Both the position numbers and the translations under genes were made by a program. The notes beneath the pieces were generated by a model, which was not told where the DNA came from, searched no databases, and saw nothing but the letters and a program-made list of their open reading frames with translations. Below, piece after piece: positions 1 to 64,000 of a stretch of 64,000 bases of DNA. Source of the DNA: an uncultured Planctomycetota bacterium (lineage in GTDB: Bacteria; Planctomycetota; Planctomycetia; Isosphaerales; Isosphaeraceae); assembly GCA_963823665.1 (NCBI GenBank), contig CAWGMQ010000008.1, forward strand, positions 2,080,001 to 2,144,000. The letters run 5' to 3'. The first letter of the stretch is position 1. Each line of letters begins with the position of its first letter.

Positions 1-1473
1 ACCGCAGATCGTAGCGCCCGGCCGAAAATCCGCCGCACCGGCATCGTTTTGAAACCCACGAACAGCCGGGTGGTCATCCGTCCGTTCGAGCCGACCAGCG
101 TCCATCGAGTCGAGCGAATTCTTGCCCGGCTGATGTCGCTCTCCGAGCCCGAAGTCGACGGCCTGCTCGGTGACGTGATGAGCGAATTTCACAGCCGCCA
201 TCAAAAGACCCGTCACTTCTTCCTGCACCGCTTTGAGCAGGTCAAGCAACACCTCTTGACCGATCAGCATCTGAGCGAGAACCGCCGCATGTTGATCGGC
301 GCCTACTTCACCCAGGAATACGCGCTCGAATCGGCCGCTCTCTTCAACCCGTCCATGGTCTGGCACCCCGATCAAACGGGCCTTGATCCCGGCTCGCGGC
401 GCTTCCTGCTCTCCCTCCGGGCCACCGGCGAGGGACATATCTCTTCGATCACCTTTCGCAGTGGTATCGTCGATGCCGATTGCCGCATTCGCATGGATGA
501 GCCAACTCGCTTCGTCACCGCACCCGAGCAGGTGCCCAACGCCCTCTATGAGAAAAACTTGTTCTACCGCAAGCTGCTCGAGCTGGGCGTCGACAGCCCG
601 TTCGTCGGCAAGGTACTCGCCACGCTCAGCGATCAGTTCACGCTCGAGCATCTCGAGCTCGCCATCACCTCCGCCATCAACCAGAGCAGACCGCGCCACC
701 TCGAGAATGAGCCCACAGTCCAGGGAATGCGCACCCTGGCGAAGGCCAACTACGAGATCAGCTTCTCCCCCGAGCAGCATATCTCGGAACGCGTTGTTTT
801 CCCCTCTTCACCCACCGAGGCCAACGGCATCGAAGACGCCCGCTTCGTCGCATTCCACGACGAGGACGGCTCGATCCGCTACTATGCAACCTACACTGCC
901 TTCGACGGCAAGGTGATTCTCCCCCAGATCCTCGAAACCGACGACTTCCTCCATTTCAAGATCAGCACATTGAATGGCCCTGTGGTGCAAAATAAGGGCT
1001 TCGCCCTCTTCCCACGCAAAGTGAGCGGCCTCTACGCCATGCTCTCGCGGCAGGATAACGAGAACATTTTCTTGATGTACTCCGACCTGTTGCACTTCTG
1101 GCACACCAAGGAGCTGATCGCCAAGCCGACGTACGCATGGGAATTCGTCCAGCTCGGCAACTGCGGCTCGCCCATCGAGACCGAAAAGGGCTGGCTCGTC
1201 CTGACCCATGGCGTCGGCTCGATGCGCAAGTACGCACTCGGTGCATTCCTGCTCGATCTCGACGATCCCACCCGTGTGATCGGCCGCCTGGAATCGCCCC
1301 TCTTGGAGCCCGACGCCAACGAACGCGAGGGCTACGTCCCTAACGTGGTCTACAGTTGCGGCGGCGTGATCCACAATCGCCAGTTGATCATCCCCTACGC
1401 CATGTCCGATTACGCCAGCACCTTCGCCACCGTGTGCCTGGACGAGGTCCTCGACGCCATGACGCGTCTGTGA
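1..1473 (+). CDS. GH130-family glycosidase/phosphorylase (PH1107-like); frame is open to the window edge, so the 5' end may lie outside
   Basis: Motifs ALFNPS, GIEDARF, YYATYTAFDG, NKGFALFP, EREGYVPNVVYSCG; no stop in frame 1 upstream of 49. Confidence 0.85.
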   Translation, partial: TADRSARPKIRRTGIVLKPTNSRVVIRPFEPTSVHRVERILARLMSLSEPEVDGLLGDVMSEFHSRHQKTRHFFLHRFEQVKQHLLTDQHLSENRRMLIGAYFTQEYALESAALFNPSMVWHPDQTGLDPGSRRFLLSLRATGEGHISSITFRSGIVDADCRIRMDEPTRFVTAPEQVPNALYEKNLFYRKLLELGVDSPFVGKVLATLSDQFTLEHLELAITSAINQSRPRHLENEPTVQGMRTLAKANYEISFSPEQHISERVVFPSSPTEANGIEDARFVAFHDEDGSIRYYATYTAFDGKVILPQILETDDFLHFKISTLNGPVVQNKGFALFPRKVSGLYAMLSRQDNENIFLMYSDLLHFWHTKELIAKPTYAWEFVQLGNCGSPIETEKGWLVLTHGVGSMRKYALGAFLLDLDDPTRVIGRLESPLLEPDANEREGYVPNVVYSCGGVIHNRQLIIPYAMSDYASTFATVCLDEVLDAMTRL

Positions 1474-1530
1474 ATGCCGGGGCTGGGCGCAGTGACATTC
1501 TTCATGTAGCCTGGCGACAACGCGAAGCGA

Positions 1531-1655
1531 TGTTGGGCGCGGGTCTCTGACCCCGCCCCAGCGGCGTGACCGCAGGTCTCCGACACGCGTCCAAAGCGTC
1601 TGTTGGGCGCGGGTCTCTGACCCCGCCCCGGAGCGTGACCGCAGGTCTCCGACAC
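1531..1655. repeat. Two direct copies (70-bp period) of a REP-like palindromic element
   Basis: TGTTGGGCGCGGGTCTCTGACCCCGCCCC...CGTGACCGCAGGTCTCCGACAC at 1531 and 1601; related copies at ~16733-16845 and ~21312-21421. Confidence 0.85.
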
Positions 1656-1714
1656 TCGCCCGCAACGTCGAATTCTTACGGGCACAAATTCCAGATTTCC
1701 ACGGAACTGTTCTG

Positions 1715-3153
1715 ATGCAATCCTGGTTGATCGGCAGCGGCTCAGAGTGCGATGTCGTCGTTGACTCGCCGGCGGCCTCCCGACGTCACTGCCAGTTAGC
1801 TCGAGGCCCCGGCGGCCTCATTCTCGAAGACCTGGGCTCGACCCACGGAACTTATGTCGACGGCAAGCGCATAACCGCAGCCACCCACATCACCCCCAGC
1901 CAGGAAATCACGATCGGCCAGACCATGCCGATGCCGTGGCCGCCCGACCTCGTGAAGTTCGTCCGCATCGGTCGCGTGGAAGCCAACGACATCATCCTCG
2001 ACGACCTCCGCGTCTCGAGCCGCCACGCCCGGTTGATGATCGTCGCCGGATCCGAAGCATTGATCGAAGATCTCGGATCCTCAAACGGTACCTTCCTCAA
2101 CTCGGTCGACTCCCGCGTCACCCGGCTCACGCCACTTTCAACCTCCGACACGCTCTACTTCGGCAGTATGGCCGTCCCGGCCTCCCAGCTCTTGGCCGGG
2201 CTGCTCGTGGCTCCCGCTGCGTCACGGTCCGGGCCCGCTGCCCAACCTCCGCCGCTGCCAGCTTCGAATAGGCCACCTGAAGAACCATCCGCGCCCGGCC
2301 GCTTTCCGCGGCTCCCAGAATCGAGCCGCCCCCGGCGCAAGTCGGAGCATCACCGGGCGTCATCTTCATCGAGGGGAACCGCTGGGTGCTCTCTGCGCTG
2401 GCCCTGGCACCCTTCTTGGCGTTCCTGATCGTCTTGATCTCCGGTCGCCAGGCCGGAGTCGTCCTCACCGACTCAAACGGAGCATCGATCGCTCAGGCAG
2501 TCACCGCGACAACCTTCGAGTTGGCCGTCGCAGCGGCGTGCCTCGGTTGCGCTCTTGCCGTCGCAGAGCTCGCGGAGGGATCATGGCCGACGTATCACTC
2601 GCAAACCAGCGTGGAGTCGTACCTGGTAAGAATCGCAGCGCGTCTCGGCATCCTCGCCCTGGCCTGTGCCTTGGGCTGCGCGCTGCTTCTCGCCGTTGTT
2701 TACTGGGCTTCCGGGCTCAAGGGCCCGTGGGTCCCGATGTGGTGCGTGATGGCAATTGCCTCCGCCGTCTCCGTCGTACTGGGCCTCTTGTTTTCAATCG
2801 CGATCAGGAGCTGGCTGATCGTCGCCGCGGCCGCCGTCGCCTGCTTTGTGCTGATGACGGCGCTTGGAGGATGGTTCTGGTCGCTGCCGCGCTCGGGCCC
2901 GCCCGTGACATGGGCCATGAGCGCCACGCCCACCCGCTGGGCGTTCGAGGGACTGCTCCTGCTCGAGGCACCCTATCACCCCTCCGGGCAAAGCGCAGCC
3001 GACGCAGCGGCCGCCGACCACGATTGTGCCGAAGCCTACTTCCCTGCCGAATCACTGCGCATGGGCCCCGGCGCCGATCTGACCGCGCTGGGATCGATGC
3101 TGGTCGGCATGACCCTCATTCTACTCGCCCTGGCGGCAACCAGATCGAGCTAG
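1715..3153 (+). CDS. Double-FHA protein fused to an ABC-2-type membrane domain with no ATPase; split by a frameshift between ~2272 and 2385
   Basis: FHA motifs SRRH..DLGSTHGT and IGR..VSSRH..DLGSSNGT; the downstream frame has ~6 TM helices and PTRWAFEGLL typical of ABCG-type permeases. Confidence 0.7.
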
Positions 3154-3334
3154 GCGCCGGGCGTTTTTGGCTGGAAGCGGCTGACGGGCGCCGTGTATAC
3201 TCGGGCACGGCCACAGTCGACGTCGCCGAGTTGAAACTACCTGCGGGCGCGCGATCACAATCGGCCACGTAATGGCGCCGCGGTCACGTCCTGTCCGATG
3301 ATTTGGCCTTGTTCGATGCGCGGAGGGCTGGACT

Positions 3335-5918
3335 ATGGCGATCGGATCCCAGGAATGGTCTGGACTCACACTGGCTGGCGGCCGCTACCGGGTTACCGCC
3401 AAGCTCGGTGAGGGCGGAATGGGGTTTGTCTATCGCGCCCTCGATCAGAACATCGACGCCGACGTCGTGATCAAGGTTCCCCGCCCGTCAATGATGGACG
3501 ACCCCGAGTTCGCCGCCCGCTTCACCCGAGAGATCCGCTCGCTCGTCAAGCTCTCTCACCCGCACATCGTCAAGGTCTCGGACGTCGGCAACTTTGACGG
3601 AATCCCCTTCGCCGTGATGCAATACCTCGCGGGCGGAAGTCTCGAGGATCAGCGGCCGGTCGGGCCAGGCGGCCAGGTTCTCCCATGCGATCCCAGAAAC
3701 ATCTCGCGCTGGCTGCTCGCGGTCGCCGAGGCGCTCGACTACATCCACACCCAGGGTTACGTCCACCGCGACGTCAAGCCGGGCAATATCCTCTTCGACA
3801 CGCAGGGTCACGCGTTCTTGAGCGATTTCGGCGTCGCCAAGGTGGTGGCATCCGCCAAGAACCCCGCTCCGTCTCAAACCGCAATGACGGGAGCCGGGAT
3901 GGTCCTCGGTACGCCCGAATACATGGCGCCCGAGCTGATCATGGGCGATCCGTTCGACGGCCGCGTCGATCAATACGCTCTGGCGATCACGGCCTACGAG
4001 TTGCTCTGCGGCCGGCGCCCGTTTGAAGACGAGACCAAGACCAAGGTTCTTGTTCTCCATACTTCGCAAGCCCCGTCTCCACTCACCGCGTGGTGCCCGA
4101 CGCTGCCCGTCCGTCTCTCCCAGGTCGTGATCAAGGGCCTGGCCAAGGATCCAGGAGAGCGCTACGCGAATTGCGTCGCGCTTGCCAGGGCGGTCGCATC
4201 AGCAGCCGAGAACGCCGGTGCTCAGGATGAGCGCGCCCGATTGAAATGTCCCGCCTGCGGCAAGACCCTCGCGATTCCCGTTGCCGACCTGGCCCGGCTC
4301 AAGGCCGGCGGCCGCCGCGCCGCGTGCCCGGCATGTAAATCGCCCATCGACATCGGCAACGCCGTTCAAGTCGCCCCCGGCCCCTCGACCGGCGGCACGA
4401 TGAAGTTTGCGACTTCTCCAGGCGGCACCGGCGAGTACGGTCTGGCAGCCGCACAAGGCCCGACGGCCGGCGGCACAGCGGGGTTCAGTCCCGTCGGCGG
4501 ATCCAGCGGCGGCCACGCACGGCCGCCATCCCCGCAGCCCGAGCGCGGCGGCACGATGGCGATGTCCGCGCCAGGCGTCCAGACGCCTCCGCCTGTCCCC
4601 GGTCAAGCCAGCCCACCTTCACGCGCCGCCTCCGGCACGATCATCGAGCGCACCCTACCACGCCCCGACCATACGGCGGCCGCGAGGGATATATTCAACA
4701 CCCTGGATAACGCCGGCCCGAAGGCCTCCGCGTCCGGAAACCGCGGCAGATCCGCCGAAAGTCCAGAGCCGGGCACGGATCGAACCCGGATCTGGATCGC
4801 CGCGGGCGCAGCAACAGCAGCCGGACTTCTCATGCTGGTGGGAACGGCATTATTCTTCACGTGGGTTTCCAAGAAAGATCCCGATTCGCCGTCCACCAGC
4901 CGCGCCGCCGGAGCCGAGCCGCAACCACCAATCGATTCTCGAACGTCGGAAGTCACTGCGCCACCGCCGCATGCCGAGACTGAGAAATCTCGGCTGGCAA
5001 AGGGCCCGGTGCCGACCAAGAAATCCGGCCCCACCCCAAACCTCAAGGCCGCGCGCAACAACCAGGAACGGAAGAACGCAGCCCCCGTGCCACCCTCAGA
5101 CAGCCCCGAGCTGGTTCTCGCACGACCAGCCTGTTTCGTCACCAACTGCCGATTCAACAGCGCTCACGAAAGCGGCGATGTCTGCCGCAAGTGCCGCGCC
5201 ACCACCCGCACCTGCCGGTATGTTCGCGGCGAATAACTTCAACATCGCCCAGATGCCGAAGAGGCCAAGGCAGCCCGAATATTCAGCCGGAAAGAACCTC
5301 GCCAAAGCGAAGTCACTTGGCGAGAGATTCGTGATCCCCGCGGGAATGTATCGCCTCAGACACTCCCCCCAAGACAATCGAGCCGGAGCCAGGAAATACA
5401 CGGTCATCGAGTGTTCAGTCCAGGAAAAAGGCAGAGCCCTCGCGCTAACAGAACACGGTTCATCCGACTTCGAGGTCGAGCCTCGGCTTGCAACAAAGCT
5501 CGACAGGCTGCCTGGAAGGTTTCTGGCCCAGTCGGTCGCCATTCTGACGCTCTGGATTGACAACTCCGGACAGTGCGGCGTCGTCTGCGCCGAGCTGCTC
5601 GAGAAATGCGAGCCTCGCCTCAAACCGGGATTCGGCATCGGTCAGGCCGACGTTGATTACCGTGTCCGTTTTCTGAGCCCCGAAGAAGACAAAACCGGCA
5701 AGGCGCCCGACGAAGATTGGCAGAAGGTCGGTCGAATGAATCACTTCTATACTCACTGGAAGCATCACGTCGATGGGTTGAGAAAGCGACAGCAAACCGC
5801 CACAATGGCCGCCCTCACAAACACCATGGGTGGCATGTATGCCAATGCGATGAAGGGCGCCGCCGCGGACGCAGCAGCGCAGGGGGCCCGGCAAAGTGCC
5901 ATCAGCGGCCGCCCGTGA
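3335..5918 (+). CDS. Membrane Ser/Thr kinase (kinase, Zn-ribbon, Pro-rich linker, TM, extracellular domain); frameshift near 5130
   Basis: GEGGMG, HRDVKPGN, DFG, YMAPE; CPACGK..CPACK; TM segment; coding-like continuation in ORF 4407..5918. Confidence 0.85.
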
Positions 5919-5963
5919 GTCGGGGACGCCCGCGTCGAGCGTCGAGCGAGCAGACCTCTCAAC

Positions 5964-6854
5964 TCAAAGCACCTTGAAGAAAAACCGCTGCTCGCCGCAC
6001 TGGAAGAATCCCCCGCGCCCCAGGCTCACTTCTTGAACCCGTGCCCAGATCCCGTTCCGCGACCGTGCATTCGCGATGATCCACCGGTTCTTCTCGTCGC
6101 GATAGACCCGGGCGTGCCGTCGATCCACCATCGGATCATCGACGACGATCGAGCACCCAGTCCGATCGCGACCCAGCCAGTTGTCCTGGTCGCGAAGCGG
6201 GAACCGCTGCCCGGAGCGTCCCGGAGAAATCTCGACGATCGCCGGCTGCAACACGGCCCCAGCCTGAGACGGGGCAAGCGATTCCCACTTCCGCGTCGCA
6301 TTGCTCGCCCATTCCGGCGCCGCCTGCGGCTGCTCGGGCGCCGCCGGCACCTCGAAACGAAAGCGACGACCGCCAATCAGCAGCTCCTGCTCATGATTCA
6401 AAACGACGGTCGAGGCGCGAACGAACGTTCCGTTGGTGCTTTGCAGGTCCTTGAGGTACCAGCAGTACTCGCCGTTCTCGTGGCGCCGGCTGATCTCGAC
6501 GTGCCGGCCCGAGATTCCGCCGTCGTGCGGAATGGTGAGGTCCCCTTCAACCCTGCCGATGACAAACGAATTAGGGCGAATGCGCACGATTTCCCCCGCG
6601 TCGTCGCCGTCATCAAGTACGTGCAGAACCGCCATCGACGGTCTCAGAGTCGGCCGGAACGCCGCGGTATCTTGATCCCCGCCCGTCCCGGTCAACGTCC
6701 CCGTTGCCGTCGCCGTGCCGGCGGCCGGCGCTGCACTCGGCTCTTTGAGCGCTCCAGCGCCGCGGATCTGCGCGCGAATCTCCTCCACTGATTCCAGCAC
6801 GGTCCCTTGCCGCCGCGCCATCCCGGGGCCTCTCCCAGCGTCTCCCGGATTCAT
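5964..6854 (-). CDS. Double-FHA domain protein
   Basis: IGRVEG..ISGRH..DLQSTNGT and LGRD..RRHA..SRNG; paralog of 11840 and 20345. Confidence 0.85.
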   Translation of the reverse strand: MNPGDAGRGPGMARRQGTVLESVEEIRAQIRGAGALKEPSAAPAAGTATATGTLTGTGGDQDTAAFRPTLRPSMAVLHVLDDGDDAGEIVRIRPNSFVIGRVEGDLTIPHDGGISGRHVEISRRHENGEYCWYLKDLQSTNGTFVRASTVVLNHEQELLIGGRRFRFEVPAAPEQPQAAPEWASNATRKWESLAPSQAGAVLQPAIVEISPGRSGQRFPLRDQDNWLGRDRTGCSIVVDDPMVDRRHARVYRDEKNRWIIANARSRNGIWARVQEVSLGRGGFFQCGEQRFFFKVL

Positions 6855-6946
6855 CTCGACAACCTTTCTTCGATCGGGACCACCACGCGAGCCCCCCTGG
6901 TGTCATGTCGCTCCAACCGCTCGCGGAGAGCAACAGATCGATGCCG

Positions 6947-8059
6947 TTACTTGATTTTTTCCTTCAGATTTTCCAGCCGCCGCCACGCCGCTGTCTGCCT
7001 TCGGTAGTGCATATCAAGGAACGACGCCGAATCCGCACCCAGACGCACCTTTCCACGGCCGTCCCCGAAGCCGTGCCTCTTGGCGTATCCATCGAGCTTG
7101 TACAAGAACGCAAGCGTCTCCCGCTTCGAGCGTCCGAAGCTGCGCATCCGGTTTGCCGTCCATTCGTCCGCTTCAAAATCCTGATTGATGGTCTCCGAAA
7201 CCAGGTAGCCAAGCGGAATGACCACCCAGTAAAGCTTCCTGATCGTCCCGCCGTTCATTTTCTGCAAACCCGGGTCTTCCAGGCACCGGATCGCGTGCCC
7301 GAGGTCGACATGCGCGATCTCATTTCCCACGGCAAACTGCAAGGCGTAGTCTTCGTCCTCGCCGATCAATTCGAAGAGGCCGCGGCTCACGTAGACATAG
7401 CCGCCAGGGTGCGAGAACGCGTTGACCTGGTCGCTTTCCATGATCTCGAAGTGATAGTGAATCTCTTTGCGCTGAAGTGCCGCGAGAAACGGCTTGGCCG
7501 CATCTTCGACGCGCTGCCGCCAGGGGCCATCCGCTGCAACCGGGTTGAGCTGCACGATCACATCGTGAAGCTGTGCGCCGAGCTTTTGCTCGTCCGCCGC
7601 ACTCATGTTCACAACATCCCAGTTCCGCATCATCTCCGGCTGCGTCCAGAACGGATTGGCCGCGAGTGGGTCGCCGCCGGCCGCTGTTTTCCCTGACGGA
7701 TTCTCGGACGATTCGTGAGCGGTCGTCGACTCTGCAGGCTTCGTCTTCGGAGTGCCCTTGGCCGTCGTCGGTCGTCGTTGTTTCGTTCGCTCCGGTGCTT
7801 TCTTGGTCGAAGGTGTCGAAACAGCAGGCTCCTCGGGCTGTGTTGCGTGCGGTTCAGTAGCGGCAATTTCATGGGAATCTGCCGCGACCGCTTCGTTTTT
7901 CACCTCCGGCTCAGGCGCCGCGGGTTTCTCACCCTTTGCCGTCGCGACGCGGTCGCGACGAAGTCCGTCGCGGTACGCCTGGCCCTGTTTGCCGACGAGC
8001 CAGACTGAAAGCGCCAGGTAAAACAGGGCCGAGACCGCGATGATCGAGTAGCGAACCAT
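6947..8059 (-). CDS. M48-family metallopeptidase-like membrane-anchored protein (HEXXH reads NEIAH)
   Basis: VNAFSHPGGYVYVSRGL, AVGNEIAHVD, FEAD; N-terminal TM; GAGGTGG RBS before ATG 8059. Confidence 0.8.
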   Translation of the reverse strand: MVRYSIIAVSALFYLALSVWLVGKQGQAYRDGLRRDRVATAKGEKPAAPEPEVKNEAVAADSHEIAATEPHATQPEEPAVSTPSTKKAPERTKQRRPTTAKGTPKTKPAESTTAHESSENPSGKTAAGGDPLAANPFWTQPEMMRNWDVVNMSAADEQKLGAQLHDVIVQLNPVAADGPWRQRVEDAAKPFLAALQRKEIHYHFEIMESDQVNAFSHPGGYVYVSRGLFELIGEDEDYALQFAVGNEIAHVDLGHAIRCLEDPGLQKMNGGTIRKLYWVVIPLGYLVSETINQDFEADEWTANRMRSFGRSKRETLAFLYKLDGYAKRHGFGDGRGKVRLGADSASFLDMHYRRQTAAWRRLENLKEKIK

Positions 8060-8077
8060 GGGACAATTCCACCTCAC

Positions 8078-9067
8078 TCACTCTTTCGGGGCCTTGCCGC
8101 CTCCAGCGAACTTTTCTCGCTGGATTTGAAGCGCTTCGTAAAGCTCGGGATAGAGCTTCCGCTCCTCGGGAGTTTCGGCTTTTCCGAACGTCAGGTTGTA
8201 TTTCCGCATGAAGATCCTCAGGTCATTGACGGTGGTGCCCGAGTACTTGTCAATCTCGCCAAGGGCCTGTTGAACCCCCTGGGTCTCGAACTGCCGCGCC
8301 GTGGTTCGAAGCGACTTGAGCTGGAGCGCCGCCTCATTGAGAGCTCGCCGATCCGTGTCCGGATCAATCTCCCGGGCGAGCTTCTGTGCAAGTTCCTCGA
8401 CTGCCCTCTGAATTCTCGCAATCTTGCTCATCTGCGATTTCCCCTCGATCGCTTCTTCGAGCGCCTCGTCGACGGCCGTCTCGAATTCCTTGAGCTCCTT
8501 GACGAACCGCTTGTCCTGAAACGCCACCGGCCACTTCCCTTTGCCCTTGACCGTCAGCCGATGCATCGAGAAATTCTCACCGCGCTCGCCCAGCCGGAAC
8601 GGAATGCGCCTGACCATATCGGCCGACAGCGGAACCTCGGCATAACGGAAGCTCGATTCGGAGATCTTGGGATCCACCAGCTCGTTCATCGCAGCCGTCA
8701 GCGCATCGCCGCTGAGCACATCGCGCGCTTCGGGATGATTCTTGATGCGATCCTCGATCTTGTCGTTCATCTCTTTGTTGCGTTCGGAAAGGTACATGCG
8801 GCGCTCCACGTACTCCTTTCGCTGCTCGTTCGCCACGGCCGCCATGTATTCATTCCAGCGAATCATCGTGTCGAGATTGATCGAATTCGCGATCGCGGTC
8901 CGCTGGTTGTACAACCCCATCCCCGCCGCCGCGATGCCGGCCCCGCGCAGGTAATCCCCCCCAGGAGTAGACCCGGCTCCGATCCATTGCGCCCGCGCAC
9001 CACCTTCCGACGCCGCCAGCACCACCACTCCCGCCACAACCCACCGAACAAACGCCGTGATCCTCAT
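8078..9067 (-). CDS. Secreted hypothetical protein
   Basis: Signal peptide MRITAFVRWVVAGVVVLAASEGGARA; RBS-like AAGGGG before ATG 9067; strong coding bias. Confidence 0.75.
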   Translation of the reverse strand: MRITAFVRWVVAGVVVLAASEGGARAQWIGAGSTPGGDYLRGAGIAAAGMGLYNQRTAIANSINLDTMIRWNEYMAAVANEQRKEYVERRMYLSERNKEMNDKIEDRIKNHPEARDVLSGDALTAAMNELVDPKISESSFRYAEVPLSADMVRRIPFRLGERGENFSMHRLTVKGKGKWPVAFQDKRFVKELKEFETAVDEALEEAIEGKSQMSKIARIQRAVEELAQKLAREIDPDTDRRALNEAALQLKSLRTTARQFETQGVQQALGEIDKYSGTTVNDLRIFMRKYNLTFGKAETPEERKLYPELYEALQIQREKFAGGGKAPKE

Positions 9068-9167
9068 GAGCAACCCCTTCGTTGAATCGTCGATCGTGAG
9101 TCTACTAGGTGGTCGATTCGCGTGTGCTTTGCACCCCTTCCGGAATCCCCGAATAAGACCGCGCACC

Positions 9168-10088
9168 TCATGAAGTGCTGAGCAGGCTGTCCCAGTCGTG
9201 GATATCCGGGTCAACAATCCGCTCGCCCATGGCCTCGAGCCGCTCGACATCTCGAATGGCCTCGATCGCGGCCAACGTCGCGGGATCCGGTTTTCCGAAG
9301 CGCTTGGACCCCAGACGAACAAGAATCCGCTGTTCGCCCGTGACACGGCCCTCAATCAGGCCCTCGTTGCGCCCTTCGATCAATCCTTCGTTGCGCCCTT
9401 CGATCAATCCTTCGTTGCGCCCTTCCCTCAAAATCGCCTGATAAGTCGTCGATTCCTGCATCTCGTTCACCCCTTCCAGCAACTGCGAGACCAGTTCTTC
9501 TGAGTAGCATAGCCCCATGAGCAAGTACGTGGCCGTCCAGAGTTTCACAGATCGCGGCCGCGGCTCGGTGTTGATCCGCGCCGCCATCCGCTTCACCAAC
9601 CCGGGCAAATCCCCTTCGGTGACATTTGCCAGAGGCGCAAGTGGCAAAAGGTTGACCCCACCGGACAAGTACGGCTCAGGGTCTTCCCCCCACAATCGAA
9701 CGACCCGGTAATTATAACGATTCGTCAGCCATCCGTCTGGCATCTTAATCTCAAAACCGCCGGTCAAGCTCGGCGAGTTCGCCTCTCGCCGCAACAAGAT
9801 AAGCACCGTGAGCACGGGAAGCCGATGCCGATGAAAGAGCGCCGCCTGCCGAAACCACACCGTCTCGGCCAGATCAGTCTGATGGCTCGACTGAAGCTCG
9901 ACATTGACGAGGTACGGCTCCGCCCCACCAACGTGAATGACCTTGTCGGCCGCCGCCGTCAGTGTCGTGACATCCGAATCGATCACCTCAACCGGCCCAG
10001 CCGGCCCGATCCGCAGCCACTCGAGCCACTCAGCGGGCCCGTCCCAGACCAACTCCTTCGTCGCGACATCGAAGCGGTTGTATTCCAC
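9168..10088 (-). CDS. Rpn/YhgA-like PD-(D/E)XK nuclease with DUF4351-like C-terminus
   Basis: FD..TKEL, ADKV, VELQS, ESTTYQAILREG, (EGRNEGLI)x3, KRFG. Confidence 0.8.
   Translation of the reverse strand: MEYNRFDVATKELVWDGPAEWLEWLRIGPAGPVEVIDSDVTTLTAAADKVIHVGGAEPYLVNVELQSSHQTDLAETVWFRQAALFHRHRLPVLTVLILLRREANSPSLTGGFEIKMPDGWLTNRYNYRVVRLWGEDPEPYLSGGVNLLPLAPLANVTEGDLPGLVKRMAARINTEPRPRSVKLWTATYLLMGLCYSEELVSQLLEGVNEMQESTTYQAILREGRNEGLIEGRNEGLIEGRNEGLIEGRVTGEQRILVRLGSKRFGKPDPATLAAIEAIRDVERLEAMGERIVDPDIHDWDSLLSTS
9349..9427 (-). repeat. 24-bp coding tandem repeat (EGRNEGLI x3) inside Rpn
   Basis: CCCTTCGATCAATCCTTCGTTGCG repeated; third copy degenerate. Confidence 0.85.
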
Positions 10089-11669
10089 GCAGTGAATTCC
10101 TCTTGGCCAATTGATGCCTCCCGCTAAGCCGCCGCATTGGCCTTCCGGGCGGGCGAAGCTCCTGTGCCAGGACGTTCCTCTGAAATGGTAAGAAATGGTA
10201 AGAAATGATACTCGGTTGGAAGAATCTCAAAACGATCCACATTTCCCAAATCGCGTATCTCGCTCCAAACCAAAGTCTTGCACGCTAGCCCGACGGCGAC
10301 GCCGTGGAACGCGGTACCCCGGTTGAAAACCGCCCGCCATTCGGGCGCTCGAACCCGGGGCAGCCGCCCATCGCGCCAGCATCGCGCGATCGCAGACTCT
10401 GCCCTATGTATGATATGCGACGGGTTTCAGTGATCGGCAACAAAAGCACCCAAAAAAAGTGCAATCACTCAATTGACACGGCTGCAACATCACGAGTTAC
10501 GGCTTTGCGCGATTTCTTTGTTAATTGTGAACACGCGGTCGAATAATGACTCGTCAAGGGCGTGCTGAAAGTCAAACAGATCACCTCGGAGAACCTGAAT
10601 CAGCTCACCAGTGCTACCCAACTGAAGCAGCAACGCCATTCGCTTCCCAGAAAACCAACTGCCCAGGACGACACCAAAAAGCCCGCCTCGGGCATTGGCG
10701 CACCGGAGCAGGGGGGATGCACGTTCCAATCGGCCGAGCTCGGATTCGTTCGCGCATTTCAGCCACGTTGTCAAGTCACCGTTCATGGGTGTTTTCGTGA
10801 TCCAACCTTCACTCCAATTCCAAGTTACGCATTTCCAGCCACCTTAGCTGAACTGGGTTCGTTCGTCACATTTTGCGATTCACGGGATTGCCGTTTCTGT
10901 ACCAGCCCGGACCTGAATTGCCGAGCCGATTCTGATCCCGGGAGAGCGAAGCTCCCGCTGAGCCGCAACGCGCAAACACCGTATCTGACGTGCCCCGCCA
11001 CGACCGAGAGGGCCACCGAAATCCACGGAAATGACAACCGTTAGGCATAGTGAACAACCCCGGAGATTGAAAGTGGCAATTTTGCGTGGCACGTGCCATC
11101 CAACTTTTCGATCGCCCAAAATCGCGGAATTCAGTTCCGATCCATTTACACCGATTGGAGTTACGGGTGAAGTGCTTCGCGTGGAAACAACCGGTCACCG
11201 CCTCGAAAAATGGCAAAAAGTGGCAATATTCGGAGGGTCTTCCAGCATCCGTACACCAGTGTAAATTGGCAGCGCGGACATGCAGTACATGACCGTCGGC
11301 CGTCCTGCGTCGTCCATCGTTCCAAACGATCGATGAACGCGGCGGAAAGCCGCTGCCGTGACCATTGAGTTCACCACAGAATTTCACCCTGTCGACTCCC
11401 GATCCGGGTATCGTGTCATTCCCTCGCCTTGCCGATCACTAGGTGCGCCCTGGAAGAACCTCGGCGCAGAGTCTTCTTGACGAACGACGCACGTCGCCCT
11501 CTCTACCTGAAATGATCTACAAAAACGCCGAGCCAGTTTCCTGAAACGAGGCAAATTCCGGCTGTTTTTTCCAACCGCGGTCCGATTGTGCGAGTCGTAG
11601 GCAAAGTCCCGGAAAAACAGGCATTCAAGCGCGACGGACTAGCCTCCCAGGCCGCACCTGAGTCCCACA

Positions 11670-11780
11670 CTTTCCAGAGTTTCGCCGCTCGAGCCTGCGT
11701 ACCCCCAGCCGCTCCGACACCGCCGCCGGATCATCCCAGATCAGCTCCTTGGTCGAGACTTCGCAGCGGTTGAATGCTAC
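11670..11780 (-). pseudogene. Rpn remnant: ~27 N-terminal codons joined directly to the ARAAKLW segment
   Basis: AFNRCEVSTKELIWDDPAAVSERLG matches the start of the 34584 copy; CCAGAGTTTCGCCGCTCGAGCCT matches ~34917-34939. Confidence 0.8.
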
Positions 11781-11839
11781 AGAGAGGTCCCCGAATTCGT
11801 TCGCCCCGAGCTTCGAGAAGATCTCTCTGCAGCGTCGCT

Positions 11840-12733
11840 TCACTTCACCCTGAGCTGAAACCGCTGCTCGCCGATCTGGAATTGCGCCAGCGACTCCACG
11901 GTAATCTGCGGCATCCGCAGCCACAGTCCATTCGGCGTCTTGTGATGCTCGGCGTGCCAGTTTCCTCGAGGCCCGCGGTAAAGCCGCACGTGCCGCAGCT
12001 CGCAGAACGGGTCGTCAGCCCGACAGATCGGGCACGTTGGGTCGGCGCCGATCCAGTACTCATTCTTGACAAGGAGGATCCGGTTTCCGATGTCCTTTCC
12101 GATTAGCTCGGTCACAGCCGGCGGCCGGGTCGGGCTTGCGCCCTCGTCCAGCCCCTGAGTTTGGCCGAAACCCTGCTCGTTTCCGGCATGGTCGATCGTC
12201 GGCCCCGCGTCGACGACTGGTCCCTCGAACCGGTAGCGCCCGTTGCCGACCAGAAACTCCGCCTTCTCGGCGAGAACCGTCCTGCTCACGCGGACGAACA
12301 TCCCGTGCGTGCTCTGGAGGTCCGTGACAACCCAGCGATGCAGCCCGCCGACGACCTGGTGCGTGATCTCAACATGCCGCGCCGACATCCGCCCGTCGAG
12401 CGGAATACAGAAATCCCCTTCGGTTCGTCCGATGATGAATCGATGATCGCGGATGCGGATGATTTCACCATCGGTCTTGCCATCGTCAAACACGGTCAAG
12501 ACGGCAACCGGCGGCCGCGCCGTCGGGTGGAACGGCACGGCCGAACGCACCGCGCCGGGCGATGGCGGCGCCGAGACCGGGGCAGAGGATTCGACCGCGA
12601 CCGGCGGGCCGGGCTGCCGTCCCTTGTGACCCGACAGCAACGCATGTCGGATCTCATCGTCAGTTTCGATCAAGGTGCCGGACCGTTCGACCTGAGGGTT
12701 CGGTTGACCGGGTTCAGTTGGCTGGGACATCAT
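11840..12733 (-). CDS. Double-FHA domain protein (unit A)
   Basis: IGRTEG..MSARH..DLQSTHG; close paralog of 20345..21235; GGAGGT RBS. Confidence 0.85.
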   Translation of the reverse strand: MMSQPTEPGQPNPQVERSGTLIETDDEIRHALLSGHKGRQPGPPVAVESSAPVSAPPSPGAVRSAVPFHPTARPPVAVLTVFDDGKTDGEIIRIRDHRFIIGRTEGDFCIPLDGRMSARHVEITHQVVGGLHRWVVTDLQSTHGMFVRVSRTVLAEKAEFLVGNGRYRFEGPVVDAGPTIDHAGNEQGFGQTQGLDEGASPTRPPAVTELIGKDIGNRILLVKNEYWIGADPTCPICRADDPFCELRHVRLYRGPRGNWHAEHHKTPNGLWLRMPQITVESLAQFQIGEQRFQLRVK

Positions 12734-12804
12734 TCACCTCCTTTCCGCGGGCAATCCACTCCAGCGACAGAATCGTTACACACGCGCCTGCATTCCACCT
12801 GTGT

Positions 12805-15800
12805 TCAGCGGCCAAACTGACCCAGGACCACGCGGAAGCCCAAGTTGCCCCACCGCCAGTCCGGAGCGAGCGCCTCGCCGAACGCCGATCGGCAGTCGCG
12901 GGGCCCGCCGTACCAGCTCCCGCCGCGGAATATCCGGTTCGAACCCCTCGCCGGGCCGGTCGGGTCGTCCGCCGGCGACTGATTGTAATAGCCCGCGCCC
13001 TGCCAATCCCAGCACCATTCCCAGACGTTCCCATGCATGTCGTACAGCCCGAAACCATTCGGCTTTTTCAGGCCCGTCGGGTGCGTTCGCGAATCGGAGT
13101 TACGTTTGAACCACGCATAGTCGTCCAGCTCTCCCGCATCATTACCGAACGAGAAGCGCATCGGAGTGGACGCGATCGCCCGGCAGGCGTATTCCCACTC
13201 CGCCTCCGTCGGCAATCGATACCCCGGCCCGTTCCAGTCCGGAACGCGGATCTCTTTCCCACCGATCTCATAGAACGGCTTCTTACGCTCCTTCTCGCTG
13301 AGCTTGTTGCAGAACTGAGTCGCCTCCAGCCAGGTGACGTTTTCCACCGGATGCCGGTCGGTCGAGTGCCCCGCGACCAAGTCCTTGCCCGAACCATTTG
13401 CTGAGAACGTGCTCGGATTGTTCCCCATCACAGCCTCATATTGCGCCTGGGTGACCTCGCAAACGCCCAGGTAGAACGGTTTGCTGATCCGCACTTTGTG
13501 CTGCAGCTTCTCGGGGGCACTGGAATCCTTGTCGCCGTCGGACGGCCCCATCAAGAATTCACCGGCCGGAATCAGCTTGAGCGTCACGCCGATCGAGTTC
13601 GTGATTGACTCCTGAGTTGAGGGAGTCTTGACCGCGCGGACTGCGTCGGGGCGGCCAGACTGACCCAGAGCCAGACGGAAGCCCACGTCGTAAGTCCGGT
13701 ATTCTGGAACGTGCCAGTTGCGGCTCGCTGACCGGTGTTGGCCGGGATCGCTGAGCCAGCCCCCGCCGCGGAACATTCGGCACTCGCCGTCCCCACCACG
13801 CTCGTGGACCCGGGTGATCGAGGCCCCCGCGGGGCCGGTTGGGTTGTCCGCGGCTGACTGAGTGTAATAGCCCTCGCCGTACCAATCCCAGCACCACTCC
13901 CAGACGTTCCCATGCAGGTCATACAGCCCAAATCCATTCGGCTTTTTCTGGCTCACCTGGTGCGTTCGCAAATCGGAGTTACCCTTGAACCACCCATATT
14001 CGCCCAGCTCCGGCGCATCGTCACCGAATGAGTAGCGCGTCGGGGTCGGCGCGTTCGCCCTGCAGGCGTATTCCCACTCCGCCTCCGTCGGCAAACGATA
14101 GCCCGAGCCCGTTCCAGTCCGGAATCCGGATATCTTTCCCATCGATCTCATAGAACGGCTTCTTACCCTCCTTCTCGCTGAGCTTGTTGCAGAATTTGAC
14201 CGCGTCGAACCAGGAAACTTGCTCAACCGGATACTGGTCGGTCGACTGGCCTGCGACCTCATCCTTGCCTCGACCATTTGCGGAGAAGTAGCTCGGATTG
14301 TTACCCATCACGGCTTTGTACTGCGCCTGGGTCACTTCGTACACGCCCAGGTAGATACGACTGCTGATCCGCACCTTGTGCTGCGGCTTCTCGCTGGGAT
14401 CGGCATCCTTGTCGTCCGTCGGGCGAGCCCATCAGGAATTCGCCGCCAGGAATCAGCTTTAGCGTCATCCCGATCGAGTTTTTGATCGATTGCTGAGATA
14501 GAGCGAGTCTTGACCGCGGGGCCTGCGTCGGAGCGGACGTCTTTCTTCGCCGTCCGGGTTGAATCGGCACCGTCATCTTTCGGAAGTTCGTGGGGCAGTT
14601 TGGTGGAGGCTACAAACCGCACCGTGAACTTCTCTCTACCTGCCGCCTGCACGGTCACCTCGTCGCCGGATATCTCAAGCCCATCCTTCTTGACCATGAT
14701 CTTGTGCTTGCCGGCGGTGACCGTGACCACGGCGGGCTTGCCGCCGCCCGGCCAGGTGATGGCAACCTCCTCGCCGTCGACCAAGACCTCGGCATCCTTC
14801 GGGAGATTCACCAGCTCGATCATCCCGTTCGCGGTCTTCACCCTGATAACCAGCCCCCAAGCGACGACGAAACCGAGCAGCAACAAACCGGCCAAGGCCC
14901 ACCAGGCGCGGGCCCCGAGCCGATTCAGCTTCTCAACCGCAGTCGACCAGAGCGCGAGGTTCCTTCGACTCGCCGGCGGAGTAGCCACCGGAAGCGGTGT
15001 ATCCAGAACCTTGTCGAACAGCGGATCCGTCTCGCGCGAGCTCGACCAGACCCTCCAGGATCGAACCCGGTTGCATGGGCGCCGGCGTCCTCCGCACGGC
15101 CGGCCGCGGTGGCGCCGAGGTCGTGGCGGGACTCGAATGTTTCGCCTCGGGTTGACCCGTCTGAGAGATCTCGGGATCCACGCCTTTCAGCGCCACGCTC
15201 CCCTTCTTGAAAAAAGGCGTCAGCGCCTGGGCCACCTCGCCGGGTGTCTGAAATCGCCGGCCCGGCTCCTTCGCCATCATCTTCGCCACCAACGCGGCCA
15301 GCTCGACCGGGACCTCGGGCCGGACAAGGTTCAGCGGCCCGGCGTCCATCGAGAAGTGGGCCTGGTACACATCCCATAGATGCTCGCCGCGGAATGGCGG
15401 TCCGCCGGTCAGGAGATAGTAAAACGTACAGCCCAGGCTGTAGATATCGGCGCGGATGTCCGCCGACTGGGCGTTGCGAATCTGTTCCGGAGCGATGTAG
15501 TCCGGCGTGCCCAGCATCTGGCCCTCGCGGGTCAGGCCGCCGTCGACCTCGCCCTCGCTGCTCACCTTGGCCAGTCCGAAGTCGAGAACCTTGACGACCG
15601 CTTTCTTCCCCTCAGGCGCGAGGATGAGGTTCGCCGGCTTGATGTCGCGGTGCACCATCCCTCGCTCGTGGGCGTGCTGCAACCCGAGCGCCGCCTGCTG
15701 AATAAAGTAGCAGGCGTGAGCCACCGGCAGCGGCCCCTTGGTCTTGACCATCTTTTGCAGGTCGAGACCCTCGACGTACTCCATCGCCAGCACAAGACCC

Positions 15801-16324
15801 TCGCCGAGCCGCAGGGCCGAATAGGCACCGACGATGTTGGTGTGATGCAGCTTGGCGGCCGACTGCACCTCGCGCAGGAACCGGTCGCGAACACCGGGCC
15901 GCTCGACCAGGTTCGCGCCGACAACCTTGAGTACCTCCAGACGCCCCATGAGCTTGTTGCGGGCAAGGTACACCACCCCCATCCCGCCTCGCCCTAATTC
16001 GCGCAGGATCTCGTAGTCGGCAAGGTCCGCCAGCCCCGGAGGCAGCGTGTCCGCCGGCGGCGGTGCAGTGGAGACGGCCGCCCCAACGCCGGCCGGAGAT
16101 CCGCCGAATTGCAAATTCTCCGTGGCCGAGATCCCCGGCTCTCCCTGCGCACCGCGAAGCCGCCCCAGAAAGCTGTCGGACGACATCTCGGCAACGCGGC
16201 GCTGACACTCCGAGCACGAGCTCAAGTGCGTGTTCACCGATTCTGCCGAGGCCTCATCAAGCTTGCCCAGACTGTAGGCCTGCAACGTCGGATCATTCGG
16301 GTGGACGGCGGCTGTGGCGCCCAT
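12805..16324 (-). CDS. Receptor kinase A: HxxxCxxC zinc finger, Ser/Thr kinase, TM, PEGA-like, two FGE-sulfatase (CLec) domains; about four frameshifts (~15030, ~14505, ~14420, ~14105)
   Basis: HLSSCSEC, GRGGMG, HRDIKPAN, DFG; twice YRLPTEAEWEYACRA..GNVWEWC..RGG.W..GFR; pieces lie in ORFs 14933, 14332, 14301, 14021 and 12805. Confidence 0.85.
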
Positions 16325-16480
16325 GGCAGGATCTCCGGAGGCGGAACAACTTCGACTTCGATCGCTCAATCACTAATCAAGAAAGGCCGCATCAGCGCGA
16401 AACCTGCCGCGAAAACAACAGAATATCCCGAGAAACGTTCGAGCTCTACCCGTAACTGCTTGAAATCTCACGACTTGGCC
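16325..16480 (-). promoter_or_regulatory. Conserved kinase leader, copy A
   Basis: Near-identical to 19460-19614 and 25062-25216. Confidence 0.75.
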
Positions 16481-16566
16481 TGACGATGAATTGTGCGCCA
16501 GCGCGACGAACCAGAATACGCTCGTCGCCGCCCGACGCTCGGCAGCCCTCGGCAGGCCCTGGCGGC

Positions 16567-16658
16567 TCACGGTGCGCTGAGCAGATCCTGCCAGCCATGG
16601 AGTTGCCGGAGTGCTCGACCGGGGCATCCGGCTGCTCGGGCTTCGGTTGTTCGGGCAC
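16567..16658 (-). pseudogene. Deletion scar: first 18 codons of the FHA gene fused to the last ~12 codons of Rpn
   Basis: MPEQPKPEQPDAPVEHSG matches the start of the 21235 gene; TCACGGT..GAGCAGATCCT.CCAGCCATGGAG matches 25303-25338. Confidence 0.8.
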
Positions 16659-16691
16659 GCTGCGCCGCCTTCCCGGGACAGGAAACTCGCC

Positions 16692-17216
16692 TCAGGACCT
16701 GGCCGCTTTACGACCCACGGCACGCGGTGATCGTTGGGCGCGGGTCTCGTGTTCCGCGCCCAATGTCGACTTTCGCTCCGCGAAAGTTCCTCCTCGTTGG
16801 GCGCGGGTCTCCCGACCCCGCCCGGAGTTCGACCGAAGGTCTCCCTGGTTCGCCGGCTTCTCGTTGCCAGGAGTCTCGGTCGGACACGACATCCCGACCA
16901 ATTCGAGCAGCCCGTTCGGATTCTGCCGGTAAACCTGGATCAGCCGAAGCACCGCCTGCGACGGTTTCCGGTTGCCTTGTTCCCAGCTCTGAACGGTCTT
17001 GGTCGACACGTTGAGCAACAGTGCGAAAACTGCCTGCGACATTCCACTCTCGTGGCGGAGCCTGATTAGCTCCGACGCATCGACCTCCGGCGGCCGGTCA
17101 GGCAGTTCGAGGGTCGTGGTCTTCAATGTAATCTCGCCCTTTGCATGGCGGATCGCTTCCTCGAGGCCCTTCCGAATCTGTGCTGCAACCGGAAGTCGCT
17201 GACGTTCATCTTTCAC
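16692..17216 (-). CDS. HigA/XRE-type HTH antitoxin-like protein (unit B); the ORF runs on through a REP pair
   Basis: QIRKGLEEAIR, MSQAVFALLLNVSTKTVQSWEQGNRKPS. Confidence 0.75.
   Translation of the reverse strand: MKDERQRLPVAAQIRKGLEEAIRHAKGEITLKTTTLELPDRPPEVDASELIRLRHESGMSQAVFALLLNVSTKTVQSWEQGNRKPSQAVLRLIQVYRQNPNGLLELVGMSCPTETPGNEKPANQGDLRSNSGRGRETRAQRGGTFAERKSTLGAEHETRAQRSPRAVGRKAARS
16733..16845. repeat. REP-like element pair
   Basis: GTTGGGCGCGGGTCTC..CCGCGCCCAA and GTTGGGCGCGGGTCTCCCGACCCCGCCC..GACCGAAGGTCTCC; same family as 1531-1655. Confidence 0.75.
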
Positions 17217-17320
17217 GTTCGCTTTGATCCGCTTCGGTGGGCACAACCACTTGTTCAGTTTCTGAACGACCCTGTGAACCTTAACCGACCGAATCTTTTC
17301 GACGATTGGCCCTAGCCACA

Positions 17321-19459
17321 TCAGAACGGCGCCGGCCCCTTCAACTGCAACAATTTGACCTCGATCTTGCGAATCTGAAGGGTCCCGCCCTTCGCAAGCC
17401 GAATCGCAATCTGACCCTGTTTCAGCATCGATCGCGTGTCCTCAAACGCGGACACCTCGCGGCCATTGACGCGCATCCGGAAAACGTTTCCCTCCGCGAT
17501 GATCTCTACCTTTTGCCACTTACCGTTGGGAAGACCGGGGAGCCCCGGCGCGGTGATTTCTCGGAGACCGTCCATGGTAGTCTGACTCCTGTCAGTCGCC
17601 CCCCCTCCGAACTTGAGTCTGTACTCGCCCAACAAGAGTCTTTCGCCGTCGAATGTCGATCCCCCCGCACAAAACCTGTAATACTTCACGGAACCCAGGG
17701 AATGGAACGCTCGAACAAGAAATATGTTATCCAAGCTACCGCTCACACGAACCTCCATGCGCAGGTGGAAGTTTTCGTAATCGAACCGTTCTGTGGCAAT
17801 CGTGGAAGCGTCAGTCGAACCCGAGCCTTGGATCGAACCATCATCCGCCACCGTCCAGTCGTTTTCGTCGCCAACGGGAAAAGTCCAGCCTGAGAGATCC
17901 CTCCCGTTGAACAATTTAACGAAACCAGGCTCCCCCGTCTCATGGTCCGCCTCGAATGACTTGCCATCAGGCGCGCTGAACGTCGCCACGTCCTTGTCTG
18001 TTTTGATGTAAACAACGACGCCCGCTGCGATGAAACTGAACAGCGACGCTGCGGCAGCAACCGCCGGCCACCGCCACCGCGGCCGAAAACGATTTGCCTG
18101 CACGGTGGTAGGCAAGGGCTCCGTCTCGTTGAACTCGACCAGACCATCCCACATGGGATCCCGGTGCGCCGCTTGCGTGGGGATCGCTTTCGCCGGCGCA
18201 GAAGCAGGAACGGGAGCAACATCCGCACTCGTCGTGCGGTGTGCCGACGCGCAATCTATGCCAGCCTGCGCCGGCCTTGCTTTCGACCGACCTGCCTGCG
18301 AGATATTGTGGCCAGATCCGCTCGATGCCGGGCTCCCCTTCCTGAAGAACGGCCCCAGCGCCTCCGCGACCTCCTTCGGCTCCTGAAACCGTCGCCCCAC
18401 GTCCTTCGCCAGCATCTTCGCAACCAGCGCCGCCAACTCCGCCGGAACCTCCGGCCGAACAAAATTCAGCGGATCCGCATCCCGCGACATGTGCGCCTGG
18501 TACATGTCATACAACGAGCTGGCCTGAACCGGCGGTCGACCCGTGAGGAGATGATAGAGCGTGCCGCCCAAGCAATAGATATCAGCCCGGATGTCGGCGG
18601 TCGTCGCATCAACAATCTGCTCCGGAGCAATGTAGTCAGGCGTGCCGAGCGCTTGCCCTTCCGACGTCAGCCGCAAGTCAACTTTCTCTTCACGCGTCAC
18701 GCGGGCCAGACCGAAGTCGAGGATCTTGACGGTCGACTTGTTCTTCTTATACGAGAGCATCAAGTTGCCGGGCTTCATATCCCGGTGAACCAAACCCTCC
18801 TCGTGAGCATGCTGAAGGCCCAAGGCCGCTTGGTGCGCATAGAAGCACGCATGGGCGACCGGCAACGCTCCCTTCGCCTTTACCATTCGCGATAGATCCA
18901 ATCCCTCGACGTATTCCATCGCAAGGACGAAGCTCTCACCAATCCGCGTCGCGTGATAAGCCGTCACAATGTTGGGATGGCGAAGCTTCGCGACAGCCCG
19001 GATCTCTCGCAGGAACCGCTCAAGCACACCGGGCCGTTCCATGATGTGCCGGCCCATCACCTTGAGCACCTCGTCGCGACCCATCAGCCGGTTATGAGCC
19101 AGGTACACCACCCCCATGCCGCCGCGGCCAAGCTCCCGCTTGATCTCATAGTCAGCGTGGTCAGCCAGACCAGGCGGCAACGTCTCAGCCGGCGGCGGCA
19201 CGACCGCGACAGCCGGCCGTTGGCCCAGCAGCGATGCACCAAACTGCGACTTGTCCGTGGCCGACATCCCCGGGCCAACGCGCGCCTCGCGAAGCCGTCC
19301 CAGAAAACTGTCGGACGACATCTCCGCAACCCGGCACTGACACTCCGAGCACGAGCTCAGATGCTGATTCACCGATTCAGCCGAAGCGTCATCGAGCTTG
19401 CCCAGACTGTAGGCCGGCAAAGTCGGATCATTCGGGTGGACGGCGTCTGTGGCGCCCAT
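17321..19459 (-). CDS. Receptor kinase B: zinc finger, Ser/Thr kinase, TM, DUF1080 (3-keto-disaccharide hydrolase-like)
   Basis: HLSSCSEC, HRDMKPGN; LFNGRDLSGW..YENFHLRME..GQIAI..IRKIEVK. Confidence 0.9.
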   Translation of the reverse strand: MGATDAVHPNDPTLPAYSLGKLDDASAESVNQHLSSCSECQCRVAEMSSDSFLGRLREARVGPGMSATDKSQFGASLLGQRPAVAVVPPPAETLPPGLADHADYEIKRELGRGGMGVVYLAHNRLMGRDEVLKVMGRHIMERPGVLERFLREIRAVAKLRHPNIVTAYHATRIGESFVLAMEYVEGLDLSRMVKAKGALPVAHACFYAHQAALGLQHAHEEGLVHRDMKPGNLMLSYKKNKSTVKILDFGLARVTREEKVDLRLTSEGQALGTPDYIAPEQIVDATTADIRADIYCLGGTLYHLLTGRPPVQASSLYDMYQAHMSRDADPLNFVRPEVPAELAALVAKMLAKDVGRRFQEPKEVAEALGPFFRKGSPASSGSGHNISQAGRSKARPAQAGIDCASAHRTTSADVAPVPASAPAKAIPTQAAHRDPMWDGLVEFNETEPLPTTVQANRFRPRWRWPAVAAAASLFSFIAAGVVVYIKTDKDVATFSAPDGKSFEADHETGEPGFVKLFNGRDLSGWTFPVGDENDWTVADDGSIQGSGSTDASTIATERFDYENFHLRMEVRVSGSLDNIFLVRAFHSLGSVKYYRFCAGGSTFDGERLLLGEYRLKFGGGATDRSQTTMDGLREITAPGLPGLPNGKWQKVEIIAEGNVFRMRVNGREVSAFEDTRSMLKQGQIAIRLAKGGTLQIRKIEVKLLQLKGPAPF

Positions 19460-19614
19460 GGCAGGATCTCCGGAGGTTTAACAACTTCGACGTCGATCGC
19501 TCAATCACTAATCAAGAAAGGCCGCACCAGCGCGAAACCTGCCGCGAAAACAAAAGAATATCTCGAGAATCGTCCAAGCTCTACCCGTAACTGTTTGAAA
19601 TTTCACGAGTTGGC
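19460..19614 (-). promoter_or_regulatory. Conserved kinase leader, copy B
   Basis: Near-identical to copies A and C. Confidence 0.75.
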
Positions 19615-19715
19615 CCAATGGACGATTTTGCGCCCAGGCGATGGAAGCGACTACATTCCACTCGATCTGGTGCATCCCAATCACCAGCGGCTTCGGGGGC
19701 CCGTCGGCGATCCAT

Positions 19716-20284
19716 TCACGAACCGTTAAGCAGGTCGTTCCAGTCGAGGACATCAGGGTCGAGGACTCGCTCACCGATGGCCTCGAGACGGTCGATGTCC
19801 TTGATCGCCTCGAGCGCGCTGACGGTTGTTGCGTCAGGCTCTCCGAATCGCTTGGTCCCCTGACGAATCAAGAACCGTCGCGCCTCCTCCAACCGTCCAT
19901 CATTGATGATTTTTCGATAGGTCGTCGACTCGTGCATCGTCTGAACCCCCCAAGAACTGAAAATGTAAGCTCGTCGGGAAAGCGCAGCCCCATCAACGAA
20001 TACGTCGCGGTCCAGAGCGTGGCGGACCTGGATCCCGGCTCGCCATTGATGCGTTCCGCCATTCGCCGCACAAGCCTTGGCAAGTCACCCTCCGGCACGT
20101 CGGTCAATGCTGCCAGCGGCACCAGCCCGACCCCGGCCGTCAGGAAAAATGGGGGCAAGTTCGTGATATCCGAATCGATCACCTCAATCGGCCCAGCGGG
20201 CCCGATCCGCAGCCCCTCCAGCCACTCCGTGGGCCCATCCCAGATCAGCTCCTTGGTCGAGATGTCGAAGCGGTCGAATTCCAC
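19716..20284 (-). pseudogene. Rpn copy with the nuclease core deleted plus a frameshift; C-terminal 73-codon ORF (19716..19937) intact
   Basis: ..VIDSDIT jumps to FLTAGVGLVPLA; 3' part near-identical to 25303-25740. Confidence 0.85.
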
Positions 20285-20344
20285 GATGTGATTTCCAGTT
20301 AATGCGCGCCGCCATCGTGATCCATAACGTCTTTGCCCCGCGGT

Positions 20345-21235
20345 TCATTTCACCTTGAGCTGAAACTGTTGCTCGCCGATCTGAAACCGGACTGGTGATT
20401 CCACGATAATCTGCGGCACTCGCAGCCATAGTCCGTTCGGCGTCTTGTGGTGCTCGGCATGCCAGCTTCCTCGCGGTCGGCGGTAAAGCCGAACGTGCCT
20501 CGGCTCGCAAAACGGATCATCCGCCCTGCAGATCGGACACGACGGGTCCGACCCAATCCAGTATTCACTCTTGACGAGGAGCATCCGGTTGCCGATCTCC
20601 GAGCCAACGAGCTCAGTGACGGCTGGCGAACGGACGGCACTGGCGCCGTCATCCCAGCCACGAGTCCCGCTGAACTCCGGTGTCCCGAGCGAGTTGTCGA
20701 TCGTTGGCCCGGCGTCGGCCACGGGCGCGTCGAACCAGTATCGTCCGTTCCCAACCAAGAACTCGGCCCTATCCGCCAGAATGGTCCGGGTGACGCGCAC
20801 AAACAGCCCATGCGTGCTCTGGAGATCAGTGATCACCCAGCGGTGCAGCCCCCCGACAACTTGGTGCGTGATCTCCACATGCCGCGCCGACATCCGCCCA
20901 TCGAGCGGTATGCAGAAATCCCCTTCGGTGCGCCCGATGATGAACCGATGGTCGCGAATGCGAATGATTTCACCATCGGTCTTGCCATCGTCAAACACCG
21001 TCAGCACAGCAACCGGCGGCCGCGCCGTGGGCCGAAACGGAACAGCAGAGCGCACCGAAGCCTGCGGACGCGTGGACGCCGGGGCAGGGGACTGACCACC
21101 CGCAGGTGGCGGCCCCGGCGGCTCGCCCTTGTGCTGCGACAACAGCACCTGGCGAATCTCCTCGTCGGTCTCGATCAAAGTGCCGGAGTGCTCGACCGGC
21201 GGATCCGGCTGCTCGGGCTTCGGTGGTTGGGGCAT
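20345..21235 (-). CDS. Double-FHA domain protein (unit C)
   Basis: Close paralog of 11840..12733. Confidence 0.85.
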   Translation of the reverse strand: MPQPPKPEQPDPPVEHSGTLIETDEEIRQVLLSQHKGEPPGPPPAGGQSPAPASTRPQASVRSAVPFRPTARPPVAVLTVFDDGKTDGEIIRIRDHRFIIGRTEGDFCIPLDGRMSARHVEITHQVVGGLHRWVITDLQSTHGLFVRVTRTILADRAEFLVGNGRYWFDAPVADAGPTIDNSLGTPEFSGTRGWDDGASAVRSPAVTELVGSEIGNRMLLVKSEYWIGSDPSCPICRADDPFCEPRHVRLYRRPRGSWHAEHHKTPNGLWLRVPQIIVESPVRFQIGEQQFQLKVK

Positions 21236-21268
21236 ATTTCCCTTCTTTCCCGCGACAGGAGACTCCCC

Positions 21269-21793
21269 TCAGGACCTCGTTGCTTTACGACCCACCGCAC
21301 GCGGTGATCGCTGGGCGCGGACCTCGTGTTCCGCGCCCAATGTCGACTTTCGCTCCGCGAAAGTTCCTCCTCGTTGGGCGCGGGCCTCGCGACCCCGCCC
21401 GGAGTTCGACCGAAAGTCTCCCCGGTTCGCCGTCTTCTCGTTGCCAGGAGTCTCGATTGGACACGACATCCCGACCAATTCGAGCAGCCCGTTCGGATTC
21501 TGCCAGTAAACCTGGATCAGCCGGAGCGCCGCCTGCGACGGTTTCCGGTTACCTTGTTCCCAGCTCTGAACGGTCTTGGTCGACACGTTCAGCACCCGCG
21601 CAAAGCCAGCCTGGGACATCCCACTACTAAGTCGGAGCTCCGTCAGTTGCGAGGCACCAATCGAGGGCGGTGGTTCGGGCATTTGGAGGGTCGTCGTCTT
21701 CAACGTGATCTCACCCTGCGCGAAACGAATCGCTTCCTCTAGACCCTTTCGGATTTGCGCTGCAACGGGAATTCGCTTACCTATCAACCTCAT
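21269..21793 (-). CDS. HigA/XRE-type HTH antitoxin-like protein (unit C); the ORF runs on through a REP pair
   Basis: MSQAGFARVLNVSTKTVQSWEQGNRKPS; paralog of 16692..17216. Confidence 0.75.
   Translation of the reverse strand: MRLIGKRIPVAAQIRKGLEEAIRFAQGEITLKTTTLQMPEPPPSIGASQLTELRLSSGMSQAGFARVLNVSTKTVQSWEQGNRKPSQAALRLIQVYWQNPNGLLELVGMSCPIETPGNEKTANRGDFRSNSGRGREARAQRGGTFAERKSTLGAEHEVRAQRSPRAVGRKATRS
21312..21421. repeat. REP-like element pair
   Basis: Near-identical to 16733-16845. Confidence 0.75.
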
Positions 21794-21886
21794 GTATGCT
21801 TATCCCTTTCTGATTGGTCCTGAGTGGCGCTCAAGAAGCTCGACAAGCTTTCGATAAGACTTTTTGTCGGCGGCCGTCTTGTTATC
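21777..21886 (-). pseudogene. Possible C-terminal remnant of a RelE/HigB-type toxin
   Basis: Reads DNKTAADKKSYRKLVELLE.. and its stop overlaps the HTH start, as in toxin-antitoxin operons. Confidence 0.4.
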
Positions 21887-21925
21887 TACCGGGCAACCTG
21901 CGATACACGCCGATCCACTAATCGA

Positions 21926-24900
21926 TCAGTCCGGTAGCTCCTCAATCAGAATCTCCTGGAACTGAATCACCGTCTTGCCCAGGACGAGCAACGAAATCGC
22001 ACCCGAGCCATACCACCAAGACGCGTCCCGATAATCGGCGACCGTTTTTCCATTTATCGACGTCGTGACACGATCCCGGATTGCGGTGATCTCGGCAGTA
22101 TTCCAAGAATTCACCGGAACGGGAGTTGGCTCAGCTCGTGCATCCCAAGCGATATGGTGGAATCGCTGGTTTCTCATTTTCGTGATACTTCCGGCGGGTA
22201 TTTGCCACTGATCCGTTCTGGGCCACGAGTTTAGGTTAACCAGATAGCCGCTTCTGTTGTCGCCACTGCCGGAAAATCGGACTTCGATCAAACTATTGCC
22301 TCCTTGTTGATGCCGAAACTTTGTCCGCAACCGGTAATTTGTGAAGTTTCGACTATGCGTAACGAGGTTGCCCGCGCCCGCTTCGCCAGCACCACGACCT
22401 TCGAGCAACCCGTCCACGACTTTCCACTCGCTTCCATTGGTGAGAACGTCCTTCCAGCCATCGAGGTTCTTGCCGTTGAACAGGGCGGTAAACTCGCCGT
22501 TCCTCGACAGAACACGCGGCGATACCGAACCGCCAAGTTCTATTGCGCCGCCACCTGCATTCCTCGCGACGCGAAATCCCTGCTGGGGAACGTGAATACC
22601 CGGATCCTTATGGAAGTTTGGCCAGCTCCCTCGAAAAAGCGAGCTAAACAACATCCGGGTGTTCCACGTGTACGCACAACCGCGACTAACGCGGCCTATT
22701 CCCGTTACCGGACCGGTGGGATCCTTCACAGGCCCCCCGTCGTCTCGGTATTTGCCATACCAATCCCAGCACCACTCAAACACGTTCCCCGTCATGTCGT
22801 ATAATCCGTAGCGGTTCGGCTTCAACTCACCAACTGGGTGGGTCTGCTTACCGCTGTTCGTCCCAGTCCACGCGAATAGATCGACGCGCTCCCAGTCATC
22901 ACCGTGGGGATAAATCGTTTGGGTGCCGCCTCGGCATGCGTATTCCCACTCTGCCTCGGTCGGCAGGCGGTAACCATCGCCACCGATGATAGACACCTCG
23001 TTACGGTCGATTCTGTAGAAAGGCGGGCGGCCCTCCTTTTCGCTCAGTCGGTTGCAGAACTCGACCGCTTCGTACCACGACACGGAATCAACCGGAAGAT
23101 TTCGCTGACCGCGAAACTTGCTGGGTTCGCTGCCCAAGACCAGTTGGTACTCTTCCTGGGTAACCTCGTATGCACCAATATAGAATGGCTTGGTGATCTG
23201 TACCGCGTGAGCCGGACGAGCACGCTCAGTCTCAGAGAGGTGCATTTTGGACACCTCGGGATTGTCCGGGGCACCCATCAAGAACCCACCGGCCGGGATG
23301 TGTTTCAGCTTCATGCCAATCGAGTTCGTCAAAGTCAGTGGCAGCGCGGCCGGCGCCTGCCCATGTCCTGCGTCCCGCAAAGGTTCCAGCCGGACTACGA
23401 TCTCTTCCGACCCTTCCACGGCAACCGTCACAGATTCTCCGTACGTTTTAAACCCTTCCTTCTTCACCTCGATCCTGCGCTCACCTGGAAGAGCCCGAAT
23501 CACGATAGGTTTGCCACCGCCAGGCCATGAGACCGTAACCTTGTTTCCGTCGACATAGACGTCCGCACCGTCTGGCACATTTTCTAGTACGATCACTCCA
23601 TCGGGCGTTCCCACGCGAATCACGCTGGCAACCCACCAACCGGCGAAGCCCAAGACGACTGCCGCGATGCACACGGCCGGCCAGAGCCACATCGGCCGAC
23701 GATTCGGTTCGGCGCGAGCGGCTTTGAGTATGGTAGCTGCGTCAGCCCCCACGTTAGCGAGGCTGTCCCACCGCGCGTCGGCCTGCGCCCGCTCGGCCGG
23801 CTTTCCTAGGTCTACTCCCGTGGGTTCGCTCGCGGCGGTCGTTTTCGACGTAGGGCCGGCACGTCGAGCTCCATCGCCAACTGCGCGCTGTTCGATCAAC
23901 GAAACCTCGCCAACCGCGGTGTGCGCGTTTCGAAACACCCTTCTTGAAAAACGGCAGAAGCGCGTCCGCCACTTCCTTCGGCGTCTGAAACCGCCGCCCC
24001 GGATCCTTCGCCAGCATCTTCGCAACCAGCGCCGCCAACTCCGCCGGCACCTCGGGCCGAACAAAATTCAGCGGATCCGCATCCCGCGACATGTGCGCCT
24101 GGTACATGTCATACAGCGAGCTGGCCTGGAACGGTGGTCGACCTGTGAGCAGATGGTACAGGGTGGCGCCGAAGCTATAGATATCAGCCCGGATGTCAGC
24201 GGTCGTCGCATCAACAATCTGCTCCGGAGCAATGTAGTCAGGCGTGCCCAGCGCCTGCCCCTCCGAGGTCAGCCGCAAATCAACTTTCTCTTCACGCGTC
24301 ACGCGGGCCAGGCCGAAATCGAGGATCTTGACGGTCGACTTGTTCTTCTTATACGAGAGCATCAAGTTGCCGGGCTTTATATCCCGGTGAACCAAACCCT
24401 CCTCGTGCGCATGCTGAATGCCCAAGGCCGCCTGGTGTGCGAAGAAGCACGCATGGGCGACAGGCAACGCTCCCTTTGCCTTCACCATTCGCGACAGATC
24501 CAATCCTTCAACGTACTCCATCGCAAGGACGAAGCTCTCACCAATGCGCGTCGCGTGATAAGCCGTCACAATGTTGGGATGGCGAAGCTTCGCGACAGCC
24601 CGGATCTCTCGCAGGAACCGCTCAAGCACACCGGGCCGTTCCATGATGTGCCGGCCCATCACCTTGAGCACCTCGTCACGACCCATCAGCCGGTTATGAG
24701 CCAGGTACACCACCCCCATGCCGCCGCGGCCAAGCTCCCGCTTGATCTCATAGTCAGCGTGGTCAGCCAGTCCAGGCGGCAACGTCTCAGCCGGCGGCGG
24801 CGCGACCGCGACAGCCGGCCGTTGGCCCAGCAGCGATGCACCAAACTGCGACTTGTCGGTGGCCGACATCTCCGGACCAACGCGCGCCTCGCGAAGCCGT

Positions 24901-25061
24901 CCCAGAAAACTGTCGGACGACATCTCCGCAACCCGGCACTGACACTCCGAGCACGAGCTCAAATGCTGGTTCACCGATCCAGCCGAAGCGTCATCGAGCT
25001 TGCCCAGACTGTAGGCCTGCAAAGTCGGATCATTCGGGTGGACGGCGTCTGTGGCGCCCAT
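21926..25061 (-). CDS. Receptor kinase C: zinc finger, Ser/Thr kinase, TM, PEGA-like, FGE-sulfatase, DUF1080; frameshift near 23935
   Basis: ORFs 23754..25061 and 21926..24064; YRLPTEAEWEYACRG; LFNGKNLDGW. Confidence 0.9.
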
Positions 25062-25216
25062 GGCAGGATCTCCGGAGTGGTAACAACTTCAACGTCGATC
25101 GCTAAATCACTAATCAAGAAAGGCCGCACCAGCGCGAAACCTGCCGCGAAAACAAAAGAATATCCCGAAAAACATTCGAGCTCTACCCGTAACTGCTTGA
25201 AATTTCACGACTTGGC
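25062..25216 (-). promoter_or_regulatory. Conserved kinase leader, copy C
   Basis: Near-identical to copies A and B. Confidence 0.75.
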
Positions 25217-25302
25217 TTGACAATTAACTGTGCGCCAACGAGCCGAACCACCACACACTCGTCGCCGTCGAAAGCTCGGTAGCGCTGCCCCGCGCCCGCG
25301 AC

Positions 25303-26151
25303 TCACGGTCCCTGGAGCAGATCCTCCCAGCCATGGAGGTCAGGATCGACGATTCGCTCACCGATGGCCTCGAGACGGTCAATGTCTCTGATCGCCTCGA
25401 GTGCGCTCACGGTCGTGGCATCAGGCTCTCGAAATCGCTTGGTCCCTTGACGAATCAGGAACCGCCGTGCCTCCTCCAATCGTCCATCGTTGATGATTTT
25501 TCGATAGGTCGTCGACTCGTGCATCGTCTGAACCCCCTCAAGAAGTGAAAATGTAAGCTCGTCGGGAAAGCGCAGCCCCATCAACAAATACGTCGCGGTC
25601 CAGAGCCTGGCGGCCCTCGGTCGCGGCTCGCCATTGATGCGTGCCGCCATTCGCTGCACAAGCCCCGGCAAGTCCGCTTCCCCCACGTCGGTCAATGGGG
25701 CCAAGGGCACCAGCCCGACTCCAGCCGTCAGATAGGCCTCGGGATCTTCCTTCCACAGCCGCAGCACACGATAATTGTACCGATTCGTAAGCCAGCCGTC
25801 TGGAAGCTCTCGCTCGTATCCACCCGTCAAACTCGGCGAGTTGGCCTCCTTGCACAGCAACACCAACACGGTGAGCACAGGCAGATCATGGCGATAGTCA
25901 AGGGCGACCTGGCGGAACCAGAGCGTTCTTTGCAGATTCGTCTCGTGATAGGAATGGAGCTCGATGTTGACCAGATAGGGCTCGGACCCTCCGATCCTGA
26001 GCACCTTGTCCGCCGCAGCCGTCAGCGCGGTGATGTCGGAGTCGATCACCTCGACGAGCGCGGCAGAGCCAATGCCGAACCGTGCAAGCCAGGCCGCGGG
26101 GTCGTCCCACACCAGTTCTTTGGCCGAGACGTCGAATCGGTTGAACTCCAT
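25303..26151 (-). CDS. Rpn/YhgA-like nuclease (intact)
   Basis: FDVSAKELVWDDP, ADKV, NIELHS, MHESTTY; paralog of 9168 and 34584. Confidence 0.8.
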   Translation of the reverse strand: MEFNRFDVSAKELVWDDPAAWLARFGIGSAALVEVIDSDITALTAAADKVLRIGGSEPYLVNIELHSYHETNLQRTLWFRQVALDYRHDLPVLTVLVLLCKEANSPSLTGGYERELPDGWLTNRYNYRVLRLWKEDPEAYLTAGVGLVPLAPLTDVGEADLPGLVQRMAARINGEPRPRAARLWTATYLLMGLRFPDELTFSLLEGVQTMHESTTYRKIINDGRLEEARRFLIRQGTKRFREPDATTVSALEAIRDIDRLEAIGERIVDPDLHGWEDLLQGP

Positions 26152-26165
26152 GAAGCGACTCCAGT

Positions 26166-28502
26166 CTACCCTTTTCTAGCCTTGCCCCGACCGAGCACAA
26201 CAATCGTCGCCGCGGCACCCACAGCCGCGTGCGCGAGCACGATCATCCAAGCAGGAAACCACTCCCCGCCCTCTCGTCCGAGCGATTTCAAATATCCGTC
26301 CGGCAATAAGCGCTGGATCGCCTCCTGCCCCCAGTAGACCGTCACAAACGCCTTCGCGATCCAGAGCGCAATGCCGCTCAGTGGAGCGCTTACCCCGGCC
26401 AGGATGATCTGTGGGATCACGGCGACCGGGACCAGCGCGATCGCCACCTCCTCGGATCGAGCCACGGCCGAGATGAGCAAGCCGACCGTCGTCCCGACCA
26501 CCGCGAGCGCCGCAAGCGTGGCCAACTGAAGTAGCACGTTACCCTCCGGCCCACACCACATCCTCACAATCGTGAACAGCAGCGTCGCCTGCACAATTCC
26601 GATCACGGCAAGCACGAAGAATTTGGATGCGAAGTAACCCCCGACGCGCAGGTTGAAGTCGCGCTCACGCAAGTAGATCACCCGCTCCTTCACCAGTTCC
26701 TTCGCCGCCGTGTTGCACCCAAACCAGAGACACGACACGGTCAGCAGCAACAGCAAATTGACCGATCGCAGCGCACGTTCATGCAATTGGGACACATCGC
26801 TGAGATTCCCGTAAACCAATCCCAGCAAGAGCGCCACCAGGACGCTCTGCCCCAGCATCACCCCGAGCGCTTGCCGGTCGCCTCGCCAGATCGACACATA
26901 CCGCCGCGTCAGAACCATCGCCTGCCGCAAGCTGCTCGCGCCGCGGCCGCCCGGGCGAACAAGCGGCGTCGTGCCGTCGCGCTCACTCAGCGTCTCGGAC
27001 GGCAGTCGATCGATGACGTACTGTTTGAAAAGAGGGTTCGCTCGAAACCGATTGTGCCAATCCTCGGGTGTTTTTTGGGCGAGCTGCCGGTACACATCGC
27101 CAAGCCGCGAGATCTGGAAATACGCCTTCGCCTCATCCGGCGTGCCGACGAACGCCAGCCGCCCGCCCTCCGTGAGGATGACCACGAGGTGGCACGTCGC
27201 TTCGACATTGGCCAGGCTGTGCGTGATGCAGACAACGGTCTTTCCCCCCTCGGCGACCTGCCGGAACAACTCCATCACTTCCCTGTCCGTCTGTTCGTCA
27301 AGCCCTGAAGTCACCTCGTCCAGGAACAACAGGCTCGGGCGCGACACCAGTTCGTTCGCCAAGCTCGCACGCTTCACTTGGCCCCCGCTCAGGTGGCGGA
27401 TCAGCATTTTCCTCCGGCTGGAGAGCCCGACGACATCCAGAATATCGGAGACGCTCGACTCGACCTCGTCGCGCGACAGATCCTCAGGCAGCCGCAGCTC
27501 GGCCGTGTAGCGCAGCGCCTGCCCAACCGCGAGCGAGTCATGCAGAACGTCCTTCTGCGGCACGACGGCGATGTCTTCCTTGAGGGCCTCAAAGTGTGTG
27601 TACAAGTCCTGGCCGTTGAGTGTCAACATCCCGGCATCGGGCGGGTTTCGACCGCTCATGATGGTGAGCAGCGTCGACTTCCCCGACCCGCTCGGGCCCA
27701 GCACGCAAACGAATTCCTTGGGGCGGATCACCAGGCTGATCTGATCGAGCAGCTTCAGCGGCCGGCCGGTGTTCCTGTCTTGAACGACGCGACTCACACC
27801 GCGCGCAGCAAGCTCGACGTTATTCGACCGCGACCGGCTGACCAGCCTCGACCCGTCGAATCGAAGTGAGAACGGCCCGATATCGATGTTGTCGCCGGGA
27901 TTGAGCAAGGTTGGGCCGGTGAGCCGGCGGCCGTTGACAAACGTTCCGTTCGGGCTTCCCAGGTCGGCCAGAGCAACCCGCTGCCCATCCACGGCCAATC
28001 GGGCATGTGCCCGAGAGACGTGCGGGTGGTCGAGATGAAACTGGACGGTCGTGGCATCGCGGCCGATGACACCTCCCTTTCCCAGCTCGAACTGCTGAGC
28101 CCGGGCCGTGCCGCGCAGCAAGGCGATATGCCGCGAATCGGCGAGGACGGTCGCATCGAATTGCCGGGCCGGCGGCGTGCTGGTTCGATCCGGCTCGATC
28201 GAGAGGACCACGATACTGGGGCCAGTAAAGCCCAGGCGAACCCGATCGCCGGCCTTGATCGGCGATGACGTATCGAGTGGGTTGCCGTTCAAGAGAGTCT
28301 TGTTGCTCTGGCTCAAATGGACCAGAACGAACCCCGTCGCCGTTGGTTCGATCCGGGCATGAAAACCGGAGACTTTCGGAAATGCGATCGCATCGATAGC
28401 TACCTCGCACCCGGCGTCGCGGCCCAGGCGGATGTGCGAGCCCGTGGTCTCGACGATTTGTGTCCGCCCATCAGGCTGATCCACCTGCAGCCGAGCTTGC
28501 AT
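26166..28502 (-). CDS. FHA-FHA-ABC ATPase-permease (Rv1747-like half transporter)
   Basis: Two FHA domains; GPSGSGKS, LSGGQ, LFLDE; C-terminal TM bundle. Confidence 0.9.
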   Translation of the reverse strand: MQARLQVDQPDGRTQIVETTGSHIRLGRDAGCEVAIDAIAFPKVSGFHARIEPTATGFVLVHLSQSNKTLLNGNPLDTSSPIKAGDRVRLGFTGPSIVVLSIEPDRTSTPPARQFDATVLADSRHIALLRGTARAQQFELGKGGVIGRDATTVQFHLDHPHVSRAHARLAVDGQRVALADLGSPNGTFVNGRRLTGPTLLNPGDNIDIGPFSLRFDGSRLVSRSRSNNVELAARGVSRVVQDRNTGRPLKLLDQISLVIRPKEFVCVLGPSGSGKSTLLTIMSGRNPPDAGMLTLNGQDLYTHFEALKEDIAVVPQKDVLHDSLAVGQALRYTAELRLPEDLSRDEVESSVSDILDVVGLSSRRKMLIRHLSGGQVKRASLANELVSRPSLLFLDEVTSGLDEQTDREVMELFRQVAEGGKTVVCITHSLANVEATCHLVVILTEGGRLAFVGTPDEAKAYFQISRLGDVYRQLAQKTPEDWHNRFRANPLFKQYVIDRLPSETLSERDGTTPLVRPGGRGASSLRQAMVLTRRYVSIWRGDRQALGVMLGQSVLVALLLGLVYGNLSDVSQLHERALRSVNLLLLLTVSCLWFGCNTAAKELVKERVIYLRERDFNLRVGGYFASKFFVLAVIGIVQATLLFTIVRMWCGPEGNVLLQLATLAALAVVGTTVGLLISAVARSEEVAIALVPVAVIPQIILAGVSAPLSGIALWIAKAFVTVYWGQEAIQRLLPDGYLKSLGREGGEWFPAWMIVLAHAAVGAAATIVVLGRGKARKG

Positions 28503-28764
28503 GGAATGCTTCCCATAAACCTACGCAGCCGACGCGACGCCCGCTGACACTGGCTGCCCTACGGTTGAACCCGGAATTTGACCCTTCCGCCGTGTGGGAG
28601 CCACTTAGTCGCCGGTCAACGGCATCGTCTGAGTACCAACGGGCTGTGCACAAAAACCGAATCTGCACGACGAGGCGAGCCGCACCGACTACCGTTTCCG
28701 CTTGCAGCAACCTGGCAAATGGAGTTTCGCGCATCCGCGGCAATGCGGTTTCCGGAGGCCTTTT

Positions 28765-31635
28765 CTACTCGCCAAGCTCTTCTATCCTGATATCTTTGAA
28801 CTGAATACGTGAGTCCCCGCGGGCGGCAATCGCAATCCCTCCAGACCCGTACGATCCAACGGCGTCGGTGTAATCCGCCAACGTTTTACCGTTCATCGAA
28901 CTGATAATGTGACTCCTGAGCGCCACGATTTCCAAGGTGCGCCACTCGTTCACCGGAACACGGTCGGACTCGGCCCGCTTCTCCCAGGCAAGCCCAGTGC
29001 CATATGCGTAGTTACTCAATTTTGTAATGCTACCGGTCGGCGGTAAACCGCCGTCCGTGGTCGCCCCTGAGCCGATATAGACCATGTAGCCATTGGTGTT
29101 GTCGCCAACCGGCGAGCGACGCACCTCGATCCATCCCCATCCCTCCTCCGGGCAGCTAAACTGAACGCGTAAACGAAAATCCGCATAGGTTTGACGCTTG
29201 TAGATGAGTAACGCTGGTTTTCCGATACCGCCTCCTTTACCCTCGAGTATGCCTCCAGAGACTTTCCATTTGCTACCGTTCGTGAGCAATTCTTCCCACC
29301 CATTCTGAGTACCGTCAAATAACGGCACGAACTTGGACGCCGCCGCCTCTGTCACCAAACCCCCAGCCTCCGATTCGGTGTTCGAATTCCTTTGGACGTC
29401 CTCCGCCTGCGCCGGCCCGTTCAACTCGGCCTTATCCTTCTCCTCAACGCCCTTCAACTTCGTCTCAACTGCCTCTCGATTGCTGATGTTCAGCTCGCCT
29501 TCCTCGACGTAAAATGCCAAGTCGAGCTGCCGCAGCAATAGGCGCAGCGTCGTCTTAAGTGGAACGCCTTCAAGATCGAGCATGCGCACAGGTGATGCCT
29601 TCGTTTTGTCTGCCGCGCTGAGCCCGTCCGGATCTAGATAGATCTGGAGACCAAAGTCCTTCTTAACGGCTTTCGTGGCCTGCTGGATGAACTTGATCAC
29701 GTTCTCAAGCGGCGTTTCTTCTTGAAACGCCATGCCAATCGGCATCTCAAGGACTTGCAGCACCTCTTGAGTCTCCGGCGTCGCATCGACGGCCAGTGCA
29801 GGCGAGTCCTTGCGTTCTCGCTCCACCCCGGCTGCTGAGCTGATAAAGAGAACCCCATCCTTCACGCAGTAATCCAGGTTCAATTGGCCGAGAATGTTCC
29901 GAAGCGTTGTCTTCAACCGTAATCGATCGAACTTAACATTTCTAAAGGGCGACGCCATCGTCTTGTCGGCCTCAGAAAGTCCGACGGGGTCGACGTAGAT
30001 CGGTATGTCCGGTTGACCCGGCCCTTTGGTCGCCTCTTTGATGTATTTGAGCCCGTCCTCGAACGGCGTCTCATCTTCAAAATCCATGGAGATCACTTTT
30101 TCGAGCGCCTCGCGGATCGCCTTTGTTGTATCTAACTCGTAAGCATTAGAAGACGACTTTTTCTGCTGCGGCGACGACGCGGTCTTCACCCTCAAGATCC
30201 AGGCGACCGTCAACGCGACGACGAGCCCAAGTACCAACGCCCCCGCCACCACCGATCGCCACGTGCGCCGCTGTGTCTTACCTGGAAAGGCAAGCGCATC
30301 AGCCAAAACACGCGCGGTCTCACTCGCGTCGTCCGGGCCCTGCCGATCTCCCGTCACGGCAATCTGGCTCGACCGATCCGCAGACGGCTTGCTGATTGGT
30401 CCCGAATTCGGAATGGATTCGTTCGGTACGGAGATAAGCGATCGTCTGCGTTCGATCTCCCTGGTCTGGTCATTCTTGGACAGAGCCGAATCCAAACTCT
30501 TTACCACTGCAACCGCTTTCTTGAAAAAAGGCGTCAGCTCTCGCGCCACGTCGGCCGGCGTCTGAAACCGCCGCTCCGGCTCCTTTGCCATCATCTTCGC
30601 CACCAAGGCCGCCAGCTCGACTGGCACCTCCGGACGCGCCAGGTTGAGCGGCATCGCGTCCATCGAGTGATGCGCCTGAAGGATCTCATACAAACTACTC
30701 GCTGCGAACGGCGGCTTTCCCATCAGCAAGTAGTAAAACGTGCACCCCAGGCTGTAAATGTCCGCCCGGATGTCGGCTTCGCGCGCGTCCCTGATCTGCT
30801 CTGGTGCGATGTAGTCCGGCGTGCCCAGCATCTGGCCTTCATGAGTCAGTCCTCCGTCAACAGCGCCCTCGCTCTTGACTTTGGCCAGCCCGAAATCCAG
30901 TACCTTGATGATCGCCCGATTGGCCTGCCGGGCAAGCATCAGATTGCTCGGCTTGATGTCGCGATGGACCATTCCCAGCTCATGCGCATGTTGTAGCCCC
31001 AGGGACGCCTGGTGGATGTAATTGCAAGCATTCGCGACCGGCAACCCGCCCTTGGCCTTGACCAGCCTCGAAAGATCGAGCCCCTCGACATATTCCATCG
31101 CGAAGACAATGCTCTCGCCGACGCGGCTCGCGGAGTACGCGGTAACGATATTCGTGTGGTGCAGCCTCGCCGCATTGCGAATCTCTGCTGAAAACCGCTC
31201 GCTAACCCCGCGCCGGTTCATGAGGTGGCCACTGACGACCTTCAGAACCTCGAGCCGGCCCATCAACCGATTCTTCGCGAGATACACCGTCCCCATCCCC
31301 CCCTGGCCAAGCTCGCGAATCACCTCGTAGTCAGGGTGCTCCGCCAACCCCGGCGGAAGCGTCTCGGCGGCCGGCGGTGGCCCAGCGTCGTCCGCCCGGT
31401 TTTGGATCAGCGACGCGCCGAACTGAGACCTGTCCGTCGCCGACATGTCCGGCGATTCCGGTGCCTTGCGCAGCCGCCCAAGGAAGCTGTCCGGCGCCAC
31501 TTCGGCCACGCGACGCTGGCACTCCGGACACAGATCCAGGTGCTCATTGACCGATGCGGCCGAGGCATCGTCGAGCTTGCCCAGGCCGTACGATTGCAAG
31601 ATCTGGTCCGTGGGGTGGTTCACAAGATCGCTCAT
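28765..31635 (-). CDS. Receptor kinase D: zinc finger, Ser/Thr kinase, TM, two STN/secretin-N-like repeats, DUF1080
   Basis: [16 protein letters not shown]; twice ETP.E..IY.DP.GLS..LKTTLR; AGGAGG RBS before ATG 31635. Confidence 0.85.
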   Translation of the reverse strand: MSDLVNHPTDQILQSYGLGKLDDASAASVNEHLDLCPECQRRVAEVAPDSFLGRLRKAPESPDMSATDRSQFGASLIQNRADDAGPPPAAETLPPGLAEHPDYEVIRELGQGGMGTVYLAKNRLMGRLEVLKVVSGHLMNRRGVSERFSAEIRNAARLHHTNIVTAYSASRVGESIVFAMEYVEGLDLSRLVKAKGGLPVANACNYIHQASLGLQHAHELGMVHRDIKPSNLMLARQANRAIIKVLDFGLAKVKSEGAVDGGLTHEGQMLGTPDYIAPEQIRDAREADIRADIYSLGCTFYYLLMGKPPFAASSLYEILQAHHSMDAMPLNLARPEVPVELAALVAKMMAKEPERRFQTPADVARELTPFFKKAVAVVKSLDSALSKNDQTREIERRRSLISVPNESIPNSGPISKPSADRSSQIAVTGDRQGPDDASETARVLADALAFPGKTQRRTWRSVVAGALVLGLVVALTVAWILRVKTASSPQQKKSSSNAYELDTTKAIREALEKVISMDFEDETPFEDGLKYIKEATKGPGQPDIPIYVDPVGLSEADKTMASPFRNVKFDRLRLKTTLRNILGQLNLDYCVKDGVLFISSAAGVERERKDSPALAVDATPETQEVLQVLEMPIGMAFQEETPLENVIKFIQQATKAVKKDFGLQIYLDPDGLSAADKTKASPVRMLDLEGVPLKTTLRLLLRQLDLAFYVEEGELNISNREAVETKLKGVEEKDKAELNGPAQAEDVQRNSNTESEAGGLVTEAAASKFVPLFDGTQNGWEELLTNGSKWKVSGGILEGKGGGIGKPALLIYKRQTYADFRLRVQFSCPEEGWGWIEVRRSPVGDNTNGYMVYIGSGATTDGGLPPTGSITKLSNYAYGTGLAWEKRAESDRVPVNEWRTLEIVALRSHIISSMNGKTLADYTDAVGSYGSGGIAIAARGDSRIQFKDIRIEELGE

Positions 31636-31883
31636 CACATACCTCCTGACCGAAGATTCAAAACGTCGTCGTTTCAGCGCTCGATAGAAGACGCAGTAAC
31701 CGTCCGGAACTTGCGCGAATTGGAAAATGACCTGAAAGAGCTGTTCAGTCATGAACTGCACGCTCACAACCCGCGGCGCACGCACCTGACCCATGTTGTC
31801 CGTCGACACGAACACAGCGGCTCAAGCGCAAGCCACCGAAAGTCCGAGCCGGTTCAGTGCCAGTTTTCCCGTCTCCCCGTCAA

Positions 31884-32783
31884 TCAATTGCCTTTCAACT
31901 CAATGACGATGTTGCCAACCGTGGGATTGCCATCGGTTTTGATTCCCTGCATCGTAAGAAACCCGAGGCTGCCGACAACCTGGCCGGAATACTCGAACTG
32001 CCGCGGTTCGCCGCGGATCATCCGTGTCATTTGCATCTCCAGATTCACGCCGTCAAACTTTCCTTCGACTTCGGCGATAAATCCACCGCCGCTCTGCGAG
32101 ACCTCACCGATGAACCCGTTTCCCCTGCGCTTGGTGACCTTGAAGTTGAAATCCACATTGACGGCTTTGTCTTGCTCGAGATGCCACCGGCGCATCCAGA
32201 TGCCGTTGGGCACGAGTCTCGGCGGCGGTTTGAAGTCGCTCCGGAATCCGCGCCAGGTCTTTCCCGGTTGCAGCATATCGATTCGATTCACCTCAACCGT
32301 CAATCGGGCAACATCTTTCTCTATTGCCTCGCGCTGGCTATCGCCTGCGGCCATGATATGGAGCACCTGGTCGTAACGCTCCAGCAAAGAGTAATACCCG
32401 GTTCGCACCGCGACGATGTACTGGATGTAAATACCCTGCATGAACGGCGAGGGGGTGAGGGTTTGGTTCTTGTCAAAACGGTCCCTCGCGTCCCGAAGTT
32501 CCTGGAGAATTGCGGCTCTTTCGGCCAAATCGATGTCATCGATTCGCTGCACATCCTTGATGAGTGCGTTGAATGACGCGGAAACCCGTTGAGCTGCGGA
32601 CTTCTTCTTGAACTCGAAGGCATCCTTGTCTCTGGACAGCCTGTCCAGCAATTGAGGCAAGTCGACACTGCGCTTGCCTCGGGAGCGAGATTGCCTTTGG
32701 GCGTGCACTGGCTCCGTGCAGAACGTGATGATGACCGTGGACGCGAGAACCACCAGCCAAGAAAATCGTGCGTGGTACCTCAT
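31884..32783 (-). CDS. Secreted hypothetical protein
   Basis: Signal peptide ending PVHA; helical N-terminal half and beta-rich C-terminal half; GGAG RBS. Confidence 0.7.
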   Translation of the reverse strand: MRYHARFSWLVVLASTVIITFCTEPVHAQRQSRSRGKRSVDLPQLLDRLSRDKDAFEFKKKSAAQRVSASFNALIKDVQRIDDIDLAERAAILQELRDARDRFDKNQTLTPSPFMQGIYIQYIVAVRTGYYSLLERYDQVLHIMAAGDSQREAIEKDVARLTVEVNRIDMLQPGKTWRGFRSDFKPPPRLVPNGIWMRRWHLEQDKAVNVDFNFKVTKRRGNGFIGEVSQSGGGFIAEVEGKFDGVNLEMQMTRMIRGEPRQFEYSGQVVGSLGFLTMQGIKTDGNPTVGNIVIELKGN

Positions 32784-32825
32784 AAACTTGGACTCCGTTT
32801 AGCCTCGGCGCTGAGTTGCCTGTGA

Positions 32826-32945
32826 TCCGCTCGATCACTCACTAACAAAGAAAGGCCGCAACATCGCCAGACCTGCCGCGAAAAAACAAAATAATCGAGA
32901 CCTCCTCGGTTCTCCACTCCTAACCGCTTACAAATTTGCAAGTTC
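32826..32945 (-). promoter_or_regulatory. Diverged fourth copy of the kinase leader
   Basis: Keeps TCACTAA..AAGAAAGGCCGC-N11-ACCTGCCGCGAAAA with identical spacing. Confidence 0.65.
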
Positions 32946-33151
32946 GATCAATCCGAACAAACGAGACAGTTGCACCGAATCTGGCTTTTCAGGCCGATCA
33001 ATGAGAAAATCGATGGCGCCAAGCAACCCAGGCGCGGACGACACGGGAATGACGACCAGCACCGTAAGTTAGCGCATGCACTCTGCGGAATACCGTTCGC
33101 GCGACCCAGTTTCTTGAAGTTTAAAACGTCTGGCTTGCCGAGGACCCGCTG

Positions 33152-33976
33152 ATGAAAAGCCCATTTCCCGGCGTGGACCCCTACCTCGAACGTCATTGGG
33201 GTGATGATCATCAAGCCTTCGTCACCTATATTCGCGACGCCCTCCAACCGCGCCTGCCCGACGACCTCCGGGCGAGAATGCAAGAACGCGTCTACGTCGA
33301 GATTCCTGAGGTGCGGCGCGGGGAATACTATCCCCAGTTTCGCGCCGTTGAACGTCCATCGCTCTCGCCGCTACCCGGCTCGGCAACTGCGGTGGCCGAG
33401 CCCCCAAGCGCGTCAGAGATCGACGGCGAACGTGCCGCATCCGAACCGATCCTGATCCATGTCGACATCGAGCCGACCACGGAAAGCTACATCGAGATCA
33501 TCGACGTCAAATCCGGCCACCGCGTCGTCACCGCGGTCGAAGTCTTGAGCCCGACGAACAAGCGGCCGGCGGAGGGCCAGCGCCTCTACCTCAAGAAACG
33601 CCACGATTTCAAACTCGCGGGCGTGAACACCGTCGAGATCGATCTCCTCCGCGGCGGAGACCGCACGCTCATGGTACCTCAAGCACTCGTGCCGGCTGCC
33701 CATCGCACTGCCTATCAGGTGTGCATCTGGCGGGCCGCCGAGCACGACACATTCGCCGTTTACCCGATCACGCTCCGCGAGCGGTTGCCCGTGATCAAGA
33801 TCCCGCTACGGCCAACCGACCAGGACGTGCTCCTGAACCTTCAGGCGATTCTCGACCAGTGCTACCGCAATGGCGGCTACGACGATATCGACTATCGCGA
33901 CGAACCCGACCCACCCCTGCCGCCGGGCGATGCAGCCTGGGCCGATAAGTTACTTCGAGAGCACGGCCGGAGGTGA
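33152..33976 (+). CDS. DUF4058 family protein
   Basis: MKSPFPGVDPYLE, VEVLSPTNK, VEIDLLRGG, IDY..PPL. Confidence 0.85.
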   Translation: MKSPFPGVDPYLERHWGDDHQAFVTYIRDALQPRLPDDLRARMQERVYVEIPEVRRGEYYPQFRAVERPSLSPLPGSATAVAEPPSASEIDGERAASEPILIHVDIEPTTESYIEIIDVKSGHRVVTAVEVLSPTNKRPAEGQRLYLKKRHDFKLAGVNTVEIDLLRGGDRTLMVPQALVPAAHRTAYQVCIWRAAEHDTFAVYPITLRERLPVIKIPLRPTDQDVLLNLQAILDQCYRNGGYDDIDYRDEPDPPLPPGDAAWADKLLREHGRR

Positions 33977-33989
33977 ACCGAGAATCTCG

Positions 33990-34571
33990 TCACGCCAGCA
34001 GTTCGCCCGCTTCCTCCCTCAACCGCTTCAAAATCCGCGACTTCGCCTGAATCACAGCGTTCACGCTCAGCTTCATGTCCTCGGCCACTCGCGCCGCAGG
34101 AAGCCCGTCCACGGCAAACCGGCGAAACGCTTCCCACGTCGTCGCGGCGAAATCCGGCTGCACAATGGAAAGCAGCTTCTGAAACACGTGTCGATCGTGG
34201 TCGGCATCCCATTCCCGCGCCAGCTCACCGTTCGGGTCCGCCAGGCCGTCCAGAAACCCCTCGGCCGGGTCGATTCCGGCAACGGCTCGCTTCCGCCCCC
34301 TCCGCTGGTGCGTGCGCACCCTGTTCACCGTCACCTGCCGCAGCCACGCCCGGAACGATCCCTCCCGCCCGCGCTCGAACCGTGGCAGCTCGCGAATCAC
34401 GACGACAAACACCTCCTGTGCCAGATCGTCAGCCTCGGCGCCAAGACCCGGCACCCGGCCCAGCCACCGTCTGATCAGCGGCAGATAGATCGCTTGCAGC
34501 CGATTCCAGTCGGATGCATCCGGCCGGGCGGCCTTGAGCCGATCCAGCAAACTGACCGATGTCGAATTCAT
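33990..34571 (-). CDS. ECF sigma factor of the kinase-associated planctomycete type
   Basis: TSVSLLDRL, DDLAQEVF, GSFRAWLR, AKSRILKRLREE. Confidence 0.9.
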   Translation of the reverse strand: MNSTSVSLLDRLKAARPDASDWNRLQAIYLPLIRRWLGRVPGLGAEADDLAQEVFVVVIRELPRFERGREGSFRAWLRQVTVNRVRTHQRRGRKRAVAGIDPAEGFLDGLADPNGELAREWDADHDRHVFQKLLSIVQPDFAATTWEAFRRFAVDGLPAARVAEDMKLSVNAVIQAKSRILKRLREEAGELLA

Positions 34572-34583
34572 GACCTCGGCCCA

Positions 34584-35468
34584 TCAGGAGCCAACGAACA
34601 GGCCGCTCCAGTCACTGACTTCCGGGTCGATAATCCGCTCGCCGAGGGCTTCGAGTCGCTCGATGTCGCGAATTGCCTCGATCCTAGCCAGGATCGCGGG
34701 GTCAGGCTTCCCAAATCGCTTGTTGCCCAGACGAACCAGCAGCAGCCGTTCACCCGCAATCCGCCCCTCCTCTCTTCCCTCCTCTCTCCCCTTCTCTCGC
34801 CCCTCTCTCAAGATCGCCTGATAGGTCGTCGATTCCTGCATGTTCTGCACCCCTTCGAGCAACTTTGAAACCAGGTCTTCCGAAAATCTTAACCCCATGA
34901 GTAAGTAAGTCGCTGTCCAGAGTTTCGCCGCTCGAGCCTCCGGTTCGGCGTTGATCCGCGACGCCATACGCTGCACAACGTCAGGAAGCGCCTCTTCCCG
35001 AACATCGGTCAGCGGAGCCAGCGGCACGACGTTAACACCCCCCGTTAGGAACGGTTCAGGGTCCTCTGTCCACAACCGAACCGTACGATAATTATAACGA
35101 TTCACAACCCACCCGTCCGGCAACTTGATCTCAAAAGATCCTGTAATGCTTGGCGAGCTCGCCTCCCGGCGCAGCAGCACCACAATCGTCAGTACCGCGA
35201 GCCGATGCCGGCGAAAGAGCCCCGCCTGGCGAAACCACACGTTCTCAACGAGGTCTGCGTCATGGCTCGACTGCAACTCCAGGTCGACCAGATAAGGCTC
35301 CGGGCCACCGATCTGAATCACCTTGTCGGCCGATGCGGTCAGCGTCGTGATGTCCGAATCGATGACGGTGACCGGCCCGGAAAGACCGATTCCCAGCCGT
35401 TCCAGCACCGCCGCCGGATCATCCCAGATCAACTCCTTGGTCGAAACGTCAAAGCGGTTGAATGGCAC
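34584..35468 (-). CDS. Rpn/YhgA-like nuclease (intact)
   Basis: DLELQS, MQESTTYQAILREGREKGREEG. Confidence 0.8.
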   Translation of the reverse strand: MPFNRFDVSTKELIWDDPAAVLERLGIGLSGPVTVIDSDITTLTASADKVIQIGGPEPYLVDLELQSSHDADLVENVWFRQAGLFRRHRLAVLTIVVLLRREASSPSITGSFEIKLPDGWVVNRYNYRTVRLWTEDPEPFLTGGVNVVPLAPLTDVREEALPDVVQRMASRINAEPEARAAKLWTATYLLMGLRFSEDLVSKLLEGVQNMQESTTYQAILREGREKGREEGREEGRIAGERLLLVRLGNKRFGKPDPAILARIEAIRDIERLEALGERIIDPEVSDWSGLFVGS

Positions 35469-35537
35469 GGCGTGCTCCTTGAATTCGTTCCCCCCGGGCT
35501 TTCACAAGGATCGTTCCGCAACGTCGCGTCAATCTTT

Positions 35538-37963
35538 TCAGAGCGTCGCCTTCCGCAGCCGCAGCGCATTCACAATCACCGAAACCGAGCTCAGCGTCAT
35601 CGCCAGGCTCGCGATCATCGGGCTCAGCAAAATCCCGAAAAACGGATAAAGAACCCCCGCCGCGATCGGCACTCCCAGCGCGTTATACAGGAACGCAAAC
35701 GCGAGATTCTGCCGGATGTTCGCCATGGTCGCGCGGCTCAATCGCCGGGCGCGGACGATCCCCTTCAAATCCCCTTTGACGAGCGTCACCCCGGCGCTCT
35801 CCATCGCCACGTCCGTGCCCGTGCCCATCGCAATGCCGACATCCGCCTGTGCCAGCGCCGGCGCATCGTTGATGCCGTCGCCGGCCATGGCAACGACCCT
35901 CCCCTCCGCCTGAAGTCGCTTGACTTCCAGTGATTTTTGATCGGGAAGCACTTCCGCACGCACCTCGTCGAGCCCAAGCTGCCGCCCCACAGCATCCGCC
36001 GTCGTACGATTGTCGCCCGTGAGCATGATGACCCGAAGACCCTCTTTCCTCAGGTCGTCGATGGCCGCCGCTGCCGAGTCCTTGATCGGATCGGCGATCC
36101 CAAGCAGACCGGCCGGCCGGCTATCGATCGCAATGTAAACAACCGTCTCACCATTGCGGTGCAAGGCTTCTGCTCGTTCTGCGAGCGATTGCACGGCAAT
36201 TCCAAGACCATCGAGCAACGATCGATTCCCGACGAGCACCGCCCGCCCATCGACTTTCCCTTCAACCCCTTTGCCGGTGTGCGAGCGAAACGATTTGGCC
36301 GATTTGACCTCGAGCCCTCGCTCCGCGCGCCGCCGCGGCAACCGCCGAAGCCAGCGGATGCTCGCTTGCAACCTCCACGCCCGCCGCCAGCCTCAAGAAC
36401 TCCCCTTCGTCTTGTCCCGGCATCGCCACCACGGAGACCACGCGAGGCTTGCCCTCGGTAAGCGTACCGGTCTTGTCGATCACAAGCGTATCGACCCGTT
36501 CAAAAACCTCGAGAGCCTCGGCGTTCTTGATCAACACGCCCGCGCTACGCGCCGCGGCCGGTGCCGACCATGATCGACATGGGCGTGGCCAGCCCCAGCG
36601 CACACGGGCACGCGATGATCAGCACCGCAACGGCGCTCACAAGCGCGTCCGCCAGCCTTGGCTGGGGCCCGAACACAGCCCACGCAAAGAAAGTGATGAT
36701 CGCGACGATCACGACGGCCGGCACAAAGTACGACGAGACAACGTCAGCCAACCGCTGAACGGGTGCTCGCGTACGCCGCGCCTCGCTGACCATGCGAACT
36801 ATCTGCGCCAGCACCGTTTCGCTCCCCACTCGCTCGGCCCGCATGACCAGCGTTCCTGTACCGTTCACCGTGCCGCCGATTAGTTTCGCGCCCGGTCCTT
36901 TCTCGACCGGGATCGGCTCGCCGGTGATCATCGACTCGTCGACGGCACTCGAGCCCTCGATCACGACTCCGTCGACAGGCATCTTCTCGCCAGGACGGAT
37001 CCGCAGCCGATCCTCGGGAACAACCTGATCGAGCGCAACATCCACTTCCCGACCATCCTCGAGAATCCGGCGAGCCGTCTTGGGAGCCAGCCCGAGCAAG
37101 GCGCGAATCGCGCTCCCCGTCTGATGCCGGGCTCGCAGCTCGAGCACCTGACCCAGCAACACGAGTGTCACGATCACCGCAGCCGGCTCGAAATAAACCT
37201 CCACTTCGCCGTGATGCCGGAACGAATCGGGGAAAACGCCCGGCGCAACCGCGGCGAGAGCGCTATAAACGAACGCCGTCCCGGTTCCCAACGCGATAAG
37301 CGTGAACATATTCCAGTTTCGGTTGACGACCGATCTCCAGCCGCGCTCGAAGAATGGTAGTCCTCCCCAGAGGACAACAGGCGCCGCCAGCAGAAACTGA
37401 ATCCAGACCACGCTCCGGGTCCGCATCAAGGCCGAGGGAACCAACCCCGGCACCATCTCCGCCATCGACAGCAACACGAGCGGAGCCGTCAGGATCAAGC
37501 TGATCCAGAACCGCCGGTTCATGTCGACCAGCTCGTGGTCTTCTTCGTCATCCGCTGAAACCGTCATCGCTTCCAGCGCCATCCCGCAAATCGGGCACGA
37601 GCCGGGGCCATCTCTGACGATTTCAGGATGCATCGGGCATGTATACTTCGCCCCCCCAAGGTCAGCCTTGCTCGGTTGTGCCCGAAGCGGCGGGGCTTCC
37701 CTTGGCGCCTCGATCACCGTGAGTGTCGGAAGCGCGCCGGGCGATGCAGCATCCCGAGTTGTCGTGAATCGATCCGGGTCGGCTCTGAACTTCTGAGCAC
37801 AGTGCTTGCTGCAGAAGTGGTAAATGCGCCCTTCGTGTTCGACCGAGTCCGCGGCTGTGCCAGGGTCGACGTCCATGTGGCAGACAGGATCCTTGACCGC
37901 TTGCCCGCTCTCGGTTCCATCGTGATGCCGATGCGCAGCGTGAGAATGTTCGCTTGGGTCCAT
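35538..37963 (-). CDS. copA: Cu(I)-type P1B ATPase with YHS domain; frameshifts near 36545 and 36340
   Basis: [48 protein letters not shown]. Confidence 0.9.
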
Positions 37964-38018
37964 CGAAGGAAAGTACCCGGAGACTAAACGAGAAGTGGGT
38001 TCGATCGGAAGCCCGTTT

Positions 38019-39055
38019 TCAAGATCCGCCATCCGTGACGCCGTGAGCACCGGCTCGGCTGCGCGGTTTCATCCATCGACGCAGCTTCTTGCGATCGAGC
38101 CTGGACCAGATCTTGAAGAAACGGGACCGCGCGGCGACCGCGCGCTTTCGCTGGTCTTCGATCAAGAGGCCGATGCGCTCGACCAGCGCGGGATCGCTGG
38201 CGCCGCCCTTGGCAAGCGCCGACTCAAGCTCTCCCAGCGTGATCAGGGCATCCTGATGTTCGCCGAGAGTGTCCTGGAGGCGTGTGGTCATTCGGATGAA
38301 TTCGCCCGCTCCCCGCGCGGCCCGCCGGCCGAGTAAGGGTGCGATCAATTCGGCTGTGTATCGAGTGCTCTTGGCTCGTTTGCGAGCTTCGTGGAAATCT
38401 TCGTCAACGTCATCCGGGCCCAGGTCTCGCGCTACTTTCTTGAGTCGCCGCCATGCGGCCTTCGCCGCCGGCGGCAAGGCAACAGAACACGCCTCGCCCG
38501 CGGCATCCTCAAGCGGAGGAAGCGCGCGGCACGCTCAAGCGCCCCGAGCAAGGCACCGTAACGCTCACTCTCAAGCACGTCGGACATCGTTCTCGCCGCC
38601 CGAGCGCGCCGCCGTTCCAGCGCCTTCAGGACTGGTGAAAACGCAACTCGCTCACCTTCCGGCCGTTCAGCTTCCACGGCGCCCGCACGCACTCGAGCAA
38701 GCAAGATATCAAGGTCGCGTACAGCCCCGAGCACCCCGGCCAGCCACTTGAGTTCAATCTCAAGGTCGTCTCGCCATTGCTCGTCCACCAGATTCTTCAA
38801 CGCGCGAAGCTCGCTCCGCAACCGCCGTGAGGCCGATCGGAGGCGGTGTACCCCTTCCGGTTCGCCCCGCCTGGCCTCCGGCTCATGCGTTGCAATTCTC
38901 GAAAGTGCGGTGCGCAGTGCATGCCTGACCACTTCGCCCGCGGGGTCGCGCGGCCTCACGCGCGGCTCCGGTGTTTCCACCGGATGCGGTGAACCCCCTG
39001 GCGCCGTTCCACGCGGCCGGCCGCCACCCAGATCAGTCATCACTTGCTGCGACAT
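38019..39055 (-). CDS. CHAD domain protein; frameshift near 38520
   Basis: [42 protein letters not shown]. Confidence 0.85.
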
Positions 39056-39443
39056 CTTTCGCACTGCGGAGTTTCCCTGCCCCGGCACCCGTCCACGTTT
39101 CCGCAATTGCATCCCGGTCGGGCGTCCTGATCTTCTCCATTCTCCTCGCGCGTCCACCTTACAGGAGCCAGCGCTCCCGCTCAAGCCGCCTATCGCCGAA
39201 CTGACGGCTCAATCGAGCCGGTTCAGAACCTGCCTGGACAAATATGACTGAAAGTCGCAGGCAGCCGTGAAATTGGGTACCTTCAAATGGCGTACGGCCG
39301 TCACTCACCGCTGTTCCGCGCTCGGCTGGCTGTAGACGTCCAGGTGCTTTCGACTTCTCAGAGCCAGCGCAACGGGCATGATGATTTCGAACGCGAAGAA
39401 GCGGCGGATAGTCTCGACAGCGCAGCCCGAAAGGACGATTCGT

Positions 39444-41213
39444 ATGCAAGTTGATTCGACAACAACTATGGAGAAACCCCAGAACGGTTTGATGGGTCTG
39501 AAGCATTGGCCATACGATCTCCGTTCGGGGTTCATGGTGTCGATGATCTCACTGCCTTTTTCGATGGGGATCGCCATAACCTCCGGCGCGCCGGCGATCT
39601 GCGGGATCGTCTCTGCGATCATTGCCGGCTTCGTCCTCCCGTTCCTGGGTGGGTCGTACGTGACGATCAGCGGGCCCGCCGCCGGCCTGGCGCCGCCGTT
39701 GTTCGCCGGAATGATCTGGCTGGGGGGCGTTGACGTGGGCAAGGGCGCTCGCCAAGACGAGATTCTCAAGGCGGGTTACCCTCTCGTCCTGGTGGCCATT
39801 TGCTTCGCCGGTTTGGTGCAACTGGTCCTCGCCAGGCTGAAGGTGGCCCGCTTGAGCGCCATCTTCCCGGCGGCCGCCATCGAGGGCATGCTGGCGGCCA
39901 TCGGTCTGCTCATCATCGCCAAGCAGATACCCCTGTTCATGGGCGTGAATTTCGAAGCCCATGAGTTCTGGCCCATGCTCCAGGAAGCACCCCACCACTT
40001 CGCGACGATGAACCTCCAGGTCCTGGGACTCGGGATCGCCTGCACGGCTCTTCTCTTTATTCTGGCCGCCATCCCCTGGCGACTCTTCAAACTCATGCCG
40101 CCTCCAGTGTGGATCTTCATCCTGGGCACTCTGGTCAGCCTGTTCTTCCTGCGCCTGGACCCACAGAACCTGATCAACGTCCCCGCGAATTTGCTCCAGA
40201 ACGGCATCGTTCTGCCCCATTTCGGCAAGGCGCTGGGCAATTACCACTTCTGGTTGCCGCTCGGGTACCTCGTTGTCCTCCTCGTACTGATCGACGGCAC
40301 CGAGTCCCTGGCCACGATCGCCGCTGTGGATAAGCTCGATCCCTATCGCCGCCGGTCCGACCCCGACCGCACGTTACTCGCGATGGGCGCTTCCAACATC
40401 TGCTCGAGCACAGTCGGTGGTTTGACCATCATTCCCGGAATCGTCAAGAGCACTGCCAACATCATGGGAGGCGGCCGCACCCAGTGGGCCAACTTCTTCA
40501 ACGCGTGTTTCCTTTTGGCTCTCCTCATCTTCGGCCGCGAACTCATCAACATGGTCCCGAAAACGGTGCTGGCGGCGATCCTGGTCTTCATCGGCTTCAA
40601 GCTCTGCCGACCGAAAGTCTGGGCAAAAGTCGCGCACATCGGGATGGAGCAGTTGCTCGTCTTCGCCGTCACCGTTCTGGTCACCGTTTCGACCGACCTG
40701 CTCATCGGCATCTTCGCCGGCATCGCCATGGAACTGGTGATCCGCATGTGGTACCTGGGCCTGTGGAGCAGCCTGCGGGATGATGATTCAACGGCGCCCG
40801 TCGACGCGCGTCTGCGCACCCGCTTCGTGAGCCTCTTTCGCAATCCAGTGACCCGGCGGGAACTCGACGGCGACAAATGCCACCTGTTCGTGAACGGCCC
40901 TCTCGTCTGTTTCAACATCTTCCACATGATTCGCGAGCTGAGAAACCGGCCGCCCACCTCGCGGGAGATCTGCCTGCACCTGAGCCCGGCCGTGCCCCTC
41001 ATCGATCACACGACATTCGAGTATCTCCGGTACTTGGAGGATGATCTCAATTCTCGCAGCGATCGGCCCAAACTGCAGATCGACGGATGGGACCATCTGC
41101 GACCGCTGACCAAGCACGAGACCAGCACTCGGGTCGCCCTGATATCCACTGCAACCCTCTACGAGACCGCTCGAACGGAGGAGGAGCTCCGCGAAATTCA
41201 GGGCACGGACTGA
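39444..41213 (+). CDS. SulP family anion permease
   Basis: ISGPAAGL, many TM helices, degenerate STAS-like tail. Confidence 0.85.
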   Translation: MQVDSTTTMEKPQNGLMGLKHWPYDLRSGFMVSMISLPFSMGIAITSGAPAICGIVSAIIAGFVLPFLGGSYVTISGPAAGLAPPLFAGMIWLGGVDVGKGARQDEILKAGYPLVLVAICFAGLVQLVLARLKVARLSAIFPAAAIEGMLAAIGLLIIAKQIPLFMGVNFEAHEFWPMLQEAPHHFATMNLQVLGLGIACTALLFILAAIPWRLFKLMPPPVWIFILGTLVSLFFLRLDPQNLINVPANLLQNGIVLPHFGKALGNYHFWLPLGYLVVLLVLIDGTESLATIAAVDKLDPYRRRSDPDRTLLAMGASNICSSTVGGLTIIPGIVKSTANIMGGGRTQWANFFNACFLLALLIFGRELINMVPKTVLAAILVFIGFKLCRPKVWAKVAHIGMEQLLVFAVTVLVTVSTDLLIGIFAGIAMELVIRMWYLGLWSSLRDDDSTAPVDARLRTRFVSLFRNPVTRRELDGDKCHLFVNGPLVCFNIFHMIRELRNRPPTSREICLHLSPAVPLIDHTTFEYLRYLEDDLNSRSDRPKLQIDGWDHLRPLTKHETSTRVALISTATLYETARTEEELREIQGTD

Positions 41214-41365
41214 CGGCTCTACGCTCATCCTGATAATCTAATTGGTTGCTCTTCAACCGGTTCGCGCAAATCCTGAAACCGCTGCACCGCAGTCGGGGTA
41301 ATACCACGATGACCGGCCTGATGGCGGCAGCCGGCAGGGCGGCCAAAGATAGCAGCGAGATACCG

Positions 41366-41905
41366 ATGGATGACGTGGCGCTGGTCGAAGCGCTCCGGTC
41401 GGGTGACCAGCAGGCGCCGCGCCTGTTGATCGAGCGATACCAGGGGGTTATATACGGCCTGTGCTACCGCATGTTAAATCACCAGCAGGATGCGGAAGAC
41501 GTGGTGCAGGAGACGTTTATTCGCGCGCTTCGGGCAATGGCGGGGTTCGATTCCGCCCGGCCAATCGTTCCTTGGCTGCTCGAAATCGCCGCCAACCGTT
41601 GCCGTACGGCCCTCGCACGGCGCGCCCGCAAGCCGATGCTCGCGCTGGCCGAGCACGCCGACAGCCTTGCCGATCCACGCGGCGGGCAGACAGACCCAGA
41701 TGATCTCGCGGGCGAGCTTGCGCGGGCGCTGGACGGCCTGCGGCCTGAATACCGGTTGGTGTTCATTCTGTACCACTCGCAGCACCTATCCTATGACGAG
41801 ATCGCACTGGTCGTTACCCGGCCAATCGGCACCGTGAAAACCTGGCTGCATCGCGCACGGGCCCAGTTAGCCGAAGAGCTTGTGAGACGCGGGATAACAA
41901 TATGA
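41366..41905 (+). CDS. ECF sigma factor (SigW/RpoE-like)
   Basis: DAEDVVQETF, LSYDEIA, GTVKTWLHRAR. Confidence 0.9.
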   Translation: MDDVALVEALRSGDQQAPRLLIERYQGVIYGLCYRMLNHQQDAEDVVQETFIRALRAMAGFDSARPIVPWLLEIAANRCRTALARRARKPMLALAEHADSLADPRGGQTDPDDLAGELARALDGLRPEYRLVFILYHSQHLSYDEIALVVTRPIGTVKTWLHRARAQLAEELVRRGITI

Positions 41906-42708
41906 ACTGTCGGGATTTTGAGCGGCTCTGGAACGAATTGATCGACGCAAGTTCACGGTCGCCGGGCGACGATCACTCCTGCGTGGATACCGAGCGCAGA
42001 CCGCGCTCTTCCAGCATGCGGCCACTTGCCCCGCCTGTCGCCGTTCGGCCGCCGGCTATCAGGCCCTGCAGCGGGCCATTCTTGCGTGGGGAAAAGCCCC
42101 CGAGCCGTCGCATGGGCTCACCGATCGAATCCTCGCGGCAGTCGACGCACCGCCCCGAGCCTCCCGTCTGACCGCGCGCATTGTCGCGCCAGGCCATTCT
42201 CAATCGATGGCCGATCGCGGCCGCGGCGTCGATCGTGGCACTTCTGGCTTTAGGAATCATCATTTCGAGAGTCAATGTCAACCTCGCGCGAGACCGCGGT
42301 CGCCTGGTTGAGAGCGAACCTCTCCCCGCCTCGAACGCCGGAGGTAACCCATCCGAGAGTCCCAGATTGAACGAGGCCCTCGCGAGCGCAAGCGAGGCCA
42401 CGTGGGACCTCGCACGCTCGGCGTCCGAGCCAGCCGCCAGGCTGAGCCGGCAATTCCTCGACGTCGCCGGCGAGCTCGACAGCCCACGCGAGTCAAGCAA
42501 CTCGGCCGCGGTATCCGTCCCCTCGCTCGACTCGTTCGCACCCGACTCGGCTTCCGCGGTGGAAACAATTCAACAGGTCGGTGATCGCCTGGCCAGCGGT
42601 GTTCGACCGCTCTCGTCGTCGGCCCGCCAGGCCTTCGGCTTCCTGCTCGGCCCGCCCCCTCCGAAACCCGACATTCGTGCCAATCCACCCGCCGCGAGGG
42701 GAGCCTGA
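41902..42708 (+). CDS. Zinc-finger anti-sigma factor; frameshifted (~42000, ~42170)
   Basis: MNCRDF..; QHAATCPAC in the shifted frame; TM; ATGA overlap with the sigma gene. Confidence 0.7.
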
Positions 42709-45020
42709 TGCAATCACGATTCGCAACGTGCGCCGCTGCCACCAACTTGCATCGCCTGAATGGTTCGCGCTTCAGGAAGGGCGAGGCCTGGCTGTTGAAA
42801 ACTTGCGATCGACGAAGCGGCGAGTTCCCGCCGTGTGCGTTGCGCAAAGCTTCCCCCCCTTCAGAAGGGGGGGCCAGGGGTGGGATGTTGGAACCTCGTA
42901 GTATGCGGACCGGAGATTTCCCGGCGCGAATGTTGCGCCAAATTTCCCCCCCTTTGGAAGGGGGGGCCAGGGGGGGTGCATTCCAGCGGCCGCCATCACA
43001 AAACCGTCGCGCAACAGAAAACGCCGAGTCGTGCACCTCGAAGTTCGCCAATACGGCCCGCTTTTCACCAGACCGCTCTGGCCCTTCCCAGCACCGCCGC
43101 GCCACGCGGTCGTGCCGCGTGCTTGCCCTCTGCGGCATGCTGCTAGCTACCGCGCTGCCAGCAGCCGCTCAGGACCCTGCCAGCACGGCCAAGGTCGACG
43201 CTCTGCTCCGCCTGGTTCCTTCGGACGCGGCCGTCGTTCTTACAGTCGAAGGCCTTCGCGAACAGCTTCATGCCTTCACGTCCTCTCGCTTGTTCGCCGG
43301 CTTGAAGCAGCTTCCCACGGTGAAAACCTGGATCGAATCCGAAAAGGCGCAGCAGCTCAGGCGCTCACGTGACCAGATCGAGACGGTGCTCGGTATCAAA
43401 CTCAAGAACATCTGCGACGACCTGATCGGTGACGCCGTCATCCTGGCCCTTCGGCTTCCCCCGGAGGCACCGGCTGATTCGAGTCAGGCCCGCGGCCTTT
43501 TGCTCTTCCAGGCGAGAAATCGGGCTCTGCTCGAGCGGTTGATCGAGGCAGTCAACGACAAGCAGCAAACTGGCGGCGAGCTGGCCCGCGTGGTCGCGCG
43601 GGACCATCGCGGAACCGCCTACCACATGCGCGAATTTCCTCCGGCGGCTTCACGGCCGTCCGAATGGTACGTCACCTATCCCGACGGAACGTTCGCGTTC
43701 TCCAACTCCGAATCCTTGATCCAGTCGGTGATCGACCGCAAGGATCGAAATCCGGCGCGAGGCACCACGGCACCCCCGCGCGACGCAGGCAACCCGGGTG
43801 CCACCCTCGACGGGGGTTTGAACGCTCTGCCGCGTTTCCAGGCCGTCAAGCGCCGCCAGAACGCGAAAGCCCTGGCTCGCCTGTTCATCGAACCACGGCA
43901 GGTCGAACGGCTCATCGCCGCATCGCCGCGATCCGGGAAAGCCTCCGATGCCAGAATCATGGAAATGCTCGAGCGTTATCTGAAAGCTGTCGAATACGCA
44001 GGAGCAACGCTTGAGTGGAGCGACGCCGGAATCGTCCTCCACACTGTCGAAACCCTCGATCGTTCCAAGCTCGAGCCCTGGCTCGTGCGATGGGCGGGCG
44101 ATCAAGCTCAAGTTGATCCCACACTGGCCCGCGTGCCTGCCACCGCGATCGCTCTGGCCTCGGGCCATCTCGACCCCCCCGCCTTCTACGAGGCACTTTG
44201 CCAGATCGTCCCCGAGCAAGACCGAACCAAGCTCACGAACCTGGAAACCCTCTTTGGCGGCCTTCTGCTCGGTCAAGATCTGCGCACGCGAATCCTGCCG
44301 CAGCTCGGACCGGGCGTGATCGCGTATCTGGAGTCGCCCCCGGACGAACCCTCGAACGCCGGTGTGAGCGCGGCGATAGCGCCCGAACCAGCTTCATCGT
44401 CCAGCGTCTTCGCCGGCGTGCTCGTGACAAGTCTGCGAAAAGGCAACGGTGCACCCCCCGAAGCTGAGCCATCCGCGAGCCGGGTTACAGCCGCCGCGGC
44501 AATCGAAAACGCCCTGCACACCGTGCTCGCCCTCGCGGCGCTCGATGAAAAACGGAACAACGGCCGGTCGCAGATCATCACCCGCCCCGTAGCCGACGCG
44601 AACGTGACGGCGCTGAGCTCGTCCACCCCGTTTGCATACGCGCTTGACGACGCTGGTTCGCGCTTGATCCTGAGCACGTCTCCCGAAGCCGCTGCGCGCT
44701 ACCTGGAAACCGCCTCGAAACGCGAGGCCGGAGCACGGTTTCGCCAGTTTCGGGCCAGAGCGTTTCCCGACGCCCTGACTTTCCTGTGCGTCGATCTGAG
44801 CGCCCTCTCAACCCTCGCCGGCCGCCGTCACGACCAGCTTGTCGAGCTTCTGGCAACCCGCAAGAACCGGCCCGCCGCGGACGTGGAGCGAGACCTCGCC
44901 CAGGTCGTGGCCTTGGCCAGATTGTTCGATGCCGCCTTCCTGACAAGCCGCTTTGAGCCCGAAGCCGCCGCCGTGCACCGGCGGGCCGGGCTCATCATTC
45001 TCGATCCGGGCGGAAAATGA
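42708..45020 (+). CDS. Secreted DUF3352-like protein (start 42708 or ~43138)
   Basis: Signal-like LLATALPAAAQ then LLRLVPSDA..; long ORF with coding bias. Confidence 0.6.
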   Translation: MQSRFATCAAATNLHRLNGSRFRKGEAWLLKTCDRRSGEFPPCALRKASPPSEGGARGGMLEPRSMRTGDFPARMLRQISPPLEGGARGGAFQRPPSQNRRATENAESCTSKFANTARFSPDRSGPSQHRRATRSCRVLALCGMLLATALPAAAQDPASTAKVDALLRLVPSDAAVVLTVEGLREQLHAFTSSRLFAGLKQLPTVKTWIESEKAQQLRRSRDQIETVLGIKLKNICDDLIGDAVILALRLPPEAPADSSQARGLLLFQARNRALLERLIEAVNDKQQTGGELARVVARDHRGTAYHMREFPPAASRPSEWYVTYPDGTFAFSNSESLIQSVIDRKDRNPARGTTAPPRDAGNPGATLDGGLNALPRFQAVKRRQNAKALARLFIEPRQVERLIAASPRSGKASDARIMEMLERYLKAVEYAGATLEWSDAGIVLHTVETLDRSKLEPWLVRWAGDQAQVDPTLARVPATAIALASGHLDPPAFYEALCQIVPEQDRTKLTNLETLFGGLLLGQDLRTRILPQLGPGVIAYLESPPDEPSNAGVSAAIAPEPASSSSVFAGVLVTSLRKGNGAPPEAEPSASRVTAAAAIENALHTVLALAALDEKRNNGRSQIITRPVADANVTALSSSTPFAYALDDAGSRLILSTSPEAAARYLETASKREAGARFRQFRARAFPDALTFLCVDLSALSTLAGRRHDQLVELLATRKNRPAADVERDLAQVVALARLFDAAFLTSRFEPEAAAVHRRAGLIILDPGGK
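42853..42977. repeat. Two copies of a C7-TT-N3-AA-G7-CCAGGGG palindromic repeat
   Basis: CCCCCCCTTCAGAAGGGGGGGCCAGGGG at 42853 and CCCCCCCTTTGGAAGGGGGGGCCAGGGG at 42946. Confidence 0.8.
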
Positions 45021-45130
45021 GTCCTGCGACCGGGTACTGTCGCACTCACTCAAGGGATGTAAAGGACCAGATCGCCGTTGAGAACCGGGGTTTTCGACCG
45101 CAATCGGGCTTTGAGCTCCTCGATCGTCGT

Positions 45131-45502
45131 TCAGAGGACGTAGGTTACGATGTCGACCCATGAACTACGTCGGTTGTCGAGCACGACCAGCTCAAGCCAC
45201 GAAAGAACGACCGCTACCGTGGCGCTCGGCCGGATAACGAACACGCCCGGGGAAGTTCGACCGAGACGAAGATGTGCGGCCAGCTCTGCAGGAAAAGTCG
45301 CCATGTCTTCCGTGAGTATGATTCGATCAACGCGCTCCGCCCAGATGAGGATGTCCGCATCGATGGAGCCGAGAGGTAGATCACCCGGGTCGCCAACCCG
45401 AGTTGCATCGATCGGTGGCCGTCCGGCAAGGTTATAGTGACGGATCACCGGCCAGAGCGGTTTTCCGCGCAGCTTCTCGTCGAGCACGAAGGCGATGGCC
45501 AT
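45131..45502 (-). CDS. DUF5615 PIN-like toxin
   Basis: FVLDE, D.DIL.WA...RIILTED, PGVFVI. Confidence 0.8.
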   Translation of the reverse strand: MAIAFVLDEKLRGKPLWPVIRHYNLAGRPPIDATRVGDPGDLPLGSIDADILIWAERVDRIILTEDMATFPAELAAHLRLGRTSPGVFVIRPSATVAVVLSWLELVVLDNRRSSWVDIVTYVL

Positions 45503-45505
45503 CGG

Positions 45506-45862
45506 TCAGGATTCCGGCTGCGATGCCGGGGCCTTTCGATCCGCGACGAGCCGCCCGATTCGCAACGCGGCCGGGCTGGGTTGATAAGCCGCGTACTGCC
45601 GGTCGAGCTCAGCTTGATAGTCGGCTACGTAAGGATCGACCAGAGCGCGGTTTTGGTCGGCAAAAGCCAGCACTTCGGCTATCAGATCCGGCGCCAGCTC
45701 GAAGTTCGTGGCGATCGTCGCCGGCGACTCGCCAAGTCCACGGTGGGCTTTCACGATATGGAAAAGCCCGATCCGCCGGCCCGACACACGCACCTCACCA
45801 TCCGGGCTCCAGTGCAGGCAGGACGGAAGCGCGCGGATCAATGCCTCAGGCCGGTTCATCAT
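45506..45862 (-). CDS. DUF433 family antitoxin
   Basis: VRVSGRRI..IV..GESPATIATNFEL; adjacent to DUF5615. Confidence 0.75.
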   Translation of the reverse strand: MMNRPEALIRALPSCLHWSPDGEVRVSGRRIGLFHIVKAHRGLGESPATIATNFELAPDLIAEVLAFADQNRALVDPYVADYQAELDRQYAAYQPSPAALRIGRLVADRKAPASQPES

Positions 45863-46054
45863 TGGTTCCTCATGGAATCGCTTCTCGCGAGGAGGCCAGT
45901 TGTTGAGAACTTGCGAAGATTCATGGCGCTACTCGAACCTCGTGCACTCTCTATATGCCAGTCTACGCAAAGCGACAAGTCTCTGTCAGTGGCGTGTCGG
46001 GAGATGAGCAAAAGGCTCCGATGAACCTTAACCCTTCAGCGGTGTTCGCCACCC

Positions 46055-47173
46055 TCACCCCGGCGGCGGTGTATCCGGCTGAATCGTGCTGTTGACCGTT
46101 CCATACGCGATGTCGACTCCGCTGATACTTCCCCCTGCGCGGATGTTGGCGTTGATCAGACTGTTCTGGGCCGTATTTCCTCCCAGGATGCTGAGCCCAT
46201 TGATGGTCAGCCCGACCCCCAGGTCGAAGAACGTTGGCGCAGCCGTGCCGCCCTGTCCTTGAAAGAGACCCTCGACGACCATGTCGCCCAGCACTCCGTT
46301 CACGACAATGCCGCTGCCGCTGGGATCGACAATCACGTTGCCGTTCACGGTCAGGTCGCTAAGATTGCGGCCAACCATGAGCTGGCCACCGGAATCAAGC
46401 TCCAGGTTACCATTGACCGTGAGCGAATCGTCGAGGTCTCGGCCTACCGAAAAGAGACCGTCGTGACTGATGGTCATGTTGTCCAGAATCGAGATCGGCG
46501 CCAACGAATCCTGACCGATCACGAACCGCCCACCATCGAGGTCCAGACTGCCGATCGTCATCACGCCGATCAGCGAGGCCGTGCTGGTCGAACCTGTGGG
46601 TAGAGCGGTGTTCAGCCCTCCCGAAATCGAGACCAGGCCCGTGGGACCGAGATTGATCGTCGAAACTGCCATCACGCCTACGCTGCCGTCAACCTCCACA
46701 TGCGCTCGGGGCCCGAGCTCGCCGAGCGTGAGAGTTTCCATCGTGTTCATGAGCGGAGTCATGGTCCCCGTCAGTTTCGCTGCGGAGGCATCCAATCCGC
46801 CGAGCTGATCAGACGTGACAGTCAGCTTGTCGATCGAAAGAAGCTGACTGGGGAAGTGGTAGCGCGGGCGCACCTGGCTGACACTGAGGGTGGTATCCGC
46901 GTTCGTCCCGAATGCCGTCAAATCAATCGCACCCTTGCCCGCGGGATGCACCTTGAAGACGCCCGGACCCTCTACCTGGATCCGAAACACCCCGCCGCTG
47001 GACAAGATGTTCCGGACCGCCGACGGCCCGGTATAAACCGAGAGCAGTGCCCGCCCCTCGAGAGTTTCAATCGCGGGGGTGATCCTCGATCGCCGCCGCT
47101 GCGGCCGAGCCCGCCCGAGGCGATGAATCGCGACCGTCGCGCCAAGTGCACTTCGCTTCGCCCACGGAAACAT
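46055..47173 (-). CDS. Extracellular beta-rich protein with the planctomycete export motif
   Basis: RRRSR..ETLEGRALLS followed by Gly-rich beta-helix-like sequence. Confidence 0.7.
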   Translation of the reverse strand: MFPWAKRSALGATVAIHRLGRARPQRRRSRITPAIETLEGRALLSVYTGPSAVRNILSSGGVFRIQVEGPGVFKVHPAGKGAIDLTAFGTNADTTLSVSQVRPRYHFPSQLLSIDKLTVTSDQLGGLDASAAKLTGTMTPLMNTMETLTLGELGPRAHVEVDGSVGVMAVSTINLGPTGLVSISGGLNTALPTGSTSTASLIGVMTIGSLDLDGGRFVIGQDSLAPISILDNMTISHDGLFSVGRDLDDSLTVNGNLELDSGGQLMVGRNLSDLTVNGNVIVDPSGSGIVVNGVLGDMVVEGLFQGQGGTAAPTFFDLGVGLTINGLSILGGNTAQNSLINANIRAGGSISGVDIAYGTVNSTIQPDTPPPG

Positions 47174-47582
47174 GCAGCCCGCTCCCTCCTCGGCACGCAA
47201 TCCGGCATTTCCTTGAACCGACGGCGCCGTTTGCGTAACCCGCAAAGTCGAGCAATCCGGACGATTCCGTCCTTTGCCGGGTTTGCGGGCGATCTCCTCG
47301 TCTTCATTCAATTCGGTCACCGAGGCGCTCCGACTTTTCAGTTGACGCGAAAGTCTTTGGTTCCGATGCCAGGATCAAGGGGAAGAATCTCCTGGCCTGG
47401 CGAGGCTTCCGACGGTATCTTAAACGGTAGTGTGAGGACCCTCCGCCCTTGAGACTTGCCCGCCGGAATCTGAGCCCTCAGAGCCTCTGACCGAATCTGA
47501 TCCCGGGCTCGATTTTTCGGACGGGCGCTTGCCGAGCCCGCGCGGCGCCACCGCGCGTGAAAACTCATCCGGGAGACGTTGC

Positions 47583-48959
47583 ATGCTCCAGTTGACCGGT
47601 AAAGGAAAGACCTTCACTTGCAGCGGCGTCAGCCGGCGAGATTTCCTGCAGGCCGGCACGCTCGGCGCGATCGGCTTCGGCCTGCCGCAGTGGTTCGCCG
47701 CCTGCGCCTCCGGCGCGGTCAAGCCGGAAGCCGACGACCGCGCCTGCATCATGATCTTCAACCTGGGCGCACCCAGCAACATGGACCTCTGGGACATGAA
47801 GCCCGATGCTCCCGCCGAGATCCGCGGGCCATTCAAGCCCGTGTCCACCGCCTCGACGGCGATCCAGGTTTCCGAAATCCTGCCCCGGATGGCCGCGGCC
47901 GCCGACAAGTTTTCGCTCGTGCGCTCGGTCCATCACGGCGGTGCCGCCGTCCACGACGCCGGCTGGCAGATGATGCAAACAGGCCGGCTTTTTAGCGGCG
48001 GCGTCAACACGCCGCATGTCGGCTCGGCGGTCGGTTACCTGCGCGGCCGCAAAACCGATTTGCCCCCCTTCGTGGTACTCCCCGAGTTGATGGGCCGGGG
48101 CGGCGGCAACCTGCCCAACGGCCAGGCCGGCGGCTTCCTCGGCAAGGCGCATGACCCGTTCGCGCTCAACGCCGATCCCTCCAAACCAGGCTTCCGCGTG
48201 CCCGACCTGCTCCCTCCCAAAGAAATCGGCTCGGTGCGCCTGGAACGCCGCCGCAAGATTCGCGAGCTCGTCGATGACGCGGTCGCCACCTTTGAAGCCT
48301 CCGAGAACGCCGCGCTTCTGGACGGCAACTTCCATTCGGCATTCCGGCTCATGACCAGCCGGCAAGCTCGCGAGGCATTTGACCTCTCCCAGGAGACAAC
48401 CGTCACCCGCGAGCGCTACGGCATGACTCGGCTCGGCCAGTGCTGCCTGCTCGCTCGCCGGCTGATCGAGGGTGGCGTGCGCTTTGTCACGATCAACGCG
48501 TTCCTCACCGTGTTCGACGAGATCACGTGGGATATACACGGCTCAAAACCCTTCACCTCGATCGAGGGCATGCGCGACATCGTCTGCCCGATGTACGACC
48601 AGGCCTACACCGCGCTCCTGGAAGACCTCTCGCAACGGGGCATGCTTGACTCGACCCTCGTGTGCAACCTGGCCGAATTCGGCCGCACGCCGCGGGTCAA
48701 CCCCGCGGGCGGGCGCGACCACTGGCCGCTCTGCTACACCGTGGCGTTCGCCGGCGGCGGCGTCAAAGGAGGCAGGGTTGTCGGCGCCAGCGATCCGATC
48801 GGCGCCGTGCCCGCCGATCGCCCCGTCGAGCCAGCCGATATCGCCGCCACGATCTTCCACAGCCTGGGCCTCAACCTCGAAACCAATCTCCCCGGACCGG
48901 CGGGGCGGCCGTTCCCTCTGGTCGACGCCGGACATCGCGAAATTCAAGAGCTTTTCTGA
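47583..48959 (+). CDS. DUF1501 family protein
   Basis: SRRDFL, DLWDMKP, EFGRTP, GRDHW. Confidence 0.9.
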   Translation: MLQLTGKGKTFTCSGVSRRDFLQAGTLGAIGFGLPQWFAACASGAVKPEADDRACIMIFNLGAPSNMDLWDMKPDAPAEIRGPFKPVSTASTAIQVSEILPRMAAAADKFSLVRSVHHGGAAVHDAGWQMMQTGRLFSGGVNTPHVGSAVGYLRGRKTDLPPFVVLPELMGRGGGNLPNGQAGGFLGKAHDPFALNADPSKPGFRVPDLLPPKEIGSVRLERRRKIRELVDDAVATFEASENAALLDGNFHSAFRLMTSRQAREAFDLSQETTVTRERYGMTRLGQCCLLARRLIEGGVRFVTINAFLTVFDEITWDIHGSKPFTSIEGMRDIVCPMYDQAYTALLEDLSQRGMLDSTLVCNLAEFGRTPRVNPAGGRDHWPLCYTVAFAGGGVKGGRVVGASDPIGAVPADRPVEPADIAATIFHSLGLNLETNLPGPAGRPFPLVDAGHREIQELF

Positions 48960-48982
48960 ACCACGCAAGGCGAAACCCGCTT

Positions 48983-51483
48983 ATGACCCGCCATCCCCTT
49001 GTGCTCGCCGCGCTCGTAGTCGCTTTCCCATGCCTGACCCACGCCGCGGCCGCCGAGAATCTCACGCTGTTGCCATCCAGGTGCGAGTTGACCACGCGAG
49101 AAAGCCGGCAGCGCCTGATCTTGCAGGAGCTCGAGGGCGACGAAGCCGGCCGTCAGATCACCGAGAAGATCGCCTGGTCTTCGAGCGATCCCCAGGTCGC
49201 CACCGTTGTCGATGGCCTGGTCATCCCCGCCCATGACGGCCAGACCACGATCACGGCCAAGGTCGGCGAGAAGCACGCGGCGGCTCAGGTCATCGTTTCG
49301 GGCATGAGCCGCCCGTTCGAGTGGAGCTTCCGCACCCACGTCGAGCCCATGCTGGCCAAGCTCGGCTGCAACTCCGGGGCCTGCCATGGCGCGCTGGCCG
49401 GCAAGGGCGGCTTCAAGCTCTCCCTGCGCGGTTACGATCCAGCGACGGATTACTTCAACGTCGTCAAGCAAGATCGCGGCCGCCGCGTCGAGCTGTCTGA
49501 CCCGGGCCGCAGCCTCGTCCTCGCCAAGCCATCCGGCGCGATCGCCCACAAGGGCGGCATCCGCTTCGCAACCGCCTCGCTCGACTACCGAGTCCTCGCC
49601 GAATGGCTGAGCACGGCGCTGCGCCCCCGAAGGACGATGACCCCCGTGTCCAGCAACTCGAGATCCTCCCGTCGCGATCGATCCAGCACGTCGGCCAGAC
49701 GCAGCAGATCCTGGTCCGGGCCCGCTACTCCGACGGCCGCACCGAAGACATCACGCGCTCGGTGAAATGGTCATCCGCCGATGAGGCTGTTTGCCGCGTC
49801 GACGAACAAGGCAAAACCTCCGTCATCGGGCCGGGTGAAGGCGCCGTCGTGGCCTGGTACGCAAGCCGCCTCGCGATCGCCCGCGTCACGGTCCCTTACG
49901 ACAACAAAATGCCCGCGAAAAGTGATATTGCTGACAAGCGCAAGCCGCGCAACTTCATCGACGAACAGGTCGACAAGCAGCTCACGCGGCTCAATCTGCC
50001 GGCTTCGCCGGCCTGCACCGATGCCGAGTTCGTGCGCCGCGCCTATGTCGATACCATCGGCCGGCCGCCCGAAGTCGACGAGGTCAAGGCCTTCCTCGCC
50101 GATAGCTCTCCCGCCAAGCGTGATGCCTTGATCGAAAGCCTGCTCAAACGGCCCGAGTTCGCCGATTACTGGACTTACAAGTGGTCTGACTTGCTCATGC
50201 TGAGCGGCACGCGGCTGCGGCCCGCTGCGCTCAAGACTTACTATCAATGGATCCACAAACAAGTGGCCGATGGGGCGCCGTGGGACCAGTTCGTCCGGGC
50301 GATCGTCACGGCAACCGGCGAGAGCGTCGAATACGGCCCCACCAACTTCTACGCGCTCTCCCAGTCTCCCGAAGACATGACCGAAAACGTCTCTCAGGCC
50401 TTCCTCGGCCTGTCGATCGGCTGCGCCAAGTGCCACAACCACCCACTCGAGAAATGGACCAACGACCAGTACTACAGCATGGCGAGCCTCTTTGCCCGGG
50501 TGAGAGCAAAAGGCTGGGGCGGCGAGGGACGCTCCGGCGACGGTCGCCGCACGCTGTACGTCGCTGAATCCGGCGAGCTGGTGCAGCCGCGAACGGGCAA
50601 GCCGCAGCCTCCCACGCCGCTCGACGGCAGCCCGCTCGCCTTCGACGACCCGGCCGACCGCCGCGTGAGCCTCGCCAAATGGCTCACCGCGCCGGAAAAC
50701 CCCTATTTCGCCCGCTCGATCGCCAACCGCGTTTGGGCCAACTTTCTCGGCGTCGGCTTGGTCGAGCAGGTCGACGACATGCGAGTTTCAAACCCCGCCA
50801 GCAACGAATCGCTCCTCTCCGCCGCGGCGGATTATCTGGTGAAGCAAAAGTTCGATCTGAAAGCCCTCATGAAGGCCATTCTCCAGTCGAACACATACCA
50901 GCGCACCAGCCGCCCGCTACCGGGAAACCAGGCCGATCGCCGTTTTTATTCCCGGTATTATCCCACGCGGTTGATGGCCGAGGTGCTGCACGACGCGATC
51001 GTGCAAGTGAGCCAGGTGCCGACCAAGTTCGACACGATCATGTTCCCCGGCGGCGACGTGCAGCAAACCGACTTCTATCCCCTCGGCACGCGGGCCGTGC
51101 AGCTCTATGACTCGGCGGTCGAGAATTATTTTCTGCAAACCTTCGGCCGCAATGCGCGGCGCATCGTCTGCGAATGCGAGCGGTCTAGCGAGCCCACAAT
51201 GGTCCAGGTGCTGCACCTCTCCAACGGCATCACGCTCAACGACAAGCTGAAAGCACCCGGCAACCGCCTCGACAAATTGATCAAGCTGCGCCGGGAAGGA
51301 ATGTCGGCCCCAGCCTTGATCGACGAGATCTATCTGGCCAGCCTGGCGCGCTATCCCAGCGACGCCGAGCGCAGCCATCTGATCGCATTGCTACCGCCGC
51401 CGGGTGACTCGAGCGAGCACGAAATCGTTGAAGACATCTTCTGGGGCCTCTTGAGCAGCCGCGAGTTCCTGTTCAATCATTGA
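48983..51483 (+). CDS. Ig-like + DUF1549/DUF1553 protein; frameshift near 49615
   Basis: GCNSGACHG, EFVRR, CAKCHNHP, NPYFA..NRVW, CECER, EFLFNH. Confidence 0.85.
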
Positions 51484-51490
51484 CGGAGAG

Positions 51491-54352
51491 ATGCTGATGC
51501 GAAGGCTCCTCGTGCTTGCGCTTGCGGCCGTTTCCGTGATCGGCTCAACTGCGCACGCCCAGACCAAGACCGCGCCGGACTACCGCGGCCAGATCGCCCC
51601 GATCTTCACCAAGTATTGCACGGGCTGTCATAACGACGATGATCGCGAAGGCAAGTTCTCGCTCGAATCCTTCCGCTCGCTTCAAAAAGGAACCGAGAAG
51701 GGCCCCGTGATCTTGCCGGGCGATCCCAAGAGCAGCTTGATGATCCGTGTGCTCACCGGCGCCGCCAAGCCGAGCATGCCGCCCAAGGGCGAGCCGCGAC
51801 CGGAAGCACGCGAGATCGCGATCATTGCCGCGTGGATCGAAGCCGGGCGCACGGACCTGCGGGCGAAGAGCCCGACCGATTAGCGTTGATCGTGCCCAAG
51901 ATTCCCTCGCACGCGAAAGTGCGCCCGATCGTCGCGCTCGACGCCTCGCGCGACGGCAAGTGGCTCGCGGTCGCCCGCGCTGCCGAGGTCGCACTTTACA
52001 AAATGCCGGTGCAGGGCAGGGGACTGCCCGAACGTCCCGAGCGATTGATCGGCAAGTTTCCCGGCAAAGTCACGGCGCTGCACTTCACAAGGGATGGGTC
52101 GAAACTGATCACCGCCTCCGGAGTCGCCGGCCTGGGCGGGGTCGCTGCAATCTGGAACGTCGCCGACGGTGCGCTCATCCGCGAGTTTCCCGGTCACCGC
52201 GACATCCTCTACGAAGCCGAGCTCTCGCCCGACGGAATGCGCCTGGCCACCTGCGGCTACGACAAGCAAATCGAGGTGTGGGATGCGACTTCCGGCAAGC
52301 TCCTCCGAACGCTCGAGGGCCACACCGGCGCGGTCTACGACATCGCCTTTAGCCCCGACGGCCGCACGCTGGTGAGCGCCAGCGCCGACGACACCTGCAA
52401 GGTGTGGCGAGTGGAGGATGGCCAGCGCCTGGACACGCTGCCCCAGCCGCTCAAAGCCGAATATGCGTGTGCGTTCAGCCCCGACGGCCAATCCATCGTC
52501 GCCGCCGGCGCCGACAACAACATCCGTGTCTGGCAGTTCGTCTCGCGCGACAAGCCGGAAATCAACCCGATGGTGATTGCCCGCTTTGCTCACGAAGGAC
52601 CGATCACCCGGCTGGCGTTCACGCCCGATGGCTCCAAGCTCGTCTCGCTGGCGGAAGACCGCACAGTCAAGGTGTGGCAAACCAAAGACTACAGCGAGCT
52701 GCAGCTCTGGGACAATCAGCCCGACGTGCCGGCGGCGCTCGCATTCGCAGGCGGCGGCACGATCTTGATCGGGCGCATGGACGGATCTCTCGCAAACTAC
52801 ACGATCCCCGCGGCGGCCCCAGTTGAGGCCGCTGCGGCCCTTGCAAAAACTCCGATCGTTAAAGTTGCCGAGCCTGAAAAGCTCGGCGAGCTTTCCGAAC
52901 ATGAGCCCAACAATTCACCCGCCCAGGCGCAGGTGCTGGCCCAGCTTCCCACTCAGATCAAGGGAACGATATCGGGCGCAGCGAATGGGCCAGTCGATGC
53001 CGATCTCTATCGATTTACCGCCAGGGCCGGCGAGCAGTGGGTGATCGAAGTGAACGCCGCGCGTTCTTCCTCGAAGCTCGATTCTTTCCTAGAGGTGCTG
53101 GACAGCAAGGGCAATCGCGTGCCGCGCGTGTTGTTGCAGGCCGTGCGCGATTCTTACTTCACGTTCCGGGGAAAGGACGACACCGAGTCTGGCGACTTCC
53201 GGGTGTTCAACTGGCAAGAGATGAAACTTGATGAATACCTTTATTCTAATGGCGAGGTTGTCAAGCTCTGGCTCTATCCCCGCGGCCCGGATTCCGGTTT
53301 TGGAGTCTATCCCGGCCAGGGAATGCGGTGGGGTTATCTCGACACGACTCCGCTCTCGCACGCCCTGGGAGAGCCCTGCTACATCGTCGAGCCTCATCCG
53401 CCCGGAACGAAGCTCGTTCCGAACGGGCTCCCGGTTTTCCTGATCAACAACGAAAACGATGACGACAGCCATCGCGAACTGGGCAAGGACTCGCGCCTGT
53501 TCTTCACGGCACCAGCCGACGGTCAGTATTTGATCAAGATCAAGGACGTGCGCGGGCTTCAAGGTCCCGAATTTCGGTACACTCTCACGGTCCGCCATCG
53601 GCACGAAGACTTCAAGGTCACGCTCCATGGAGCCGACCTCACGGTGGATGCCGGCAGCGCCAAGGAGTTCAAGCTGACCGCGCAGCGGCTCGACAATTTC
53701 CAGGGGCCGATTCGCGTCGACATCACCGGCCTGCCGTCCGGGATTCTCGGCGACCACCCCGGTGACGATCGAAGCCGGTCAAATAGAGGCCTTCGGCGTC
53801 ATCACCGCCGCCGAGAATGCCGAAAAACCAGCAGCGGATGCGGCCAAGCAGAGCAAAGTGACGGCATCGGCGTTGATTGCAGATCGCGACGTCACCCATC
53901 CGATCAACAACCTTGGAACCATCAAGCTCGGCGCGACGACTCCCAAACTTCGGGTGAAAATCACCGCCGCGAAAGGTGGCGCAGCCCCGCTGAACGCGTC
54001 ATCGAACGGCCCGCTCGAATTTGCCGTTGCGCCCGGCCAAACAATCATGCTCAAGGTGAAAGTCGAGCGCAACAGCTTGAAAGGCCCGATCTCTTTCGGC
54101 AATGAAGGATCCGGCCGGAATCTCCCCTTCGGCGTCATCGTGGACAACATCGGCCTGAACGGGCTCTTGCTGCTCGACAACCAGGACGAGCGCGAGATCT
54201 TCATCACATCCGACGGCAACACCCGCGAGCAAACGCGGCAGTTTCACCTCACCACCGGCGCCGGCGGCGGCCAGTCGAGCCACCCGGTGACGTTGTACGT
54301 GCGTAGGCCGGTCCTGCGCGCTGCCAGCGCGGCAAAACGAAGCGCAAACTGA
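51491..54352 (+). CDS. Planctomycete cytochrome c + WD40 + pre-peptidase C-terminal-like protein; frameshifts near 51848 and 53740
   Basis: CTGCH..MPP..WIEAG; WD40 repeats; EHEPNN. Confidence 0.85.
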
Positions 54353-54448
54353 ATGACTGCTGGGCCCGATTGTACATTCACGGCGTCATCGAGCGGGACG
54401 TTCACGACGTCGGCGTGACTGGCCTGTCCAAGATGCTATAATCGAATT

Positions 54449-54718
54449 ATGATGCCCACAAACAATGCCCCCGTGCTCGACCGCCTCGTTACCCCGCTTG
54501 GTGAATGCTTGACCCCGGAATCCGCCAGGCGGGTGTTGGCGCTGCGAGCCGACGCTACCCTGCAGCCGCGGGTGGATGAACTCGCCGACAGGCACAACGA
54601 AGGGCTGTTGACTCCGGACGAGCTGGCCGAATACAGCACCTTCGTGAGCTTCGGCACCTTCGTTGGCATCCTCAAGTCCAAAGCTCGCCAGCTTCTCACA
54701 GCTCGCTCGGATGATTGA
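54449..54718 (+). CDS. Small hypothetical protein coupled to the HNH gene
   Basis: RVDELADRHNEGLLTPDE..EY; TGATG overlap with the next gene. Confidence 0.65.
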   Translation: MMPTNNAPVLDRLVTPLGECLTPESARRVLALRADATLQPRVDELADRHNEGLLTPDELAEYSTFVSFGTFVGILKSKARQLLTARSDD

Positions 54719-54987
54719 TGGACGCTGCACTCCGAGCCCTCGTCCGTGAACGCGCATGCAGCCGCCGTGAATATTGCCAGCTTCACGAGGACGATGCGGC
54801 GTTTTTGTCGTTCCATATTGAGCACATCATTGCCAAACAACACGGCGGGATCGACGATCCCGAAATCCTTTGCCTCGCCTGCGCAGAGTGCAATCTGGCA
54901 AAGGGGCCTAATCTATCGGGGCTGCTCGGCGGCAAGCTCTACCCATTATTCAACCCGCGTAAGCGCCCACCCAAGGCCGCCTTGTGA
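54718..54987 (+). pseudogene. HNH endonuclease, probably degenerate and truncated
   Basis: HIEHI..HGG..LAC..CN..KG; CEYC reads REYC; similarity ends after LFNPR. Confidence 0.65.
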
Positions 54988-55087
54988 GAACTCGAACCTC
55001 CGGGCATGATGGAATTCAGCCGAGGCACCGCGGCTTGGACGACCGGAAACCCCTCGAAACCGATGGCCAGCGAACCCAGGAACAATC

Positions 55088-56026
55088 GTGTCGCACAACC
55101 ATTGCCACGAGGTGACGGCCAGCAACCCACGACTTGGACTCTCGATCGCCCTGACGCTCGCCTTCGTCCTCGGCGAGGCCGTCGTCGGCTACCTCTCGCA
55201 TAGCCTCGCCTTGATGTCCGACGCCGGCCACAACTTCAGTGACGCGCTCGCACTGGCGCTCTCCTGGTACGGATTCCAGGCCGCAAAGCAGCCGGCGTCC
55301 GCCAAGCGGACGTTCGGCTCGCATCGCGTGGGAATCCTCGCCGCGCTCGCCAACGCCCTGACCTTGGTCGCGATCGGGGCCATCATCATCTGGGAAGCCA
55401 TCGAGCGGTTTCGCAACCCGAAGCCCGTCCAGAGCGGCCCCATGATCTGGGTGGCACTCGTGGCCGTTGTCTTGAACGGCGTGATCAGCCTGTGGCTCCG
55501 TAGCGGTGCCAAGCGCGACCTGAACCTCCGAAGCGCCTATCTCCACATGCTCGGCGATGCCGTATCGGCGTTTGGAGTCGTTCTCGCGGGCATCATCGTT
55601 GCCTTCACCGGCAGCCCACTCGCCGACCCCGTGGTCTCGCTCCTGATCGGATTGGCGATTATCTGGAGCTCTTGGGGCATCATCACCGAATCCGTGGGGA
55701 TCCTGCTGGAAGCTGTACCCAAAGGCGTCGATATGGAGGCCCTCGAGCGGTCAATCAAGGGAGTTCACGGCGTTCTCGGTGTTCACGACTTGCACGTCTG
55801 GACCGTTGCCTCTGGAATCCACTCGGCAAGCTGTCACGTCCTCGTTTCGGAGCAAAGCATCCGGAGCGGCGAGCAGATTCTCAAGGCCGTGGCCGAGATG
55901 CTCACGCACGACTTCGCCATCGGCCATACCACCATTCAGGTTGAAGTGGAAGGGTGCGACGCCGATTCGCTTTATTGCACGATGACACCTCTCGGGGCTC
56001 ATCATCATCACCGTCACCAGCACTGA
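55088..56026 (+). CDS. CDF family divalent cation efflux transporter (CzcD/ZitB-like)
   Basis: SDAGHNFSD, AYLHMLGD, HDLHVW, HTTIQVE, His-rich tail. Confidence 0.9.
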   Translation: MSHNHCHEVTASNPRLGLSIALTLAFVLGEAVVGYLSHSLALMSDAGHNFSDALALALSWYGFQAAKQPASAKRTFGSHRVGILAALANALTLVAIGAIIIWEAIERFRNPKPVQSGPMIWVALVAVVLNGVISLWLRSGAKRDLNLRSAYLHMLGDAVSAFGVVLAGIIVAFTGSPLADPVVSLLIGLAIIWSSWGIITESVGILLEAVPKGVDMEALERSIKGVHGVLGVHDLHVWTVASGIHSASCHVLVSEQSIRSGEQILKAVAEMLTHDFAIGHTTIQVEVEGCDADSLYCTMTPLGAHHHHRHQH

Positions 56027-56054
56027 CATTCCACGATCAAGTGCATCTCAGCGT

Positions 56055-56405
56055 CTACCACATCGGAACTAGCACGAACGCCTGACCGATCGCAAACAGC
56101 AACCACATCACGACTGCGGTCACTCCCAAAGATCGACCGGCGATTGCTAAACTACCACGCCCGCGCACGCTCAGCCGCAGCCCGCAAGCGGCTGCCCAGA
56201 ATACACAGGCGAGGATGATCGCCGTGCTGATGCCGTGCAGCCGGGCATCCGACCGGCTCATGATGGTGCGGCCCACCGAAGCAATCAAGACGTTGAATAC
56301 CATGCCAACGGTGGCGGTGAGCATCAAGAACCCGCCGATCAACGTGGAAGCCAGCCCGGATTCCCACCCTGGTTCGCGCTCCGGGCCAGATTGCAGATCT
56401 TTCAT
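56055..56405 (-). CDS. Small membrane protein
   Basis: Three hydrophobic segments; GGAGG RBS. Confidence 0.5.
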   Translation of the reverse strand: MKDLQSGPEREPGWESGLASTLIGGFLMLTATVGMVFNVLIASVGRTIMSRSDARLHGISTAIILACVFWAAACGLRLSVRGRGSLAIAGRSLGVTAVVMWLLFAIGQAFVLVPMW

Positions 56406-56438
56406 GGGCGCCTCCGCATTTCTCCACCCCCTGAACGC

Positions 56439-56921
56439 TCACGAACGGTTTCTGTCATCCCTTCCTTCCTTGCTAGGCGCGCTTTTTTGCGGAGAGTAGA
56501 TCGGAACACCATTGGCCCGGGCCGCTCTTTCAAGATCCTTGTCGAGAGTGGCCAATGGGACGCCGAGGCGCATGACCAACTCCAAATACGCGGCATCGTA
56601 TATTGTGAGCTTGTGCACACGCCCGAGGTCAAGAATTGGGTCGAAAGCCCGCGCGGACGCCTCAGTGTCGATGGCGATCGGCAATGCACAGAGAAATCGG
56701 AGCCACCTGGTGGCCTTTGCCTGTGTCGAGCGTTTGCGGCGCTCACCCATGAGCAACACGTTGGCGACTTCCAGCGGCCAGAGAGCCGGGACGGCGGCTC
56801 GTTCGGTGGCGAGGCTCGCCCGAACGGCGTTCGTGTAGGGTGTGGCTTCGTCCTTGAAGTACCAAGCCATCGTGATGGAGCAATCGATAACCAGAGTCTC
56901 GGTACCGTCGGTGATTCGCAT
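56439..56921 (-). CDS. VapC PIN-domain toxin
   Basis: VIDCS, LEVANVL, IYDAAYLEL, LATLD. Confidence 0.85.
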   Translation of the reverse strand: MRITDGTETLVIDCSITMAWYFKDEATPYTNAVRASLATERAAVPALWPLEVANVLLMGERRKRSTQAKATRWLRFLCALPIAIDTEASARAFDPILDLGRVHKLTIYDAAYLELVMRLGVPLATLDKDLERAARANGVPIYSPQKSAPSKEGRDDRNRS

Positions 56922-56928
56922 TAGGCAC

Positions 56929-57180
56929 CTAGCGACGACCTTGATTCATGAGGTCGCGGACCGAGAGCTCGCTACCAAGCGACGGACCTTCTTCCTCCTG
57001 AAAGCGGGCCATGGCTGCGATTGTCTCGGCGACGTTTGGACGTCCTGCTGTCGGTCCGGCGGGCACAAGGCGCGCGATGGGCTTGCCGTGGCGGGTGATT
57101 ATAAACGTTTCGCCGCCCTCAACGCGCTCGAGCAAATGCGGCAGATGTGTCTTGGCCTGGTACGATCCGACTGTTTCCAT
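56929..57180 (-). CDS. Phd/YefM family antitoxin
   Basis: AKTHL..LLERVE.GE..IITRHGKPIARLVP; AGGAG RBS. Confidence 0.9.
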   Translation of the reverse strand: METVGSYQAKTHLPHLLERVEGGETFIITRHGKPIARLVPAGPTAGRPNVAETIAAMARFQEEEGPSLGSELSVRDLMNQGRR

Positions 57181-57195
57181 TGTGATCTCCTTCTT

Positions 57196-57207
57196 TAGAC
57201 CAGTCTA
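57196..57207. promoter_or_regulatory. Candidate toxin-antitoxin operator palindrome
   Basis: TAGAC-CA-GTCTA just upstream of the phd RBS. Confidence 0.45.
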
Positions 57208-57484
57208 GGCTAGTCGAAATAGCGTCGGAATGCAAGGCTTCCGTGATGTCCACCAATCCCATGATGGAACTCCCGTGTCGAGTGCAATCAGCATCGCTGG
57301 AGTCGATGGCGAGTGGAAACCGTATTCGCTTAAACTGTCGAACTGCTTTCGCGATCTGGCAATGCGCGCAGTTCGGTCAGACCAAAAGTCCAATCGATCC
57401 AAGCGTCGCTTTCAGTGCGAACGCCGTCTGGATTGATTTTCATCGGCGCGAGCGATGGAGTTTGCAACTCTTACGGTGTACCAA

Positions 57485-58033
57485 ATGAATGAAGTTACGC
57501 GGATCCTTCGAAAGATCGAAGAAGGCGAGGGCGTCGCTGCGGAGCAACTCTTGCCCCCGGTTTACAATGCATTGCGCCGGTTGGCGGCTCAGCAGCTCGC
57601 CGCGGAAAAGCCGGGGCAGACGCTGGACGCGACCGCTCTGGTGCACGAAGCGTACCTGAGGTTGCTGGGCGGACAGCAATTCGAGAATCGCCGCCACTTT
57701 TTCGCTGCTGCCGCTGAGGCCATGCGACGGATTCTCGTCGAGCGGGCACGGGCAAGGCGCAGCTTGAAGCGTGGCGCCGGGCACGCACGCGTTGATCTTG
57801 ATGGCGCGGCCGAATTCGCGCCCGAGCGGAGTGATGAATTGCTCGCGGTAGACGCGGCTCTCGGTCGACTGGCCGCCGTCGAACCTCAGGCTGCGGAACT
57901 CGTGCGACTGCGGTATTTTGCCGGCTGCACTATGAACGAGGCGTCGGAACTGCTGGGAATGTCTTTGCGAAGCGCCAACCGCCTTTGGGCTTATGCAAAA
58001 GCATGGCTGCTTCGGGAACTTCGGCCCGATTAG
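57485..58033 (+). CDS. ECF-type sigma factor (TIGR02999-like)
   Basis: QTLDATALVHEAYLRL, FFAAAAEAMRRILV, WAYAKAWL. Confidence 0.9.
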   Translation: MNEVTRILRKIEEGEGVAAEQLLPPVYNALRRLAAQQLAAEKPGQTLDATALVHEAYLRLLGGQQFENRRHFFAAAAEAMRRILVERARARRSLKRGAGHARVDLDGAAEFAPERSDELLAVDAALGRLAAVEPQAAELVRLRYFAGCTMNEASELLGMSLRSANRLWAYAKAWLLRELRPD

Positions 58034-58103
58034 CTTTCATTAGATTTTGGCACGTTTCGCGCGCCGATTTCGCATCTTGGGATGGGCAGGGAGAATTCGT
58101 GCT

Positions 58104-60545
58104 ATGACCGAACGCGAGTTGTTCGAGGTTGCGCTGGAAACCGCACCGGCGGAGCGCACGCGTTATCTAGACGGGGCTTGTGCGGGCGACGTCAGCTTGC
58201 GCTCTCGGGTCGAAGCACTGTTGGCCCGGCACGCCGAAGCGGAAAGCTTTCTGGAGAAACCGCCCATGTCCGTAGACCTCACCGGTGCTTACCAGCCGAT
58301 CACGGAAAGACCGGGTGGAATTATCGGTCCGTACAAGTTGCTCCAGCAGATCGGTGAGGGCGGGTTTGGGGTTGTTTACATGGCCGAGCAAGGGCGGCCG
58401 GTGCGCCGGATGGTCGCGCTGAAGATCATCAAGCCGGGCATGGATACCGCTCAGGTCATCGCCCGCTTCGAGTCCGAGCGCCAGGCTCTCGCCCTCATGG
58501 ACCACCCGAATATCGCTAAGGTCTTCGATGCCGGAGCGACAGAAAGCGGTCGGCCCTACTTTGTCATGGAATTGGTCAAGGGAGTACCCATCACTGAATT
58601 CTGCGACAAGAACCAAGCGGCGCCCGTGGCCCGGCTGAAGCTGTTCGTCGACGTATGCCACGCAATCCAGCACGCCCACCACAAAGGGGTAATCCACCGC
58701 GACATTAAGCCGTCGAACGTCATGGTCACACTGCACGATGGAGCGCCGGTGGTCAAAGTCATCGACTTCGGCGTGGCCAAGGCGACGGTGCAGAAGCTGA
58801 CTGAGCGGACGCTCTTCACCGTCTACGGGCATATGATTGGCACGCCGGCCTACATGAGCCCTGAGCAGGCCGAGATGAGCGGACTGGACATTGACACCCG
58901 CTCCGATATTTATTCGCTGGGAGTCCTGCTTTACGAACTCCTGACGGGAACAACGCCGCTCGAAAGCAAGCGATTGCGACAAGCCGGGTACGCCGAAATG
59001 CAGCGGCTGATCCGCGACGAGGAGGCACCGCGGCCGAGCACCCGGCTCTCGTCCCTGGGCAATTCAGCGACCGTGTTGGCCGGCAACCGCGGTCTGGAGC
59101 CGAAGAGGTTGGTCCAACTCTTGGCCGACGATTTGGACTGGCTCGTGATGAAGGCGCTGGAGAAAGACCGCAGCCGCCGTTACGGCACACCAGGGAGCTT
59201 TGCCGAAGACGTCGAGCGTTACTTGCGTCGTGAGGCAATCCTCGCGCGCCCGCCGTCAGCCTCTTACAAGCTCAAGAAATTCGCGCAGCGTAACCGTGCG
59301 GCGGTATTGACGGCGGCAATGATTTCATTGGCGTTGTTCGGTGGTGTCACCGGAACAACGATCGGATTGATACAGGCGAGGCGAGCAGAAGTAAATGTCC
59401 GCCGAGCCCTCGAACAAGTCACTGAAGAAAAAGCACTAGCTCAGGCAGCGATGACGGCAGAGCGTGCCACGAAGCAACGCGTGTTTAAGGCGCTGGACGA
59501 ACTATCTCAATCCGTGATCCTAAGAAATCTGTCCCAGATCACGGTGGCAGGTAGAGCGTCGTTCGCGGGAATGCCCGGACAAAAGAATTCTCTACCCGTC
59601 CACGAGCGCAAGCTACTCGACAAGCTTGTCGAATACTACGAGAATTTCTGCACACAACAACCGGGTACAGTCGACGATCCAAGACTTCGTGCCGAGAGCT
59701 ACATGAAGATCGGAGCAATGCGGAGGACGTTCGGCGATCACGCTTCGTCACTGGATGCCCACCAGCGTGCATTAGAAATCTGGGAGCGATTGACAACAGG
59801 GTCGTCGGGAGCGCCTGAAGATCGCGACCGGCTACAAACATCACATTTGTGCGTTGCTGAAGCGTTGACAGATTTGCGTCGCTACAACGAGGCGCTCGCT
59901 CATTGGCAGCAACTGGTCGACCTCTCTCGCCCCGATGAGAAAGGATCCAACCTATGGCTGCGGGCGTGTGGCATGGCTCGCGCGGGGAAGGTGGTCGAGG
60001 CGGTCGCCGAAGTCGATTCGCTCACTCGCGGGGTCAAGACCTCGCACGCCGATCTTTACAATGCGGCCTGCGTTCTCGCGCTCGCCGCTGGGGTGGCGAC
60101 GACCGATGAAGCCTTACGGAATTCCCTCGGAAACCGCGCCGTCGAGATGCTTCGACTCGCGCAACGTAGGGGCTTCTTCCGTAACGAGCCAAAGTTGACT
60201 CGTTTAGCGACGTTAAAGCTTGACCCCGACCTAAGCGCAATTCGCGGCCGCGCCGATTTCCGCCAATTCGTCGCCGAACAGGAATTAGAGGCATTGAGCG
60301 CGCCAAGGAGTGAAGCAGCCTGGGTATCCAGAGATCTAACCGCAATGGCGCAATGCGGGTTATCGAAGAGTGACACCGGCGGGCAGTCGCTTGGGTCCTC
60401 CGTGGTACTGCCGCCCTCTCGTAACAGTGCCCCACCCCGAAGGGCAGTTCCTGACGACAGCCGCACCATTGCCACAGCAGGTGCGCCAGAGGGTTCAGTC
60501 ATATTCTCGGCGCGGTCGCAGGACCCTACTTCCCATGCTTCTTAG
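58104..60545 (+). CDS. Ser/Thr kinase with TPR-like C-terminus, partner of the upstream ECF
   Basis: [27 protein letters not shown]. Confidence 0.9.
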
Positions 60546-60744
60546 GCCAGATACGAACGCACCTAATCCGGATGGGCTGGTGGCTCCGCGAAAGGCTTCC
60601 GTCTGGGTAGGTGCCGCTACCGTCCTCGGCTGTGAGCGGACCGCACGTGCCCCTCCAAATCACGCTTTTCATCCAAATTCGGCGCCTTGTCGCGCGACCT
60701 CCTCTAGCGACCCTTGGTCATGCGACGCCGACGGTCACTGCGGC

Positions 60745-60963
60745 CTAGAGTTTTTGCTCTTCCGCCTGCGGCACGTCGACAACAACGAAGCGGTGGGACG
60801 GATAAAGGTAGTCTTCGCCGGAGTCGTCAATGATCCGCATCACGTTCTCGTCCGCCGCCGCAACGTCGGGCAGCACACGGTAGAGCATACCGACAGCCAG
60901 GTCATCGCACCCATCGTTCGCCACGCAGATGGCGAAGACTGGTCTGGTGTGTTGGGCTGCCAT
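60745..60963 (-). CDS. Small conserved hypothetical protein
   Basis: FAICV..LY.VLPD..RIIDDSGEDYLYP motif. Confidence 0.55.
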   Translation of the reverse strand: MAAQHTRPVFAICVANDGCDDLAVGMLYRVLPDVAAADENVMRIIDDSGEDYLYPSHRFVVVDVPQAEEQKL

Positions 60964-61025
60964 GGATTCGGACCAATACCCGCCTGAGGAATCGTCAGGC
61001 TGATCGCCTGACCTACGCTGCGCGA

Positions 61026-62511
61026 TCAAGCAAGGATTTCTGTCGCCACGCGCCCGCTCACGTCGGTCAGCCGAAAATCGCGGCCGCTGTACCGATAGGT
61101 GAGCCGCTCGTGATCCAGCCCCATTAAATGCAGGATCGTGGCATGAAGGTCATGCACGTGCATCCGCCTATCGACCGCTTGCATCCCCAGCTCGTCCGTC
61201 GCGCCGTGGACGAAACCCCCTCTGACGCCGCCGCCGGCCAGCCACATCGAGAACCCCAGGCTGTGGTGATCGCGACCCTTTGCCCCTTCGGAATAAGGCG
61301 TCCGGCCGAATTCGCCGCCCCAGATAACCAGAGTATCTTCGAGCAGGCCCCGTGCTTTGAGGTCCTTGACGAGCGCGGCGATCGGGCGATCGCTCTTGCG
61401 AGCATGATCACGGTGTTTGTTGATGTCTTGATGGTCGTCCCACGGTTGGCCATCTCCGTAGTAGACCTGAACCACGCGCACTCCGCGCTCCACCAGACGG
61501 CGAGCAATCAGACAGGCGCTCGCAAACTCGCCGTCGCCGTATTCCTGGCGGGTGAATCTCGATTCGTTTGCCAGGTCGAAGGCTTCGCGCGCCTCGAACT
61601 GCATCCGAAACGCCATCTCCATCGACGCAATCCGGGCCTCGAGTGCGAGATCAGCAGTGCGCGCATGAAGGTGCTCGCGGTTCAGTTGTTGAACCAGGTC
61701 GAGCATGCCGCGCTGCTCGGTGCGGGACAGGTGGCGACTGGTAATGTCACGAATGATCCGGTCGGGGTCGATCGACTGGTTGCGGATATGCGTTCCCTGG
61801 TAGATACCCGGCAAGAAGCTGCTGCTCCACAATTGCGGGCCGACGACCGGCTTGCCGGGGCAGAGCACCACGAACCCCGGGAGGTTCTGGTTTTCGCTGC
61901 CCAGGCCGAATACCAGCCACGAGCCCAGACTGGGACGAATCGGCTGCATGTTGCCCGAGTTCATCATCAAGAGCGAGGGTTCATGGTTGGGGTTATCCGT
62001 GTACAGCGAGCGAAGAACGCAGATTTCGTCAATGCAGCCGGCTACATGCGGGAAGAGATTTGTGAGCGAGATTCCGCTCTGCCCGTGAGGCCGCGCGGGA
62101 AACGGCGAAGGCATGATCTTGCCGCGTTTTCGCCGCCCGGTCGCCACGGAGTGCGGGTGGGTCTTGCCCGGCATATCGCTCGAGCGCGGGCTTGGGATCG
62201 AAAGTGTCGACGTGCGATGGCCCGCCGTTCATGAACAAGAAGATGACGCGTTTGGCGCGAGCCGGAAAGTGTGACGCTTTGGGTGCCAGGGGATCGCGAG
62301 CAACCGTTTCCTCGTTGCCGCCCGTTGCTGCGGCCCAGGCTGATTCGCCCCTGACCGGGATACCGGCGCAAGAAAGCACCTGCGCCAACCCCAGCGCACC
62401 GAAGCCTCCACCGATCCTCGAAAAAATCGCACGGCGAGAGAAGAGGCGGAGCGAAGCAATAGACTCGTCGTTCGAAGCCGGTCTGCGTGCAAGATCATCA
62501 CTCGTCTGCAT
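61026..62511 (-). CDS. DUF1501 family protein; frameshift near 62150
   Basis: VIFLFMNGGPSHVDTFDPKP, GEFGRTP, GRDHH, FRLTDVSG. Confidence 0.9.
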
Positions 62512-62570
62512 CGCCGGATCACTCCGCGTGAGTCAGGCGCCGAGGCGCCACAATCCTCGTGATATCCAGT

Positions 62571-64000
62571 TCAGTCTACAAATAAAAACTCGCTTGTGGC
62601 GAGCAGCGCTTGCGCATAACGCTCACAGCGGCTCATGCCGGTATGGCGCGAAGGACTGTCATCGGCACCCAGGAGATAATGTAGGCCGAGAATTCGTTCA
62701 CGTTCGGTCGCCGGCCGGCCGAAGCATAGCTCGTAAGCGCGGCGGATCAGGTCGTCGTCAGCGTCGCGAATTCCGGCGGACGCCGACTGCTTCAGTCGAG
62801 CGGCCACGGCTCGGGCGTTCGCGATCATGAATTCGCTGTTCAACACGAAGAGCTGCTGGATGGGAACGGTCGTTTCGACTCGTGCACCGCTCGTGATGTT
62901 GGGGTCGGGAAAGTCGAACAGCCGCAGCATCCAGGCCAGGTCATGACGGCTGATGGCGGCATAGAGAGTTCGGCGCTCGTTCGCGGGTAAATCCAGGCTG
63001 AGCGACGGCCCACCCATCTTCAAGTCAAGACGCCCGGCCACGGCCAGGATGGCATCGCGCCATGCTTCGACGTCCAGCCGGCGCCGGTTCATCCGCCAGA
63101 GAAGCACGTTCTGCGGGTCCTTCGATTGACTGGTCGAATCAAACCGGCTGCTCTGGCGGTAGGTCGAAGACAACATGATCTCGCGATGCAGTGACTTGAG
63201 CGACCATCCTGAGGCGATGAATCGCCGAGCAAGCCAATCGAGCAGTTCGGGATGGCTCGGCCGTTCGCCCAGGGCGCCGAAGTTGCTCGGCGTGGCGACG
63301 AGCCCGTTGCCGAAGTGGTGCTGCCAAACCCGGTTGACCATCACCCGCGCGGTGAGAGGGTTGCCTTCGCTGGCGATGGCAAGCGCCAGCTCGAGGCGTC
63401 CGCTCCCTCGAGCGAACGGCCTCTGATCGCCTCCGAGCACAGTCAGAAAGTGCCGCGGCACCGTGGCACCGGGCGTGGTCGAGTTGCCGCGGATCAAGAC
63501 CGGTGCATCACCCGGACGCGATGCCTCACCGAGGGTATGGATGACGGGGAAGGGGGGCGGAGCGTGCTTCTTCAAGCCGGCGAGCTCGGTCCGAAGGCCC
63601 GCGAGCTTTTTCTTGCCTTCATCAGAAAGCTTGGATTCGACCTGCTTCAACTGATTGCCGGCTACTTTAAGTCTCAGGCGATCGGCTTCTCCCTTCAGGA
63701 ACGCGTTAATCTCCTTATCCTTGGCTTGAATCGCGGATTGGGCCGCCTTGTAGGCGTCGACAACTTCCCTGGGAACGGCCGGCTCCTCGACGTACTCCGT
63801 GCTGGCGAAAACACCTTCGAGCGCATAGAAATCGGTCGTTGGAACCGGGTCGTACTTGTGGTCGTGGCAACGCGCACAGGCCACGGTGAGCCCCAGGAAT
63901 CCGCGGGTCAAGGTGTCGATCCGATCGGCGTACTGGTCGTGCTTCTGGGCATCTCCGTAATAGACCGGCCCGCACGCGAAGAACCCCAGCGCCGCCAGAC
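62571..64000 (-). CDS. DUF1549/DUF1553 (PSD1-type) protein, 5' end outside the window
   Basis: CARCHDHK, NPLTARVMVNRVWQHHFG, HPELLDWLA, EFLFVD. Confidence 0.9.
   Translation of the reverse strand, partial: LAALGFFACGPVYYGDAQKHDQYADRIDTLTRGFLGLTVACARCHDHKYDPVPTTDFYALEGVFASTEYVEEPAVPREVVDAYKAAQSAIQAKDKEINAFLKGEADRLRLKVAGNQLKQVESKLSDEGKKKLAGLRTELAGLKKHAPPPFPVIHTLGEASRPGDAPVLIRGNSTTPGATVPRHFLTVLGGDQRPFARGSGRLELALAIASEGNPLTARVMVNRVWQHHFGNGLVATPSNFGALGERPSHPELLDWLARRFIASGWSLKSLHREIMLSSTYRQSSRFDSTSQSKDPQNVLLWRMNRRRLDVEAWRDAILAVAGRLDLKMGGPSLSLDLPANERRTLYAAISRHDLAWMLRLFDFPDPNITSGARVETTVPIQQLFVLNSEFMIANARAVAARLKQSASAGIRDADDDLIRRAYELCFGRPATERERILGLHYLLGADDSPSRHTGMSRCERYAQALLATSEFLFVD

Follow-up and report, generated by a model that had tools for sequence, protein, structure and literature searches.

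A stretch of 64,000 nucleotides of planctomycete DNA (the window) contains, at 11670-26151, a repeated gene unit that a preliminary description took for a triplicated cassette of receptors with a constant kinase and a variable ectodomain. We asked whether this array is real, whether its outer domains have been exchanged, and what its receptors might control. The reading we favour, with a probability of about 0.62, is a tandem array of zinc-finger kinases that has come, through crossovers, to differ from a sister species in its copy number and outer domains, and in which several predicted sensors serve one sigma factor.

Organisation and soundness of the array

The repeated units are real, and their order and contents agreed with the earlier map. 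Unit C comprises an Rpn-like gene (25303-26151), a leader, a kinase, an HTH gene, a repeat pair and a double-FHA gene. Unit B comprises an Rpn remnant, leader, kinase, HTH gene, repeat pair and FHA stub, and unit A comprises about 12 terminal Rpn codons fused to an FHA stub, followed by leader, kinase, double-FHA gene and a 27-codon Rpn 5' stub. The supposed REP pair is a pair, at 63-nt spacing, of a dispersed repeat with 53 matches among the 40 scored of 247 candidate genome places. The word triplicated proved too narrow, as a fourth kinase (D, 28765-31635), a fourth leader and an ECF sigma gene (33990-34571) lie upstream of 11670-26151; in the window, four tandem kinase genes stand behind a single ECF sigma gene (Table 1).

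Table 1. Features of the locus, in order of position in the window
Feature	Position	Strand	Remarks
M48 peptidase, membrane-anchored	6947..8059	-	HEXXH with its first His replaced, in the window as in G001
Predicted secreted all-helical protein	8078..9067	-	planctomycete family without Pfam; conserved locus member
Rpn-like gene, downstream flank	9168..10088	-	internal RBS+ATG at 9461
Rpn-like 5' stub	11700..11780	-	27 codons; 84% to 34584 copy
Double-FHA protein, unit A	11840..12733	-	intact; 77% aa to unit C copy
Kinase A	12805..16324	-	zinc finger, kinase, TM, PEGA-like, FGE, FGE; frame breaks near 15040, 14505, 14418, 14106
Leader A	16325..16478	-	motif 16381-16409
FHA 5' stub fused to last ~12 codons of Rpn-like gene	16567..16658	-	junction identical in G001
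HTH antitoxin-type gene, unit B	16692..17222	-	repeat pair 16731-16818
Kinase B	17321..19459	-	intact 712 aa: zinc finger, kinase, TM, PF06439
Leader B	19460..19613	-	motif 19516-19544
Rpn-like remnant, unit B	19716..20296	-	chimera; intact RpnS-type ORF from 19937
Double-FHA protein, unit C	20345..21235	-	intact, no TM
HTH antitoxin-type gene, unit C	21269..21793	-	runs into repeat pair 21308-21410
RelE-type toxin, last 24 codons	21815..21886	-	50% to intact L040 gene, E 0.004
Kinase C	21926..25061	-	zinc finger, kinase, TM, PEGA, FGE, PF06439; one frame break near 23940
Leader C	25062..25215	-	decayed ECF-gene 3' end, two-box motif 25118-25146, ribosome site
Rpn-like gene, unit C	25303..26151	-	internal RBS+ATG at 25524 (RpnS-type 73-aa ORF)
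FHA-FHA-ABC exporter	26166..28502	-	Rv1747-type architecture
Kinase D	28765..31635	-	intact: zinc finger, kinase, one TM, secretin-N-like repeats, PF06439
299-aa protein, no known family	31884..32783	-	among fetched loci, limited to the window and G001
Leader D	32828..32905	-	two-box motif 32850-32878; precedes secreted gene and kinase D
ECF sigma factor	33990..34571	-	193 aa; 94% identical in G001
Rpn-like gene, upstream flank	34584..35468	-	DUF4351 tail; absent at this place in G001

All four kinases carry HxxxCxxC, which was invariant among 51 aligned kinases, one membrane helix and intact catalytic motifs. The ectodomains of A to C differ as had been claimed (PF06439 being the 3-keto-disaccharide-hydrolase domain), and the secretin-N-like repeats of D were called by likeness to an STN match in locus L039. 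The kinase part is less constant than had been described: DNA identity is 94.6% between B and C, and A is only 73% identical to either. Likewise, every unit does keep a leader, but not a full-length kinase frame, since A has four breaks and C one, leaving only B intact among these three.

The order ECF sigma, one to five zinc-finger membrane Ser/Thr kinases, double-FHA protein, secreted helical protein and M48 peptidase recurs in Isosphaeraceae and Gemmataceae records, including the complete chromosome of an isolate with two intact kinases (L055). A kinase follows the ECF gene in 24/30 ECF-anchored loci, with a single kinase in 14 and none in 6; in the window, sigma and kinase D are separated by one gene. 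Four loci overlapping others (L045, L054, L022 and L023) were left out of the kinase counts.

An assembly artefact, in which a long-read assembler multiplied or scrambled a single kinase unit, is largely refuted and extremely improbable. The assembly does contain single-base frame errors, and none of the listed contigs spans the whole stretch; against this, the copies differ by 5-30% with dN/dS near 0.1, and their junctions are common to the separately assembled sister genome G001, which shares the block from HTH through FHA stub, Rpn stub and leader to kinase A at 92.7% with one gap. In addition, pieces of short-read contigs, taken from sequencing runs in two studies, matched the unit-specific junctions 19636-19903, 25147-25375 and 24877-25098 with zero mismatch.

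The frame breaks bear on another alternative, namely birth-and-death turnover, in which repeats duplicate and recombine in a kinase-rich, repeat-rich 16-Mb genome, the mosaics are near-neutral, and A and C are decaying pseudogenes. This account draws on the genome's kinase matches, which number at least 150, and its several tandem kinase groups, on the broken toxin, FHA and Rpn pieces, on the lost zinc ligand of the M48 peptidase, and on PMC11032199, which in the part used here credits planctomycete kinase expansion to duplication and recombination, with similar architectures arising repeatedly. The four breaks within about 950 nt of kinase A exceed the background of neighbouring genes, and contigs of four runs gave no matching piece over them. 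However, the six breaks seen in the window are all frame shifts in the same direction, CopA being broken likewise, and the broken part of A has no in-frame stop and, compared with an intact homologue, a dN/dS of 0.37 across 355 codons. In G001, the swapped orthologue of A reads as one unbroken frame of 1110 aa, and leader, ribosome site and catalytic motifs are retained in every unit. The breaks in A and C, which all lie after the catalytic domain, are most likely assembly errors, and we consider turnover unlikely.

Probable exchange of outer domains between related kinases

G001 is syntenic with the window and carries one kinase more (five versus four), a copy-number difference of the kind that the preliminary description had said would support its reading. 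Kinase parts at orthologous positions were 90-93% identical, and identity collapsed at the kinase end. Compared per 150 nt, kinase A and its G001 orthologue were 86-97% identical over leader and kinase, fell to background (32-69%) for about 1.5 kb, and returned to 84-98% over the last FGE and the FHA gene, while the control ABC gene stayed at 78-95% throughout. Over 1076 nt, the TM-PEGA-FGE1 part of A matched L040 at 87% identity; the L040 kinase is only 75% alike. Kinase C and the G001 kinase at the same place were 90% identical in the kinase and did not align beyond it, and the last domain of C shared 90% identity with the last domain of a G001 kinase that occupies a different position. Kinase D lacks a PEGA-like module present in its G001 orthologue. 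Finally, FGE and kinase trees of 18 genes rejected each other (AU p 9e-6 and 2e-57), the incongruence expected from the proposed ectodomain replacement.

We then compared 41 kinase pairs at 84% identity or more, which are not independent. Alignment was lost right after the kinase in 30/41, with no later alignment of 60 nt in 15/41; in most of 16 pairs shown, the drop fell within the first 40 nt past the kinase. Several of these pairs regained similarity at the membrane helix, and the other 11/41 continued aligned past the kinase end, which indicates that not every break is a swap; linkers diverge fast on their own. Some orthologue pairs (D, L046/L079) kept their ectodomain.

A further alternative holds that these are old paralogues with long-fixed ectodomains, a stable repertoire whose kinase halves were homogenised by gene conversion to match one sigma. 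Homogenisation between old paralogues explains some pairs equally well: the L039 pair is 98.6% identical in the kinase and 76% in the linker, B and C share a 1.8-kb tract at 90% spanning the Rpn 3' half, leader and kinase, and the nearest relative was in the same locus for 23 of 52 kinases of multi-kinase loci (about 1.4 expected). As a general account it is quite improbable, because orthologous sequence at 90% or more borders the replaced segment of A on either side, D and its orthologue differ in an entire module, and the last domain of C has its match at another position, so that ectodomains change at a fixed locus position. The earlier scheme of duplication followed by ectodomain replacement holds in part only, since kinases A and D represent old lineages common to the sister species. 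dN/dS was 0.08-0.13 for the kinase and 0.11-0.73 in ectodomain comparisons; as none of the latter exceeded 1, diversifying selection is without support.

In the favoured exchange mechanism, homologous crossovers within the conserved kinase and the flanking Rpn-like genes would duplicate units, and crossovers would re-pair kinases with other linker-membrane-ectodomain halves. The Rpn remnant of unit B, 86% identical in its 5' part to the 9168 copy and 86-89% in the remainder to the 25303 copy, is chimeric between the two flanking copies and marks a crossover. The locus would thereby show, between sister species, how receptor architectures originate, by kinase crossover with an abrupt junction at the kinase end.

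The Rpn label stands on evidence other than family models: three copies gave no Rpn match (PF04754/PF12784-type) in Pfam and NCBIfam, only DUF4351 (one at the cut-off), while Atlas feature neighbours at 0.97 carried the names Rpn family and DUF2887/DUF4351. All four window copies that have a 3' part contain, as a sequence signature, a G-rich site with an ATG, and stand-alone RpnS-type ORFs of 73-81 aa occur in the window and G001. This resembles Rpn/RpnS as covered in parts of bioRxiv 10.1101/2023.05.02.539157 and PMC5350276, with an internal ribosome site and start, a small C-terminal protein, a DUF4351 tail, stand-alone small copies, and arrays formed by tandem duplication and not by transposition; here the genes, predicted nucleases, flank kinase units. 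A transposase role is without support in the portions of the Rpn literature drawn on (bioRxiv 10.1101/2023.05.02.539157). All five full copies at 60% or more in the genome lie within two arrays. As a dedicated part of the system the gene was rejected; only 3/9 Rpn-anchored loci elsewhere lie in such arrays and L055 has none, so we regard the Rpn-like genes as accessory.

Diversity-generating retroelements (DGRs) diversify FGE/C-type-lectin sensors of multicellular bacteria, for which variable sensing has been proposed and domain shuffling noted (PMC8195603 and PMC10907252, in part). They were rejected here: none of 22 reverse transcriptase matches lies in the window, and the two FGE C-termini searched had no near-identical copy that could serve as template repeat. 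In contrast to those sensors, the modules here are recombined whole and lie outside a membrane helix. The preliminary description knew of no described system with this architecture; the ECF and zinc-finger kinase building block is described, while no account of a swapping kinase array was found in the literature searched, which left out the primary planctomycete ECF-kinase papers.

Predicted signalling through one sigma factor

The preliminary description missed the sigma factor, the likely shared output of the array, as well as the sigma-gene vestige and promoter-like motif of the leaders. Planctomycetes carry hundreds of kinases, and we found no characterised member of the kinase-linked ECF groups in the literature consulted. 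The locus parts match known ECF-kinase pairs and are ECF62-like by shared features, not by group HMM; on TIGR02984 (Planctomycetaceae subfamily 1), a model not equated with ECF62, the sigma scored 33.5 against a cut-off of 183.75. According to the part of PMC7826278 consulted, ECF62 contexts average 1.27 kinases, usually at +1, WD40 ectodomains occur in subgroups s1 and s2, the promoter motif is called non-conserved, and planctomycete kinase-associated groups also include ECF59, ECF61 and ECF217. Shared with ECF62 are an ECF sigma without a separate anti-sigma gene and a following single-pass Ser/Thr kinase with an N-terminal zinc finger. WD40 ectodomains occur in kinase Y of G001 and in some relatives, and in none of the window's four kinases. 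The present locus differs in its up to five kinases, the conserved two-box motif before them, lectin-fold ectodomains, ectodomain exchange and the conserved FHA-secreted-M48 tail.

Each leader consists of the decayed 3' end of a sigma gene and a conserved, promoter-like two-box motif, so that each unit copy carries a sigma-gene stump with its candidate promoter. With up to two mismatches, the motif preceded 40/66 kinases and 1/26 ECF genes, and was absent from 660 shuffles. Four of its seven exact genome matches are in this locus (reversed control, 0). Three further ECFs, 62-71% identical to this sigma, could share its use. A hairpin or terminator was rejected because changes in the first box, judged by eye, were uncompensated in the second. 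Scans stayed near shuffle level for sigma-70 promoters (3 vs 4.8) and terminators (24 vs 16.8 ± 4.0).

The kinase zinc finger matched ChrR (3e-7), DdvA and an RslA-type chain (1.5e-4) in profile searches, with 3hug_B named among the matches; on family models PF13490 was weak and NF052375 and TIGR02451 fell below cut-off. These profiles point to homology with the anti-sigma (ZAS) domains of ChrR, RslA and the Myxococcus DdvA-DdvS pair, which makes it a candidate anti-sigma domain. DdvA, which controls a defence island (PMC11506125, in part), likewise combines a membrane helix with a periplasmic sensor; the present proteins differ in having a kinase between the zinc domain and the membrane, and several sensors would share one sigma. 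In the ECF43 pairs EcfP/PknT and EcfK/PknS, as covered in parts of PMC8999054 and PMC8103513, a neighbouring membrane kinase likewise controls sigma activity, one kinase per sigma, and the sigma lacks the acidic DAED motif and depends on phosphorylation there. The window sigma did not show the uncharged Thr/Ser replacement typical of ECF43/ECF59; it retains EADD in region 2.2, Asp49 being invariant and Glu46 nearly so among 31 sequences (L081 omitted for stop codons), so a different switch is likely.

In the signalling model that we favour, a set of predicted periplasmic sensors would converge on a single sigma factor and control it. The zinc finger would tether sigma at the membrane, and the kinase would dimerise and become active once lectin-fold or repeat modules (PF06439, FGE, C-type lectin, WD40, LRR) bind a ligand. 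Phosphorylation might release sigma, with its conserved N-terminal residues (Thr4 and Ser7, both invariant) as candidate sites, and recruit the double-FHA protein and FHA-ABC exporter. Sigma would then transcribe from the motif before each kinase, and hence the downstream FHA, secreted and M48 genes. The cultured isolate with the two-kinase version (L055) makes this many-sensor, one-sigma arrangement directly testable. M. tuberculosis PknF-Rv1747 similarly places a kinase beside an FHA-FHA-ABC exporter; that system, as presented in part of PMC3138270, has no sigma, array or variable ectodomain.

Glycans or other cell-envelope polymers are the most likely stimulus. Planctomycetes degrade polysaccharides, and PF06439 and lectin folds dominate the ectodomains, as would suit nutrient sensing in which sugar-binding folds report oligosaccharides for uptake or degradation, with no conflict or envelope role. 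We consider this unlikely: neither glycoside hydrolases nor uptake genes occurred among the scanned locus genes, an FHA protein, an exporter, a secreted protein and a peptidase make up the set of conserved partners, and LRR and WD40 modules occur too. Nutrient sensing concerns the stimulus and is compatible with swapping. A bolder and rather doubtful reading is a counterpart of plant receptor-kinase clusters, in which strain-variable anti-sigma/kinase receptors, selected by phages, predators or neighbours, exchange lectin, LRR and WD40 ectodomains at a fixed junction and report to one sigma, the flanking Rpn-like predicted nucleases driving crossovers. If the ligands were invader surfaces, this would amount to a receptor repertoire built by recombination, with no retroelement involved. 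The locus genes scanned contained no CBASS or CRISPR genes, and PADLOC returned only generic HTH matches for eight proteins.

Decay of the accessory genes by deletion, as described earlier, is selective: toxin parts are lost and antitoxin-type parts kept. No intact RelE-type toxin precedes the HTH genes, with 24 terminal codons left in unit C and none found in unit B; intact genes occur in L040, L077 and L156. The predicted fold of the secreted protein (pLDDT 79.7, pTM 0.59) had no Foldseek match, and its best VIA match, to a generic helical bundle (Z 8.7), was uninformative. The N-terminus of the 299-aa protein resembles, by eye, a signal peptide.

Layout and assembly of the kinase array

The preliminary description mapped a unit of Rpn, leader, zinc-finger kinase, HTH, repeat (REP) pair and double FHA, present three times head-to-tail on the minus strand, and self-comparison with translated searches reproduced this map. 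The kinase array is real but larger than first drawn, as a fourth kinase (D) and an ECF sigma factor also belong to it. On the minus strand, an Rpn-like gene and the sigma gene are followed by a leader, a 299-aa gene, kinase D, an FHA-FHA-ABC exporter and units C, B and A; beyond unit A lie a 27-codon Rpn stub, a 1.6-kb gap, another Rpn-like gene, a predicted secreted protein and an M48 peptidase. The parts of the locus are known ones. All four kinases contain the zinc and catalytic motifs and one membrane helix each, and the repeat pair behind each HTH is a member of a dispersed repeat family. The genome assembly (G000; 16.46 Mb, 12 contigs, 91.9% completeness) gave at least 155 matches to the kinase query, with 150 of 626 candidates scored; at least 10 had 68% identity or more to kinase B, four in the window locus, three at C8:1.17-1.18 Mb and three elsewhere.

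Features of the locus and its surroundings (window positions unless a contig is named)
Feature	Position	Strand	Remark
Tandem repeats, ~70 nt	1531-1669		resemble the post-HTH repeat pair
Divergent FHA-FHA gene, unknown gene, kinase	within 1715-6854	+	kinase at 3335-5236
Third, distant double-FHA gene	5964-6854	-	
M48 peptidase	6947-8059	-	
Rpn-like gene	9168-10088	-	
Non-coding gap	10100-11700		11217-11606 is 95% identical to G000:C2:213083-213473
Kinase A	12805-16324	-	
Kinase B	17321-19459	-	
Kinase C	21926-25061	-	
FHA-FHA-ABC exporter	26166-28502	-	
Kinase D	28765-31635	-	
ECF sigma	33990-34571	-	
Rpn-like gene	34584-35468	-	
CopA-type ATPase	35538-38050		an extra base near 36548 splits the gene
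Tandem repeats, ~93 nt	42818-42976		
PF07638 (ECF43-type) sigma with TPR kinase	57455-60545	+	separate
Second same-subfamily array (L027, L028)	G000:C8:1166000-1185000		Rpn-like, ECF, kinase-FGE, Rpn-like, kinase-PEGA-PF06439, double FHA, secreted gene, M48, divergent FHA gene, third kinase

The statement that every unit keeps a full-length kinase held for B, whereas the frame is broken once in C and four times in A, each time beyond the kinase domain; the frame of D is intact. Including CopA, six breaks occur in the region, all shifting the frame in the same direction; four are one extra base in alignments with intact homologues, and two were inferred from frames alone. Comparable single-base breaks occur in other genes of the separately assembled sister genome (G001), and the broken part of kinase A has no in-frame stop and a dN/dS of 0.37 over 355 codons against a related locus (L040), so the breaks in A and C are likely assembly errors. 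Against this, the four breaks of A are dense (~950 nt). No contig piece among those checked covers them. Misassembly of the units themselves is unlikely: their FHA-stub/Rpn-stub junction is common to G001, and runs of two studies yielded short contig pieces, none of them spanning the region, that agree exactly with the unit B and C junctions. A CopA-type ATPase also precedes the sigma gene in G001, another genome (G008) and L076. Sequence related to window 11217-11606, perhaps a small mobile element, follows a different FHA copy in G001.

Ectodomain exchange and copy number

G001 belongs to the same genus, and its locus is syntenic from CopA to M48. It has five kinases against four in the window, which bears out the suggested copy-number variation, and the gene order around the exporter differs. 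Kinase A is 93.6% identical to its G001 orthologue up to nucleotide 1119, followed by ~1.5 kb of unrelated sequence and then 91% identity over the last FGE domain. A sliding identity profile agreed, with the exporter gene as comparison steady at 78-95%. The orthologue has an intact frame and carries a PF06439 domain in place of the PEGA-FGE of A. Over 1076 nt, the middle part of A is 87% identical to L040, although the two kinases are 75% alike. Kinase C and the G001 kinase in the same position share 90% identity in the kinase and no sequence after it, and the last domain of C matches that of another G001 kinase (90%). D differs from its orthologue in one module of ~240 nt. The kinases of B and C are 94% identical, closer to one another than to any copy in G001; beyond the kinase, B and C do not align. 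Ordinary turnover of units is the main rival explanation; against it, these alignments with the sister genome show directly that segments were exchanged while the flanks on either side stayed conserved. Ectodomain exchange and copy-number change between species are well supported.

We compared 71 kinases from 39 loci selected by likeness to the window region; the titles of the records that supplied related loci name Isosphaeraceae, Isosphaerales, Gemmataceae or Planctomycetota. Among 41 kinase pairs at 84% identity or more, which are not mutually independent, 30 lost alignment right after the kinase and 11 continued; 15 of the 41 had no later alignment of 60 nt. For most of the 16 pairs shown, identity dropped no more than 40 nt from where the kinase ends. 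Several breaking pairs diverge in the linker only, which fast linker evolution explains with no swap needed. The anticipated tree incongruence was found in 18 FGE-bearing genes, where the FGE and kinase trees rejected each other (AU p 9e-6 and 2e-57); both were best trees obtained without constraint, and some of their nodes are weak, but conflicts at 90-100% support were present. The nearest kinase came from the same locus for 23 of 52 kinases of multi-kinase loci (~1.4 expected). Matches in 60 post-kinase frames included PF06439, FGE, C-type lectin, WD40, LRR, laminin B, VHL, STN and DUF4159, and 13 frames had no domain match. The dN/dS was 0.08-0.13 in the kinase part and 0.11, 0.35, 0.37 and 0.73 in ectodomains, none of these four exceeding 1.

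Published work attributes the expansion of planctomycete kinases to duplication and recombination, with repeated origin of architectures (PMC11032199), and describes sensors of FGE and lectin type that retroelements diversify (PMC8195603, PMC10907252). Retroelement-driven (DGR) diversification was rejected here: no reverse transcriptase match falls inside the window, and a search with two FGE C-termini turned up no near-identical copy. Reverse transcriptase matches at 22 places in G000, seven with identical scores and several in close pairs, are probably group II introns. Within an incomplete coverage of primary papers, we found no description of the array, its motif or its swapping.

Descent of the units and accessory genes

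The leader resembles a decayed sigma-gene end (QAKS*NFKQLRVE versus QAKSRILKRLREE), followed by the spacer that separates sigma and kinase in relatives; the likely ancestor of each unit is therefore a sigma-kinase-FHA block whose sigma was lost while the spacer stayed. The Rpn remnant preceding B is a chimera: its first 136 nt match the downstream Rpn-like copy at 86% and the rest matches the copy of unit C at 86-89%, the footprint that unequal crossover between flanking copies would leave. The spacer contains a two-box motif at fixed distance (GRCAKRT, 13 nt, GGCCTTTC). With up to two mismatches allowed, this motif precedes 40 of 66 kinases and 1 of 26 sigma genes and occurs in 0 of 660 shuffles; shared descent raises these counts in part. 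This motif is likely a sigma-dependent promoter. G000 has seven exact matches: four in the locus, one before a paralogous kinase and two elsewhere (C10:358031 and C10:2460179; L135, L137), before a transposase-like and a hydrolase-like ORF by eye, which are possibly regulon members or chance. Several kinases in L057, L058, L059 and L053 have another conserved upstream sequence (CTCTGTG repeats) instead of the two-box leader.

The Rpn-like proteins did not match Rpn models; their Atlas neighbours are Rpn and DUF2887/DUF4351 clusters. Their genes contain an internal ribosome site and start, like those of RpnS antitoxins (bioRxiv 10.1101/2023.05.02.539157). Small intact RpnS-type ORFs occur in the unit B remnant and three G001 remnants. 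The HTH partner is a RelE toxin; L040, L077 and L156 have its gene intact, and 24 codons of it are left in unit C, a pattern that reads as toxin lost and antitoxin retained. All five full Rpn-like copies at 60% or more in G000 were tied to the arrays, and only three of nine loci found from the Rpn side were. By analogy with RpnA, reported to stimulate recombination in E. coli (PMC5350276), one could speculate that Rpn-like genes actively promote crossovers. The M48 motif is NEIAH in the window and L045, TEIAH in G001 and HEIAH in most relatives, so M48 is possibly inactive in this lineage. The secreted protein is predicted to fold into long helices, with no informative structural match.

Proposed signalling and distribution in relatives

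In its described traits the locus resembles the planctomycete group ECF62, in which the kinase at +1 spans the membrane once and carries a zinc finger, a context holds 1.27 kinases on average and the promoter is not conserved (PMC7826278). Unlike ECF43 and ECF59, phospho-activated sigmas marked by loss of an acidic motif (PMC8103513, PMC8999054), the window sigma retains this motif and therefore likely requires an inhibitor. The kinase zinc finger is homologous to ChrR, DdvA and RslA-type domains by profile search and is the only inhibitor candidate. We infer a model in which the zinc finger would sequester the sigma at the membrane, ligand would switch the kinase on, and the sigma would be released or phosphorylated (candidate residues, invariant Thr4 and Ser7) and transcribe from the two-box motif. 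FHA proteins would dock on phosphothreonine, as in PknF-Rv1747 (PMC3138270). With several inhibitors for one sigma, phosphorylation blocking recapture would be needed for a single sensor to fire. The kinases likely share one sigma output; three more sigmas at 62-71% identity could cause cross-talk.

Thirty loci anchored on close sigmas had, within the fetched flank, two or more kinases in 10, one in 14 and none in 6. Members of the secreted family occur in nearly every genome of the family (84 of 86), and 9 of 14 FHA-anchored loci finish with the secreted gene and M48. Among 20 loci at the best secreted-family matches, some overlapping earlier loci, five had at least two close kinases and five a single distant kinase in front. 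The complete chromosome of an isolate (L055) has a version that lacks Rpn and consists of the sigma, two intact kinases that differ in their ectodomains, FHA, the secreted gene and M48. In many relatives, M48 is followed by a divergent gene for FHA/ABC or a kinase.
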